Program-made: the position numbers and the translations under genes | Shown here: positions 1-39,786 of the stretch, one piece after another | How the letters are laid out: every line of letters begins with the position of its first letter | Numbering within the stretch: position 1 is the stretch's first letter | Notes under the pieces: model-generated | The model's input: only the letters and a program-made list of their open reading frames with translations | What the model was told of the DNA's origin: nothing | The model's database searches: none | Virus record (IMG/VR): IMGVR_UViG_3300032318_001790 | Location: 1 to 39,786 of that record | DNA: 39,786 bases | Source of the DNA: a virus | Taxonomy: Duplodnaviria; Caudoviricetes | Reading direction: 5' to 3' (one strand)

Positions 1-65
1 ACTTCTTCGGATTTGACTTCTTCGGATTTGACTTCTTCAATTTTAGCCTCTTCGACTTTGACCTC
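1..65. repeat. 15-bp tandem repeat encoding EEVK(S/V)-like acidic repeats
   Basis: acttcttcggatttg twice, then degenerate copies (acttcttcaatttta, gcctcttcgactttg). Confidence 0.8.
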
Positions 66-800
66 TTCGATTACTTCCGCCTCTTCTTGGTCGGAAGAGT
101 TTTGCGATAAGAAGCCTTCATCCATTTCTTTCAATTCCGTATTAGTCTCAGCTCTTCCCAAAAACCACAATGTAATTAAATATGTAAAACGTCGAATTAC
201 TCCTAATAGAAAACTATCTTCTTTTTCAGCCTCTTCAATAAAATCATATGCATTTAGTTTTTCTTCAAAAGAATTGCCTTCGAATATCGGTTTATATTCC
301 TCGTTAATTTTTTGATAAGACATGTTTAACAACCACCAAAGAATAGCGCGATTTCGTGCTTTAGCCTCGGCAGTGTTTTCAAAAATCGCAATTTGAGATG
401 ACTCGAAACTTTGAATTTCTTTTCTAATATCGTCTAGCTCTTGAATTAATACGTCCGAACGGTTTTTCTCAACTTCATTTCTTTCGGATTCATTCTTAAT
501 TAAAATTGACTGTAACTCAAAAGACGCATCTCTGAATCTAATCAACAAAGTTCCGTAAATTTCGCGTTCTTTTTCACTAATACTCCCCCCTCCATTCGAA
601 AGAATAGTGTTCCAAGCAGCTTTGGGTAAAACCCCAGCTTTTGCAAAACGTGAAGTTTCTGCCGCATAAAAAAGCTCTCCGTCTTCTCTTAATCTACGAT
701 TCGGATGTAATAATGCAAACTTTTTTGTAACAGTTTCCTTTAAAACTCCATCTTTTTTTATAAGATCGTTTACTTCAAATTCGTATAGCCATTTATTCAT
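1..800 (-). CDS. Hypothetical protein, 3' end beyond window; possible tail assembly chaperone
   Basis: Not in ORF track. ATG at 800, open frame MNKWLYEFEVNDLIKKDG...TAEAKARNRAILWW...EEVKSEEVKSEE runs off the window edge. Helical and acidic; lies downstream of tail tube (function inferred from position). Confidence 0.7.
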   Translation of the reverse strand, partial: MNKWLYEFEVNDLIKKDGVLKETVTKKFALLHPNRRLREDGELFYAAETSRFAKAGVLPKAAWNTILSNGGGSISEKEREIYGTLLIRFRDASFELQSILIKNESERNEVEKNRSDVLIQELDDIRKEIQSFESSQIAIFENTAEAKARNRAILWWLLNMSYQKINEEYKPIFEGNSFEEKLNAYDFIEEAEKEDSFLLGVIRRFTYLITLWFLGRAETNTELKEMDEGFLSQNSSDQEEAEVIEEVKVEEAKIEEVKSEEVKSEE

Positions 801-809
801 ATATTTATA

Positions 810-1034
810 TTATTTTTCCTTTAGTTTAAAATCAAAATTATTTAATTCTTCTTCTATATTACGATAACAATTATTACCGTAATCAAGAACACGTTTGCGT
901 AATCTTTGAAATTCGTCTTCGGTTATTTTGTCTTGACCCTGTAAGTCTTCGAGAGCGTATAAAAATCCCAAATATAATTTTTTTACGTCTCTATAGACTA
1001 AACCTTTGACAAGTTCATTTAAATCAATATTCAT
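810..1034 (-). CDS. Hypothetical protein (74 aa)
   Basis: Clean ORF co-oriented with late operon; GTGTAA motif upstream at 1066-1071. Confidence 0.75.
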   Translation of the reverse strand: MNIDLNELVKGLVYRDVKKLYLGFLYALEDLQGQDKITEDEFQRLRKRVLDYGNNCYRNIEEELNNFDFKLKEK

Positions 1035-1065
1035 AACCTTTACAAACCTTTTACCTACTATAGGT

Positions 1066-1071
1066 TTACAC
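1066..1071 (-). promoter_or_regulatory. Candidate late promoter GTGTAA
   Basis: Intergenic, upstream of ATG 1034, just after terminator. Confidence 0.55.
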
Positions 1072-1076
1072 TATAT

Positions 1077-1109
1077 AAAAAAAACGGGCACTTTTTAGGT
1101 GCCCGTTTT
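1077..1109 (-). terminator. Rho-independent terminator after tail tube gene
   Basis: Minus strand aaaacgggcac-ctaaaaa-gtgcccgtttttttt: GC stem followed by T8. Confidence 0.85.
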
Positions 1110-1134
1110 CATTATTAATTATTATTCTATACGA

Positions 1135-2265
1135 TTAAGCGTTGTTGGCGTTAGCGTAAGTACCGGAAACAAATACACCACGGACGGTATCTGTTGCAGA
1201 TCCAATGCTAACTTCATACGAAGCGTTCATCGTTGCATTATCACCGATAGAAGAACTGAACCCTTGAGAAACCAATTTAGCTTTTCTAACTTGGAAAATC
1301 ATTGAGGGTGTTTTCGATGCGTTCGGCCCACCTGCGCAATAAGGTTTATTCAGTGTTATTGTGAAGTCATGTTCAGTTCCTGAGCACAATTGATTTACCA
1401 AGGTACCGTCTGAAAGATCCCCAACTTCTGCATTAACTTCAATCGTAGCAGTAATTGGGAAGTCAATTTCGCGTGCTACGCCATAACGACTACCCAATCT
1501 TTGAATTACAGTTCTTGGTAAATCAATAGAGATTGAGAAATCTTGAACTTTAAGATCTGTTGAATCAAAACCGACTGCGCTATTTGCTGGTAATGTAAAT
1601 TCTATATCTCCAGGTTGTAATGCAGCTGGAATTGTGGTTCCAGTATAGGAGTAACCCCTAGGAATTAAAAATTGTCCAGCGGCTGCTGTACCATCAGAGT
1701 CTCCAGACGTTACAATTGCTGGAACAGCTTGGGCGGTAGTTGCATTACTGTAAACACGAAGATTCAAGGCTTCTAAAGATACTTCTGCTGTTGGAATATC
1801 TCCAACTGCAGCACTTACAGAATAGGAAGCAATTGTAGCATTACCAAGTCCGATGACACCAGTAGCTGTGGAGGTGTTACCATTAGCATCAACACCTTCA
1901 TTTGTGATAGCTAAATAATAGTTTTTGGGCTCTTCTGTTTTATTAACGATACCACTAATGATAGAGCTTAGAGTTGCAGTTCCGGATGGCGCGGCCATTA
2001 AGCCAATAGCTCTTTCACTTTTACCGTCACTAAGGTAATAAGAAAAACTAGCACTTACTTCGGGAGCTTCAGTTTCCAAACGGTCAATTGCACCAAGATT
2101 TCCGAATTGATTCACATCTGTAAAAGTACGTGAAAAATCTTCGTCAAAAGATTGAACACGCGGAATCTGAATTATATCATTTGTCCCACTTTGGTTTCCG
2201 GTAACGTTATTGCCAGCACTAGCAAATAACGCCATCACATTGTAAATTGTTCTATTTCTTGCCAT
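1135..2265 (-). CDS. Major tail (tube) protein
   Basis: 376 aa, beta-rich, S/T/G/A-rich, RVQSFD...DVNQFG and RLGSRY..AREIDFP repeats typical of a two-domain tail tube; follows neck genes and ends in a strong terminator. Confidence 0.7.
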   Translation of the reverse strand: MARNRTIYNVMALFASAGNNVTGNQSGTNDIIQIPRVQSFDEDFSRTFTDVNQFGNLGAIDRLETEAPEVSASFSYYLSDGKSERAIGLMAAPSGTATLSSIISGIVNKTEEPKNYYLAITNEGVDANGNTSTATGVIGLGNATIASYSVSAAVGDIPTAEVSLEALNLRVYSNATTAQAVPAIVTSGDSDGTAAAGQFLIPRGYSYTGTTIPAALQPGDIEFTLPANSAVGFDSTDLKVQDFSISIDLPRTVIQRLGSRYGVAREIDFPITATIEVNAEVGDLSDGTLVNQLCSGTEHDFTITLNKPYCAGGPNASKTPSMIFQVRKAKLVSQGFSSSIGDNATMNASYEVSIGSATDTVRGVFVSGTYANANNA

Positions 2266-2307
2266 AAGTATAATTACATTACATTTTATAAGAAGACACT
2301 GTTTTTT

Positions 2308-3156
2308 TTAATAAACTCTAGGACTTCTTATATCTGAAAGTTCAAAATCTATAATAGCCGCAACGCATTTTTTATTAATTTTTGCATTATCAATTTCATC
2401 TAATTTCGACACTGTTACGCGATCTATATGGACTAAATTTGACTGTGGTTGACTACCACATAGAGTTTTATAATTAAAAGCAGAACCACTTTTAAAGTCA
2501 CCAAAATAATTAAATGGAAAATCTTGTGGACTAAATACTGGAAATACCTTTCGGGCACTATCGCTTAATATTGAAATAAGACCATCTAAAGAAAAACTAC
2601 TTAAACCTAGAGCAATACAGCGAATTGTAGTTTGCGTAGAATCCTGTCCACCAAAAGCGAATGGAATATTTTCACCGACCCGATGTTTTATAAAAATGCA
2701 CGGATATGGAATGTCTAAATAACCTAGCGCCCCAGTAACTTGGGAAACTTTTGGAGTGGCGTTATAGGCTTTTTCAAAAAGTAATTTTTCTTCACGTTCG
2801 TCTGTATAGTAAATATTATACTCTTTAAAACTATAGCTAGCACTTACGTTAGTAGAAGCGTTGCCACTTATAATCGCACGACCTTTATTAAAATCAAGAT
2901 TCAAACCGCTAGTTCCGCGCGCAACATAGCTACCGTTTATAAAAACACCAGAAGGTATATTGACATTGGGAATACTGCTGTCATAAACCCACTGACGAAA
3001 AGGTGCGCCATAAACTTGCTTATTCGGAAAATTAGGATCTGGTGAATTATAAAGTTTTCCACTATAATTAATAAAAGCCTCGCCTCTTTCCAATACTTCA
3101 TGGTCTAACCACAAGTAAAAACTAGACATTAAATTATTGACGTATGTTGCCTTCAT
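2308..3156 (-). CDS. Tail terminator / tail completion-like protein
   Basis: Immediately upstream of tail tube; YPCIFI and AAIIDFEL motifs resemble tail-completion proteins (by eye). Confidence 0.5.
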   Translation of the reverse strand: MKATYVNNLMSSFYLWLDHEVLERGEAFINYSGKLYNSPDPNFPNKQVYGAPFRQWVYDSSIPNVNIPSGVFINGSYVARGTSGLNLDFNKGRAIISGNASTNVSASYSFKEYNIYYTDEREEKLLFEKAYNATPKVSQVTGALGYLDIPYPCIFIKHRVGENIPFAFGGQDSTQTTIRCIALGLSSFSLDGLISILSDSARKVFPVFSPQDFPFNYFGDFKSGSAFNYKTLCGSQPQSNLVHIDRVTVSKLDEIDNAKINKKCVAAIIDFELSDIRSPRVY

Positions 3157-3157
3157 T

Positions 3158-3736
3158 TTATTTAGCCCCTAATCTTCTAAGAAATTTAGTATACATTCCA
3201 CTAAAATATTTTACGTTTCTAAATCTTTTGTTTGAGTAGTTGTATTTACTTTGAATACCCGCGCCCGAGCGCGAGCCTGCGAAACGTCCATATAAATATG
3301 CACCCAATCCGGAAATACCACGTTCAATATCTAATAGCCAACTACGACCAGTCTCAAATGGTAATCGAGAAACTGCGCCAAACTCGTCTTTCGACGGTAC
3401 GTTTACTTTAACCCTAAAACCATTTCCAGTTGCCTGTATATTACGGTCTAATGTAATTTTTTGTATTAAAAATTTTACAGCTGCAGTGGGATTAGCGCCC
3501 TGGTTAAAACCTAAAAAAGAAAATAAATTACCATACCCACCAAGAGTACCAGAAATGTTTGAAGCATTTTCTCCACCATCTAATTCTTGGGTAACCGGAT
3601 GTGATTCGAAATCCTGCTGGAATAAAGCCTTTTCTTTTTCAACTTCTTTTTGTACAATATCGCGCACCATTTTTTTAACAGCACGATTGTTAAAAATTTC
3701 TTTTTGTATAAGATTTTTATTTATTGTGCCAGCCAT
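3158..3736 (-). CDS. Neck / tail component protein
   Basis: 192 aa, basic C-terminus, in the neck gene position; stop/start overlap with upstream gene. Confidence 0.45.
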   Translation of the reverse strand: MAGTINKNLIQKEIFNNRAVKKMVRDIVQKEVEKEKALFQQDFESHPVTQELDGGENASNISGTLGGYGNLFSFLGFNQGANPTAAVKFLIQKITLDRNIQATGNGFRVKVNVPSKDEFGAVSRLPFETGRSWLLDIERGISGLGAYLYGRFAGSRSGAGIQSKYNYSNKRFRNVKYFSGMYTKFLRRLGAK

Positions 3737-4167
3737 TATTCACTCTCCTTAAAAAATAGTGTGTAAAAATCAACGTTGAATAAACCGTGTGGACGGTTTA
3801 CGCCCATGGACTGAACTGGGCGTCCGTCAATCTCAATTTTTTCTGCGTCACTAATAAAATCTACGAACTCTCTCTTAGCTTTTACGCGGCACAAGTTACC
3901 ACGAATTTCTTCACGAATTTCTGGCCACCCCATTAGTTTAGAAGGGTCTTGCCATTCAATACGACAATCAAATTGCCCACTTACTGGAACGTATGCAACT
4001 TCAATTGCCTCCTGATCATTATATAAAAAATTATAATTACTATCAGTAGAAATGACAACCCTTTCTGGAGTTTTATAAACTGTTACTAGTCTAGAAAACG
4101 TATCGTGAAGATCGTTAAATTCACTACTCAATAATAATTTTTCAGAATCGGAAACAAGGCTTGCCAT
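3736..4167 (-). CDS. Head closure (stopper)-like protein
   Basis: 143 aa, beta-rich, KIEIDGR..Q motif near C-terminus; second gene of head-tail joining block. Confidence 0.5.
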   Translation of the reverse strand: MASLVSDSEKLLLSSEFNDLHDTFSRLVTVYKTPERVVISTDSNYNFLYNDQEAIEVAYVPVSGQFDCRIEWQDPSKLMGWPEIREEIRGNLCRVKAKREFVDFISDAEKIEIDGRPVQSMGVNRPHGLFNVDFYTLFFKESE

Positions 4168-4168
4168 A

Positions 4169-4705
4169 TTAATTTAGTGTTCTTTGATATTCTTGAATTA
4201 CGTACAAACTAACTCCCTCTGTATCATCCCCAGCAATTTGATCTGGAACTGCGTTGTACTTAAGATACATTTTAACCGCTTTATCTAAATCTTCTTTTGC
4301 ATCTCTAGACATAGTTCTTAAATTCTTTGAAATTTCATTCTTATTAATTTTTTTAATAGTACTATCGCCCTCTTTTAAGTCTGTCCAGTCACTACCTTTT
4401 GTAGACGAACTTTTTGCCACGTTTCTAGCTTCATTTCTAAAATACTCATAATCAAATAACATTTTATAAACGGCAAGTTGATCATTTTTAATCTCTGGTT
4501 CTATTGCGTATCCAGTGACATTACCACAATCATTAGTATAGGCCACGCCAGAAAAATACGTACCAATTAAATTATTTAATTTTCCTAAATTGGCGTTATC
4601 TAAAATCCAAGAAGCGATTTTTTGAGGAGAGTAGTCAACGGGTTCTCCTAATTCATTATAAATATTATTTATAAAGTATGTTAATGTATACGATTGAGTA
4701 GTCAC
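4169..4705 (-). CDS. Head-tail adaptor-like protein
   Basis: 178 aa, helical with a short beta hairpin (WTDLKEGDSTIKK); first neck gene after capsid; GTG start. Confidence 0.5.
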   Translation of the reverse strand: MTTQSYTLTYFINNIYNELGEPVDYSPQKIASWILDNANLGKLNNLIGTYFSGVAYTNDCGNVTGYAIEPEIKNDQLAVYKMLFDYEYFRNEARNVAKSSSTKGSDWTDLKEGDSTIKKINKNEISKNLRTMSRDAKEDLDKAVKMYLKYNAVPDQIAGDDTEGVSLYVIQEYQRTLN

Positions 4706-4713
4706 ATACTATT

Positions 4714-4719
4714 TTACAC
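4714..4719 (-). promoter_or_regulatory. Candidate late promoter GTGTAA
   Basis: In 20-bp gap upstream of start 4705. Confidence 0.55.
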
Positions 4720-4725
4720 AAAAAA

Positions 4726-5106
4726 TTAAGCACCTTCTCTTAAGATCTTTTGTGCTTTAGCATCAAGGTCCGCTACAGTTTGAACTTGACCAGTAGCCAC
4801 ATTACTACCATATCTAGAGTGCCACTTTACGAATTCTTTTGCCAAACGGTCAGTTAATACTTTTCTATCGGGAGTTGGAACTAGCCCAACTTTGTAAGCG
4901 TGGGCTTGAAGATCCGTCATATTCATTTCAGCCAATTGGCCACGATAATCTTCCGAACTTTTCGCGGTATAAATGGACAAAGTTTCCCCTAGAATCTCAT
5001 CTAAAGAAGACGGTTGTTTTTTGACACCGGTTTCTTCTTTTCCGTGGATTTGTAGCATATTTTTCTTTGAGGGGCGACCCCGTTTCTTTTCTGGTTTTGT
5101 GTTCAT
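4726..5106 (-). CDS. Hypothetical protein with N-terminal AT-hook-like motif
   Basis: KKRGRPSKK at residues 7-15. Confidence 0.65.
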   Translation of the reverse strand: MNTKPEKKRGRPSKKNMLQIHGKEETGVKKQPSSLDEILGETLSIYTAKSSEDYRGQLAEMNMTDLQAHAYKVGLVPTPDRKVLTDRLAKEFVKWHSRYGSNVATGQVQTVADLDAKAQKILREGA

Positions 5107-5151
5107 CTTATATATTATTACTTTAAATATAATAATAATCTAATTTTTTAT

Positions 5152-5182
5152 AAAAAAAGGGCCGCCCTTACGGGCGACCCTT
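5152..5182 (-). terminator. Rho-independent terminator after major capsid gene
   Basis: Minus strand aagggtcgccc-gtaa-gggcggccc-ttttttt: GNRA tetraloop hairpin plus T tract. Confidence 0.9.
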
Positions 5183-5205
5183 AATTTTTTAAACTACTAG
5201 TTTAA

Positions 5206-6309
5206 TTAGACAACTAAACCAACAGCTGCGCGAGCGTCAACCGCTACACGGCCTTCTTCTACATAACTGTAGAAACCAACTTTTTGGCTACGAGCCAAGA
5301 ATTGGTCGTCAGGGAGAACCCTGACCTGACCGCGTGTTTCGCTTTGGATTGCGACTGGGCGCAAGAAAGCGTTACGGCTTGCATCAATACCAACGATTAA
5401 TTCATCAGTAGCAGTTGCGAATGCAGAACCTCCAATGTCGGTAGTACGGAATGTGTCGAACAAGTCATTGTACTTGCGGCTCTCACCGAGTTCAAGCAAT
5501 TCATGGACTGTTACGCCGAAGATTTCGTTCGTACCAGCGGCACGATAGATTTCTTCACGAACGCTATCAGGAAGGGGAACTGCAGTAGCACCACTTGATG
5601 TAAACGATCCAGCGCGTGTGTTCATTGGCTGATAGGCGAATGCACGAATTTGCTCCTTGACTTCTGGGCTTACGAAGATGTCGGTTAAGCCACGGCTCTG
5701 AAGAGCTTGTGGGGTACCGCCAGTGTAAGCAGCGTTGAGTCTACGAACTAAAGTGAACAACTTGTTCATGTCGTCGAGTTGGAAAGTTCCAGCAGTACCA
5801 ACACGGCGAACGTGCTGAGTACCATTTGTGGAAGCTTCTGCCAAGAGTTTGAGAATAACAGCCCAAGCATTACGTTCTTGTTTAACAAGAATTTCATTGG
5901 CCATACGCTCTAAACCAGCGGCAACAACGTCGAGACGTGCTCTACGAACATAACGCTTGTCCATCGAGATAGCGCTGTCAAGACGATAGGTATTAACCTT
6001 CATCTCCTGCATACCCTGAACAAAGTTTGTTGGGAGACCGCCACCAACCGTTTGCGACCAAACGCTGATGTGACCTTCGTTAAGACCATAGTATAAGTCG
6101 AGAGGAATCGATGGGGAATCGTCTTCGTCAAATTCTACGTCACGATAAATCATGCTTGCAGTACCAGCCTGTAAAAGAACTTGCTGAACAACATCGCTGA
6201 TGAAAGCTGCGAAAGCCTCTTGGGCTTCCATAGCTACAGTTTTGTTTTCCGAAGCAAGAGCCTTGATAAGCTCGATCTGCTCGGGATTTTTTTCGAATTG
6301 AATTTTCAT
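5206..6309 (-). CDS. Major capsid protein (HK97 fold inferred)
   Basis: 367 aa, after protease/scaffold and decoration gene, followed by strong terminator; C-terminal VGFYSYVEEGRVAVDARAAVGLVV resembles HK97-fold capsid ends. Confidence 0.8.
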   Translation of the reverse strand: MKIQFEKNPEQIELIKALASENKTVAMEAQEAFAAFISDVVQQVLLQAGTASMIYRDVEFDEDDSPSIPLDLYYGLNEGHISVWSQTVGGGLPTNFVQGMQEMKVNTYRLDSAISMDKRYVRRARLDVVAAGLERMANEILVKQERNAWAVILKLLAEASTNGTQHVRRVGTAGTFQLDDMNKLFTLVRRLNAAYTGGTPQALQSRGLTDIFVSPEVKEQIRAFAYQPMNTRAGSFTSSGATAVPLPDSVREEIYRAAGTNEIFGVTVHELLELGESRKYNDLFDTFRTTDIGGSAFATATDELIVGIDASRNAFLRPVAIQSETRGQVRVLPDDQFLARSQKVGFYSYVEEGRVAVDARAAVGLVV

Positions 6310-6334
6310 ATTTTTATAATTTCTTTCTAATTGA

Positions 6335-6871
6335 TTAGAGTTCTACCTTAAGTAAGGCATATCCTTCGTCGTTTTTAGGTCCGAGGAATTTACCAACTGT
6401 TGCGGTTGCATAAGTTACTACTTTAAGGTCTCCACCGCCAGCGTCAGAAACGGCTGCGCCGCTACCGAAACCTGGGGTACCAACGATACCGCTAACAAGT
6501 ACAAGACCTTTCGTAAGAATAGGTGCTGCTTGACCGCTGATGATGACATCCATCTCAGCTGCCTTGCGTGGGTTGAAAATTAATTGTTCACCGTTCTCGT
6601 CGAATTTGCGAACGTCTTTGAGCAACAAACCAACGATTGAACCTTTAGCAGAGCCAGAAGCGGCTGGGCTAACGGTCCAAGGAACGTTGAACTGTGCTGA
6701 AAGAGTATTCCCAAAGGGCGAGAGGTTGTCTAAAGATGTAGCGTCTTTGAAATTAACCCCGCTGCTGTTAGCTGTAACGACAGTGCCTTTATTGGCACTT
6801 TCGGCATTAACTGCAAAAAGGTTAATAACATCATGCTCATCATAATCTCTGAATGGTTTTAAATTTGCCAT
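6335..6871 (-). CDS. Capsid decoration / cement protein
   Basis: 178 aa, G/A/S-rich, between scaffold and capsid genes; VGLLL..V and GQAAPILTKG motifs typical of beta-tulip decoration proteins (by eye). Confidence 0.6.
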   Translation of the reverse strand: MANLKPFRDYDEHDVINLFAVNAESANKGTVVTANSSGVNFKDATSLDNLSPFGNTLSAQFNVPWTVSPAASGSAKGSIVGLLLKDVRKFDENGEQLIFNPRKAAEMDVIISGQAAPILTKGLVLVSGIVGTPGFGSGAAVSDAGGGDLKVVTYATATVGKFLGPKNDEGYALLKVEL

Positions 6872-6889
6872 AATATTTTTTTCTTTCTT

Positions 6890-8719
6890 TTATTTATTTA
6901 TTTTTACGCTATTTTTGTTGAAAGCTGCACTGATCTTTTCGACCAATGAAGCTTCTTGAGGAGAGGACGCGTTCGGAAGGACTTCTTCCGTTACCTCTGC
7001 ACTCGAAATTACTTCTTCTACAGTTTTTTCTTCGTTGGCGACAACTTCGGAAGCTTTTTCTTCCTTCATTTCTTTGTCGTCTTTTTCTTCGCCCTCTTTT
7101 TTGAAGAGTACGAATTTCTTTGCCGACTTCTTTTTAGCAGCGGCGAATGTAGAGAACTTCTTGTACCATTTTTCGAACTGTTCATCATTCTCAATGGCGT
7201 TTAAATCTTCAGCGATGATACTACGATCTTCATCGGTTAAGTCAAACTCTTCGTCAAGCAAGCTCATTCTGCGTTGGAAACTGGCTTCAATTTCTTTGGC
7301 TTTGAGATCTTCTTGAATCTTTGTAAATTCTTCTTTGACTTTATCACTATCAGCTTTGATCGACTCGAGGTCGGTTTTCAATGCAGAGATTTGATCTTCT
7401 GCTGCTTTAAGTGCTGTTTCTTTTTCTTCGACTTTAGATTTCCATTCAGTTGCTAACTCAGCAATCTTATTCGAAATAAACTCACGAACATGACTTGCAG
7501 CTATTTCCTTGATGGAATCTTCCGTAATATCATCAACATTTTTAATGTGCATAATATTTTTTACATTATTATTTTGTTTTTGGACACTTTTTTTATTCAT
7601 TTTAATTTCAGAGGAGTTGACTTCATTGTTTTCTTCCATTTCATCTTCATCCATTTCTTCGTAATTTTCGGAACCACATTCTGGGCATACGTCAGCTTCC
7701 ATTCCCTTATATCCGCACTTAGCACACATATAATTTTCTTCTTCAGATTTTACGGTTTTTACCATCTCAGGCTTATCGTAAGAAATAACAATGCCGCTAA
7801 CTTCAGCAGCTGGAGTATTGGTAAAACCAATGCCAAGAGGAAGAACGCTACCTTGAAGATTTAAAAAAACCATTTCGCCATCTTCAGTATATCCATTTCC
7901 GCCGAATACTTTAAGACGATCTTTTAATTCTATGATCTCTTCTTCTTTTTCTACAATCGTTGCATCTGCTAAATTTTTATTACCTTTAGCAACATTAAAT
8001 TCATTAAATCCAAGTTCCCAACTAGCACTAACAGAAAGATATTTATTCGAAGATGGATCGCTACTCTCGATAAGTTCAGTAGCAAATTCTGGATTTACAA
8101 TTTTCCATACATAACCAGATAGAACAACATTGAAAGGTCCTTTCATCGCCTTAACTTCTTCAAGCGTTAATGGCTTACTACTACCAAACTCACTAAATCC
8201 ATAACCAGTACAAACGCCAACTACAACTTTACGATTATGTTCAATATTAAAAGGCTTGTTAATAAAATTTTCAACCATCGCCATAGCAACGTCTGTGCTG
8301 ATAATATGTCCATTCTTATTACCACGGTTAACAACGAAAGCATCAAAAGCTACTCCCATTAAATCACGATTAACGTCGAGATCTACATTCTTGGGAAGAT
8401 ATTCTTTTAATTGGTCAACAGATGCCACTGCTAAATATTTATCTTCATCAGACGAAACCATTGCCTGAACTATAATTCCTTCAAAACGAATTGAATATTT
8501 AAAATCTTTCATTGTATCCATTGGTAAATTTACACTTCGTTCTTCTAATAGGGCAACATTTTTGAGTTTGTTGCTAATAACAATTTTATTGTTTTCGAAT
8601 TTATCTAACTCCATGGCGCACAAAGAGATCGGGCGCGAGAAAGAAAAAAGTAAATCAGACAAGTCAAACCCAGTTAAGGTGTCAACATTTTTTACTGGCT
8701 CATCTTCATAAGTTGGCAT
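6890..8719 (-). CDS. Prohead protease fused to Zn ribbon and coiled-coil scaffold
   Basis: NKNGH...FINKPFNIEH...VVG...VSASWEL...GIGFTNTPA protease-like motifs; CAKC...CPEC Zn ribbon; E/K-rich coiled-coil C-terminus. Possible internal starts at 8521 and 7552. Confidence 0.75.
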   Translation of the reverse strand: MPTYEDEPVKNVDTLTGFDLSDLLFSFSRPISLCAMELDKFENNKIVISNKLKNVALLEERSVNLPMDTMKDFKYSIRFEGIIVQAMVSSDEDKYLAVASVDQLKEYLPKNVDLDVNRDLMGVAFDAFVVNRGNKNGHIISTDVAMAMVENFINKPFNIEHNRKVVVGVCTGYGFSEFGSSKPLTLEEVKAMKGPFNVVLSGYVWKIVNPEFATELIESSDPSSNKYLSVSASWELGFNEFNVAKGNKNLADATIVEKEEEIIELKDRLKVFGGNGYTEDGEMVFLNLQGSVLPLGIGFTNTPAAEVSGIVISYDKPEMVKTVKSEEENYMCAKCGYKGMEADVCPECGSENYEEMDEDEMEENNEVNSSEIKMNKKSVQKQNNNVKNIMHIKNVDDITEDSIKEIAASHVREFISNKIAELATEWKSKVEEKETALKAAEDQISALKTDLESIKADSDKVKEEFTKIQEDLKAKEIEASFQRRMSLLDEEFDLTDEDRSIIAEDLNAIENDEQFEKWYKKFSTFAAAKKKSAKKFVLFKKEGEEKDDKEMKEEKASEVVANEEKTVEEVISSAEVTEEVLPNASSPQEASLVEKISAAFNKNSVKINK

Positions 8720-8737
8720 TTTGTTATTATAAATATA

Positions 8738-8743
8738 TTACAC
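8738..8743 (-). promoter_or_regulatory. Candidate late promoter GTGTAA
   Basis: Upstream of protease ATG 8719. Confidence 0.6.
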
Positions 8744-8762
8744 TAATTTTTATAATTTATTA

Positions 8763-9470
8763 TTATAAATTTGCGGCTTGAAAATGCATCCAATCATAAT
8801 TTCTTTCACGACCCAAACTTGTCCAGCCTTCAGCTTCTACAATTTGCCAAAAATCATTGTAAGCAGGTTTTGCAAAACTAGCCCGATCTTTACCCCATTT
8901 TAATTGATTATTATCTGGATCTAAATCTATTGCCGCGCCCCAAGAGTGGATTGACCACGCAGAACCCCCACGCATTTTTCTAACATTTAAACATCCACCA
9001 AAAAGATCTAATCTTAATTTTACTATTTCCTTCTCTCCGTATGTTTTTAAAGTATTTTCCAATATTGTATATAGTGATTTTGCAACCCTTTCATTGCAGG
9101 TTATTTTTCTTAAAGTCGTAGATGGAGCCCAAGCTAATTTTAATTTATAAGGAACGTCTAACTGTGTTTGATTCTCTCCAACTGGACCATAAAAATTCAC
9201 CATACTTGTATAATCCTGTTTTGGCCAACGCTGCGAAAGTGGAGTGTTCTCGGAAACCGTTGTTACGAAAGCCCAAGTTTTGGGACCGACAATCCCATCG
9301 GGTTTTAAACCATTTTTGGCTTGAAATTTTAACGTTTCTCTTTCTGTTTCTGGACCGAAAGCGCCATCAACGTAAGGAATTTTATAGCCAGCACTTTGTA
9401 AAAATAATTGCCACTGTTTTACCGTTTCGCCAAAGCTACCCTTTTTTATACTGCTAGATTTATTACTCAT
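8763..9470 (-). CDS. Endolysin: peptidoglycan-binding domain + M15-type Zn peptidase
   Basis: N-terminal GETVKQWQ..L...DGAFGPETE...FQ..NGL.PDGIVGPKTW (PG_binding_1); catalytic SIHSWGAAIDLD...DWMHFQ. Confidence 0.9.
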   Translation of the reverse strand: MSNKSSSIKKGSFGETVKQWQLFLQSAGYKIPYVDGAFGPETERETLKFQAKNGLKPDGIVGPKTWAFVTTVSENTPLSQRWPKQDYTSMVNFYGPVGENQTQLDVPYKLKLAWAPSTTLRKITCNERVAKSLYTILENTLKTYGEKEIVKLRLDLFGGCLNVRKMRGGSAWSIHSWGAAIDLDPDNNQLKWGKDRASFAKPAYNDFWQIVEAEGWTSLGRERNYDWMHFQAANL

Positions 9471-9933
9471 ATGACATTACCCAATCTATAGGTGCGTAGG
9501 AAGGATCCTTTTTATAAATTTCTTGATATTTTACAGTTTCTTCAATTATTACTTTTTCATCAATTTGTTCAATTGATTTAGTTGTATCATATGACTGGTT
9601 TGAAGAGCTATTGTATTTAAAGTCAATACTTGCCTGTAGCCCCAAATATACAGAAATTATAATTGCAAAAATTTTAATACTCTCCACAAATATTGTTACA
9701 TACGGCTCGGTGATTGTTGGGGAGAAAGATGTTAAAAATAATATACCAACACTAGTTAAATAAAAAAACATCAATAAAACTATGGAGCTAAATACTATAA
9801 AAAATTTCTTAGAAGAGAAAAAGTTTATTTTACTAAGATCCTCTTTATATCTTATTGGCGCATTTGGCGGCGCGACACCAGTTTGTAAAAAAGAGGTGGC
9901 TGTATAAAAAGTATTCTTTATTCTATTCCACAT
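9463..9933 (-). CDS. Holin-like membrane protein
   Basis: Two hydrophobic segments; overlaps endolysin start. Confidence 0.55.
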   Translation of the reverse strand: MWNRIKNTFYTATSFLQTGVAPPNAPIRYKEDLSKINFFSSKKFFIVFSSIVLLMFFYLTSVGILFLTSFSPTITEPYVTIFVESIKIFAIIISVYLGLQASIDFKYNSSSNQSYDTTKSIEQIDEKVIIEETVKYQEIYKKDPSYAPIDWVMSYE

Positions 9934-9943
9934 AAAGAGATCA

Positions 9944-10474
9944 TCATAAAAACATCCAAATTAAAGTTGCAAATAATCCTGCGCCACCAATCGGTACTAA
10001 TAAATTATATGGTGGAGGAACAAAGGCCATAAATTGTAATCCTAATAAGACACCGCCAGCAGCCGCAATAAGTGCAGCAATTAATTTTAAACGATGATAG
10101 CGTTTAATGGTATCGTTATATTTTTCAAACCACTGAAAGGCCTCCTCTTGTTTTTGCACGCCCCATTCCTTTAGGGCGTCAGCCTGCTTTTGAACTACGG
10201 AAACATTATTAACTGCATCTGCAACTTTTTTGTTTGCATTAGTTAAATTATTTTTTAATTTTGCGTTTTCAGACTTTGCGGATTTTAATTCAGAACCTAA
10301 TTCTTTAATAATTTCCTGCGCTTCCTGTACGCTAGTTTTATTGTTCGCCTGTACAACCTTTGTGGCAACGGGCTTTGTAGTTACAACTTCTTTTTTTTCT
10401 TTTTTATTCCATGGCCAAGCCATCGCACTGGAGGCTAAACATAATATAATAATTATTGGTAATAATTTTTTCAT
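9944..10474 (-). CDS. Exported coiled-coil protein with two C-terminal TM helices (spanin-like)
   Basis: Signal peptide MKKLLPIIIILCLASSAMA, long coiled coil, two hydrophobic segments at the C-terminus; inside lysis cassette. Confidence 0.5.
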   Translation of the reverse strand: MKKLLPIIIILCLASSAMAWPWNKKEKKEVVTTKPVATKVVQANNKTSVQEAQEIIKELGSELKSAKSENAKLKNNLTNANKKVADAVNNVSVVQKQADALKEWGVQKQEEAFQWFEKYNDTIKRYHRLKLIAALIAAAGGVLLGLQFMAFVPPPYNLLVPIGGAGLFATLIWMFL

Positions 10475-10478
10475 AAAT

Positions 10479-10748
10479 TTATTCGGGTTTTACTATATTT
10501 TTATTGGCAGTTTCCTGCTCGATTTCTTCCAGCAATTTTTCCAAGCGTTCTGCGAGTGATAATGCTTTATCGATATTCGCAGCGACTTTTGTGTTACTTT
10601 CTCCAGCCTGTTCGAGTTCGGATCGCGTTTCTTCAAGTGCCGTAACCACCTGTGCTGTAGAGACGGACGGTGGCGTGACATTTTTATTTTTTAAACTGGC
10701 ACATCCTGTACCGAACGCTAAAATAATAACTAATAGAGAATACCTCAT
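10479..10748 (-). CDS. Lipoprotein (o-spanin-like)
   Basis: MRYSLLVIILAFGTG-C lipobox-like, Pro linker, coiled coil; first gene of lysis cassette, GTGTAA upstream. Confidence 0.6.
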   Translation of the reverse strand: MRYSLLVIILAFGTGCASLKNKNVTPPSVSTAQVVTALEETRSELEQAGESNTKVAANIDKALSLAERLEKLLEEIEQETANKNIVKPE

Positions 10749-10756
10749 AACTATCT

Positions 10757-10762
10757 TTACAC
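10757..10762 (-). promoter_or_regulatory. Candidate late promoter GTGTAA
   Basis: Upstream of lysis cassette ATG 10748. Confidence 0.6.
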
Positions 10763-10789
10763 CGCAAAATAATAGGAAGATAATTATAT

Positions 10790-11161
10790 TTATTCAGCGT
10801 CAACAATAACTGGCTCTTCAATAGTTGGCATCTCAATAACTGGCAACAAAACCTGAAGCTGCTCTAGGGTCAATTCTTCCACGTCAGGGAACAAACCTGA
10901 ATTAAAAGCTTCTAAGAGTCTCAATGACCAGAGTGCTGTATAAGCCTTACGGCCATCTACCAGATCTGTTAAGGAGGCTGTCTCTGGGAATCTTAATGCC
11001 CTCAGTCTTGTGTGATCGGAGTCATCCCAGCCTGCTGCAATTGTAGTATAAGTCTGTAAACCGTCTTGTGCAGATTCTCCATACTGTTCAGTTAAAGTGG
11101 GTAATTGTTCCACAAGTTCAGCAGGAAAGGCAAATGTTTGGAAGGTAGTTGAGAAGTTCAT
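10790..11161 (-). CDS. Hypothetical protein, possible fibre assembly chaperone
   Basis: 123 aa acidic ORF directly after the paralogous fibre array; function from position only. Confidence 0.55.
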   Translation of the reverse strand: MNFSTTFQTFAFPAELVEQLPTLTEQYGESAQDGLQTYTTIAAGWDDSDHTRLRALRFPETASLTDLVDGRKAYTALWSLRLLEAFNSGLFPDVEELTLEQLQVLLPVIEMPTIEEPVIVDAE

Positions 11162-11202
11162 ATGTTATATTTTATTGTATTATTGAGAGTTTTCAAATAT
11201 TT

Positions 11203-12087
11203 TTAAGGTAGATTTAGACCGATGCCAAGGGTGCGTTTATAGAGATCCCGAACAATAGATACATTTACTTGCCAGTTGCTAATGACGCTGACAAACGCAA
11301 TTTTACCGATAGGGGCTAATGATGAATTGCCTCGACCGTTGCCCAATATCAATACTTCTGAAGCATTAGAAATTGCCCCATAAGGCGACTGCGCTGCGTT
11401 TGAGCCGTTGGCAATTTGTGTTGTGTCGCGGAAATGTCGATTACCTTGCACGTTGCTATTAGCTGCCTCATTGTTTTCCCGCTGCGTTGTCCACATGCGC
11501 CAAGTGCCCGCTGCCAACGCTTGATTTGATTGAGTGGCATAATTAACGAAGCCGACTTGTGTAGGTCCCTGAATATTTGTACCCGGGCTTTCGTTGGCAG
11601 ACCGTGTATTGATGCCCCCATATCGGTTGTTGGCTGTTGCTCCTCCGCCAAATAAAAATTGGTCTTGAGCGTTCCCTGCACCTACAATTTCACCGAAGTC
11701 GGAGACAACCATAACACTACTATTTGAACGAATATCATATCCTCCATTTGTTGACCAAGGGACGGAGATGTGACGACTTCTGTTGGTAGTTGGGTTTGTG
11801 GCAAACTCAACCCCATACTGAGACCAAGTTGGTGAGTTTACCATGGTGCCATTAAACACCCCCAGACCACCTAAACTATAAACCCCACTACCTGTTCCTG
11901 CATTATGAATACCTCTCATAGGCCAACAGACCATAGAATTCCATAAACCAAGCTTTTTAACCCCTATAACAAACTTATTAATCTGCTTTAAAGGCCCTGG
12001 GAGTATAGTAACACCTGAGCCAGACTTGACCCTCTGGGCGTATCTAATGGCGTCTATATCTAATCCGTATGTTCTTGTTCTTGGCAT
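11203..12087 (-). CDS. Virion receptor-binding / LamG-like protein, paralog 5
   Basis: Shares RTYGL...FV.G.K.LGLW..MVCWP...SLGGLG.FNGTMVNSPTW and C-terminal LYK.TLG.GL.LP with neighbours. Confidence 0.6.
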   Translation of the reverse strand: MPRTRTYGLDIDAIRYAQRVKSGSGVTILPGPLKQINKFVIGVKKLGLWNSMVCWPMRGIHNAGTGSGVYSLGGLGVFNGTMVNSPTWSQYGVEFATNPTTNRSRHISVPWSTNGGYDIRSNSSVMVVSDFGEIVGAGNAQDQFLFGGGATANNRYGGINTRSANESPGTNIQGPTQVGFVNYATQSNQALAAGTWRMWTTQRENNEAANSNVQGNRHFRDTTQIANGSNAAQSPYGAISNASEVLILGNGRGNSSLAPIGKIAFVSVISNWQVNVSIVRDLYKRTLGIGLNLP

Positions 12088-12092
12088 ATGTG

Positions 12093-12890
12093 TTATGGTA
12101 AGTTTAGCCTTTTACAAATTGTCTGTTTTAATAATGTAAATAAAGAGGCGTATACAGAAGATGTTAAACCGGTATTTAACCACCAACATAAAGCATAAGT
12201 GCCTAAGCAAATACCGCTAGAACTATCCCCTAACCTAAATTCTCTTCCAGGGTATGTAATAGGTAATAGAGTTGTAGTGGTAAAGGTTGAATTTAATGCA
12301 GTAAAGCTTGTACCTGTTTGAGTACCTAACCCTACAGCTACAGATGCCATTGTTAAGGGTCTAGACCCAAAATCAGATAAAGCTGTACCTAAACGTCTTA
12401 AAGTATTCGACGATGGATTATAAGCATCAAAGCCTAGACCTCTTGAGGTAGCAGGCACATCAGTGGTAATAAGTCTTTGTGCCTGATTAGCATTTGAATC
12501 AAGTCTAAAAACACCCCCAATAGCACCAGAAAGTGCAAATCCATCAGGGGTAAAATTTGTTTGCATTCTATTACTACCATCAGTATTAGTAGCATTTAAA
12601 CCACTTAAACCCCATGTTAAAGCCGTTCCCGAAATTGTTCCGGGGTAAGATCCAAACCCACCTAATGTTAAAACTGTTGTACCTGTCCCTATATTTTGTG
12701 TACTCTGTAAAAGCCAACATACAAAATAATTCCAAATTCCTAAATCTTTTAAACCAATCACAAAATTATCAATATCAGCTGCATCAGACTTCTGAATATT
12801 CGCCAAGCCATTAAGAGACCTATAAGTGTTAACTCTGTTGAGATAGCGCTTGGTATCTACGTCAAATTGATATGTTCTAGTAGTACTCAT
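12093..12890 (-). CDS. Virion receptor-binding / LamG-like protein, paralog 4
   Basis: Same conserved N- and C-terminal motifs (FVIGLKDLGIWNYFVCW; LLKQTICKRLNLP), divergent centre. Confidence 0.6.
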   Translation of the reverse strand: MSTTRTYQFDVDTKRYLNRVNTYRSLNGLANIQKSDAADIDNFVIGLKDLGIWNYFVCWLLQSTQNIGTGTTVLTLGGFGSYPGTISGTALTWGLSGLNATNTDGSNRMQTNFTPDGFALSGAIGGVFRLDSNANQAQRLITTDVPATSRGLGFDAYNPSSNTLRRLGTALSDFGSRPLTMASVAVGLGTQTGTSFTALNSTFTTTTLLPITYPGREFRLGDSSSGICLGTYALCWWLNTGLTSSVYASLFTLLKQTICKRLNLP

Positions 12891-13678
12891 GGTAGGCCTA
12901 AACCTTTCCCGATTGTTTGTTTATATAATGCGTAAATAAAGCTATGCTGAGATGCTGTGGCTATTACATCTCTAATAGCCCAAAAAAACGCGACCCGTAT
13001 TGTGGTATCACTAGCATTATTTGCAGCCACTATAGTGTTTGAGTTGTTTCCAGCTGCATCGTCCCAACCTATGATTACTGAGACTATAGAGGGAGTTACA
13101 AAGGTACCATTTGCATACCCTTCGGCTGTTAACCTACCAGTAATAGATACAGACTTAAAAATAAAATCAGTTGTAACAGTTGGAGACCAAGTATAGTAGT
13201 TAGAATTATCACTGTTACGAATAGTAAAGCTTCGACTGTTTATGGCATCTCCGTCAGCATACCGTCTTGGGAAAGTTCCCCAAAAACGAGTACGCATAGT
13301 TGCTGCAGTATTTGCTTTATCATTAACCATACCAAAAGTTAAAGGACTAGAAGGGGTATCAAGACCCGATCTTGTAATTTCTTGTGTAGTACTAGTAAAA
13401 CCAATTCCACTATTACTCCAAGTCGGGGAATTTACCATACTTCCATTATAGACTCCCAACCCACCTAAGCTTAAAACTGTAGAACCTGTTCCAATATTAT
13501 GAATACTTCTCATAGGCCAACAAACTATATTCTGCCACAAATTCAACTGCTTTAACCCCTTCACAAAATTATCCACATCATTAACATCTGTACCAGCTAG
13601 TTCTTTGCCATAAGCATACAACCTTCTCAAGTATTGCCTTGTCTCGTTTTGTAGACCATATGATTTGGATGAGATCAT
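12887..13678 (-). CDS. Virion receptor-binding / LamG-like protein, paralog 3
   Basis: FVKGLKQLNLWQNIVCWPMRS...; LYKQTIGKGLGLP. Confidence 0.6.
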   Translation of the reverse strand: MISSKSYGLQNETRQYLRRLYAYGKELAGTDVNDVDNFVKGLKQLNLWQNIVCWPMRSIHNIGTGSTVLSLGGLGVYNGSMVNSPTWSNSGIGFTSTTQEITRSGLDTPSSPLTFGMVNDKANTAATMRTRFWGTFPRRYADGDAINSRSFTIRNSDNSNYYTWSPTVTTDFIFKSVSITGRLTAEGYANGTFVTPSIVSVIIGWDDAAGNNSNTIVAANNASDTTIRVAFFWAIRDVIATASQHSFIYALYKQTIGKGLGLP

Positions 13679-14478
13679 AAACCGAACCTGCCTTTCATTG
13701 CATTATAGTTTTGAAGGATTTCTGGTGCTGTAAGGACTTGGTTATATATACTTACATTTGAGACACTGCCCTGGGATTGTTGTACCGCCCAATGTCTTCT
13801 TCCAACTTGCAATTTACCTGTAATATTTACAGAAGCTGGTATTGTTCCAGTATATGAAACTGTTTGATTGATACCATTTAAATAGATTTTTAATCGATTT
13901 GAATTACCGGTTAAAGTACCGTCAAAGGTAAAAACTATATTTTGCCACCCATTTATATTATAGTTTACAGCTCCATAATCTCCAAAAGTAAAATTTATAT
14001 AAATAGTTTGTGGGTATATTTCCATACCAAAGGGGTTACTATATACTAAAACCGCTGGAAAGCTAGTTTGAGCGTTAGTTTTATTGAGCCATGCGCTCAT
14101 AGTTAATTTAGAAATATTACCTGCTGTATAACTGGATTCTATATAATCATTGCCAGAGTTAAATGTAAACGCTCCTTTATTATCGGATATATAATTAACT
14201 GAATTAATGAGAACTGCATTATTAGACCCAGCTAAATCTTTCCAAACTGTGCCCCCTGCCGGATAACTGTCACTAACTCCAGCATCAAGCCACACTACCA
14301 AGCCACCTAAAACAATTGGAGAATTGGCTAAAAATGTTGTATTAAGATTTCTTGTCTTTCTATTAATAACAAAATCATTCAGAGTCTTTATATTAGTTTG
14401 ATTAACTATACTCTTAGCCTCACAAGCTTTCAAATACTCTTTGGTCTCTTTTTCTAAATTGTAAAATCTTTTAGCCAT
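13675..14478 (-). CDS. Concanavalin A-like / LamG domain virion protein, paralog 2
   Basis: GLVVWLDAG..SY..GGTVWKDL, TMSAW, WQNIVFTFDG, KIYLNG, IYNQVLT..EI.QNYNAMKGRFGL is a typical phage LamG domain; N-terminus shared with the array (YNLEKETKEYL). Confidence 0.8.
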   Translation of the reverse strand: MAKRFYNLEKETKEYLKACEAKSIVNQTNIKTLNDFVINRKTRNLNTTFLANSPIVLGGLVVWLDAGVSDSYPAGGTVWKDLAGSNNAVLINSVNYISDNKGAFTFNSGNDYIESSYTAGNISKLTMSAWLNKTNAQTSFPAVLVYSNPFGMEIYPQTIYINFTFGDYGAVNYNINGWQNIVFTFDGTLTGNSNRLKIYLNGINQTVSYTGTIPASVNITGKLQVGRRHWAVQQSQGSVSNVSIYNQVLTAPEILQNYNAMKGRFGL

Positions 14479-14481
14479 ATG

Positions 14482-15378
14482 TTAGGGTAGTCCAAGACCT
14501 TGGCCGAGGGTGGTGCGGTAGATTTCGCGGATGGCCGCGCTGTCTTGATAGCTGTTGACCACGGCAAAGAACGGCATGGTCATGTTGGCGTATAATCCAT
14601 CAGAGCGGCGACCCAGATAAAGCCGCGACAACGAAGGCATGGAGGCAGATGCGGTCATGGTTGTTGTAGAGTCATCAACCCGAAGCAGGGATGTCTCTGG
14701 GTTTTGCCTTACGGAAAAACTCGCCCAGCGCATCGCGCCCAAGGCTGCGGAGCGCGTTCCGCTTGTTACCGTGGGCGCACTGTTGACCGTCTGAAAATAC
14801 CAAGTGTTCCCGCTGCTTTCTGGCGCAAGCCCGACAGACGGAACAAAGCTCGATCCATTATCGTGACTAAAAACGCTGCGAAAGACTTGCGAGGCGAAAT
14901 TCACTGCGGTCATCCATGTTGTGGGCAGCGTTGCAGGCACAGTAATCGTAATGTGAGTGCTGCCAGAGTTTGTGAACTCCATCCCATCCGCCCCGCGAAC
15001 TGGCGTATTGACCATTGTCCCATTGAACGTTCCCAGCCCACCCAACGAATACATGATGTCGCCTGTCGCGGCATTCTGCGAACTCCGCAACGGCCAACAG
15101 ACCATATTCTGCCAAAGACCTAAAGTCTTCATACCCCGGACAAACAAACATACTTCAAATCTACCTAAGAGATTATTAATCGAAGCTCTTTGAAAATAAC
15201 TATCAGCATCCCGGTCATTGAAGCCCAGACCGTATTGAGACCAGACCCCTGACTTCTTTAAACTTTCCACCCTGTCGTTTAAGGTCTTTACCAGAGAGGG
15301 GGTTACGATAACAGAAGTCTCGTTTTGGATTCTATTACAATAGGCCTTAACCTCATTCTGTACGCCATAAGATTTCAT
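14482..15378 (-). CDS. Virion receptor-binding / LamG-like protein, paralog 1
   Basis: Conserved family motifs; N-terminal helical unit appears duplicated (VESLKKSGVW / VRGMKTLGLW); 3' two-thirds markedly GC-rich. Confidence 0.6.
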   Translation of the reverse strand: MKSYGVQNEVKAYCNRIQNETSVIVTPSLVKTLNDRVESLKKSGVWSQYGLGFNDRDADSYFQRASINNLLGRFEVCLFVRGMKTLGLWQNMVCWPLRSSQNAATGDIMYSLGGLGTFNGTMVNTPVRGADGMEFTNSGSTHITITVPATLPTTWMTAVNFASQVFRSVFSHDNGSSFVPSVGLAPESSGNTWYFQTVNSAPTVTSGTRSAALGAMRWASFSVRQNPETSLLRVDDSTTTMTASASMPSLSRLYLGRRSDGLYANMTMPFFAVVNSYQDSAAIREIYRTTLGQGLGLP

Positions 15379-15463
15379 TATTATTTTTACAGAACCCCTA
15401 AATTCAAACTTAGCATTGGGCCGGTAGGAAATGGCGCGCCTGCAAAATTAATCATAATTTATT

Positions 15464-16288
15464 TTAAACCCCCTCCCAAAATATGTAACGACCAGTCGCG
15501 CCACTTGGCTGAACATTTACAGAAATATCTCCTTTATACCTATCATCACTAAGTTTTTCACCGCGACCGTCAGCAACGGTTGTTCCTGGATATAATATAA
15601 AATTAAAAGATTGAGGATTACAACCTAAACCATACTTTACATATAAAGACGTATCACCTAAATTTTGACCAAATAATATAATTCTGTTCGCATTCCCAGA
15701 AACTGTTTGTAGGCCAACACCGCTAACACTAGTTCCAAGAACAATCCCTGTTAAAAAATTTGAAACACTTGCATAACCAACATCAAAAGTTGTAACAGAA
15801 TCTATATCTTTGTCTAAGTCGGCTTGATATGCTAAAGTACCACCGGTATCTTTATCCATGTTTAGAATAACATCACTATTTCTTTTGTAGTCTGGATAAA
15901 ATCCGCTATTCATATCTACTGAACGGCCACCGACAGCAGTAAAGGACATTGGAGTTACTGGTGAGTAAAGGCCAGTACTTCCACCCGATCCAGTAATCAT
16001 ACCAGTTAGGTAACCACTCGCTAAATCAAGCCCCTCCATATTAACATCATAAAATATTTGAAGTTTATCGCCACTAAGCATTGTTCCACTTGTTGGATAA
16101 TTTAATTTAATATAATTACCACCAGTTACAAAACCTACAGCAGAAGAATCTGCAAAATTATAAATAATTTGCCCGCTACTAACATTAGTAATAAGCAACA
16201 AATTTTCCTGATTTATCGTTACATAGTCTGTTAGTCTTACGAGTCCTGACTGTGGAATAAATTGGTAACCTGTAATTAATTTTTTCAT
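15464..16288 (-). CDS. Virion structural protein
   Basis: N-terminal LLLITNV...IIYNFAD...DKLQIFYD motif seen in phage structural proteins; inside fibre cluster. Confidence 0.5.
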   Translation of the reverse strand: MKKLITGYQFIPQSGLVRLTDYVTINQENLLLITNVSSGQIIYNFADSSAVGFVTGGNYIKLNYPTSGTMLSGDKLQIFYDVNMEGLDLASGYLTGMITGSGGSTGLYSPVTPMSFTAVGGRSVDMNSGFYPDYKRNSDVILNMDKDTGGTLAYQADLDKDIDSVTTFDVGYASVSNFLTGIVLGTSVSGVGLQTVSGNANRIILFGQNLGDTSLYVKYGLGCNPQSFNFILYPGTTVADGRGEKLSDDRYKGDISVNVQPSGATGRYIFWEGV

Positions 16289-16301
16289 TTTATTCTATAT
16301 A

Positions 16302-17867
16302 TTATAGTGCAATAGCATAAGCAATTGCTATTTTTTTTGTATTTTCTATTTGAGTTTTAACATTATATTGGCCACTTAATATTAAATCTCCTGTTATATT
16401 TACATTATTTGTGAAACTTTTTACCCCACTAATTGTTTGATTACCATAAAGTAAAACTGAACTGCCGCTAAGTGAATTAATTTGAGTTTGAAATATTCCA
16501 GTATTTAAAGTTTCATTAAACCAAAGGCCACTTGCTGAATTGTATCTTAGTATATCGTCATTATTTAAAACGTTTTTATGATTTATATTTACGTTATGAA
16601 GTTCTTCCAACTCAAAACCATTTTGAATTTTAACAAAGACTTCTCCTTGATTAGCATGCTTTCTAGTAAGTACTCCAAGATAAACAAGATGATTAGGTGC
16701 GTATGGTTTATTAGCTAAACCAAAAATTAAACTTCCAGTGGGACCAAGCCATATTGGATCTCCTTCTTCTCCAGCATTTGTATTAAAACCTTGCAGCAAA
16801 CCTTCAGTTACTATTGTTCCTTGAGCGTTTTGAGCTAAACTAGTTTGATATACTAACCCTAAAGTTTTTGATGATGTTTGTTCTCCACTATTGCTTGCTA
16901 ATTTAACTAAAATATTTGTTCCCGCCGCACTAGATACATAAACTGGTTGGCCTTTGTATATTGTAGAGCCATTATCATTTTTTATATTTATTTGTGCGCT
17001 ATAAAGTACTCCACTTATTGTCGTATTCACTTCTCCGCTTAAAAGAACAGGAATTGTATTAACTGTAGGTCTAGTTGTAAAATCTTTTAAACCAGATATT
17101 GTTTGATTACCATATAATAACACAGAAGATCCACTTAGAACATTAATTTTATTATCAAGCGTTGAACCAGTATTTGCAAGATTACTACTCGTAGCATATG
17201 AACTTAGATCAACGCCTGTAACGAATCCGCTTGGATTACTACGCGGATAAAAATCGCCTGTTTGACCTGTAGTGACATATGCCGAAAGATTTACGCCCGT
17301 AACGAATCCGCTTGGATTACTACGCGGATATAAACTCGACGTGTCTACGCCCGTAACGAATCCGCTTGGATTACTACGCGGATATAAACTCGACGTGTCT
17401 ACGCCCGTAACGAATCCGCTTGGGTTACTACGCGGATATAAACTCGACGTGTCTACGCCCGTAACGAATCCGCTTGGATTACTACGCGGATAAAAATCGC
17501 CTGTTTGACCTGTAGTGACATATGCCGAAAGATTTACGCCCGTAACGAATCCGCTTGGATTACTACGCGGATAAAAATTAGCGTTCGTATCGCCGCTCAA
17601 ATTATTAATTTGGTTTTGTATATTTCCACTCGCACCCAAAATACTTACGTTCTCGACGTTAGAAAGCCCAACATCATTTTTATCAATAACTACCCACCCA
17701 ATTTTACCATTAACACTTTGAACTGGAGCGTAATCTTCCTGTACCTGAACAGATATAGAAGATAATATATTTTCTACGTTAACTGTTTGAACTTGAGTTA
17801 ATTGAGAATCAAATTCTTGATAAACTTCAATAATTAATTCATTTAAGTCTATATCAAATATATTCAT
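16302..17867 (-). CDS. Tail fibre protein with internal repeats
   Basis: VQSVNGKIG.V...K.DVGL.NVEN fibre motif, six YPRSNPSGFVTGV repeats, GNQTISG.K.F repeats, C-terminal AIAYAIAL. Confidence 0.75.
   Translation of the reverse strand: MNIFDIDLNELIIEVYQEFDSQLTQVQTVNVENILSSISVQVQEDYAPVQSVNGKIGWVVIDKNDVGLSNVENVSILGASGNIQNQINNLSGDTNANFYPRSNPSGFVTGVNLSAYVTTGQTGDFYPRSNPSGFVTGVDTSSLYPRSNPSGFVTGVDTSSLYPRSNPSGFVTGVDTSSLYPRSNPSGFVTGVNLSAYVTTGQTGDFYPRSNPSGFVTGVDLSSYATSSNLANTGSTLDNKINVLSGSSVLLYGNQTISGLKDFTTRPTVNTIPVLLSGEVNTTISGVLYSAQINIKNDNGSTIYKGQPVYVSSAAGTNILVKLASNSGEQTSSKTLGLVYQTSLAQNAQGTIVTEGLLQGFNTNAGEEGDPIWLGPTGSLIFGLANKPYAPNHLVYLGVLTRKHANQGEVFVKIQNGFELEELHNVNINHKNVLNNDDILRYNSASGLWFNETLNTGIFQTQINSLSGSSVLLYGNQTISGVKSFTNNVNITGDLILSGQYNVKTQIENTKKIAIAYAIAL
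17218..17573. repeat. Six near-identical in-frame repeats (spacing 81, 54, 54, 54, 81 bp)
   Basis: gtaacgaatccgcttggattactacgcggata starts at 17218, 17299, 17353, 17407 (one mismatch), 17461, 17542. Confidence 0.95.
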
Positions 17868-17868
17868 T

Positions 17869-18225
17869 TTATATATTTGTTATATCACCATCAATAGGGA
17901 ATTGTCCTTTTAAATATGTTCTAGTCGTATCACCCGAAGACAATTGTAAATCATAAACAAAAGTATCTGGCCCAATTAACATGCACTTTCCAGGTTTTGG
18001 GTTTAGGCGAATTTCGTTTCCAGAAACGCCGCCAATAAACATTGAACTATCAACCGTTGTCCACGATAAGACCGTTGATAATCCAGCCGCCTCTTTGACT
18101 TGAAGCGCGCCAGTAACGCCACTAACATTAACAGCACTTCCAGAGCTATCTAATAATTTAAATACTATTGGACCATAACTGTCGCCACGATATCCTGTTG
18201 GTAAATTATAAATTGCTGGAACCAT
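17869..18225 (-). CDS. BppU-N-like small baseplate/fibre adaptor protein
   Basis: YRGDS...F...YDLQL..G...TYLKG.F.I.GDIT pattern; GTGTAA upstream. Confidence 0.55.
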   Translation of the reverse strand: MVPAIYNLPTGYRGDSYGPIVFKLLDSSGSAVNVSGVTGALQVKEAAGLSTVLSWTTVDSSMFIGGVSGNEIRLNPKPGKCMLIGPDTFVYDLQLSSGDTTRTYLKGQFPIDGDITNI

Positions 18226-18235
18226 AATAATATTA

Positions 18236-18241
18236 TTACAC
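18236..18241 (-). promoter_or_regulatory. Candidate late promoter GTGTAA
   Basis: Upstream of ATG 18225. Confidence 0.6.
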
Positions 18242-18291
18242 TCTTTTATAAAAATTTAATTATAATAATATATTATTTTAAAATCTAATAA

Positions 18292-19575
18292 TTAAACGTA
18301 AAAATATGCAGCCACATTAACTGCTAAACCTGAAGCAAGATTACTAGCTCCAGAGTTAAAATTAGTTTGATAATAAAAAGATACATAATTTCCGCCTGTT
18401 ATTGGTATATTTAAATTTCCAGTAGAATTAGTATACATTGTATTCGAAGCAGGGATATTTATTCCAGATGTAACTTGAATTCCTGGTACATCGTCACGAG
18501 TTGACGCATTAGTTGCAAAATTTTTAAAATATCCAGTCATTGCACTACTTGGAATTGGTGCGTTAGTTTTTGCAATAGTAGTCCATACAATTTTTCTTAA
18601 AAAACAGTCTTGGAGTATTTGAACTCTTCTTTTTTCATTATTAGCTAAACTAACTGGATCAATATCCATTTGTGGTCCAAAATAATAATATTGCGATCCT
18701 GTGCTTGTATTATTTCGTACATGACCAAAATTTATAACAAATGGAGTAGATCCACTTAAAAGAACTCCAGTTCCATTAACTGTTGGTAGTGTTGAAAAAC
18801 TTGCCCCGCCATCAACACGCAAATTACCTCCACTTATATGAACTTTTTCAGCTGGAGAACTCGTGCCAAGACCAACCCTTCCATTAGTACCTAACCAAAG
18901 TTGTGGAAAATTCCCTGCAGTAAAACTAAGATTGTTATATGCAGTTACATTAGAATTCACTCCAGCAAATTCAAAAGCTGCAGCACCCCAAGAACTACTG
19001 ACATTTGTCAATACGCCTGTTGTACCATCTGATTTTCCTAAAAACGCCCCACCTTGAATAAGTGTAGATGGTACTTGACCACCAGCAGTTATATCAGCGC
19101 CCGAGATAGTTATCTTCCGAGCAACGATTCCAGTAGCGAAAGTTTTTACGCCGCTGATTGTTTGGTTGCCAGTGTTGTAAACTAAATTTGAGGCCAATAT
19201 TGGAACTCTTCCCAATATTTGTGTTGGATTGAATTCAATTATATCAGAAATTGGACCAGCTGTGGGGCTTATACCAATACCTATTTTATTATAACCATTA
19301 TAAGCTCCATAAATTACGCCATCACCATTTCCTCCAATGTTTGGAAATTGAAGTCCGCGCGCAGCATTTAATGATGATGGAGTCGCGGAAGATGCCAAAC
19401 CAACAGCGGTTCCGCTACTAAAAGTTTTTACGCCACCAATTGTTTGATCTCCAGTAATTGAAACACCAGAAAGATTTAAAAGCGCCTGTCCAGCATTAGA
19501 CGCATTTGTGCCGCCGCCAGAGATTGTGCGGACGCCACTTATTTCTACTACAGTTGTGCGGAATAGTCCAGTCAT
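18292..19575 (-). CDS. Tail fibre protein
   Basis: GGTNASNA..AL.NL, TG.QTI.GVKTF repeats, GRVGLGTSSP.EK.HI.GG fibre motif. Confidence 0.7.
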   Translation of the reverse strand: MTGLFRTTVVEISGVRTISGGGTNASNAGQALLNLSGVSITGDQTIGGVKTFSSGTAVGLASSATPSSLNAARGLQFPNIGGNGDGVIYGAYNGYNKIGIGISPTAGPISDIIEFNPTQILGRVPILASNLVYNTGNQTISGVKTFATGIVARKITISGADITAGGQVPSTLIQGGAFLGKSDGTTGVLTNVSSSWGAAAFEFAGVNSNVTAYNNLSFTAGNFPQLWLGTNGRVGLGTSSPAEKVHISGGNLRVDGGASFSTLPTVNGTGVLLSGSTPFVINFGHVRNNTSTGSQYYYFGPQMDIDPVSLANNEKRRVQILQDCFLRKIVWTTIAKTNAPIPSSAMTGYFKNFATNASTRDDVPGIQVTSGINIPASNTMYTNSTGNLNIPITGGNYVSFYYQTNFNSGASNLASGLAVNVAAYFYV

Positions 19576-19886
19576 GAGAATCTAATTTGTTTGTGTTCAT
19601 TTCCAACACGGCAGTTAATAAGTCCATACCCATCTGGAAGAGTAATATGGCAATCAATAAATTCCGCACCTTCTATTTTATGTTGGCTGTAAATTGTTTG
19701 CGCGGCGACAGCGTCTTCTGGCGAAGGATCGGTAATAGAACGCGCGCGAATACTGGCAAATAGTTCTTGAATTGCTTCTAAATTCTCGGGACTCGTGTTT
19801 ACAAGAACGGCCTGTTCTTCAGGAGTGACGTTTGGATCCAAGATTTGTTTCCATTCACCATTGATTAGTGTTAATTGTTTTTTCAT
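19572..19886 (-). CDS. Hypothetical protein
   Basis: 104 aa ORF, ATGA overlap with downstream fibre gene. Confidence 0.65.
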   Translation of the reverse strand: MKKQLTLINGEWKQILDPNVTPEEQAVLVNTSPENLEAIQELFASIRARSITDPSPEDAVAAQTIYSQHKIEGAEFIDCHITLPDGYGLINCRVGNEHKQIRFS

Positions 19887-19887
19887 A

Positions 19888-20784
19888 TTATTGGTTCACT
19901 AAATTATTGTTTTCGTCTATACAGTTGCGCATTAAACCTGCACCGGTAACAGTTTGAAAAGTACCAGAAGTTGAACGGCATTGATAAAATTTTCCGGATG
20001 CTGTTGAACCAGATCCACTGCCAAACGAATTATTGCCACCAATACAATTAGTAAATGTACCACTAGCTGTACCACTTATGTTGCCTATATTCCTACCACC
20101 AAAACCTCCAGCGCCAACAGACTCACAATCAATAAACGTACCAGAAGCTAGATTACCACTTCCAAAGCCACCATTGCTACTACAAATACAATTTACAAAA
20201 AGTCCAGAAGCTATACTTCCACTACTACCAGCACTGAAAGAATTACTTCCGCCTTCACAATTAATGAATGTACCGCTAGCTGTCATACCAACAAAACTAC
20301 TACTAGCAAAAGAGTTACTTCCACCCGTACAATTTATGAATGTTCCAGAAACAGTGGTGTTATTAAAACTATTATTACCACCAACACAATCTTCGAATAT
20401 TTGTAAAGTTAAATTAGCACCTGCACTAAAACTTTGGGTCCCTACACTAATTCCTTTAACTCTAACATCGTTTGCTGTTACGCTTAAGGTATTTCCATCA
20501 ATGATAACGGCTGGCGTAGCGCCGCGCCTTAATTTTATAGAACCCAAACCAATTAAATCCACAAATTGGGTATCAATCGTTAGCTGTGCCGCGAGCGTAT
20601 AATTCCCAGGCTGTATAATTACAGACACACGATTTGATGTGGAAAGCGCCGCGCCATTTGGCGTCAATGTTTTAGCATAATTATAAGCTTCAACTAAATT
20701 TTGGCCATTAGTAACGGCACTGTCCGTCAATTTTACATTGACGACCTGTCCTACGTTTAATCTGTTAATAATTTCTCCAGCCAT
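19888..20784 (-). CDS. Beta-solenoid repeat protein (tailspike-like)
   Basis: About six TASG(T/L)F(I/V)NC.GG.NSF repeats after a VSVIIQPGNY beta-helix cap motif. Confidence 0.6.
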   Translation of the reverse strand: MAGEIINRLNVGQVVNVKLTDSAVTNGQNLVEAYNYAKTLTPNGAALSTSNRVSVIIQPGNYTLAAQLTIDTQFVDLIGLGSIKLRRGATPAVIIDGNTLSVTANDVRVKGISVGTQSFSAGANLTLQIFEDCVGGNNSFNNTTVSGTFINCTGGSNSFASSSFVGMTASGTFINCEGGSNSFSAGSSGSIASGLFVNCICSSNGGFGSGNLASGTFIDCESVGAGGFGGRNIGNISGTASGTFTNCIGGNNSFGSGSGSTASGKFYQCRSTSGTFQTVTGAGLMRNCIDENNNLVNQ

Positions 20785-20788
20785 ATTT

Positions 20789-21631
20789 TTAACTTATTCC
20801 TGGGTTTGTGTTAAGACTTACCCATCCAGTAAACCCAACGTTATTTACACCAAGTAAATGGGCGCTTTCATTTTTATATAATTTTAAATTTACATTTCCA
20901 TCAATAAAATTTGAGCCAGTTACAGTTAATGTTCCTGTATTTAAGTTTTTTACAATATAATTTCTTCCACTTGCTATGGCTGGCAGGGTGCCGGTAATGC
21001 CGCTTGTACTATTTGCTAAATTAATATAATTATTACCTAAAGTTATGCTTGTTGTAAAATAATTGTAATCGCCACTACTGTAGACTAAATTTGGTGCAAA
21101 TATATTGGAAGTAAAAGTTTTTACGCCGCTGATTGTTTGGTTGCCAGTATTGTAAACGAGATTCGGAGCAAAGATTCCAGTAGCGAAAGTTTTTACGCCG
21201 CTGATTGTTTCATTCCTCCCAGTTACATGCACAACATTAGCATCTATAGGAACCGTTCCTCCATAACCCGATTTAAAACGATAATTAATCCCTGGGAACG
21301 AGGTTAAGACAATTTCTTCACTATTAAACTCAAGACTCATTTCGTCGCTCCCTCTGGTAAAGGTAAACCCACCATCTACAGACCCTATTGATTGATAAGA
21401 TTCCGAACTGGTTTCCCACAATTGTATTTCTGCATCGCTAAGATCGCCGGGGTTTCCGATTCCGAGAGGTGAAACGATTCCAGTAGCGAAAGTTTTCTTG
21501 CCCCCAATCGTTTGGTTGCCTGTAGTAAAAACAGTAGAATTGTTAGAAGAAAAATATCCGCTGCCATACTGACCCACAAGATCATTAATATCTGGGTGCA
21601 ATTGATTTTTTCTAATTAAACTTCTACTCAT
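20789..21631 (-). CDS. Tail fibre protein
   Basis: Three TGNQTI.G.KTF-like repeats; C-terminal TLPA...GR.YIVKN...T.TV....IDG domain. Confidence 0.65.
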   Translation of the reverse strand: MSRSLIRKNQLHPDINDLVGQYGSGYFSSNNSTVFTTGNQTIGGKKTFATGIVSPLGIGNPGDLSDAEIQLWETSSESYQSIGSVDGGFTFTRGSDEMSLEFNSEEIVLTSFPGINYRFKSGYGGTVPIDANVVHVTGRNETISGVKTFATGIFAPNLVYNTGNQTISGVKTFTSNIFAPNLVYSSGDYNYFTTSITLGNNYINLANSTSGITGTLPAIASGRNYIVKNLNTGTLTVTGSNFIDGNVNLKLYKNESAHLLGVNNVGFTGWVSLNTNPGIS

Positions 21632-21632
21632 A

Positions 21633-23546
21633 TTATTCTAATTGGCTATGATACAATAAAATTGCAGTCTTATAATCTAGTCCATATTCAGCGGCAATTT
21701 CATTAATTCTTTCCATATTTACACTTACTTGAACTGGTTTATTAATATAATCATTGATTTTATTTAACCATTCTTTTGGAACTTCATTGGTTGCAATTGT
21801 TTCAGCAATTGTCTCGATAATTTCTTTTTGTTCTTTTGTAAGTCTTTTACGATTGTATTTTTCTTTTAAAGCCGTTTCTACGCCGACAACAAGGTTATCA
21901 AACTTAACTAAATTTTTAGCAACAAGGTCTGCATTAATTTTAGGTTTTGGCTCCGATGCTTTTACAGCGGTAGGCGTTGATCTTGGGGCCTTTGTTGTTT
22001 GTGGAGTTCCTGTTCCAGTGGGGCGACCCGTCGATTGTTGTTGCGGTTTATTTAATAGCGGCTGATACAAACCATCATCTTGAAGTTTTTGAAACCCCTT
22101 TTGAGATTCTACGCTTTCTTCCGGTAGGGGTAGTCTTCCAGTGTCTATTGCTGTAATGCCCTCTTCTGGAGTAAGTACTCCAAGCTCGATAAGTCTTGAA
22201 TAAACGCGCGTTAAGTTTGCATCGCTCTTAAAGTCGGCATCCTTGAAACGTGCTGTTGGTAAGTTTTTAAAACCAAGATTTCTTCCAATTTTTTTCATCT
22301 CTGGCATCAAAAAGTCGTGCATGAAAGTTTCGCGCGCATGTTTTAGACGAGATAAGAATACTTCAATTTTTGTATTCGTATTCGCGTACTTCTCTTCTCC
22401 GAAAAGAACATTGTTAAGACCGTAACGAATGTCACGATCTACAACTTCATATTTTTTAGGATCCAAAATGCTACTAATCTCTGGAATAATAAACTTAATA
22501 TTTGTAGTATAGTCGGTAACTAAAATACGTCCAACGCTTTCGTTTTCAAATATTTTTCTCAGCGTTCCAATCTGATCTTTGGTAGGCATACCAACTTCAT
22601 CATTTCCCATCGTAACTAGCAGCACTGTTTGCTGTATGGTGCGACTAATTGCCATATCCATATTTTTAAGCTCTTGCTTATAATTGATATCTTCAAGAAC
22701 TGGGAAACCCATTGGCACACTAAACGGTTCGTAGTCTTGTTTTTTATAAAAAATAGGTACAAATCTTTCTGGTTCTAATTCAAAAATCATATATTGATTA
22801 GACTGTGTGATACTACTTGTATTTTTTAAATCTTTTAAATTCTTTACTTTTTGAGCAAGCTCTTTATCCTGATCATTTTCCGGATTAGTTAAAATTTGCA
22901 TTTCAAAATCGTTCAACACTTTTACATATTGGGGAGTTACAAATGAAGCAGATCCAATAGCCTGAATATCTGCAGGATTTAAAATAATATACCGAACTGG
23001 AATCTCTCCAGCGCGAGCCTCTGTTGTAATTAAATCAGAAAGAACTCTCATGTCCTGTTTTGTAAATTGGGCATTTAATTTATAAAGAAATACATTCCCA
23101 CTACGGAAAAATTCTCTGAAGAACATGTCCTGTAAACGCCATAAGTTCACCCTATCGGCCCATGCTTGGAAAAACTTGCGAGACTGTTCGTTCCCGCCCG
23201 TAAAATAAATTGGCGAACAACTAAATTCGGTCATTAAGTCTATAGTATTTCTAAAAATAGAAAAATTGTAATAAGCTTTTTGGCAAAGAATAATAGTATC
23301 TTTAATGCTTATATTAGAAGTATATTTACCATACCCACCACCATAAATAAAAGGAATAACGCCGCCTTCAATATTTTTATACTTATCAGTTCTAGAAATC
23401 GTTGAAGATCTGTTCCTTCTTACGGAGGTGTTCACCTCTCCTCGACTAGCTTTGACTTCTATAGTGTCTTTTGACTTTATAGATCCTTCAATTACCTGCG
23501 GTTCTGGGAATTTAATATTTTTATTATTATTGTTGTTACTCGCCAT
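21633..23546 (-). CDS. Portal protein
   Basis: 637 aa directly after terminase; IFRNTIDLMTEF, REFFRSGNVF, KKQDYEPF..P patterns fit a portal. Confidence 0.75.
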   Translation of the reverse strand: MASNNNNNKNIKFPEPQVIEGSIKSKDTIEVKASRGEVNTSVRRNRSSTISRTDKYKNIEGGVIPFIYGGGYGKYTSNISIKDTIILCQKAYYNFSIFRNTIDLMTEFSCSPIYFTGGNEQSRKFFQAWADRVNLWRLQDMFFREFFRSGNVFLYKLNAQFTKQDMRVLSDLITTEARAGEIPVRYIILNPADIQAIGSASFVTPQYVKVLNDFEMQILTNPENDQDKELAQKVKNLKDLKNTSSITQSNQYMIFELEPERFVPIFYKKQDYEPFSVPMGFPVLEDINYKQELKNMDMAISRTIQQTVLLVTMGNDEVGMPTKDQIGTLRKIFENESVGRILVTDYTTNIKFIIPEISSILDPKKYEVVDRDIRYGLNNVLFGEEKYANTNTKIEVFLSRLKHARETFMHDFLMPEMKKIGRNLGFKNLPTARFKDADFKSDANLTRVYSRLIELGVLTPEEGITAIDTGRLPLPEESVESQKGFQKLQDDGLYQPLLNKPQQQSTGRPTGTGTPQTTKAPRSTPTAVKASEPKPKINADLVAKNLVKFDNLVVGVETALKEKYNRKRLTKEQKEIIETIAETIATNEVPKEWLNKINDYINKPVQVSVNMERINEIAAEYGLDYKTAILLYHSQLE

Positions 23547-23565
23547 AACTTATTATAACAGTCTA

Positions 23566-23571
23566 TTACAC
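23566..23571 (-). promoter_or_regulatory. Candidate late promoter GTGTAA
   Basis: Upstream of portal ATG 23546. Confidence 0.6.
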
Positions 23572-23588
23572 CGAAATCTGATATTTTA

Positions 23589-25490
23589 TTAAATTAATTC
23601 TGCAACGAATTCAGTGTTTCTTTTTGCAAAATTCTCTGGGGCCATTATATCAAAATAGGCTTTAACGCCCCAGTTCCCCAACATTAGAGTGGTATAGTTA
23701 TCTTTTCTAGCTCTATTAATACTTGTAGACTTCTTTAGATGGGATGGCAAATCAAAGCTTTGGGTACCTCTTGAGGTTGTAGTAACTTCAACATTGGCGC
23801 ACTGGTCTTTAGTATCTTGAATAATAAAATCTTGTTGTTCGATGAATTCACGAACGGTCAATTTCTTTGTTTCATATTCATTATCGGCTTTTTCCCCAAT
23901 ACCTCTAGGGTAGATATACTCCATAGGAAGATTCATTGTAAAAATATTTTCTAATATATCTGGGTGGTTACTAGCTCTAGAAGCAAACCATATTTTTTTA
24001 TGGTCAATACAGGTTTGTAGGTAGGAGTTAGCTCTGCCCAAAAAGAAACTGGTAAAATATTGTTTAATACATATATTTCCAAAATCTTTATTATATTGAC
24101 GGGCGCAATCTTTTAACATTTTAGTATAATCTTCGTTTTCTTTATCGGACTCAAAATCGACAAAGCCAATTTTACGATTTATATCTTTAAAAAATTGAGA
24201 ATTGTTTACCGCGTCTATAAACGTGTCAGCACCAGCATGGTCAATTACAATTAGCGCAATATTAAAGTTTTTATATAAATAATAAAAATATTTTATATGA
24301 TCTTGTAGCGAAGATCCCGCCGCCTGATAACCATGAACTAAAATTCCCTGCTTTTTCTCTTCATCTATTTCAACTACGCTCATAGCAAAATAGTCCGCAC
24401 CCTTTGACGAAGAAAAGTTTGGATCGATAGATATAATATATTTTTTATCTGAATCTCCGATAACTTTAGTTGTTGGATATTCACCGTCTGGGATTGTACA
24501 GTCGTGCATTTTTTTAGGTGAAAAATAACTGTCACCACCATCAATAAAACGCGCACAATATTCACGAAGAAAAGAGTGGTGAGAACTTCCCCCGCTTTTA
24601 GCAACTTGAATTGCACCTTGGTCTACCATATGCGGCGGTAAAGCCTCATAACCTAACTGTGAAATAAAATAAGTTCCTGGTAATTCCCCCTCTTTACTAT
24701 CTTGGGCTTCTGGGTTTTCAATTAAATGCGACCACTGTTGATAAACACGAAACAAATGTTCAAAAGTATAACTTGCCGAACTTAAACATAACATTTGAGA
24801 TGTATTTTCAAAAATTTGTTTATTGTCTGGATGCAATAGTCCCTTTTTAATTAATTCATCTTCTAATTTTCTAGTACGAATTCTTTCTCCAACATCTCGT
24901 GGAGAACTCAAGAACGGAATGAGAACGTTGTCAATAATATCTGGTGGCAACAATAAAAACTCATCAAGGATAAGAACGTTTGCACGAATACCACGAATTT
25001 TTTCTCCAGTCAATGGGATTGCCGTAATGCTTCCCCCATTAACTTGCCATTCGTATTGGTCGTTACGTTTGCTTTTTAATCCAAAACACTGGCTAGCTAA
25101 AGCCGCTTGTGGAGAACTCAAGAATTTTTCGATTTCATTAAATACGCGGCGACTTGTACGAAAGTTAATTGAGGCAATCAATATTTTCGTTCCAGGTTCG
25201 AACATGCACTTTAATATACAATAAATTGCAGCACAAAAACTTTTTGCACAACCGCGACCCCAAATAAGCATACAATAATTCCTATTAAAAAAAGAATTTA
25301 ATGTTAACTCTTGATAAGACTCTAGAGTTAACCCTAATGCTAAATCCGTAGTAAACCCTAAGTTATAACGCAAGAACTTAGCTAGAGAAACTCTTGCCTC
25401 TTGGTCTGTTAAATCTCCTTTTAACTCGGAAAGCTCCCTGTTAGTGTCAACAATTAGCTTTTTATTTTGATCTCCTACTATAAGGGCCAT
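23589..25490 (-). CDS. terL: Terminase large subunit
   Basis: Walker A GRGCAKS, RGIRANVLILDEF Walker B, LSSA motif III, FLREYCARF, RNase H-like ISIDPN and C-terminal KDNYT. Confidence 0.9.
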   Translation of the reverse strand: MALIVGDQNKKLIVDTNRELSELKGDLTDQEARVSLAKFLRYNLGFTTDLALGLTLESYQELTLNSFFNRNYCMLIWGRGCAKSFCAAIYCILKCMFEPGTKILIASINFRTSRRVFNEIEKFLSSPQAALASQCFGLKSKRNDQYEWQVNGGSITAIPLTGEKIRGIRANVLILDEFLLLPPDIIDNVLIPFLSSPRDVGERIRTRKLEDELIKKGLLHPDNKQIFENTSQMLCLSSASYTFEHLFRVYQQWSHLIENPEAQDSKEGELPGTYFISQLGYEALPPHMVDQGAIQVAKSGGSSHHSFLREYCARFIDGGDSYFSPKKMHDCTIPDGEYPTTKVIGDSDKKYIISIDPNFSSSKGADYFAMSVVEIDEEKKQGILVHGYQAAGSSLQDHIKYFYYLYKNFNIALIVIDHAGADTFIDAVNNSQFFKDINRKIGFVDFESDKENEDYTKMLKDCARQYNKDFGNICIKQYFTSFFLGRANSYLQTCIDHKKIWFASRASNHPDILENIFTMNLPMEYIYPRGIGEKADNEYETKKLTVREFIEQQDFIIQDTKDQCANVEVTTTSRGTQSFDLPSHLKKSTSINRARKDNYTTLMLGNWGVKAYFDIMAPENFAKRNTEFVAELI

Positions 25491-26416
25491 ATTGTGTCAA
25501 AGTAGTATTGTAAATCAAATTTACAAGCTTCTTCGTTCATTGCTAAGATATGTAGAGTTTTAATTTTTGCATCTTCACGACCATCACAGAAAACAAATTG
25601 TAAATTGTCATGGTTTCTTAGAAGCTGTCTCATATTATGGGCGACAAACTCTCCAGAAGCTTTGCTAAATTTTTGTTTTTGATACATCATTGTATTAATC
25701 GTTGACTCGACTACGACAACGATGTAGCCCTCTAATTTTTTAGCTTTTTGTATTTCTCTTTCGAATCTTTCGCGTCCGCCACTTAACGTCCCGTAAAAAT
25801 CGTTTAGACTTTTGCGCTCAACTGCCAATTTATTATTGGGATGTAATGAATAATCTCCGTATTCTAATTTAGATTCAATTAAAGTATGACCTTCAAATTG
25901 AAAAGGCTTTTGTTCCCGAGTATCTACAATAATTTGTGGAATGGCTGTAAAAGGAATTTCATCTGGAATCGAATAATTAAACCTGGAATGCAATCCACTT
26001 TTTTTACATAAATTATTGTAGTGCGTTCCAGAAAATGATTCGATTGTACTAACGGGTAATAAACAATTAATTGTTTGGCACTCTACTTGAGCGGGTGCGG
26101 TATCTAGGTTCTTTAAATCACAATACTGCCTAATTTTATTTGTAAAATAATCCGCACACTCCTCCTGACTTAGGGTCTTTAGCCAGTTTTTATAGTTTTT
26201 CTTGTCTACAAAATCACAAGTAATATACTGGTCAAAAGATTTGTATTCTATTTTCTTTCCATCGAAACGATCAATACGTTTCCAATACGTTTCGAAGTAT
26301 GCTTTAACAGATAGCTTATGATAATCCCTTAAATGTTTTTGTAGTTCAGCAAAGTAATTAAATTCCTCTCCACAAACTTTACATTTTAGATATATTTTAT
26401 TTTTATCTAAGTTCAT
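25478..26416 (-). CDS. C2H2 Zn finger + ERCC4 (XPF/Mus81-type) nuclease
   Basis: CKVC...HLRDYH; IIVDTREQ, LEYGDY, VERKSLNDF, RFEREI are ERCC4 signature motifs. Confidence 0.85.
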   Translation of the reverse strand: MNLDKNKIYLKCKVCGEEFNYFAELQKHLRDYHKLSVKAYFETYWKRIDRFDGKKIEYKSFDQYITCDFVDKKNYKNWLKTLSQEECADYFTNKIRQYCDLKNLDTAPAQVECQTINCLLPVSTIESFSGTHYNNLCKKSGLHSRFNYSIPDEIPFTAIPQIIVDTREQKPFQFEGHTLIESKLEYGDYSLHPNNKLAVERKSLNDFYGTLSGGRERFEREIQKAKKLEGYIVVVVESTINTMMYQKQKFSKASGEFVAHNMRQLLRNHDNLQFVFCDGREDAKIKTLHILAMNEEACKFDLQYYFDTIWPL

Positions 26417-26427
26417 AATATATTATA

Positions 26428-27528
26428 TTAGCCACTGACCATTTCATCAATATCAATTCCACGAATAACGGCTTTTAATTCGTCCATCGAAGATAAACGT
26501 TTTGCCTCTTCTTCTAGATTTTGTTTTTGCGCCTCTGCTAAATTGATAATACTCTTTCGCCGCTCCTCGTCTTTCCACGCCTGTACTAAATTTAAGATAC
26601 TAGCGTTTTCCTGTCTACGGTCCTGCATTTTTTTAGAACGATCATCTACCAAGGATTTATATAGTTTATTCTGTCTAGTACGACATTGATTGTATTCTGT
26701 TTGTAAACTACTAATAGCTTCATTCAAACTCATTTTGATATTCCGACCCTCGTCTTCTTCGGACGCCGTTCTTAATAGCTGGCGCAAGTCTTCAACCTGT
26801 TGTAAAATACTTGAAGCTGTAACTGTTTCAGTACAAAGAGTGATAAACTGATCCAATTCTTCCTGAGTAAGATCATCTTTATCATAAGTATAACGAATAA
26901 AAGCATCCTCAAAAAGTTTTCTATCATCCTCTCTTTTATAAGTATTAATTTGATAACAAAAACTAAAAGTATTCATATACCTTTGCAGGGTTTCTACCTG
27001 TTTGAGTTGAGTGGCTTTTAGTTTACCCTGCTCCCACCCAATATTAAGATATTTATTAATTCTATAAAGCGTTTGGTCAAGACGTCTTGGTGGAAAATAT
27101 TCTCCCATAGGCCCTGGAGCTTGATTCTCTGTGGGGGCATAAGTTTTCATCTCAAGATACGTAGGATCACTTTTTTGTATTTTTTCTACCAACTTGTTAA
27201 CCTCTCTAGACTCTAGACTTAAATGCGTTAAATTATTATTTTTAAATAAAATTTTAGCCATATCTAAGTAGTGTTGATTTTTATAGTTATTCTTTATAAA
27301 CTCTTCATGTTCAGCGGTTAAAGAAACCCTGTCTCTTTGGAATACAGATCTATTTTTATATTCTATATTGTTATCTAATAAAAACTGTTTTAGAGCCCTA
27401 CCCTCTTTGCTTCTACTATCAACCGTTTCATTTTCATAAGCATAAGCCGTAATTTCAGTTAAAGTTGCGTCTGGATTTTTTTGCAATATTTCTTTTACCC
27501 TATTTTGCTGTTGTTGATCAAGTTCCAT
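26428..27528 (-). CDS. Hypothetical helical protein, candidate terminase small subunit
   Basis: 366 aa, HTH-like N-terminus and coiled-coil C-terminus, two genes upstream of terL; function from position only. Confidence 0.45.
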   Translation of the reverse strand: MELDQQQQNRVKEILQKNPDATLTEITAYAYENETVDSRSKEGRALKQFLLDNNIEYKNRSVFQRDRVSLTAEHEEFIKNNYKNQHYLDMAKILFKNNNLTHLSLESREVNKLVEKIQKSDPTYLEMKTYAPTENQAPGPMGEYFPPRRLDQTLYRINKYLNIGWEQGKLKATQLKQVETLQRYMNTFSFCYQINTYKREDDRKLFEDAFIRYTYDKDDLTQEELDQFITLCTETVTASSILQQVEDLRQLLRTASEEDEGRNIKMSLNEAISSLQTEYNQCRTRQNKLYKSLVDDRSKKMQDRRQENASILNLVQAWKDEERRKSIINLAEAQKQNLEEEAKRLSSMDELKAVIRGIDIDEMVSG

Positions 27529-28232
27529 TAGACGACCTCCTTTACAATTTCGCGCGCTTTTTGTAGAATGCGCGATTTAATTTTACTAATTTGTCTATAG
27601 GCTGGGCGGCCCTCTTTCAAACTTAGTTTGTAACCCATTTTCTTAGCAACCTCCGAGTCATCAAAATGTTGCAAGAACATATAATCATATACTTTCCATT
27701 CTATATTGCTTAAATGTTTTTTCATCATTTCGTGGAAAAGCGGCATGAGGTCTTCTATATTTATATTATTTTCAGTATCGTGCAAAACACTTTCTAATGT
27801 TGTTTCTGGATTGTCATGGTTAGGACTGTGCATACTTAATGGGAATTTAACATCATAGGCGGACTTTTTACTTTTCTCCCACTTCTTATAGTCTTTGCAG
27901 GAATTATTTTGTGAACCATAAATAGAACAACCGTACTCGCCAGTATTAAATGGGCACTTTAGGCAAGGCCTAGAGAAATTCGAATAATGGTTTCTTAGCA
28001 TGTTTGTCATCTGGTGGTTGATAACCTGATTAAGCCATGGCCTTAAAGGTCTTTTACAATCCCATTTCTCCCATTTCTTATAAATATGTAATCTTAATCT
28101 TTGGGACACATCGTCAAAATCCATCCATGCGATAGCTGTTAAGTGCCAACGGTGTTTACGTTTTTGAATTTCAGAATTGATAATATCTATCGACTCTTCG
28201 AAGGTGGGCCTTACAACTTTTTTGGAAGGCAT
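27528..28232 (-). CDS. Phage RNA polymerase sigma factor (sigma70/ECF-like) with Cys4 insertion
   Basis: Region 2 DFDDVSQ...WD..RPL.PWL..VI.HQM.N.LR; region 4 LS.IE.KV.......DDSEVAKKMG...ISKIKSRILQK; CLKC...C...C insert. Confidence 0.75.
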   Translation of the reverse strand: MPSKKVVRPTFEESIDIINSEIQKRKHRWHLTAIAWMDFDDVSQRLRLHIYKKWEKWDCKRPLRPWLNQVINHQMTNMLRNHYSNFSRPCLKCPFNTGEYGCSIYGSQNNSCKDYKKWEKSKKSAYDVKFPLSMHSPNHDNPETTLESVLHDTENNINIEDLMPLFHEMMKKHLSNIEWKVYDYMFLQHFDDSEVAKKMGYKLSLKEGRPAYRQISKIKSRILQKAREIVKEVV

Positions 28233-28235
28233 ATA

Positions 28236-28640
28236 TTATTCTTGATTTCTAGAAAGCCCGGCTTCTTTTTGAAATTCTTTTAAGATTTGCTCTTTTGTTT
28301 TCTTTTCATTGTTGGGATTCTCTTGTGTGAAATCTATTTTCTGAGAGGGGTTGTCAATCAAACTTCCAAACGATTCGCCCTTTGATTGGTAAAGGTCTAA
28401 TTTAAAAGAGGCTTTTACTTTTTTAAAATCGATAGTTGGAATTTCCTCTTCATCGTAAGTCTCTTCATCATAACGGTTTACATTTTTCTTTAATTTTAAT
28501 TCATTTAAAAACTTTTCAGTCTTAGATTCCTGTTTTACTACAGGTTTTGAAGCGAAAGCTTGGCCGCAACAAGAACAGAACTTTGGAAGTTCAAAATTAT
28601 ATTCGGTAGTCTTACCACATTTTGAGCAAAAGTATTTCAT
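28236..28640 (-). CDS. Zinc-ribbon protein
   Basis: FCSKCG...PKFCSCCG at N-terminus. Confidence 0.75.
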   Translation of the reverse strand: MKYFCSKCGKTTEYNFELPKFCSCCGQAFASKPVVKQESKTEKFLNELKLKKNVNRYDEETYDEEEIPTIDFKKVKASFKLDLYQSKGESFGSLIDNPSQKIDFTQENPNNEKKTKEQILKEFQKEAGLSRNQE

Positions 28641-28659
28641 ACACTAGTATTTTATACAC

Positions 28660-28717
28660 TTACACAAAAAAATTCTAAAATCTCTTCTGTAAGCAGTTTA
28701 TAAAAATAACGGTGTAA
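28660..28717. promoter_or_regulatory. Divergent pair of GTGTAA motifs
   Basis: Minus-strand copy 28660-28665 before ATG 28640; plus-strand copy 28712-28717 before ATG 28728. Orientation follows each gene. Confidence 0.65.
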
Positions 28718-28727
28718 ATCACTACTG

Positions 28728-29315
28728 ATGTCGTTTTTAATAAACTCAGATGTATATAGTATAATTAAAGAGGACGTAGAAGATCTCGACGGTAAACTAA
28801 TTTTTGTAAAAGGTCGGTACTGCGGCGGTAAGAATAAATGCTCTGGACTTTTCTATTTAGATGCAAAAGATAATCCTGTAATTAAGGTTGCGAAAGGCGG
28901 ACTAGACGAGGAAGAATGGTTTGGAATTCTTATCCACGAATACTGTCATTTTATGCAGTGGCGTGACAACTCTAAATACTGGGACCGTTTCTGTAATTAC
29001 GACGTAACGTACTCTCAAATTCTTTCAAAACCGGAAAAATATAAAACAGAATTAATTGCACTAATGGAATTAGAAATTAATTGTGAGAAAGGTGTGGTTA
29101 AAATTATTAAAAACAACAATCTTTTTGACCCTAAAAAATACGCACAAGCGGCCAATGCCATCCTATATAAATACGCATTTCTTTATAAATTCAACGAATG
29201 GCCAGAAGACAATAGAACCTATCAAAAGATTCAGGATGAATCGCCAAATCGAATATTAAAATCTTATAAAGAATACCTAGATATCCCTAAAAAAATTATT
29301 GAATATTATAAATAA
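28728..29315 (+). CDS. HExxH metallopeptidase-like protein
   Basis: ILIHEYCHFMQW plus downstream ELEINCE. Confidence 0.7.
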   Translation: MSFLINSDVYSIIKEDVEDLDGKLIFVKGRYCGGKNKCSGLFYLDAKDNPVIKVAKGGLDEEEWFGILIHEYCHFMQWRDNSKYWDRFCNYDVTYSQILSKPEKYKTELIALMELEINCEKGVVKIIKNNNLFDPKKYAQAANAILYKYAFLYKFNEWPEDNRTYQKIQDESPNRILKSYKEYLDIPKKIIEYYK

Positions 29316-30041
29316 TTACTTTTTAATATTTTCGAACTGTTCGATAATATAGGACAGAATTTCAGATCTTACGATATCTTCCTTGCCGAATTCAAAAGTG
29401 TGGATGCCGCGTTCTTTAGCGCAATCTTTATCGAACAAATCAAACACTTTATTAAACCCACTTTGTTTAATATCTGACTGTTGAGCATCTCCACAAATAA
29501 ATAGCGTAGAAAAGTTTGCCATACGTGTCATTACTAATAAGAAGTCTTCGATACGGCAATTTTGCGCCTCGTCCATTATAAAGCTGGCATTCGAAATGTT
29601 TAAACCTCTTAAAAATCCCAATGGCACACCAACTATCCTTTCGTCCATCATAAGGGCCTTAACATGTGGGATGGGCAACAATTCATTTAGTTTGTCTACA
29701 AGTGGCTGTGTGTATGGTGACATTTTTTCTTCAGAGGTACCTTTAATATAACCAATTCCGTGAACTGAAGATTCAACAGGCACGCGGCTATAATATATTT
29801 CGCTAGACTTCTTTTCCTTGATTTTCCTTAATGCGCAGTAAACGGCCAAAATTGTTTTGGCGGTGCCAGCAACACCTCTAAGGATAACGACTTTAGTTTT
29901 TTTATCTAAAGCAAGATTTATAAATTCTTTTTGTTTATCTGTCCATGGTAATTCACGAATATTTAAATCTATAGTTGTTTTAGTTTTTTTCTTCTCCGTG
30001 TACGGAGAAACATCGCGCGGGGTTTCTTTTTTAGACTTCAT
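29316..30041 (-). CDS. phoH: PhoH-like ATPase
   Basis: GVAGTAKT, SRVPVE, IGYIKG...EKM.PY, PLGFLRG, DEAQN, GDAQQSD, DIVRS. Confidence 0.93.
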   Translation of the reverse strand: MKSKKETPRDVSPYTEKKKTKTTIDLNIRELPWTDKQKEFINLALDKKTKVVILRGVAGTAKTILAVYCALRKIKEKKSSEIYYSRVPVESSVHGIGYIKGTSEEKMSPYTQPLVDKLNELLPIPHVKALMMDERIVGVPLGFLRGLNISNASFIMDEAQNCRIEDFLLVMTRMANFSTLFICGDAQQSDIKQSGFNKVFDLFDKDCAKERGIHTFEFGKEDIVRSEILSYIIEQFENIKK

Positions 30042-30057
30042 GAAAGAATACTTATAT

Positions 30058-30063
30058 TTACAC
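30058..30063 (-). promoter_or_regulatory. Candidate late promoter GTGTAA
   Basis: Upstream of phoH ATG 30041. Confidence 0.55.
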
Positions 30064-30146
30064 TATATATAGTATGGACACTTTTTATTTTCATTCGTAA
30101 AAATATTTTTGAACATTTCATTATATATAAAGTCTAATCTTTCACT

Positions 30147-30551
30147 ATGAATTTAAATTATTCTCTTATACCTTTAAACAATACGATTTCAACTTGGGAT
30201 TTTGTCGATGATATCGATAGCCTTTGGCCAACACTATCAAATAGTTTCAGTATTGTAACAAGTCCAAAATATAGTTTTTCTAATTTTATTGGATTCCAAG
30301 ATGCTGGAACAGATTCTTACAATTTGGAAATTGAATTGCCGCGTTTTCGTAAAGAAAGCATTAAGCTATCTGCTGAAAATAATGTTTTACATATTAGTGC
30401 AGAACAAGATAATCTTAAATTTTACCATTCGGTAAGCATTCCGTTGACATTAAACACAGATACCATTGAGGCTAAACTCGACCATGGGGTTCTAATCGTC
30501 TCTGCTCAAAAAGCTGAAAGAGCTAAAGCAAAAACAATTGAGATTAATTAA
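30147..30551 (+). CDS. Hsp20 / alpha-crystallin small heat-shock protein
   Basis: LEIELP.F.KESIKLS.ENNVL.IS, IEAKLDHGVLIV, KTIEI. Confidence 0.88.
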   Translation: MNLNYSLIPLNNTISTWDFVDDIDSLWPTLSNSFSIVTSPKYSFSNFIGFQDAGTDSYNLEIELPRFRKESIKLSAENNVLHISAEQDNLKFYHSVSIPLTLNTDTIEAKLDHGVLIVSAQKAERAKAKTIEIN

Positions 30552-30589
30552 ACTTTACATATAAATAAATTCTATTATAATAATCCATA

Positions 30590-31630
30590 ATGGAAAATAT
30601 TTATTTTTTTCAATGGATTTCTGATCTTGGTGGTGCGGATACCCGTTTAAAAGAACTTATTCAACTTTTCGCTGAAACAGGAAGATATAATTTATTTTGT
30701 ATTCCGAATGATGTAAATCGTTTACAAGAACAAGAGAATGTTAATTTTTTAAATAGATACGGGGTTAAAACACTAGCTTGGGAAGAACTACCAATAAAAA
30801 CGGAGGGTTATGCAATTGCATTCTGTAATTTTAGATTATTCCAAGATTCTTGGAGATTGGAAAAAATAAAAAAGATTGGATTAAAATTCATATGGTCAAA
30901 TGACATGATGTGGTCTTCAAAGGAAGAGGGCGCGGCCATTGAACAAAAACTCGTGTCTTCAGTAATCTTTACAAGTGATTTCCATAAAAAACAATTATTA
31001 AAGGTTAACCCCCTGTTCGCTAAACTCGAAAGTTTTATTATACCTAATTATTTCCATTCGGATAATTATATAAAAGCTCCCAAAAAAGAAAGCTTAAAAA
31101 ATAAATTTGTTGTTGGTAAACTTTCAAGAGCAGATGAAATGAAATTCGGAGAAAACTTTCCACTGTTTTACGACAAGATGCCTATAGAAAATCCCAAGTT
31201 TCGAATTATGGGGTGGCAACAAAAACTAAGTGATAAATTTAAATGGTTTGAGTTTAATAAAGAACGGTGGGAACTTCTTACCGAGAACCAAGAAACTATT
31301 CTTGGATTTCTGTCTCAACTCGATCTTTATGTTTTCAATGCCCACCATGACTATATAGAAAACCAAACGCGTTCTATGATAGAAGCTCAACTCTTGGGCA
31401 TTCCAGCTATAGTTCCAAATTATGGAAATTTTCCTAATATGATTTGGCATGGAAGAAATGGTTTTATTTATAATAATATTGAAGAGTGCTATAAATATGT
31501 AAATCTTTTACAGAAAGACAGGGATCTTTATAATGAAATTTCTAATAACAGTTTCGATCTTAGTAAAACTGTATGGACTAATTCAAACGCGCAATTAAAA
31601 TACTGGGAATCTATATTCAAAAGCATTTAA
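30590..31630 (+). CDS. Glycosyltransferase, GT-B fold (GT4-like)
   Basis: LGGADTRL, VVGKLSR...K, LDLYVF...ENQTRSMIEAQLLGIPAIV, IWHGRNGF. Confidence 0.85.
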   Translation: MENIYFFQWISDLGGADTRLKELIQLFAETGRYNLFCIPNDVNRLQEQENVNFLNRYGVKTLAWEELPIKTEGYAIAFCNFRLFQDSWRLEKIKKIGLKFIWSNDMMWSSKEEGAAIEQKLVSSVIFTSDFHKKQLLKVNPLFAKLESFIIPNYFHSDNYIKAPKKESLKNKFVVGKLSRADEMKFGENFPLFYDKMPIENPKFRIMGWQQKLSDKFKWFEFNKERWELLTENQETILGFLSQLDLYVFNAHHDYIENQTRSMIEAQLLGIPAIVPNYGNFPNMIWHGRNGFIYNNIEECYKYVNLLQKDRDLYNEISNNSFDLSKTVWTNSNAQLKYWESIFKSI

Positions 31631-31634
31631 AGTT

Positions 31635-32438
31635 ATGAGTAAAAAAATATGCTACTGGTCAATATCTTGGGGAGACTATGATTATATGGTTCAATCCTTG
31701 GTGAACTCTTTCAAGCGGGTCGGCATGACAGAGGACTTCGTGACTTTTACAGAGAAACCCGTTAAGAACTGTATTAATTATCGACTAGATAGTACTATAG
31801 AAAATGATCGTTTGCAATTCTTTAAATTTGAGTATTTAAAAAAACATATGCAAACAATGGATTATGATATTTTTGTATTTATTGATGCTGATCATTACTT
31901 TGTTAGAAAGCCCGATATAACAGTAGAAGATATTTTACAAAACTCACCGTGGCATTCATTTTTAGAAAGCCCAGTTAATACTTCAGAAACGCAGCGAGCA
32001 GATTGGTGGGGAATACCAAACAATGCCCTTGTATCCTTAATGAGAAAAAGTGGGGTAGCTTCAAAAGAAATTCGTAATAGCAATGGTGGTTTTTGGATAT
32101 GCCATAAAGATTTTATTAATAAGGCTTGTGAATTGGCCTACAAATTCCACAACTATTTAAAGTCTTTTAATATTACAGTTCCAGAGGAAGTCTCTATTGC
32201 ATACCTTTCTCATTTAATGTCTCCAGTGTTACAGGATAGATTTTTAGAAAATTTTACAAACTATTGGGCTTCAGACTGGACAGACAATTTCAAAGATGCT
32301 GTTCCTACAGATAGGGAGTGGGAATATATTTCCTATATGACTTACAATAAAATTAAAGTCAAGCCAGCCATCGTCCATGCGATGAGGAGTAAGGGGGCCC
32401 TTATAGAAGAGGGTAGGAGTTTTCTATTACAGGAGTAG
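31635..32438 (+). CDS. Glycosyltransferase, GT-A fold-like
   Basis: FFKFEYL...YDIFVFIDADH (DxD), NGGF, EEVSI, IVH. Confidence 0.7.
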   Translation: MSKKICYWSISWGDYDYMVQSLVNSFKRVGMTEDFVTFTEKPVKNCINYRLDSTIENDRLQFFKFEYLKKHMQTMDYDIFVFIDADHYFVRKPDITVEDILQNSPWHSFLESPVNTSETQRADWWGIPNNALVSLMRKSGVASKEIRNSNGGFWICHKDFINKACELAYKFHNYLKSFNITVPEEVSIAYLSHLMSPVLQDRFLENFTNYWASDWTDNFKDAVPTDREWEYISYMTYNKIKVKPAIVHAMRSKGALIEEGRSFLLQE

Positions 32439-32763
32439 GTTAAATTAAACTTATAGAAATAAAATAGGCCCCCGAATTTTTTAGATTTGATTATTATTAT
32501 TTAAACTCATTTGTCCCCGAAGTTCTAGAAAAGGGTGGGGGGTACATATATATAAGAATAGGGATGTTTATACATAAACATAGTAATATGTATATAGAAT
32601 ATAGACTTATAAGAATAGCGGGTTAAATTAAATTAATTAAAATAAAAGATGAGGAGATTGAAATTTCACCCCCCCGGACCTAAAAAATCAAACGCTTGTT
32701 CGAATTTTCTCAAAAATAGGGGGGGCATCAACAAAAATACTTTGCAGAATCGTAAAAAAATCC

Positions 32764-32791
32764 TTGTGTTTTGGCCGTCCTGTGGTAGAGT
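32764..32791 (+). promoter_or_regulatory. Leaderless sigma70-type promoter P1
   Basis: TTGTGT-N16(TGTGG)-TAGAGT, 6 nt to ATG 32798, A-tract upstream. Confidence 0.7.
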
Positions 32792-32797
32792 GTAAGC

Positions 32798-32974
32798 ATG
32801 ATTAAGAACCAATACAGCACAGCAGAGTTGACCGCCGCCCTTGGCAATCCCTACTTCGTCGGCCTAAACCTTCGCGTTTGGAGAGTCGCAACGAAACGCG
32901 GATCCTACGAGTTCAAAGCCAGCCGCACCCCAAGGACTGACTTCTGGAGCGTCAACAAAAAAAAGTTACGCTAA
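32798..32974 (+). CDS. Small early protein, family A (58 aa)
   Basis: Not in ORF track; MIKNQYSTAEL...LNLRVWRVATKRGSYEFK...; paralog of 34949-35131. Confidence 0.8.
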   Translation: MIKNQYSTAELTAALGNPYFVGLNLRVWRVATKRGSYEFKASRTPRTDFWSVNKKKLR

Positions 32975-32988
32975 TCGAAAAAAATCCT

Positions 32989-33016
32989 TTGACTTTCGCC
33001 GCAACTCTGATACATT
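32989..33016 (+). promoter_or_regulatory. Leaderless promoter P2
   Basis: TTGACT-N16(TGA)-TACATT, 6 nt to ATG 33023. Confidence 0.75.
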
Positions 33017-33022
33017 AAAAGC

Positions 33023-33208
33023 ATGAAAAAGAAAAACACCTACAAAGTCACCGCATCAATCTCCAACGACATCGGTTCATACCCTCTACCCGTTACGTTA
33101 GAAGTTGCCGCCTATGGCATCGGTTGGATCTCCCATGAGGTTGAAAAAGCTTTGAACGTGAATCTCCCCTTCGACGGCGAGATCATAAAGATCGAAAAAA
33201 TCTCTTGA
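33023..33208 (+). CDS. Small early protein, family B (61 aa)
   Basis: YKVTA...YGIGW...EIIKIEKIS; paralog of 35391-35570. Confidence 0.8.
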   Translation: MKKKNTYKVTASISNDIGSYPLPVTLEVAAYGIGWISHEVEKALNVNLPFDGEIIKIEKIS

Positions 33209-33232
33209 CTCTCACGATAACTCTGATACATT
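33205..33232 (+). promoter_or_regulatory. Leaderless promoter P3
   Basis: TTGACT-N16(TGA)-TACATT, 6 nt to ATG 33239; -35 contains the upstream TGA stop. Confidence 0.75.
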
Positions 33233-33238
33233 AAATAC

Positions 33239-33466
33239 ATGAATACATACGAAAAATACTTCACCTATCAAGGCTGCGAATACTACCTCTGCACAGAGTA
33301 TGCGTTCGATCATGCCGATCAACTGCAACTCTCTGACTTCTCCTTGCAGAGAGATGGCGACGAAGTCTCGCAAGAGAGCTTCGAAGCAAACCAAGGGCTC
33401 TATGACATTGTCTGCGAGATCCTTGCTAACGAAGATGCTGTCTGCTATGGCGGCGCACCTTGCTAA
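33239..33466 (+). CDS. Small acidic early protein (75 aa)
   Basis: ORF at the fixed distance from P3. Confidence 0.75.
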   Translation: MNTYEKYFTYQGCEYYLCTEYAFDHADQLQLSDFSLQRDGDEVSQESFEANQGLYDIVCEILANEDAVCYGGAPC

Positions 33467-33484
33467 CACTATAGAACATTCTGT

Positions 33485-33658
33485 ATGACAAAGATACCTC
33501 TCAACATGGATGCTCGTTCACTCGTAAAGGAAATCAATCGCAGCAAGCGCAGGACTATGACAAAGCGCACTATGACAAACAATGCTATGACATACATTGG
33601 AGAGGCCCTTGCCGTGGTGCTCATCTTCATGCTTGGCGTTGCGATCCTTTCTCTGTAA
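33485..33658 (+). CDS. Small early protein, family C, with C-terminal TM helix (57 aa)
   Basis: Not in ORF track; MTKIPLNMDARSLVKEINRSKRRT...ALAVVLIFMLGVAILSL; stop lies inside element E1. Confidence 0.65.
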   Translation: MTKIPLNMDARSLVKEINRSKRRTMTKRTMTNNAMTYIGEALAVVLIFMLGVAILSL

Positions 33659-33732
33659 GCTGTTGTAAATCAACGACTTACGACGGAGGGCCGGGCGCGC
33701 GAACGTAACCCCTTGATAATCAAGCACTTACG
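33654..33732. repeat. 79-bp double-palindrome element E1 (core inverted)
   Basis: tgtaagctgttgtaaatcaacgacttacg + acggagggccgggcgcgcgaa + cgtaaccccttgataatcaagcacttacg. Confidence 0.95.
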
Positions 33733-33743
33733 AATAGGTGCGA

Positions 33744-33772
33744 ATACTACCACAACACGCACAAGATGTCAA
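33744..33772 (-). promoter_or_regulatory. Reverse sigma70-type promoter facing E1
   Basis: Minus strand TTGACA-N17(TGTGG)-TAGTAT; predicted +1 near 33737. Confidence 0.6.
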
Positions 33773-33816
33773 GCAAAAAAGATAAAAAAAATTTCACATA
33801 ATCGTAAAAAAATCCC

Positions 33817-33844
33817 TTGCTTTTTGCGCGTCTTGTGGTATTCT
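33817..33844 (+). promoter_or_regulatory. Leaderless promoter P4
   Basis: TTGCTT-N16(TGTGG)-TATTCT, 6 nt to ATG 33851. Confidence 0.75.
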
Positions 33845-33850
33845 GTATAC

Positions 33851-34123
33851 ATGAAAAAAGAAATAAACACCATAGAAGAAGCCAAAAACCTGTCCGTCAT
33901 GGACTTCATGGAACGCACTCCGTTGGAGCGTAAGCTGATCGACGAACTCAAGCGCGTCGAATCCCAAGTCGAACTCTTGCAAGAGTGGCTCGAAAACTCT
34001 CACAGAACGTGCGGCCTGTTGCGTGATGCGCGTGACAGCTATCGTCGTCAACTCGGCATCTCGTCCGATTGGGACACGATGGAATCAGTCCGTGACAAAT
34101 ATGACGCCAGACATGGCGGCTAA
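33851..34123 (+). CDS. Small coiled-coil early protein (90 aa)
   Basis: Start moved from 33713 to ATG 33851 on promoter spacing. Confidence 0.75.
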   Translation: MKKEINTIEEAKNLSVMDFMERTPLERKLIDELKRVESQVELLQEWLENSHRTCGLLRDARDSYRRQLGISSDWDTMESVRDKYDARHGG

Positions 34124-34132
34124 AAAAACTTC

Positions 34133-34161
34133 TTGCCTAAACTCTCAACTCAACCTATCCT
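34133..34161 (+). promoter_or_regulatory. Leaderless promoter P5
   Basis: TTGCCT-N17-TATCCT, 6 nt to ATG 34168. Confidence 0.65.
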
Positions 34162-34167
34162 AACAAC

Positions 34168-34383
34168 ATGAACATCATCAACGACGACTTCAATACGCAA
34201 CCGCAATCCGACGAATACGCTACCGAGCACGAGGACGTGCGCGGCACGTTCGCCGTCGAACCTGCCGTCGAGCAGGAACCGGAACCGCAACCCTACGATG
34301 GGTGCGAGGGCCAATGGGCTGGCGATGGGTCGGGCTTCGACGACCTCGCTGACTTGGGCGAGCAGGAGGGTCACGACTGGTAA
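34168..34383 (+). CDS. Very acidic small protein, family D (71 aa)
   Basis: IINDDFNTQPQSDEYATE motif shared with 38370-38504. Confidence 0.8.
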   Translation: MNIINDDFNTQPQSDEYATEHEDVRGTFAVEPAVEQEPEPQPYDGCEGQWAGDGSGFDDLADLGEQEGHDW

Positions 34384-34387
34384 CACT

Positions 34388-34618
34388 ATGACACAAAACG
34401 AAAACATCATGAAATCTCTGCACGCGCTTGCCAAGCAAGAGCAAACTTTGCAGGCTCAAGAGGCTGAAATGACAGAGCTAAAAAATCTTTTGTCTCGCGC
34501 CCTGTATACTATCACAGCACACGAATACAAGCTGAACATCCTTTGCGAAACCAACATTGTTCTTTCGCGTGAAGTGCAAGCAATGCGCGATCAGCAATTT
34601 TCTTTCGGAGTCAACTAA
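34388..34618 (+). CDS. Small coiled-coil protein (76 aa)
   Basis: ATG 4 nt after previous stop; MTQNENIMKSL... Confidence 0.7.
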   Translation: MTQNENIMKSLHALAKQEQTLQAQEAEMTELKNLLSRALYTITAHEYKLNILCETNIVLSREVQAMRDQQFSFGVN

Positions 34619-34619
34619 C

Positions 34620-34772
34620 GTGAGCAAAATAATTATGACAATCGACGTGCGCCCACTCGCGCGCGAGATTGAGCGCAGCGTTCGAAGGACGACTTGTCGT
34701 CCTTCATTCGCCATGCGTGTCAAGAAAAAATTCGCGCGCAAGGCAAAGTTTTTTAGCGGTTGGTCTGAGTAG
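34620..34772 (+). CDS. Small basic protein, family C (50 aa)
   Basis: GTG start; SKIIMTIDVRPLAREIERSVRRT resembles 33485 ORF; stop overlaps start of E2. Confidence 0.6.
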   Translation: MSKIIMTIDVRPLAREIERSVRRTTCRPSFAMRVKKKFARKAKFFSGWSE

Positions 34773-34849
34773 TAAAGCGTTGAATATCAACGACTTACGG
34801 CGGCGCGCCCCGCCGCGCGACATAAGTGCTTGAAAATGAACGACTTATG
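34771..34849. repeat. 79-bp double-palindrome element E2
   Basis: agtaaagcgttgaatatcaacgacttacg + gcggcgcgccccgccgcgcga + cataagtgcttgaaaatgaacgacttatg. Confidence 0.95.
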
Positions 34850-34859
34850 CAATATGCTA

Positions 34860-34876
34860 CGCAAGTGCCATGCCAA
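34860..34876 (-). promoter_or_regulatory. Sigma54 -24/-12 promoter facing E2
   Basis: Minus strand TTGGCATGGCACTTGCG; exact GG-N10-GC spacing; +1 at 34849. Confidence 0.7.
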
Positions 34877-34914
34877 CTTTGCCAAAAGCGCAAAAATAAA
34901 AATAAAAAAATCCC

Positions 34915-34942
34915 TTGCGTTTTTGCAGTCCTGTGGTATTCT
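34915..34942 (+). promoter_or_regulatory. Leaderless promoter P6
   Basis: TTGCGT-N16(TGTGG)-TATTCT, 6 nt to ATG 34949. Confidence 0.75.
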
Positions 34943-34948
34943 TTAACC

Positions 34949-35131
34949 ATGAAAAAGAAATACTACACCAGCGCGGAAATCATCGAGTTCGCCACAAAAA
35001 ACAGTGCGGCTTGCGCGTTCGCCTCTTTGAGTTTGCGCGTGTTCAAATACTGGACGGCGAAAGGTTCTTACGAGGTCAAATTCCATCGGGTTGAGCCGTT
35101 GGTCTGGCAAAAGAAAATCGTAAAGAAATAA
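34949..35131 (+). CDS. Small early protein, family A (60 aa)
   Basis: Start moved to ATG 34949; YTSAEI...LSLRVFKYWTAKGSYEVK. Confidence 0.8.
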   Translation: MKKKYYTSAEIIEFATKNSAACAFASLSLRVFKYWTAKGSYEVKFHRVEPLVWQKKIVKK

Positions 35132-35140
35132 AAAAACCTG

Positions 35141-35169
35141 TTGACAAAATCAATCCTCTAACCTATTCT
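35141..35169 (+). promoter_or_regulatory. Leaderless promoter P7
   Basis: TTGACA-N17-TATTCT, 6 nt to ATG 35176. Confidence 0.8.
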
Positions 35170-35175
35170 TTAACT

Positions 35176-35355
35176 ATGAAAAATAAAACACCACAAAAAA
35201 GCCAAATCTGGAAAGTCGGAACGCGCTGCTTCCGCATAGTGCGCATCGAAGGCGGTCAGGCCGTTGTGCGCCATCACGAAGAATTCGGAAAGTTTTTTCT
35301 GAATGACTTGCGCCCTGCAAGTGCCGAAGAAGTTCGCGCATACTTCAAAAAATAG
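35176..35355 (+). CDS. Small early protein (59 aa), SH3/beta-barrel-like pattern
   Basis: Not in ORF track; MKNKTPQKSQIWKVGTRCFRIVRIEGGQAVV...LRPASAEEVRAYFKK. Confidence 0.75.
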   Translation: MKNKTPQKSQIWKVGTRCFRIVRIEGGQAVVRHHEEFGKFFLNDLRPASAEEVRAYFKK

Positions 35356-35356
35356 T

Positions 35357-35384
35357 TTGACAAAACAGATTTTTCTGATAGATT
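35357..35384 (+). promoter_or_regulatory. Leaderless promoter P8
   Basis: TTGACA-N16(TGA)-TAGATT, 6 nt to ATG 35391. Confidence 0.75.
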
Positions 35385-35390
35385 AAAAGC

Positions 35391-35570
35391 ATGAAAGAGA
35401 AAAAATCCTACATGGTAACGGCGCGTGACTCACGCGAAAAAGAAATCGTTCACACCACGACTGTAAAATCATATGGTATCCGTTGGGCGATTGAAGATGC
35501 CTCAAAAGAGTTTTCGGACACTATTCCAGAACCCTTCATCGAAATCGTGAAGGTTGAAAAAATCTCTTGA
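35391..35570 (+). CDS. Small early protein, family B (59 aa)
   Basis: Not in ORF track; MKEKKSYMVTA...YGIRW...EIVKVEKIS. Confidence 0.8.
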   Translation: MKEKKSYMVTARDSREKEIVHTTTVKSYGIRWAIEDASKEFSDTIPEPFIEIVKVEKIS

Positions 35571-35602
35571 CCCTAACCACAAAAACAAACAAAATAGAAA
35601 CC

Positions 35603-35692
35603 ATGTCAATCTGGATACCACTCTTTTACCTGTGCATCATGCCTGCCGCTTGCGGTTTCTTAATCCTCTGGGCTGATTCCAGAAAAAAATAA
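35603..35692 (+). CDS. 29-aa single-TM peptide
   Basis: MSIWIPLFYLCIMPAACGFLILWADSRKK after weak promoter TTGACC-N17-CAAAAT (35567-35595). Confidence 0.55.
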   Translation: MSIWIPLFYLCIMPAACGFLILWADSRKK

Positions 35693-35696
35693 TCTC

Positions 35697-35927
35697 ATGA
35701 AAAAATACATCACATTCGACAATATGCTTTTGGCAACAAGTGCTGCCCTCATCTTGTCCCTGCTAACTTCACTTCTGGTCATCGCCGTTGCTTCACAGCA
35801 AAAATGGTTCGATACTAATCACGAACTTCAAAACGATGTCCAAACAATGTTTGAGCATCTTGAAAAACCGCTCGCCATGAATACCTCTGGCTATCCCTCC
35901 TACCCAAATCATCCCAAAAATGCCTAA
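35697..35927 (+). CDS. Small membrane-anchored protein (76 aa)
   Basis: N-terminal hydrophobic helix. Confidence 0.7.
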   Translation: MKKYITFDNMLLATSAALILSLLTSLLVIAVASQQKWFDTNHELQNDVQTMFEHLEKPLAMNTSGYPSYPNHPKNA

Positions 35928-35935
35928 ACAATAAT

Positions 35936-36142
35936 ATGATAACACCAAACATCCAAAGAGCCCTCGAATCAAACGGCGTTCGTTTCTATGCCAAAGACTT
36001 CCTCATGGAAGGAATGCGGAAAGACTGCGTTGACGCTGTGCATGACGCGCACCTTGTTTACAAGTTGCTGAAAGAACGCATGGAGAAAATGCTTGCCATC
36101 GAACCCACTGAATCCGAACAGCAATACCCTCAACACTCATGA
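35936..36142 (+). CDS. Small early protein (68 aa)
   Basis: In operon, ATGA overlap with next gene. Confidence 0.7.
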   Translation: MITPNIQRALESNGVRFYAKDFLMEGMRKDCVDAVHDAHLVYKLLKERMEKMLAIEPTESEQQYPQHS

Positions 36143-36330
36143 ATAAAAAACAAATCATCACCGCGTGTGACGCGTCAAACAGTGTCATACAAAAAATTAA
36201 ATCTGCGCTGGGCCTTCAGAAAAAAGAGCCATCGCTTCTTTGTCATAGTCTCGCGCACCTCAACGGCGCGACATGGCTTGAAAGAATCTCGTCAAATGGA
36301 ATCTTGAACGAATACATCGTAAGACGCTGA
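36139..36330 (+). CDS. Small early protein (63 aa)
   Basis: Stop TGA inside E3. Confidence 0.6.
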   Translation: MNKKQIITACDASNSVIQKIKSALGLQKKEPSLLCHSLAHLNGATWLERISSNGILNEYIVRR

Positions 36331-36396
36331 TAATCAAGCACTTACGGCGGCGCGCCCCGCCGCCCAGCGTAAGTCGTTGAAAATCAACACGTTACG
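36318..36396. repeat. 79-bp double-palindrome element E3
   Basis: cgtaagacgctgataatcaagcacttacg + gcggcgcgccccgccgcccag + cgtaagtcgttgaaaatcaacacgttacg. Confidence 0.95.
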
Positions 36397-36406
36397 CAAA
36401 ACATGG

Positions 36407-36423
36407 AGCAGGAACCGTGCCAA
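36407..36423 (-). promoter_or_regulatory. Sigma54 -24/-12 promoter facing E3
   Basis: Minus strand TTGGCACGGTTCCTGCT; +1 at 36396. Confidence 0.75.
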
Positions 36424-36501
36424 CAATGAGTGTCATAAAAATTCAAACGCCTGTTTGAAAAACGTCAACAAAAATACTTTCAGCTAATCGAAAAAAATCC
36501 C

Positions 36502-36529
36502 TTGTGTTTTTGGCAACCTGTGGTATTCT
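36502..36529 (+). promoter_or_regulatory. Leaderless promoter P10
   Basis: TTGTGT-N16(TGTGG)-TATTCT, 6 nt to ATG 36536. Confidence 0.75.
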
Positions 36530-36535
36530 TTAATT

Positions 36536-36775
36536 ATGAAAGTTACCAAAGTCGAACTACTCGACGCACTACTACAAGCTCGCACCGCTCTTGCAAAAGA
36601 CATTAGCGACTTTAACAAAAGCCGCAACGGATTCTTTGCCAAAGAATTTCGCGCTTCACTCCGCGAAAAAATCGCGGCTCATCGTATCCTTTCCCACATC
36701 GACACGATTGACGCTGAACTCTATTCGTTCGACGCTCGCACCCGCGCAAGGGTCAAAAAAGCTCTTGCCAAGTAA
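36536..36775 (+). CDS. Small basic helical protein (79 aa)
   Basis: ORF at the fixed distance from P10. Confidence 0.75.
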   Translation: MKVTKVELLDALLQARTALAKDISDFNKSRNGFFAKEFRASLREKIAAHRILSHIDTIDAELYSFDARTRARVKKALAK

Positions 36776-36800
36776 GGCAAACTCTGCAAAAATAAACACC

Positions 36801-37481
36801 ATGAAACTACTCGCAACCAACACCAAATTGGAAAAGGGCGCAAGCTACGGCTGGCGCACACTCGGACTCTCACTCTCTCCCGCCAGTAAAAGCGGAAAAC
36901 AATTCTGTCCGCATCGTTCTCCAGGGTGTGAATTTGTTTGCCTTGATGAATCGGGCATGGGCATTTTTCAGAACGTGCAAGACGCACGCCTTGCAAAATC
37001 GCGTTACTTCATCGACAACCGCAACACATTTGTCGCGCAATTAAACCGCGAGATTCACAACGCAGAAAAACTTTCCACGCGCACGAAAATTCCCGTTGCT
37101 GTTCGTCCGAATGTCTTGTCTGATCTTCCGTGGCATAACCTCATCGACATGGCGCGTTTTCCTTCCATTCAGTTTTACGACTACACGCCGAACCTTGAGC
37201 GCATGATGCAATTCCTGCGCGGCGAGTTGCCGAAAAATTATCATCTTACTTTCTCGCGCAAGGAAAATAATCAGCACAAGGTTCATGCTGTCATCGCGGC
37301 TGGCGGCAACGTGGCCGTGGCGTTTAATCGCTTACCGGAAACATACCTTGGCTTGCCTGTCATCGACGGCGACAAAAGCGATCTGCGCTTTCTCGATCCC
37401 AAAGGTGTCATAGTTGGACTCAAAGCCAAGGGCAAAGGTAAAAAAGATGCCTCTGGATTCGTGGTGCAAGTTGGCGTATAA
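36801..37481 (+). CDS. GP88-family protein (Cys-cluster, radical-SAM-like), 226 aa
   Basis: Start moved to ATG 36801; NTKLEK, LSLSPA, CPHRSPGC...CL, VRPNVLSD..W, QFYDYT, NYHLTFS, IDGD.SDLRFLDP.GVIVGLKAKG recognised as the phage gene-product-88 family. Confidence 0.75.
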   Translation: MKLLATNTKLEKGASYGWRTLGLSLSPASKSGKQFCPHRSPGCEFVCLDESGMGIFQNVQDARLAKSRYFIDNRNTFVAQLNREIHNAEKLSTRTKIPVAVRPNVLSDLPWHNLIDMARFPSIQFYDYTPNLERMMQFLRGELPKNYHLTFSRKENNQHKVHAVIAAGGNVAVAFNRLPETYLGLPVIDGDKSDLRFLDPKGVIVGLKAKGKGKKDASGFVVQVGV

Positions 37482-37490
37482 TGAACACCT

Positions 37491-37562
37491 ATGGAAATAA
37501 TCTGTCTGCTTGTCGTCGTGGCGGCTTGTGCCTTTGCAATCAATCAAAATCAAAAACTATGA
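37491..37562 (+). CDS. 23-aa hydrophobic peptide
   Basis: MEIICLLVVVAACAFAINQNQKL; ATGA overlap with next ORF. Confidence 0.4.
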   Translation: MEIICLLVVVAACAFAINQNQKL

Positions 37563-37717
37563 CACTCAACCTAATCGCACGAAAAAATCTTTTCCGCTTG
37601 TCGGAAGGACTGTTCAGCCTCGGACAAAAATCGGAACGTCACGGCTTTATGACACTCTCGAAAATGTTTGTCATAGGGTGGGAGCGTTGCCTTGACTTGC
37701 GCGACAGGCTGCGGTAA
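37559..37717 (+). CDS. Small early protein (52 aa; alternative start 37481)
   Basis: MTLNLIARKNLFRLSEG...; TAA stop abuts E4. Confidence 0.55.
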   Translation: MTLNLIARKNLFRLSEGLFSLGQKSERHGFMTLSKMFVIGWERCLDLRDRLR

Positions 37718-37796
37718 CGTAAGACGTTGAAAATCAACGGGTTACGACGGCGCGCCCCGCCGCCCGTCGTAAGTGCTTGACGTTCAGCAACTTATG
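37718..37796. repeat. 79-bp double-palindrome element E4
   Basis: cgtaagacgttgaaaatcaacgggttacg + acggcgcgccccgccgcccgt + cgtaagtgcttgacgttcagcaacttatg. Confidence 0.95.
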
Positions 37797-37949
37797 CATT
37801 TATAAAAAATAGAAAATCGTCAGTAGAAATAGATAAATAATTACTATGTCTTAATTGTTACTATTTGCCCCATATCTATTTCGCAATTTTCTGGCAAACT
37901 TGTCAAGCATAAAAATACAAAAATAAAAAATAAAAATACAAAAAATATC

Positions 37950-37977
37950 TTGTGTTTTTTCAGATGTGTGATATTCT
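37950..37977 (+). promoter_or_regulatory. Leaderless promoter P12
   Basis: TTGTGT-N16(TGTGA)-TATTCT, 7 nt to ATG 37985, phased A-tracts upstream. Confidence 0.7.
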
Positions 37978-37984
37978 TTCTTTG

Positions 37985-38179
37985 ATGAATAAACAAACCA
38001 CCAAGTGCCCCAAGTGCGGGGGAAAAGCCACATCAACCTACGAGCCACCCTATCAGGAATACGCTGGAGCCAGCGTGCAGGGCGGCTACTACTACGTCGA
38101 GTGCGCGTGCGGTCACGAGGGCACCCAGAAGGCCAGCCTAGAGGACTACAACTGGCAAGAGAACACAAGGGGTTGGTAA
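37985..38179 (+). CDS. Small Zn-finger protein (64 aa)
   Basis: CPKCGG...ECACGH; stop inside E5. Confidence 0.75.
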   Translation: MNKQTTKCPKCGGKATSTYEPPYQEYAGASVQGGYYYVECACGHEGTQKASLEDYNWQENTRGW

Positions 38180-38253
38180 CCCCTTAATTCTCAATCAGTT
38201 ACGCTGGCGCGCCCCGCCGCGCGGCGTAAGTGCTTGATATTCAACACGTTACG
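38175..38253. repeat. 79-bp double-palindrome element E5
   Basis: ggtaaccccttaattctcaatcagttacg + ctggcgcgccccgccgcgcgg + cgtaagtgcttgatattcaacacgttacg. Confidence 0.95.
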
Positions 38254-38263
38254 CAAAATGTAG

Positions 38264-38280
38264 AGCAGGAAGCGTGCCAA
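38264..38280 (-). promoter_or_regulatory. Sigma54 -24/-12 promoter facing E5
   Basis: Minus strand TTGGCACGCTTCCTGCT; +1 at 38253. Confidence 0.75.
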
Positions 38281-38335
38281 GTCCGAATCTTTTTTTCGTC
38301 AACAAAAATACTTTCTAAAAATGCAAAAAAAATCG

Positions 38336-38363
38336 TTGCACTCTCGCGCCCTGCTGCTATTCT
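38336..38363 (+). promoter_or_regulatory. Leaderless promoter P13
   Basis: TTGCAC-N16(TGC)-TATTCT, 6 nt to ATG 38370. Confidence 0.7.
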
Positions 38364-38369
38364 TTACCC

Positions 38370-38504
38370 ATGCAAGCGAACTCCATCATCACTGACGACT
38401 TCAACACGCAAATCCAAAGCGACGAGTTTGCCTCGGAATTTGAGGCTTGGCTCGACGAGCAGGAACTGAAATACTGGCAGGACATCGACGCTCGCGGAAA
38501 TTAA
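38370..38504 (+). CDS. Very acidic peptide, family D (44 aa)
   Basis: Not in ORF track; MQANSIITDDFNTQIQSDEFASEFEAWLDEQELKYWQDIDARGN. Confidence 0.75.
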   Translation: MQANSIITDDFNTQIQSDEFASEFEAWLDEQELKYWQDIDARGN

Positions 38505-38508
38505 TTTT

Positions 38509-38685
38509 ATGACAAACACAAACCCACTCAAAGGCCTCGTCTCCGTTTGCTGCGGAGCCGAACACGACATCAACGCCGAACACGGCATCAAAAACGAAAC
38601 CGCAATCGGTGGCTGCTCGGCTTGCGGACGCTACTCGGAGTTTGACATCTTCGAGAACTTCGTTGAAAACAACCTTGACCTCTAA
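38509..38685 (+). CDS. Small Zn-binding protein (58 aa)
   Basis: Not in ORF track; VSVCCGA...GGCSACGRYSEF. Confidence 0.75.
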   Translation: MTNTNPLKGLVSVCCGAEHDINAEHGIKNETAIGGCSACGRYSEFDIFENFVENNLDL

Positions 38686-38703
38686 ACCCTCAACACCTAA
38701 ACT
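38675..38703 (+). promoter_or_regulatory. Short-leader promoter P14
   Basis: TTGACC-N17-TAAACT, 9 nt to ATG 38713. Confidence 0.6.
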
Positions 38704-38712
38704 CTAAAACTT

Positions 38713-39159
38713 ATGAACCAAGCAAACATCGTAATCAGCGCATACGGCAACGGCATTGCCGTTGGCCTTCACGGCACACGCGAAGAAATCGAAAAAAACT
38801 TCAACCGCTTCTTCAACTGGGGCGCAACTGGAATCGGAGAACTCGGAGACTACTTACACGACCTCTCGGATAACTTCTCCTACTTCCTCTCCACGGAAAC
38901 GGATATGCTTCGCGCTATGACATACGAGACTATGACAAAGTGGCAGGACTCTCCGGTAAGCGAGCAATACAAAGCGCGCCCACGTTTCTACAAGAAACCA
39001 AACGGAACAAAGTTTCGCACCGATGCCGTAGGTGCTGCGCGTGACGAATACGAATCTTTCCCGCGTGAAAGTTTCATGCTCCAGATGAAATCACCCTCAC
39101 ACATCTATCAGCAACTCGACGGCGGTGCGCCTTCGTGGAGTAGCGAAACGGAGGACTAA
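38713..39159 (+). CDS. Hypothetical protein (148 aa)
   Basis: Clean ORF after P14. Confidence 0.75.
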   Translation: MNQANIVISAYGNGIAVGLHGTREEIEKNFNRFFNWGATGIGELGDYLHDLSDNFSYFLSTETDMLRAMTYETMTKWQDSPVSEQYKARPRFYKKPNGTKFRTDAVGAARDEYESFPRESFMLQMKSPSHIYQQLDGGAPSWSSETED

Positions 39160-39162
39160 TAT

Positions 39163-39612
39163 ATGGAAATACCACCCATTAAATTATTCGATGTTATTCT
39201 TAATCCAATTCTTAAAAAATCATGGATTCATTTTGAGATTGAAGCTACGGACGAGGCAGGAAGAAAGTATTATGAAAGCTCTCATAGCTATGGCGTTTTT
39301 GCTCCTCCTTATCCTGCTTTCCCATGCTATGCTGGAGAAAATCATCTTACAAATAAACATCCTTATGGTCATACATTAGAACCTTTTGATGTTAATAAAA
39401 TAATGAGAAGACTTAACTCTTACGAATGGATCGCTGGGGTTAAATCAATTAAGTTTAGCAATCAAGTTTATGTTTGTCATAAAACTTATATTGTTTGGCA
39501 ATTTGCAAATAAAAAAGTAGAAGGAACATCCCATTTTGAAATAAAAGAGCTACCTAAAGATAAAAAAAATGTTTATGTTTGTGATGAACAAAGATATCTC
39601 TTAAGTGATTGA
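39163..39612 (+). CDS. Hypothetical protein (149 aa), AT-rich
   Basis: Clean ORF; composition differs from neighbours; stop inside E6. Confidence 0.7.
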   Translation: MEIPPIKLFDVILNPILKKSWIHFEIEATDEAGRKYYESSHSYGVFAPPYPAFPCYAGENHLTNKHPYGHTLEPFDVNKIMRRLNSYEWIAGVKSIKFSNQVYVCHKTYIVWQFANKKVEGTSHFEIKELPKDKKNVYVCDEQRYLLSD

Positions 39613-39678
39613 TAATCAAAGACTTACGGCGGCGCGCCCGGCGAATCGTCGTAAGTCATTGAGCCACAGGACTTTGTG
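39600..39678. repeat. 79-bp double-palindrome element E6 (right end degenerate)
   Basis: cttaagtgattgataatcaaagacttacg + gcggcgcgcccggcgaatcgt + cgtaagtcattgagccacaggactttgtg. Confidence 0.85.
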
Positions 39679-39786
39679 GATTATACTTTAGGGTGCTAAT
39701 CATTGAAGCCAATTTGACAATTGATTCTGCAAAGTCTTTGTTCTTATTCTTCATTTTGTTGATAAGCTGTTCCCTAATCTCTGGAT

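Follow-up and report, generated by a model that had tools for sequence, protein, structure and literature searches.

Promoter-early stem-loop (PeSL) cassettes have been described in T4-type phages (Arbiol et al. 2010, PMC2839356; Comeau et al. 2014, PMC4122927). In these, the stem-loop lies within, overlapping or beside a promoter, is variable in sequence and acts as a terminator in reporters, and mini-circles arise from exchange between neighbouring motifs (PMC2839356; PMC4122927). In large phages, the anti-host and takeover genes are housed in the early regions and are the fastest to evolve. In phage T7, the early genes are separated by RNase III processing hairpins that are long and irregular and contain internal loops. 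Among bacterial repeats, the BIME-1 or RIB (RIP) family of E. coli is reportedly covered by Boccard and Prentki in 1993 and by Moulin et al. in 2005. BIMEs have been proposed to bind proteins (IHF, gyrase, Pol I), to insulate topologically, to terminate transcription and to stabilise mRNA (PMC3333891).

Here we analysed a 39,786-nucleotide stretch (the window) of an uncultured phage of about 170 kb, in which an initial annotation had noticed a series of double palindromes closing small early gene modules.

Six 79-bp elements at early module ends

Direct reading of the sequence located six elements of 79 bp in the window:

33654..33732, + strand: E1, with a divergent core; overlaps the TAA stop of ORF 33485-33658 (element positions 3-5)
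34771..34849, + strand: E2, adjoining at its edge the stop of ORF 34635-34772; inner arms of the CG/GC type
36318..36396, + strand: E3, with the TGA stop of ORF 36139-36330 at element positions 11-13; inner arms of the GC/CG type
37718..37796, + strand: E4, beginning immediately 3' of the TAA stop of ORF 37481-37717
38175..38253, + strand: E5, overlapping the TAA stop of a zinc-ribbon ORF that ends at 38179 (element positions 3-5)
39600..39678, + strand: E6, the final element of the + strand block, with the TGA stop of the ORF ending at 39612 at element positions 11-13

All six consist of a 29-bp palindrome, a 21-bp GC core and a second 29-bp palindrome, and a repeat search of the window grouped them into one six-copy family with 67-100% identity to the reference copy. 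When both strands were searched for GTAAG-N3-TTGA-N3-TCAA-N3-STTAC with up to three mismatches, 22 matches were obtained (11 palindromes on both strands), and every one fell within an element; 100 shuffles gave an expectation of 0.08. The twelfth palindrome, the degenerate right arm of E6, was not among the matches. In E6, the outer right half-site is swapped for the hairpin CCACAGGACTTTGTGG and a weak T tract, a hybrid form that is kept at the same position in relatives.

Each of E1-E5 is followed by an A-rich tract and a promoter of the form TTGnnn-16-TATTCT, with 68-154 bp between the element end and the -35 hexamer in the window:

33817..33844, + strand: early promoter TTGCTT-16-TATTCT; ATG at 33851, 6 nt past the -10 hexamer
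34915..34942, + strand: early promoter TTGCGT-16-TATTCT; ATG at 34949
36502..36529, + strand: early promoter TTGTGT-16-TATTCT; ATG at 36536
37950..37977, + strand: early promoter TTGTGT-16-TATTCT; ATG at 37985
38336..38363, + strand: early promoter TTGCAC-16-TATTCT; ATG at 38370

The short distance between the -10 hexamer and the ATG at the promoter 33817..33844 predicts a leaderless mRNA. The initial annotation had given the six positions, the invariant 29+21+29 layout, the placement of the stop codons, and an A-tract with a new strong promoter after E1-E5. The searches and the ORF ends bear out all of this, and the proposed unit of promoter, small genes and element is real and conserved among relatives.

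Three elements carry a 28-nt extension at a fixed distance:

34850..34877, + strand: extension after E2, carrying the variant CATGCCAA
36397..36424, + strand: extension after E3, with CGTGCCAA at +20..+27; reverse complement TTGGCACG-N4-CTGC
38254..38281, + strand: extension after E5, with CGTGCCAA at +20..+27

No canonical + strand terminator, that is, a GC-rich hairpin directly followed by a T-run, was found at the module ends of E1-E5; the replaced outer right arm of E6 makes it the sole module end in the window that scores as a terminator. The same phages carry canonical terminators elsewhere in the genome, and in three relatives a canonical hairpin-plus-T-run terminator precedes the element in 8 of 10 folded upstream regions. 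In the relative G001, tRNA-Cys and tRNA-Met have elements adjoining or overlapping their 3' ends. These positions 3' of terminators and tRNAs indicate that the elements are retained also where something else already ensures termination.

Distribution of the family

The family was recovered from 24 IMG/VR contigs and 119 validated metagenome loci. Complete relatives of about 170 kb carry 11-14 copies each, and in G001 (complete, 166.5 kb), the one relative scanned whole, 11 of 11 copies lie at 17.9-32.1 kb in a single early region of about 15 kb. Across divergent genomes there is one copy per unit end, with strict orientation and length, and 89 of 96 copies point the same way as the genes. Inverted and partial copies also exist, among them extra inverted copies 170 bp apart in G006 and G009. 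No genuine copy was found in bacterial chromosomes, where the sole real matches were three MAG contigs of 1.2-1.6 kb. The phage is not T4-like: apart from a distant terminase and some weak, generic hits to tail or virion proteins, none of 30 large ORFs scanned matched a structural-protein family with confidence. Relatives of the endolysin and of GP88 hint at an alphaproteobacterial host.

Conservation of bases rather than of pairing

For conservation we used 111 unique copies, and 96 elements for the orientation and inner-arm counts; the copies share ancestry and have recombined, so they do not count as independent observations. The geometry 13-3-13 / 21 / 13-3-13 is unchanged in all 111, and the four 13-bp half-sites (CGTAAGTssTTGA) and the core CGCGCCCCGC are conserved base by base, positions A4, T11, A19, T25, T26, A54, A55, T61, A69 and T76 being invariant. 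One consensus is common to the four half-sites when each is read on its own strand, and the GC core is both oriented and conserved. The invariant bases stand beside near-random ones, which argues for selection and not for homogenisation. By contrast, no covariation was detected in any pairing scheme tested, and in all of these schemes the complementarity of variable positions was no higher than in column shuffles, or lower. The inner arms even shun perfect complementarity: among 96 elements their variable dinucleotides were (CG,GC) in 21, (GC,CG) in 20, (CG,CG) in 1 and (GC,GC) in 0. Mismatches in the left palindrome numbered 80 G.T versus 149 A.C, and in the right palindrome 132 versus 94. 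This mirror symmetry of the wobble-type mismatches fits a DNA half-site and not a single transcribed strand. Taken as a sequence pattern, the element is likely recognised by a protein as duplex DNA.

An IHF-type protein is our guess for a candidate binder because the half-site fits the IHF consensus WATCAANNNNTTR, a fit that we noticed post hoc. The window contains 16 exact matches, 10 of them inside the six elements, where 4.4 would be expected for its whole length, and 95 of 111 copies have at least one exact match, in just one or two of the four half-sites per element. Half-site position 27 is A or G only in the 111 copies; positions 21, 22 and 24, which are N in the consensus, are among the least conserved, and position 23, also N, is conserved. 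Of the 51 consensus matches across the G001 genome, 11 fall in the early region, only about 2.5 times its share. No member of the HU/IHF family was found in five phage records. IHF gives no account of the conserved, oriented GC core.

Module exchange between relatives

Relatives differ by the gain, loss and rearrangement of entire modules, and the order of whole modules in the window differs from that in G001 and G007. Two segments are informative:

37797..38174, + strand: single-gene cassette E4-E5 (promoter and zinc-ribbon ORF), from the comparison of relatives
39163..39612, + strand: AT-rich ORF (31% GC), replaced in G006; in G001 it is part of a different module, again directly before an element

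The E4-E5 cassette is missing from G001, G002, G003, G004 and G007, with the junction within one element, and occupies a different position in G005. Gene swaps also occur within modules. Gene adjacency was kept between genomes in 106 of 427 cases (25%) across an element versus 430 of 776 (55%) without one, an effect inseparable from that of the adjoining promoter repeat. Breakpoints between aligned relatives fall inside elements in part: 124 of 736 homology ends do so, versus 47 expected, and the other 612 (83%) lie outside. In assembled contigs, joints at elements have sides of at most 43 nt.

The initial annotation had also stated that the window encodes no recombinase, which holds among the ORFs scanned. 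Searches for tyrosine recombinases (PF00589), serine recombinases (PF00239) and Y1 transposases (PF01797) gave no match in five phage records including three complete relatives, whereas the controls matched (14 of 14 for PF00589); the searches covered phage sequences, and a recombinase could come from the host. RecA-like and RuvB-like proteins are encoded by G001, the only relative with Pfam annotation.

A proposed function and its alternatives

With a probability of roughly 40%, we read the elements as copies of a family of phage repeats placed as 3' boundary markers of all early transcription units, likely as duplex-DNA sites of a sequence-specific, possibly IHF-like bending protein, which would make them boundaries or insulators separating modules of strong transcription. 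A protein that the host already contains when infected would bind and bend each palindrome, with the rigid GC core held between, and the nucleoprotein would separate adjacent units topologically or as a roadblock. Since element, spacer and promoter together make a repeat of about 200 bp in 11-14 copies, they would offer homology for the phage's own homologous recombination, which would use this composite repeat to delete, insert and reorder whole modules; the elements would thus supply homology for shuffling rather than dedicated recombinase sites. Among the three functions first suggested (a recombination site, a protein-bound insulator or roadblock, and a decoy), the protein-bound insulator or roadblock appears to fit best.

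An unlikely alternative is an RNA-level element, transcribed at the module end and folding into two or three hairpins that serve as an mRNA stabiliser, an RNase III-type processing site or a U-tract-free terminator. The co-orientation with genes and the start on or beside a stop codon would suit it too. The six copies fold with -27 to -37 kcal/mol (z-scores -1.3 to -4.1), the module ends at E1-E5 lack a canonical terminator, and the inner-arm helix has a conserved 2x2 mismatch like the internal loops of T7 RNase III sites. However, variable positions pair at chance level or worse and without covariation, the wobble bias is opposite between the two palindromes, the elements persist 3' of strong intrinsic terminators and directly after tRNAs, and the hairpins of E1-E5 have no U-tract. 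RNA-library contigs from two studies also cross E4 and E5, which is weak evidence because DNA carry-over is possible. It is quite improbable that the elements are a selfish or neutral MITE/REP-like repeat, spread and homogenised by gene conversion without a role for the phage. Its multiple copies, the evident recombination between them and the inverted and partial forms would be expected of such a repeat, but position-specific conservation, strict placement, orientation and length, the lack of a transposase match in the five records and the restriction of bacterial matches to three short contigs are all at odds with it.

The extension raises a further possibility, an antisense sigma-54-type unit in which the minus-strand extension would be a -24/-12 promoter aimed into the element and the palindromes activator (enhancer) sites. 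Promoters of this class have the consensus TGGCACG-N4-TTGCW (GG-N10-GC with TGGCAC and TTGC blocks), with which the two-block pattern of the extension agrees, and classically use IHF. [GC][TC]GCCAA accompanies 34 of 95 elements, always exactly 21 nt past their end and at no other offset, and all 41 unique extensions, read as the reverse complement, have an invariant TTGGCA followed 10 nt later by an invariant TG. We nevertheless regard this unit as very unlikely: the -12 C follows TG in just 19 of the 41, the motif is unused elsewhere in the complete genome G001, the sole PF00158 match is a RuvB-like ATPase and no activator, the palindromes lie downstream of the putative start instead of upstream, and fewer than half of the elements have the extension. 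The least probable reading is that the elements serve site-specific recombination in a cassette system resembling integrons or pdif arrays. Inverted 13-bp arms flanking an asymmetric core, the E4-E5 cassette that is present or absent with its junction in a single element, the differing module order and the closely spaced inverted copies in G006 and G009 would all accord with it. Crossover regions of lox, FRT and dif measure 6-8 bp, a length far exceeded by the 21-bp core. Every cassette has its own promoter, most breakpoint clusters fall outside elements, genes are swapped within modules too, and hardly any elements (1/42) have the arm combinations that core crossovers between both arm classes should produce. 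Together with the recombinase searches, these observations speak against the dedicated recombination system suggested initially.

Returning to the boundary-site reading, a more specific version of it is doubtful. In it, the elements would be phage boundary elements of a new class, whose four half-sites in fixed geometry form a nucleoprotein by capturing an IHF-type bender from the host, and perhaps gyrase on the GC core, between leaderless early cassettes, insulating them and making the early region a recombinase-free shuffling cassette array. If the boundary-site reading holds, the elements would be a second example beside the T4 PeSLs, mechanistically distinct, of regulatory punctuation doubling as a shuffling device, from a widespread uncultured aquatic phage lineage without a cultured relative. 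The uniform, apparently leaderless cassette design may hint at phage takeover of host translation. Being sharply defined by invariant bases and fixed spacing, the element is a ready probe for pull-down of its binding protein and a marker of cassette boundaries in metagenomes.

Comparison with known systems

The suggestion of an undescribed cassette system stands for the element itself, which has no match in the papers searched or, by covariance-model search, in Rfam (a single chance snoRNA hit lay outside the elements), whereas the concept is partly known, T4-type PeSL cassettes being a described analogue (PMC2839356).

Like the T7 RNase III hairpins, the elements are potential long irregular hairpins with internal loops at early cistron ends; unlike them, they show no covariation, also follow terminators and accompany modules that each have a promoter. 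As in integron attC and pdif arrays, small gene cassettes follow one another and end in palindromic sites of constant orientation, but attC sites vary in length while the present element has a fixed length and a 21-bp core, the cassettes have individual promoters in place of a common promoter serving promoterless ones, and no integrase or other recombinase was found in the five records. BIME-1 (RIB) repeats and the present elements are both mosaic repeats that lie between genes, at the 3' ends of transcription units, here after stops, tRNA genes and terminators, and both join GC-rich palindromic DNA with an IHF-consensus site, which here is a consensus match. The arrangement is reversed, two IHF-like palindromes flanking one GC core here and two GC-rich inverted REPs flanking one IHF site in BIME-1; the sequences are not similar, and the present family occurs in phage genomes only, barring the three short MAG contigs.

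From PeSLs, the elements differ in that the palindromic part is a separate unit of fixed length, set apart from the -35 hexamer, with four sequence-conserved half-sites and an oriented core, without visible selection for pairing and with no U-tract except the weak one at E6. Both are repeated composite motifs between small ORFan genes in a plastic early region, and both combine a strong sigma-70-like promoter, preceded by an AT-rich tract, with a palindromic part that is rich in GC. In both, indels or replacements between relatives are bounded by the motifs, as in the E4-E5 indel, though many breakpoints here lie elsewhere, and in both the shuffling is ascribed to homologous recombination.

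Elements in the window and range of the family

The six 79-bp elements described in the initial annotation as closing early gene modules were all recovered at their positions, and a repeat search grouped them as one family. The layout of a 29-bp palindrome, a 21-bp GC core and a second 29-bp palindrome (numbered below as positions 1-79) held for the window elements, as did the overlap with stop codons and the A-tract and promoter (TTGnnn-16-TATTCT) following E1-E5.

Elements in the window
33654, + strand: start of E1; ORF ends at 33658
34771, + strand: start of E2; ORF ends at 34772
36318, + strand: start of E3; ORF ends at 36330
37718, + strand: start of E4; ORF ends at 37717
38175, + strand: start of E5; ORF ends at 38179
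39600, + strand: start of E6; ORF ends at 39612

A degenerate palindrome pattern found 11 palindromes on both strands, all within the six elements, where 0.08 matches were expected by chance. The window is an entire IMG/VR virus record (39,786 bp, estimated completeness 26%). Its minus strand carries structural and lysis genes (terminase, endolysin, tail-like proteins) up to ~28.6 kb, beyond which lie PhoH, Hsp20 and a glycosyltransferase and then small + strand early genes, with a GC content per 1 kb of 42-51% in the early genes versus ~30-45% in the rest. Among the late genes, a 521-aa tail-fibre-like ORF contains 54/27-bp tandem repeats at 17157-17577, three of them 98-100% identical. Five consecutive ORFs of similar size (263-298 aa) at 11203-15378, with DNA repeats recurring every ~0.8 kb and ~1.6 kb, suggest a paralogous gene array.

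An exact pattern of the left inner arm and core matched 24 further IMG/VR contigs at 49 loci, and a profile built from the six copies located 105 element places in the window and stretches from those contigs. The ten aligned early regions (the window and the related phage records G001-G009) contain 96 elements, 5-14 per region and spaced by 0.17-2.5 kb, of which 89 are oriented in the gene direction. In the complete, terminally redundant 166.5-kb genome G001, a whole-genome scan found 11 copies, all at 17.9-32.1 kb and none elsewhere; the palindrome pattern showed the same confinement in G002, with 0-1 matches for backwards-pattern controls. Two records have extra inverted copies at a distance of 170 bp from a forward one: two in G006 (stretch L055, ~6758-7006 of the joined region) and three, in alternating orientation, in G009 (stretch L064).

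The search of related phages proposed in the initial annotation thus gave matches in many IMG/VR contigs and in metagenomes, where 119 of 158 loci had a full element by profile and 39 were chance matches. The proposed search of bacterial genomes returned seven distinct loci: three short MAG contigs (1.2-1.6 kb) held real elements, but the other four loci were chance matches in high-GC genomes. A host REP family was therefore rejected, and the three MAG contigs are probably mis-binned phage. Freshwater was the label of most public runs sharing words with the early region. No cultured relative emerged when the early region was compared as DNA with 50,697 cultured phage records, and the window terminase shares only ~23% identity with its counterparts in large Bacillus and Clostridium phages. 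An Rfam scan of the window gave no family match for the elements. The repeat family is real and widespread, and is undescribed as far as Rfam and literature searches go.

Anatomy of the element and its position among genes

We derived the anatomy and conservation from 111 unique element copies. The spacing is constant: in an ungapped register, T25/T26 and A54/A55 do not vary, and the length of the 21-bp core is therefore fixed. Each palindrome consists of two 13-bp half-sites, CGTAAGTssTTGA, about a 3-bp A/T centre. One consensus describes all four half-sites, each on its own strand, with A4 and T11 invariant in every one. Conservation is strongest at 17-29 and 51-63, the inner half-sites, and at core positions 34-43 (CGCGCCCCGC, 82-99% each). 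A role of the GC core as a gyrase or Z-DNA site is speculation. The loosest half-site is the outer left one, lying over coding sequence or the end of a tRNA.

The element starts on, or a few bases from, the stop codon of the last gene of a module. In G001, an element overlaps the last 12 nt of a tRNA-Cys (L057 10323-10395), the tRNA 3' end supplying the outer left half-site, and the 3' end of a tRNA-Met (L057 14210-14283) abuts the outer left half-site of another; beyond the last element and its promoter lies a four-tRNA array. In the window, no canonical terminator occurs at the module ends of E1-E5, and at E6 a weak terminator-like sequence replaces the outer right arm. In the distal half of the early region, strong canonical terminators precede the elements by 10-25 nt (eight of ten upstream sequences folded from three relatives). 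Since such terminators precede the distal elements, these phages use ordinary terminators where needed. RNA-library contigs from two studies span E4 and E5, which is weak evidence given possible DNA carry-over.

A promoter follows every element except the E6 type. In ten window units (32764-38372), the ATG lies exactly 6 nt past the -10 hexamer of a TTGnnn-16/17-TAnnnT promoter, and this distance predicts leaderless early mRNAs of uniform design across the ten units.

Start codons 6 nt after the -10 hexamer
32798, 33023, 33239, 33851, 34168, 34949, 35176, 35391, 36536 and 38370: ATG

A conserved box, CGTCAACAAAAATACTTT, occurs upstream of several early promoters (32726-32772, 32950-32996, 36463-36509 and 38297-38343), preceded in some spacers by the palindrome TTCAAACGCCTGTTTGAA. 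The late/structural genes on the minus strand (1135-30041) are without Shine-Dalgarno sequences, and in many of them a TATAATA-like motif precedes the ATG by a few bases; such motifs are possible late promoters, from which mRNAs would be leaderless or nearly so. G001 contains a weak match to sigma-70 region 2.

Recognition as DNA or as RNA

We compared three pairing schemes, namely hairpins within each palindrome, a long left-right hairpin and core hairpins in ten registers. Complementarity exceeded column shuffles at no variable position in any of the three, and covariation was absent from the core hairpin registers i+j = 74-84. Positions 6, 24, 56 and 74 vary between G and C independently of one another. 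In the inner arms, the variable dinucleotides are anti-complementary, with (CG,GC) in 21, (GC,CG) in 20, (CG,CG) in one and (GC,GC) in none of 96 elements; shared descent alone does not account for this, because orthologous positions can carry different arm types. Wobble-type mismatches comprised 149 A.C versus 80 G.T in the left palindrome and 132 G.T versus 94 A.C in the right one. Judging from the sequences, this mirror-symmetric bias is that of degenerating DNA half-sites and not that of a single RNA strand. Element copies are not independent samples, so the pairing and mismatch counts serve as indications rather than P values. The absence of covariation, the anti-complementary arms, the mirrored wobble bias and the retention of elements behind terminators favour duplex DNA recognised by a protein rather than an RNA structure.

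Candidate binding protein

The IHF consensus is WATCAANNNNTTR. The half-site fits this consensus, a fit spotted post hoc. The window contains 16 exact matches, ten of them within the six elements, against an expectation of 4.4 for the entire window. Of the 111 copies, 95 have one or more exact matches, most commonly in the left inner half-site (68/111). At the R position of the consensus, element copies have only A or G; of its N positions, 21, 22 and 24 are among the least conserved of the half-site and 23 is conserved. The majority of half-sites miss the consensus at the A/T centre, and the genome-wide enrichment in G001 is just ~2.5-fold. No HU/IHF protein is encoded in the five phage records searched. 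A factor for immediate-early units should be present from the outset, which suggests a host protein as the putative binding factor. Motifs of FNR, Fis, Fur, CtrA, LexA, TyrR and dif, compared by eye, were rejected on spacing or key bases. The endolysin most resembles its counterparts in Paracoccus, cyanobacterial and Roseobacter phages. For GP88, the nearest sequences are early-region genes from Pelagibacter and other alphaproteobacterial phages; these affinities give only a hint of the host.

About 45% of elements are directly followed by a 28-nt extension. In 34 of 95 elements, the motif [GC][TC]GCCAA follows the element end at a distance of exactly 21 nt; it occurs at no other offset.

Boxes at a fixed distance after elements
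34869-34876, 36416-36423 and 38273-38280: C(G/A)TGCCAA box

On the minus strand, the extension reads TTGGCAYG-N4-YTG(C/A); all 41 unique extensions keep TTGGCA and the TG 10 nt on, and 19 of them have the final C. Sigma-54 promoters have a two-block -24/-12 consensus, and the two blocks of the extension have this shape, so that a minor alternative would make the extension a sigma-54-type promoter on the minus strand pointing into the element. However, the motif elsewhere in G001 was not above control, and no activator is encoded: the single PF00158 match, considered as one, is a RuvB-like protein.

Mosaicism and module shuffling

The early regions of the relatives are mosaics. The 457-bp unit of E4, promoter, zinc-ribbon gene and E5 is missing in G001, G002, G003, G004 and G007, where the flanking alignments overlap inside one element; G005 has this unit before the 8-10-9 module instead of after it. 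The order of the modules that end in gene families 3 and 5 is reversed between the window and G001/G007. The ORF at 39163-39612 has 31% GC among neighbours of 45-50%; in G001 its homologue (80% identical as DNA) belongs to another module, with homology stopping in the element core, and G006 has other sequence at its place.

Neighbouring gene pairs were still adjacent between genomes in 106 of 427 cases across an element versus 430 of 776 without one, as counted from heuristic mini-gene calls after dropping families 1 and 14 (ORFs over the conserved intergenic repeat), minus-strand ORFs and singleton ORFs. We gave this count more weight than the raw homology-end statistic (124 of 736 ends inside elements versus 47 expected), which is inflated by matches among paralogous element-plus-promoter units, as its asymmetry indicates (218 left ends at positions 1-24 versus 43 right ends at 73-79). 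Gene swaps also occur inside modules, and the effect of the element is inseparable from that of the adjacent repeated spacer and promoter.

The breakpoint comparison proposed in the initial annotation therefore gave a divided answer: some breakpoints fall inside elements and whole units are gained, lost and reordered, but 83% of homology ends lie elsewhere. Together with the lack of any tyrosine recombinase, serine recombinase or Y1 transposase in five records, three complete relatives among them, this does not bear out the suggested site-specific recombination. RecA-like, RuvB-like and PD-(D/E)XK proteins are encoded by G001. The stretches L066/L084 (G001, ~34-40 kb) and L078-L079 contain UvdE, a SET-domain protein, three YopX-like proteins, a DnaE-type polymerase, a DnaB-like helicase, class II ribonucleotide reductase, ThyX, and RecA-like and RuvB-like proteins. 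All 20 public sequencing runs consisted of assembled contigs, a form in which circles would not show. In such contigs from other samples, breaks and joins occur at elements and gene borders; an E4-E3 joint labelled 'goes back 1443', in assembled contigs of two studies, was rejected as a circle, its sides being 43 nt and at the repeat. The simplest reading of module shuffling is homologous exchange between repeated units of ~200 bp, in which the element-plus-promoter repeats would provide the homology for shuffling cassettes.

Comparison with known systems

The favoured interpretation of the element is a protein-bound boundary site for early transcription units, which would also supply homology for cassette shuffling. 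Among the options of the initial annotation, the protein-bound insulator or roadblock stands as the best, inferred reading, but a dedicated site-specific recombinase was not found in the five records.

Tests for attC/pdif sites, intrinsic terminators and all Rfam families were negative for the element. The T4-type PeSLs are described as composite promoter/stem-loop repeats of hyperplastic regions that serve as terminators and bring about modular shuffling (PMC2839356, PMC4122927). The present units resemble them as repeats with a promoter in a plastic region of shuffled modules. Unlike PeSLs, the present element is separate, of fixed length and conserved in sequence, with four half-sites and an oriented core; it is without terminator features and belongs to a phage that is not T4-like. 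The E. coli BIME-1/RIB elements (PMC3333891) share the location at the 3' ends of units and the combination of GC-rich palindromic DNA with an IHF consensus, whereas the present element is phage-borne and has these parts in inverted order.

Follow-up and report, generated by a model that had tools for sequence, protein, structure and literature searches.

Six 79-bp palindromic modules at the ends of early gene units in an uncultured freshwater phage: candidate sites for an IHF/HU-type bending dimer

Six 79-bp modules form the ends of early gene units in an uncultured freshwater phage, of which a stretch of 39,786 nucleotides (39.8 kb, hereafter the window) was analysed. The modules share one layout and one half-site consensus, lie at the stop codon of the upstream gene, belong to a family that is widespread in viral contigs, and are points at which cassettes are exchanged between relatives. 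Judging from their sequence, we tentatively propose that each of the 29-bp palindromes in these modules at the 3' ends of early units is a symmetrised site for a bending dimer of the IHF/HU type. In the mechanism envisaged, a host dimer would kink each palindrome at its two AA steps, two sharp bends 50 bp apart would flank a stiff GC segment, and the resulting nucleoprotein fold would separate strongly transcribed early units as a boundary that insulates them topologically or blocks read-through; in addition, the repeated modules would double as crossover points at which relatives gain, lose and reorder cassettes. We infer the boundary function by analogy with BIME/RIB elements. The most far-reaching version, in which a clamp of two U-turns insulates leaderless early operons, drains the host of its bending protein and provides the swap points of a cassette system in a large uncultured lineage, is distinctly unlikely. 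If the proposed reading is true, the modules would be the phage counterpart of the bacterial BIME/RIB elements and of the PeSLs (promoter-early stem-loops) of T4, i.e. a compact, portable 79-bp mark of operon ends that probably works through a host architectural protein and organises the shuffling of early 'host take-over' genes among relatives. They would then help to locate transcription units and the borders of cassettes when uncultured large phages are annotated, and the palindrome would offer a natural symmetric site for studies of IHF/HU recognition.

Layout and gene context of the modules

Each module consists of H1, a 3-bp spacer, H2, a 21-bp GC-rich core, H3, a 3-bp spacer and H4, where H1 to H4 are 13-bp half-sites with the consensus TCAA-sGAs-TTACG and each spaced pair makes up a 29-bp palindrome. 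A profile of the element was built from 129 family members and then run on the 39.8-kb window, which contained exactly six elements; at E2 and E5 the profile match itself covers 34772–34849 and 38176–38253. The elements are listed with the mismatches of H1–H4 to the E. coli IHF consensus:

33654–33732, unstranded: E1, profile E 9e-18, mismatches 2/0/0/0; H1 33654–33666, H2 33670–33682, core 33683–33703, H3 33704–33716, H4 33720–33732; palindrome centres 33668 and 33718; upstream ORF 33485–33658 with its TAA stop within H1
34771–34849, unstranded: E2, profile E 1.6e-18, mismatches 1/0/1/1; H2 34787–34799, core 34800–34820, H3 34821–34833; centres 34785 and 34835; stop codon of the upstream gene (34770–34772) abutting H1
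36318–36396, unstranded: E3, profile E 5e-20, mismatches 1/0/1/0; H2 36334–36346, core 36347–36367, H3 36368–36380; centres 36332 and 36382; upstream ORF 36139–36330 with its TGA stop within H1
37718–37796, unstranded: E4, profile E 4.4e-18, mismatches 1/0/2/3; H2 37734–37746, core 37747–37767, H3 37768–37780; centres 37732 and 37782; upstream ORF 37481–37717 with its stop 1 nt ahead of H1
38175–38253, unstranded: E5, profile E 6e-18, mismatches 1/1/0/1; H2 38191–38203, core 38204–38224, H3 38225–38237; centres 38189 and 38239; upstream small zinc-ribbon-like ORF with its TAA stop (38177–38179) within H1
39600–39674, unstranded: E6, profile E 1.8e-15, mismatches 0/0/2/4; H2 39616–39628, core 39629–39649, H3 39650–39662; upstream ORF 39163–39612 with its TGA stop within H1

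Each of the six elements in the window either overlaps the upstream ORF's stop codon or is at most 1 nt away from it; RIB/BIME-1 elements, too, lie at the 3' ends of transcription units. E6 closes the plus-strand early block and is followed by a minus-strand ORF; its right palindrome is degenerate, H4 (four mismatches) being replaced by a small hairpin (39664–39679) with a T-rich tail behind it. Promoter-like sites at 33836, 34934, 36521 and 38355 come after E1, E2, E3 and E5, respectively, and are part of a series that is underlain by the repeat families D5 and D8:

32783, 33008, 33224, 33836, 34934, 35376, 36521 and 38355, plus strand: promoter-like TGnTAnnnT with an ATG exactly 6 nt later

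This combination of promoter and ATG has 10 matches in the window compared with 1.79 expected, eight of them on the plus strand at 32783–38372. Since the ATG comes 6 nt from the promoter-like site, the mRNAs would be leaderless, and no Shine-Dalgarno motifs were found ahead of the genes. On the A-rich strand, 59 of 113 family members have the combination no more than approximately 300 nt downstream, compared with 11 of 113 on the opposite strand, suggesting that in about half of the copies a leaderless promoter comes next downstream. Elements and the promoters that follow them are separated by 87 to 295 nt; behind E6 no promoter was found.

Resemblance to IHF sites and geometry of the palindromes

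The E. coli IHF consensus WATCAANNNNTTR has 16 exact matches in the window, compared with 4.44 ± 2.16 (maximum 9) in shuffled windows, none of 100 of which reached 16. Ten of the 16 fall in the elements, i.e. in approximately 1.2% of the window. As the preliminary description of this DNA had stated, ten of the half-sites in the window (n = 24) match the consensus exactly; of the others, most of which it placed one or two mismatches away, nine have one, three have two, and the remaining two have three and four, so that 19 of 24 have at most one mismatch. In the outer half-sites, which the search pattern left free, the seven most informative positions (T0 1.42, C1 1.01, A2 2.0, A3 1.14, T8 1.93, T9 1.93 and A10 1.78 bits, every other position having at most 0.95 bit) are exactly TCAA and TTA, the bases that IHF specifies. 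The likeness to an IHF site is real and extends beyond what the preliminary description had seen. Across the family, 134 of 258 outer half-sites contain TCAA-N4-TTR; TCAG, the variant met most often, agrees with the IHF consensus in its WATCAR form. Counting against a plain IHF reading, only 169 of 516 family half-sites carry the full E. coli consensus, four positions that are free in IHF are conserved (G5 0.95, A6 0.86, C11 0.85 and G12 0.79 bit), the W and A of the IHF consensus are weak (0.51 and 0.21 bit), and the host may lack a sequence-specific IHF. In strong IHF sites the consensus is single and asymmetric, and an A/T-rich arm precedes it on the 5' side; in the modules a second, inverted half-site stands in the place of this arm, so that the consensus has no A/T tract beside it. 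The palindromes are like a canonical IHF site (e.g. lambda H') in that TCAA-N4-TTA is strongest, the AA kink steps are 9 bp apart and a W lies on the dyad, and unlike it in carrying the consensus on both arms without an A/T tract, in the four further conserved positions and in the pairing of sites 50 bp apart around a GC core.

All 129 aligned family members have a 3-bp spacer (ungapped alignment), which sets the AA steps of the opposing arms 9 bp apart and puts the dyad on the middle spacer base; at the two middle bases of an element, A or T is present in 78% and 92% of members. In IHF, TTR is separated from the nearest kink by 6 bp, and the distance between kinks or distortions is approximately 9 bp (PMC5829579). 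The palindromes fit this geometry, which would put TTR approximately 6 bp from a kink and the two kinks approximately 9 bp apart. With T44 taken as the middle base of TTR, the dyad is placed to within 1 bp. The 3-bp spacer together with the AA steps 9 bp apart argues that a palindrome is one symmetrised site, and the TTR–kink distance together with the kink spacing argues that its two half-sites share a single dyad. One dimer per palindrome is therefore likely on sequence grounds, which would give two dimers per element and not the up to four IHF sites proposed earlier. The palindrome centres were also said to be always 50 bp apart, close to five helical turns and in phase. The distance is indeed 50 bp in all six window elements (ungapped alignment), but not throughout the family: among 180 unique pattern matches the core is 21 bp in 129, 22 bp in 22, 19 bp in 17 and of other length in 12. 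Core length is constant within a lineage (19, 21 or 22 bp), and whole lineages have centres 48 or 51 bp apart. The phasing does not hold either, as 50 bp correspond to 4.76 turns at 10.5 bp per turn and other lineages are at 48 or 51 bp.

Double-stranded site or folded strand

A folded single strand (RNA or DNA) could end, stabilise or process the early mRNAs in the manner of REP stabilisers or T7 RNase III sites. We regard this as unlikely, although the elements come directly after the stop codons that close transcription units and their predicted folds are strong (−20 to −37 kcal/mol). That the elements are double-stranded protein sites rather than RNA hairpins had been favoured in the preliminary description, and this preference is borne out. 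The two local hairpins show no RNA-type covariation in the window or in the family (in the family, 81.5% of cells paired vs 80.7% in shuffles; covariation score 0.098 vs 0.093), in line with the earlier observation that pairing is not maintained by compensating changes at the variable bases, and it is the primary sequence that is conserved rather than pairing. Shuffled sequences fold as well as the GC core (mean z −0.29), whose C-run points one way in 88 cases and the other way in 41, with no fixed direction relative to transcription. Top-strand G-U and C-A mismatches number 55 and 157 in H1/H2 and 102 and 69 in H3/H4, and from these opposite ratios it follows that neither strand is spared; both outer half-sites degenerate alike (profile r = 0.97). 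An Rfam search of the element gave no match to an RNA family. No U tract follows E1–E5 on either strand, as an intrinsic terminator would have, a hairpin with a T run being present only at the flank of E6 (39664–39679). Contigs from RNA libraries span E4 and E5, which argues against full termination there unless DNA was carried over into the libraries.

The central hairpin formed by H2 and H3 was above shuffles (74.8 vs 72.8% paired; 0 of 500 shuffles reached the observed value), leaving room for some single-strand fold. In 105 of 128 sequences the fifth pair of its stem, which is the first variable position, is mismatched, and this retained mismatch might serve as a recognition feature in a folded strand. 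In the inner half-sites the first variable base is anticorrelated: read on one strand it is identical in 95 of 129 members, and Watson-Crick pairs are present in 20 vs 58.7 expected, a value that none of 10,000 permutations reached. This anticorrelation fits no bending-protein model and counts against the reading proposed here; the conserved mismatch between the inner half-sites may reflect a further partner.

Distribution of the family, candidate factors and cassette exchange

The element family comprises 196 loci in viral contigs, and approximately 100 such contigs from many samples carry it. Complete genomes of 148–178 kb have 11–14 copies each, all within a GC-rich early-gene island; in one complete relative all 11 copies lie at 17.9–32.2 kb, and the island has 44–48% GC compared with approximately 31% for the genome. 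A literature search found no published account of the family, and the genome contigs of 185,579 species gave only three family-like matches, all on MAG contigs with discordant MAG labels. The motif is constant despite the divergence of cores, spacers and neighbouring genes, GP88 alone among the protein families is common to all seven early regions compared, no HU/IHF gene was found in any of five relatives (four of them complete), and a Pfam scan of the 194 ORFs of the complete relative G001 revealed no integrase, resolvase or Y1 transposase (Y1_Tnp), which together argue for a host rather than a phage factor.

A dedicated non-IHF protein of phage or host, a dimer of dimers reading the 13-bp half-sites, is possible but somewhat unlikely; in one variant it would repress or insulate early genes and pair the two palindromes or adjacent modules, the IHF likeness being coincidence or shared DNA mechanics. 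Such a protein would suit the 13 informative positions per half-site, including the four that IHF leaves unspecified (G5, A6, C11, G12), the strict 3-bp spacer and lineage-constant core, as if co-evolving with a partner, and the absence of the composite element from host chromosomes, given that the few family-like matches among the species searched were all on MAG contigs. However, no DNA-binding family was recognised in the 194 ORFs of G001, and GP88 is present in cultured phages too, whose records show no DNA match to the element region. An invariant motif core across very diverged lineages is better explained by a conserved host factor, and the IHF match of the seven strongest positions and the spacer would be a large coincidence. 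The host bending protein could also be the target of a decoy, the second idea of the preliminary description, in which the array soaks up IHF/HU. The 11–14 modules per genome, likely with two sites each, would be multiplied by the genome copies during infection, but a decoy needs neither a fixed place at operon ends nor a GC core, and IHF is abundant in the cells in which it is known. We regard a decoy as very improbable.

Passages of one source credit REP/BIME elements with transcription attenuation, mRNA stabilisation and topological insulation (PMC3333891). The modules resemble the RIB/RIP (BIME-1) elements of Escherichia coli as repeated intergenic mosaics at the 3' ends of transcription units in which GC-rich palindromic DNA is combined with an IHF site (IHF-like and predicted here). 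In BIME-1 two REPs flank one IHF site, whereas here two IHF-like palindromes flank one GC core; this core is no REP hairpin, so inverted REP hairpins with an IHF linker are lacking, and Y1_Tnp had no match in G001. BIME-1 is chromosomal with hundreds of copies, whereas the modules are phage-borne with 11–14.

In T4-type phages, PeSLs are described as composites of terminator and promoter (PMC4122927) and as genetic exchange points that create indels and replacements (PMC4122927; see also PMC2839356). The modules are likewise composites, lie in a plastic region among small early genes, precede an early promoter (in 59 of 113 members) and are points of exchange. Unlike PeSLs, they are protein-site-like modules of four half-sites without a U tract, E1–E5 have no intrinsic-terminator stem-loop, the promoter lies 87–295 nt off, their sequences are unrelated, and the phage is not of the T4 type. 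As with T4 PeSLs, it is exactly at the elements that relatives lose or swap cassettes, one example being the E4–E5 cassette:

37950–38179, plus strand: promoter-like TTG...TATTCT and one 64-codon ORF (37985–38179)

This cassette is absent from three complete relatives (G001, G002 and G003), which have a single hybrid element in which the left flank of E4 is joined to the right flank of E5. Among the joints listed from DNA contigs of four other runs, 8 of 15 touch an element and 4 of 15 have both ends in elements, which make up 6.4% of the stretch; joints in metagenome contigs could be assembly errors at repeats. Element-to-element joints, the one cassette gain or loss and the repetition of whole intergenic regions (element, spacer boxes and promoter; families D3–D5 and D11) would also be expected of selfish or neutral repeats that spread with promoters by recombination and have no selected role beyond that of crossover points. 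This explanation is quite improbable, as no transposase or recombinase family was found by Pfam in the 194 ORFs of G001, the lengths of spacer and core are strictly kept, the elements have stayed GC-rich within an AT-rich genome, and conservation is position-specific over approximately 100 contigs while the cores diverge completely.

Element architecture, genome setting and wider family

The six elements of the window (E1-E6) align with one another without gaps, and a profile derived from 129 members of the family matched exactly these six sites in the window and nothing further. Each element comprises four half-sites (H1-H4), of which H1/H2 and H3/H4 form 29-bp palindromes whose centres lie 50 bp apart in the window elements; in E6 the right palindrome is degenerate.

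Positions and architecture of the elements.
33654-33732: E1
34771-34849: E2
36318-36396: E3
37718-37796: E4
38175-38253: E5
39600-39674: E6
H1: 13 bp, consensus cGTAAsTCsTTGA, followed by a 3-bp spacer
H2: consensus TCAAsGAsTTACG, followed by a 21-bp core composed almost entirely of G + C
H3, a 3-bp spacer and H4: right half of the element, after the core

The IHF-consensus pattern WATCAANNNNTTR matched 16 times in the window versus 4.44 +/- 2.16 times in shuffled sequences, none of 100 shuffles reaching 16, and 10 of the 16 matches lay inside elements. Among the 24 half-sites, 10 had no mismatch to the IHF consensus, nine had one, three had two, one had three and one had four. Together with the profile matches, these counts confirm what the preliminary description had seen in the sequence, namely six elements with IHF-like palindromes centred 50 bp apart.

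The window record has an estimated completeness of 26%. Positions 1 to ~32,400 carry late and structural genes, with a GC content of roughly 30-45% (terminase large subunit, endolysin, tail proteins, a sigma-like factor, PhoH and Hsp20), and the early block from ~32,650 on is made up of small genes on the + strand (42-51% GC) and contains all six elements. This early block forms a GC island (42-51% over 32650-39786), as does the 15-35 kb stretch of the complete relative G001 (44-48% in a genome of ~31% GC). No tRNA genes were found in the window, and the terminase large subunit showed at most 25% identity to large Bacillus and Clostridium phages. A search for cultured relatives found none, the sole DNA match being an unrelated 80-bp stretch. 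The 8-mer CTATGACA occurred in 11 copies (8 on + and 3 on -, versus 1.03 expected), all in the early block (33400-38937), some overlapping gene starts (ATGACA) and three spaced 15 nt inside the ORF at 33485-33658. In the late region, GTGTAA stands ~15-25 nt ahead of many start codons of minus-strand genes (e.g. upstream of 8719, 18225, 23546, 28640 and 30041) and is a possible late promoter for the phage sigma-like protein (27528-28232, Sigma70_r2). Tail-fibre-like genes (11800-15150 and 16400-21530) contain long internal repeats, including a tandem run of 54-nt units (17157-17577) and paralogous blocks of ~800 and 1590 nt.

The H2-core-H3 pattern was present at no fewer than 196 loci in viral contigs; 180 pattern matches were unique, and 129 of these, five from the window itself, had a core of 21 bp, with core lengths of 19 or 22 bp in some lineages. 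Family members keep the four half-sites in register with a 3-bp spacer throughout, and the core sequence is almost free yet GC-rich, usually with a central C or G run. Complete relatives (148-178 kb) carry 11-14 copies each, and in one complete genome all 11 lie within 17.9-32.2 kb, its one island of 44-48% GC (genome ~31%). Genome contigs of 185,579 species yielded 24 pattern loci, about the chance number; because only three of these (L201, L218 and L219) were family-like, all on MAG contigs with discordant labels (Alphaproteobacteria, Verrucomicrobiales and Thiobacillus), we regard the composite element as a phage feature, and the same discordance rules out naming a host from genome contigs. 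WhiB, a clue to an actinobacterial host, was found in none of five relatives, and sequencing runs with near-identical DNA were for the most part labelled freshwater. The four commonest 13-mers of the family did not occur in the searched literature, and no similar element emerged from word searches on phage intergenic repeats that have IHF sites.

Fit to an IHF/HU-type site

The outer half-sites were left free by the search pattern and so show conservation without bias from it.

Information content of the outer half-sites (bits; W and A precede T0).
5' part: W 0.51, A 0.21, T0 1.42, C1 1.01, A2 2.0, A3 1.14, position 4 0.59
3' part: G5 0.95, A6 0.86, position 7 0.60, T8 1.93, T9 1.93, A10 1.78, C11 0.85, G12 0.79

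The seven positions with the most information coincide exactly with the bases specified in TCAA-N4-TTR, a consensus of E. coli type. The element departs from a plain IHF site in the weak conservation of W and A, in the conservation of G5, A6, C11 and G12, and in having the consensus without an adjoining A/T tract; 169 of 516 family half-sites matched the full IHF consensus. The commonest half-site variant was TCAG, which is compatible with the WATCAR form of the IHF consensus; T44 we take to be the middle base of TTR. The excerpted text of PMC5829579 describes a T-to-A change in the TTR element of an IHF site, 6 bp from the nearest kink, and a preference of HU for distortions ~9 bp apart, like those of the IHF-H' complex. 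In the palindromes studied here, W occupies the centre of the 3-bp spacer. With T44 in the middle of TTR, the kink would fall on the AA step of TCAA and the protein dyad on W, in which case the AA steps of both arms are 9 bp apart and the two back-to-back sites have one common dyad. Each palindrome would thus be a single symmetrised candidate site occupied by one dimer, giving two dimers per element in place of the up to four IHF sites proposed originally. The IHF footprint is ~35 bp; if two of these were centred 50 bp apart, about 15 bp in the middle of the core would stay uncovered. Because 50 bp corresponds to 4.76 turns at 10.5 bp per turn, the bends would be out of phase, contrary to the in-phase arrangement first suggested.

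In 95 of 129 elements, the first variable bases of H2 and H3, read on one strand, were identical, so that the inner half-sites nearly always differ, one being 'C-type' and the other 'G-type'. Watson-Crick pairs between these bases numbered 20 versus 58.7 expected, a deviation reached by none of 10,000 permutations, its significance being overstated by kinship among elements. Both orders occur in the window (E3 versus E2 and E4), and the G-type inner half-site was weakly associated with core polarity (57 versus 38). We know of no integron attC, FNR/CRP, Fis, CtrA or lox-type site whose spacing or letters match the element.

Double-stranded DNA, folded RNA and the binding partner

A palindromic element could also act as a folded RNA. 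Two local hairpins paired 81.5% of cells versus 80.7% in shuffles, with a covariation score of 0.098 versus 0.093 that was reached by 29 of 500 shuffles. A central hairpin model exceeded its shuffles (74.8 versus 72.8% paired, 0 of 500). A small number of pairs produced this signal, with 35-58% of core cells unpaired and one stem pair broken in 105 of 128 sequences. Within the core, only the pairs 13-33, 14-32, 20-26 and 21-25 leaned to complementarity, and the GC core was rejected as a hairpin apex (MFE -22.2 versus -21.4 for shuffled cores, mean z -0.29). Sense-strand mismatches comprised 157 C-A versus 55 G-U in H1/H2 and 69 C-A versus 102 G-U in H3/H4; judging by these counts, no strand is protected. 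The core C-run was turned towards the A-rich strand in 88 elements and towards the other strand in 41. No Rfam family matched anywhere in the window, and the 12 terminator-like sites in the window (10.0 expected) included none at E1-E5. RNA libraries X17-X20 contained only contigs of relatives (85-95% likeness), in which neither ends nor strand were visible; some ended near E2 or E3 and others spanned E4 and E5, with DNA carry-over possible. The outer half-sites, each read in its own orientation, degenerate in the same pattern (r = 0.97). Taken together, these results fit two-fold symmetric recognition of double-stranded DNA. The hairpin shuffles, core folding, mismatch counts and Rfam search agree with the earlier argument for a double-stranded DNA site over an RNA hairpin.

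A phage-encoded HU/IHF protein (PF00216) was found in none of five relatives, four of them complete. The Pfam scan of the 194 ORFs of one complete relative identified a DnaE-type polymerase, DnaB, primase, ThyX, a class II ribonucleotide reductase, sigma-like proteins and a tape measure protein, and found no integrase, resolvase, Y1 transposase or recognised DNA-binding regulator; small phage proteins of unknown family are possible binding partners. GP88 was the only family common to all seven early regions compared, DUF932 being present in six.

36801-37481, + strand: GP88-family protein (PF17338, PHROG 1617), function unknown

The nearest cultured relatives of GP88 belong to Pelagibacter, Roseobacter and other podophages (at most 45% identity), and the records of cultured phages carrying GP88 contained no DNA match to the element region. 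Because the element motif is unchanged across lineages while cores, spacers and genes have diverged, a conserved host factor would be a better fit than a co-evolving phage protein.

Gene ends, promoters and cassette exchange

Each window element overlaps the upstream ORF's stop codon or sits no more than 1 nt from it, in six cases out of six. Downstream of E1, E2, E3 and E5, TTG-N17-TGnTATTCT follows at 128-168 nt (T0 of H2 to TTG), with an ATG exactly 6 nt past the -10 box; E4 has a promoter of the same kind with a 7-nt gap, and E6 closes the early block opposite a minus-strand ORF, with no promoter behind it. The pattern TGnTAnnnT plus 6 nt to ATG matched 10 times in the window versus 1.79 expected, eight of the matches being in the early block (32783-38372, +). 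This arrangement would yield leaderless mRNAs, and early genes appear to be leaderless; Shine-Dalgarno motifs were found before neither early nor late genes of the window. Across the family, the promoter-plus-ATG lay downstream in 59 of 113 cases on the A-rich strand versus 11 of 113 on the other strand, and open frames ran into elements in 44 of 113 (sense) versus 40 of 113 (antisense). Because the element-to-promoter distance varies from 87 to 295 nt, the element goes with the end of the upstream unit and not with the next promoter. Between element and promoter stand two more conserved boxes, GTGCCAA (~25-35 nt past H4) and CGTCAACAAAAATACTTTC (~40 nt ahead of the -35 box), in 36397-36520 and 38254-38340 and also in 32726-32772 and 32950-32996, the whole intergenic module being repeated.

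The E4-E5 segment, a promoter plus one 64-codon ORF, is absent from three complete relatives, which carry a single hybrid element with the left flank of E4 and the right flank of E5. Block order varies between relatives. In DNA contigs of four other runs, eight of the 15 joints listed (of 20) touch an element, elements making up 6.4% of the compared stretch and joints of metagenome contigs being liable to include repeat errors. Four of the 15 listed joints have both ends in elements (34801>38206, 36380>38187, 36388>37732 and 37780>36338), and others are found at promoters or at the borders of genes.

Among known kinds, RIB/BIME-1 elements, PeSLs and the canonical IHF site come closest; the element is assigned to none of them because defining features of each are absent from it. 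REP/BIME elements, including IHF-binding RIBs, are located at 3' ends of transcription units and are assigned roles in attenuation, mRNA stabilisation and topological insulation in the excerpted text of PMC3333891, and by analogy a boundary or insulator role may be proposed here. Exchange at these phage elements is the behaviour described for T4 PeSLs in the abstract of PMC4122927. We tentatively regard the elements, at somewhat less than even probability, as boundary modules in which a GC core lies between two symmetrised IHF/HU-type sites and which double as cassette swap points; this keeps the IHF likeness and the preference for double-stranded DNA of the preliminary description and drops its four sites per element and in-phase bends.

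Relatives and contigs of other runs have different sequence in place of the low-GC ORF at 39163-39612 (+), just before E6; the ORF resembles a recent cassette swap bounded on its right by E6.

Follow-up and report, generated by a model that had tools for sequence, protein, structure and literature searches.

Sigma-54 (RpoN) serves a tightly gated cellular promoter system, and in Proteobacteria its promoters are commonly accompanied by sites for IHF, whose core consensus is WATCAA-N4-TTR. Among phages, lambda oop and P22 sar are short antisense RNAs made from a backward promoter at a gene end; both use sigma-70 promoters and have their own terminators. The RIP/BIME elements of enterobacteria are intergenic repeats that bear IHF sites and have GC-rich palindromic parts. 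E. coli also contains inactive sigma-54 sites, intragenic or antisense (many of them antisense), which have a good motif without an obvious target gene and in which sequence is kept at the important positions and drifts at the others, as in the phage box described below (extracts of Bonocora et al., 2015; PMC4591121). The PeSL (promoter-early stem-loop) cassettes of T4-like phages are, like the locus described below, small composites of a unit end and an early promoter placed between small variable early genes (PMC4122927), and they likewise recur many times and mark differences in gene content among relatives (PMC4122927 and PMC2839356, both in extract). Judging by the titles and opening abstract lines of the hits, full-text literature searches returned no description of phage use of sigma-54 sites, one of them yielding cellular studies only.

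The window analysed here, a stretch of 39,786 nt, comes from an uncultured freshwater phage in which boxes of sigma-54 type flank a repeated boundary element between early gene units. The elements and the signals beside them are:

33656..33736, plus strand: boundary element E1 (repeat analysis), with no sigma-54-type box and a reverse sigma-70 promoter instead
33744..33772, minus strand: reverse sigma-70-type promoter at E1, TTGACA-N17-TAGTAT, with TG before the -10
34773..34853, plus strand: boundary element E2, two GTAA-N4-TTGA-N3-TCAA-N4-TTAC arms flanking a GC-rich core; minus-strand +1 predicted at 34849
34876-34860, minus strand: sigma-54-type box of E2, TTGGCATGGCACTTGCG, with TTGGCA at -24 and TGC at -14/-12 (sequence reading)
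34915..34951, plus strand: early promoter after E2, TTGCGT-N16-TATTCT, then 6 nt and an ATG at 34949 (predicted leaderless start); divergent from the E2 box
36320..36400, plus strand: boundary element E3; minus-strand +1 predicted at 36396
36423-36407, minus strand: sigma-54-type box of E3, TTGGCACGGTTCCTGCT (sequence reading)
36502..36538, plus strand: early promoter after E3, TTGTGT-N16-TATTCT, then 6 nt and an ATG at 36536; divergent from the E3 box
37720..37800, plus strand: boundary element E4, without a box and followed by an AT-rich stretch
38177..38257, plus strand: boundary element E5; minus-strand +1 predicted at 38253
38280-38264, minus strand: sigma-54-type box of E5, TTGGCACGCTTCCTGCT (sequence reading)
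38336..38372, plus strand: early promoter after E5, TTGCAC-N16-TATTCT, then 6 nt and an ATG at 38370; divergent from the E5 box
39602..39682, plus strand: boundary element E6, at the convergent end of the early region, without a box
39664-39679: hairpin CCACAGGACTTTGTGG replacing the right arm of E6, followed by a T-rich tail

The three minus-strand boxes lie where the original prediction had placed them, and the GG-N10-GC spacing is present in all three. From the full consensus that it had assigned to them, YTGGCACG-N4-TTGC, each box has a single departure: T for C at position 7 in E2, and CTGC for TTGC in E3 and E5. When the C at 34861, 36408 and 38265 is counted as -12, the predicted +1 falls at 34849, 36396 and 38253, as had been calculated. 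In each case this base is the G in the TTAYG with which the palindromic element ends, 4 nt within the 81-nt repeat unit. That no ORF follows these starts is true in substance: the downstream minus-strand frames in the ORF list (34478-34741, 36003-36188 and 37851-38168) all lie inside plus-strand genes. With at most one mismatch, TGGCAC-N5-YTGC matches the window seven times against 2.54 expected, a number reached by 0/100 shuffles, and the stricter TTGGCA[CT][GA]-N5-TG[CA] matches solely at the E2, E3 and E5 boxes. The boxes in the window are real and more than chance predicts.

A profile made from the six window elements, run on the window and on IMG/VR loci, recovered 93 distinct copies of the ~81-nt element, and in 45 of these, spread over 15 contigs, the box is present, always at the same offset. 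In every box-bearing copy GCCA begins exactly 18 nt past the 81-nt unit, TTGGCA is present and TG (-14/-13) stands at the exact spacing. Position 7 of the box is C in 35 copies (T in 10) and position 8 G in 42 (A in 3). At -12, 20 copies have C and 25 have A, and all three window copies have TGC; in 14 of the 20 TGC copies a G follows the -12 C. Both flanks vary, as do the five spacer positions. The claim that the 11 bases between -12 and +1 differ at a fixed distance is borne out in the window and in all 45 related copies, and the suggestion of selection on spacing is supported; motif and spacing are conserved in homologous elements. Orientation is constant too: in every genome checked, each with 3-6 boxes, the box points into the element and thus counter to the early genes. 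In a complete 166.5-kb relative (G001) four box matches were found, against a shuffle mean of 1.1, and all four are at elements.

It could be argued that the box is functionless and conserved only since the cassettes are recent copies of one another; E3 and E5 are 80% alike across 105 nt, and several contigs are closely related. We disfavour this explanation and consider it very improbable, because in 39 copies that are less than 90% alike eight box positions stay fixed while the five between them and both flanks vary, and the offset never shifts. On this comparison the box TTGGCAYG-N5-TG(C/A) is a conserved and evidently selected part of a subset of early-unit boundary elements. It is real, selected and of sigma-54 type, and its function is what we infer below.

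The box has in common with the RpoN -24/-12 promoters of E. coli (glnAp2, pspA, hydN) TTGGCAYG at -24, a variable spacer, TG at -14/-13, the exact GG-N10-G(C) spacing and a neighbouring IHF-type site, although here that site lies downstream of the predicted start. Across 135 E. coli sites identified by sigma-54 ChIP-seq, positions 3, 4, 14, 15 and 16 of the 17-mer rarely deviate (extracts of PMC4591121). The invariant box positions include four of these five most important ones (3, 4, 14 and 15), and the fifth (position 16, the -12 C) is A in 25 of the 45 box copies. By hand count from Tables 1 and 2 of the same source, 125 of the 135 bound E. coli sites have C at -12, 6 have A and 4 have T; the sites with A include the confirmed hydN promoter (CTGGCATGATTTGTGAA; Table 1), which likewise reads TGAA at -12, and those with T include pspA and pspG. 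As 6/135 bound sites have A at -12, this base would not be disqualifying for a sigma-54 site. G directly after the -12 C, on the other hand, is uncommon at E. coli sigma-54 sites.

The search for regulators covered the window and five relatives, of which three are complete. A sigma-54 DNA-binding domain was found in 0/6 records (window 0/1, relatives 0/5) and an HU/IHF gene in 0/5 relatives. A phage-encoded enhancer-binding protein had also been envisaged, and no true one was found in the window or the five relatives; the PF00158 matches in the relatives lie in frames of ~315-344 aa, the sole Pfam-annotated one being RuvB-like and without activator architecture. No shared enhancer-like site was found at a fixed distance upstream of the box, where the DNA falls into several unrelated classes. 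Of the sigma-54 interpretation, then, the conserved motif and spacing stand, whereas the -12 C is kept in only 20/45 copies and neither a phage activator or sigma-54 gene nor a shared enhancer was found in the records examined. Compared with cellular sigma-54 promoters, the box, with A at -12 in 25/45 copies, has no activator gene, enhancer site or downstream gene, is phage-borne and is directed opposite to the neighbouring genes.

The module into which the box points was examined as both DNA and RNA. TCAA-N4-TTA is nearly invariant and mirrored in both element arms across 91 aligned copies, its N4 positions varying freely; the IHF-type cores, twice inverted per arm, do lie downstream of the predicted start, as had been reported. 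The arms match the IHF core WATCAA-N4-TTR and look like putative protein sites. A structured RNA of ~79 nt from each element, one of two outputs originally proposed, is unsupported because the palindromes have no base-pair covariation: 72.8% of cells are paired in a three-hairpin model against a shuffled mean of 73.1% (393/500 shuffles at least as high), and 69.2% against 71.9% in a long-hairpin model. Between 16 and 52 of 90 copies (18 to 58%) fail to form a given pair of the core stem, and the element has no Rfam match. The IHF-core match and the lack of covariation together make the module look like protein-bound DNA. A terminator scan of both strands found no intrinsic terminator at E1-E5 and only the extra hairpin of E6, and a T-run after the GC core is absent; the early units therefore appear to end without a canonical intrinsic terminator. 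Downstream of the predicted minus-strand starts we found no gene, conserved RNA structure or terminator. Contigs of the relatives occur in four RNA runs, as assemblies that carry neither strand nor ends and break at the repeats.

At E1 the box is replaced by the reverse sigma-70 promoter, whose predicted start (~33737) is at the same element edge as in the copies with sigma-54-type boxes. This perfect promoter, TTGACA-N17-TAGTAT, occurs in four copies on four contigs, E1 included, with 7 nt between its -10 and the element, and the two unrelated promoter types set the predicted start within ~5 nt of the same edge. The presence of a reverse sigma-70 promoter at the box position in four other copies argues that backward-facing polymerase loading is the feature under selection. 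That the box is itself a reverse sigma-70-type promoter, with TTGGCA as its -35 hexamer, is highly improbable. TTGGCA equals TTGACA at 5/6 positions, and a hexamer of the form TAnnnT follows 16 nt downstream in five copies (e.g. TATTCT in L001, L021 and L046), but most copies offer only a poor hexamer at 16-18 nt (TATTGC, TTTGCG, CTTTGC), in a region that is variable, and the invariant TG, 7 nt after TTGGCA, is in the wrong place for an extended -10.

We tentatively prefer to read the box as a site of the -24/-12 type where the host's sigma-54 RNA polymerase would load facing backwards, head-on against early transcription. Sigma-54 holoenzyme would be the reader of the box, transcription would begin right at the element's edge and proceed head-on into the last part of the early unit before it, and firing would occur via a host activator or might be leaky in copies with A at -12. 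Such convergent or antisense transcription could help to close or tune the upstream unit beside a protein-bound (IHF-type) module. These phages would then be using, as part of the punctuation of their early programme, a host enzyme that stays silent while bound to DNA, which would bear on how phages end and insulate transcription units without classical terminators, on the reason for the large number of 'orphan' sigma-54 sites in bacteria and on the exchange of modular early-gene cassettes.

Somewhat less probable, yet a serious possibility, is that the box is a site for another sequence-specific DNA-binding protein, a small early phage protein or a host factor acting with the arm binder, and that its sigma-54 likeness is coincidental. 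The rigid distance is to the element and not to anything upstream, the box is found nowhere else in the complete relative, conservation does not extend to the -12 C, candidate readers exist among the many small early-region proteins that belong to no known family, and the search of the window and five relatives gave no activator or sigma-54 gene. However, a chance match would be needed to TTGGCAYG and to a TG one helical turn away, together with variation exactly where sigma-54 sites vary, and in other copies a reverse sigma-70 promoter takes the place of the box, which points to polymerase loading as the shared function. Were the reader another protein, the box would still define a rigid composite element conserved across 15 contigs.

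We consider it unlikely that sigma-54 holoenzyme binds the box and never fires, serving as an architectural partner of the bent element, as an insulator or roadblock, or as a sponge for host sigma-54 across replicating genomes. The lack of an activator gene, shared enhancer, downstream gene or terminator in our searches and the rigid offset to an element resembling protein sites are consistent with such a role, and inactive holoenzyme occupies most sigma-54 sites of E. coli (extracts of PMC4591121). The same extracts give a negative precedent for the roadblock, the second output originally proposed, in that intragenic sigma-54 binding in E. coli left expression of the overlapping genes unchanged. 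A sponge would be weak at 3-6 sites per genome and would have no need of fixed orientation and offset, and firing would be expected of the sigma-70 promoter that stands at the equivalent place in other copies.

Returning to backward loading of host sigma-54 polymerase, a more far-reaching version of this reading, which we regard as doubtful, is that a widespread clade of large freshwater phages has built the enzyme into a mobile boundary cassette. An IHF-bent module and a rigidly spaced backward site would form a nucleoprotein punctuation mark, closing one early unit and insulating the one after it, the sigma-54 site being interchangeable with a backward sigma-70 promoter in some copies. If true, this would give sigma-54 a new role and add a new kind of boundary between transcription units.

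Set against the inactive sites of E. coli, the phage boxes are intergenic, lie at a rigid offset to a repeated element, number 3-6 per genome and keep one orientation relative to the gene units. The locus is like lambda oop and P22 sar in having a backward promoter just past an early gene 3' end, from which a short RNA complementary to that end would be made, but it has no conserved terminator or RNA structure and its promoter is sigma-54-like in most copies. Membership of the PeSL cassettes was rejected, the layout being analogous at most: the stem-loop is unsupported, and the genome is not T4-like, as it has a DnaE-type polymerase, DnaB and a terminase that is only ~23% identical to those of cultured phages. 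The 'stem-loops' of the phage element have neither covariation nor a T-run, and we know of no PeSL with a backward-facing box. Relative to RIP/BIME the order is reversed, with IHF-type arms outside and the GC core inside, and the element is carried by a phage. A scan of bacterial genomes for the element pattern (17 fixed bases) gave 69 matches, roughly the chance number by hand estimate, of which only two are true elements, both on tiny MAG contigs; by this survey the boundary element is phage-borne.

Each early gene unit of this phage closes at a copy of an approximately 81-nt repeat, the boundary element, and beside three of the six copies in the window (E2, E3 and E5 of E1-E6) the minus strand carries a sigma-54-type motif, here called the box. 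The coordinates in the original prediction (34876-34860, 36423-36407 and 38280-38264) are exact, and its count from the -12 base correctly places the predicted starts (+1) at 34849, 36396 and 38253. All three boxes read TTGGCA, TG 7 nt later and then C. With at most one mismatch allowed, TGGCAC-N5-YTGC matches the window 7 times against 2.54 expected, a number reached in 0 of 100 shuffles, and the stricter TTGGCA(C/T)(G/A)-N5-TG(C/A) matches only at the three box sites. The window record (39,786 bases, estimated completeness 26%) has low G+C over bases 1-32,400 (about 0.30-0.45, mostly about 0.35), where mostly minus-strand late genes lie; from about 32,700, small plus-strand genes are arranged in successive units, every one opening with a sigma-70-type promoter. 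The -10 hexamers of nine early promoters (TATTCT, TACATT, TAGAGT or TAGATT) all end exactly 6 nt before the ATG, and leaderless early mRNAs are therefore predicted. The early region (32700-39700) has a G+C of 0.42-0.51, clearly above the rest of the genome.

Features of the window
8763-9470, endolysin, late region (1-32,400)
23589-25490, terminase, late region (1-32,400)
27528-28232, minus strand, sigma-70-family protein of 234 aa (matching sigma-70 region 2 alone, with 24.4 bits at a cut-off of 24)
29316-30041, PhoH, late region (1-32,400)
32780-32800, 33005-33025, 33221-33241, 33835-33853, 34937-34951, 35164-35178, 35379-35393, 36524-36538 and 38358-38372, early promoters
33656, 34773, 36320, 37720, 38177 and 39602, starts of elements E1 to E6
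33772-33744, minus strand, reverse sigma-70 promoter of E1 (sequence match)

Conservation was assessed in 49 IMG/VR loci found with an anchor independent of the box, the element's left arm plus core; their contigs reach 178 kb, and three of these are complete genomes of 166-178 kb. Searching all the fetched DNA with a profile built from the six elements in the window gave 93 distinct element copies. The fixed spacing proposed for homologous elements held: 45 of the 93 copies, on 15 contigs including the window, carry the box, starting at the identical base past the element. TTGGCA and TG are present in 45/45 and the five positions between them vary; the base after TTGGCA is C in 35 and T in 10, the one following it G in 42 and A in 3, and the -12 base (position 16 of the 17-mer) A in 25 and C in 20, the final four letters being TGAA (24), TGCG (14), TGCT (6) or TGAG (1). 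Among 39 copies less than 90% alike, the same eight positions are fixed, in contrast to a variable spacer and variable flanks on either side. Retention of the box by mere descent is hardly credible, as descent leaves these invariant words within a variable frame unexplained. Each genome has 3 to 6 boxes, constantly pointing towards the element, opposite to the early genes. In G001, a complete 166.5-kb relative, a looser pattern gives 4 matches, every one at an element, with a shuffle mean of 1.1.

Our leading, still tentative, interpretation of these sequences is that the box is a selected sigma-54-type polymerase site, its reader, firing and consequence being inferred. Host polymerase would likely be started, or at least held, at the element edge, head-on to the preceding early unit, and the resulting convergent or antisense transcription might close or tune that unit.

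Among copies with a profile score of at least 60, 36 of 53 have the box, 2 a reverse sigma-70 promoter and 15 neither. Four box-less copies on four contigs, window E1 included, instead carry TTGACA-N17-TAGTAT facing as the box does, with TG before the -10, a T-rich upstream tract and the end of the -10 lying 7 nt before the element; the predicted start of the E1 promoter, about 33737, is no more than approximately 5 nt away from its sigma-54-type equivalent. That two unrelated motifs resembling promoters occupy the same place in the same orientation is the best internal evidence that backward polymerase loading is the feature that has been kept. To read the box itself as a sigma-70 promoter with TTGGCA as its -35 suits few copies and is rejected for most, which makes this explanation highly improbable. 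Of 44 box-less copies, 21 have a forward promoter-like site starting within 3-48 nt, often leaving no space for a box. Separately, the locus L004 of a relative has, at 1385-1420 in minus-strand reading, a sigma-54-type box (CTTGGCACGCTTCCTGCT) without any element; it lies just after a convergent gene's stop codon and is directed back into that gene.

The box can be compared with the 135 bound 17-mers tabulated from E. coli sigma-54 ChIP-seq (PMC4591121), in which positions 3, 4, 14, 15 and 16 (GG and TGC) are described as seldom deviating. The phage box, invariant at positions 1-6 and 14-15 and variable at 9-13, follows the pattern expected from that description. The exception is position 16, the only one that we tallied, by hand, from Tables 1-2 of that study: 125 of the 135 E. 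coli sites have C, 6 have A and 4 have T, whereas A occupies it in 25/45 phage boxes, so that non-C is the majority in the phage and a small minority in E. coli. The confirmed hydN promoter (CTGGCATGATTTGTGAA) is among the tabulated sites with A, and pspA and pspG are among those with T; sites of this kind, although a small minority in E. coli, can therefore be bound and can fire. The main rival, that a different protein with a look-alike site reads the box, is somewhat less probable than a sigma-54-type site. A silent sigma-54 dock or decoy, the other option in the original prediction, is less probable again: the E. coli study reports intragenic sigma-54 binding without effect on overlapping genes (PMC4591121), and a decoy would not require offset and orientation to be fixed.

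A structured RNA of approximately 79 nt from each element, which had also been proposed, did not survive comparison of 91 aligned copies. Each arm, GTAA-N4-TTGA-N3-TCAA-N4-TTAC, comprises by sequence two inverted IHF-type cores, with a GC-rich core between the arms. Pairing is no higher than in column shuffles under either a three-hairpin model (72.8% versus 73.1%) or a one-long-hairpin model (69.2% versus 71.9%), and at the N4 positions about half or more of the copies lack pairing; a structured-RNA or cruciform element was rejected, there being no covariation beyond the shuffles. The element lacks a T-run, and a terminator scan called nothing terminator-like at E1-E5. The symmetry therefore comes from conserved words, as in protein sites, rather than from selected base pairing, which argues for a DNA-level module. 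In E6, which faces a convergent minus-strand gene, the right arm is swapped for a hairpin (CCACAGGACTTTGTGG, 39664-39679) with a T-rich tail, a variant kept in four relatives (L002, L026, L044 and L059). In G001 (L057:8190-8275), a tRNA-like sequence, whose T-arm on the opposite strand is of the GGTTCGAATCC type, lies immediately next to one element copy. Within the window, Rfam at gathering thresholds gave no family and a tRNA/tmRNA search gave no hit.

Other parts of a sigma-54 promoter were sought. No sigma-54 gene was found in the window and five relatives, no HU/IHF gene in the five relatives, and no true enhancer-binding protein in searches of the window or the five relatives; PF00158 matches lie in frames of about 315-344 aa, the single Pfam-annotated one being RuvB-like. 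A common enhancer site upstream of the box was rejected: the upstream DNA falls into several unrelated classes, none in all copies: 13 copies have an AAACG-N2-CGTTT palindrome, placed at either of two distances, 11 have a TGTCAAG block and others have T-runs. At 36442-36459 and in 13 related copies, the AAACG-N2-CGTTT core belongs to a palindrome, TTCAAAC-N4-GTTTGAA, which lies between the box and the early promoter that comes next, with two alternative spacings, and is followed by a conserved CGTCAACAAAAATACTTTC block; palindrome and block are both candidate sites for a regulator of the forward promoter.

The stretch was found mainly in freshwater and lake metagenomes, and one relative encodes a GT9 heptosyltransferase, which suggests that the host is Gram-negative. 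A blastn search with the early region as query found a single irrelevant 80-nt match among phage records. The terminase is at most 22-25% identical to proteins of Bacillus and Clostridium phages and therefore points to neither a cultured relative nor a host; neither its homologues nor the cluster members are named by organism, and protein searches gave no host. Across 185,579 bacterial genomes (596 billion bases) the element pattern matched 69 times, close to a hand-estimated expectation for 17 fixed bases. Two of the 69 are full elements; the MAG contigs that carry them, of 1.2 kb and 1.6 kb with the labels Alphaproteobacteria and Thiobacillus, are too short to identify a host. Four metatranscriptome runs share words with the window, as assembled contigs of approximately 90%-identical relatives that show neither strand nor transcript ends and break at the repeated elements.

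The sigma-70-family protein at 27528-28232 has a counterpart in G001 and is probably a phage late sigma factor. It was rejected as reader of the box, which in this complete relative occurs only at elements, late genes having other upstream motifs. A recurring GTGTAA lies 15-30 nt upstream of many late genes, with a TATAAT-like word approximately 8-12 nt on, near the start codon (for example before 6890-8719, 21633-23546, 28236-28640, 29316-30041 and 17869-18225); together the two words are a candidate for the late promoter that the phage's own sigma factor would use. Most genes on both strands lack a Shine-Dalgarno sequence; of the 33 minus-strand genes listed, only 3158-3736 and 26428-27528 are preceded by a clear one, which hints at an unusual translation style in the host.

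The layout of small early units, each with a promoter and an end element, is analogous to that of the PeSL cassettes of T4-like phages (PMC4122927), but the present genome is not T4-like and a stem-loop is unsupported. Full-text literature searches brought up no account of phage genomes with sigma-54 sites: the papers listed by one did not treat the subject, as judged by title and start of abstract, and another returned cellular studies only. The sole early-region protein of known family is GP88 (36801-37481, plus strand; PF17338, 138.6 bits; PHROG 1617; function unknown). Diverged paralogues of small early genes (repeat families D9, D13 and D14) sit in different units (33023-33208 and 35391-35570; 34168-34383 and 38370-38504; 32798-32974 and 34949-35131), consistent with cassette duplication and shuffling.
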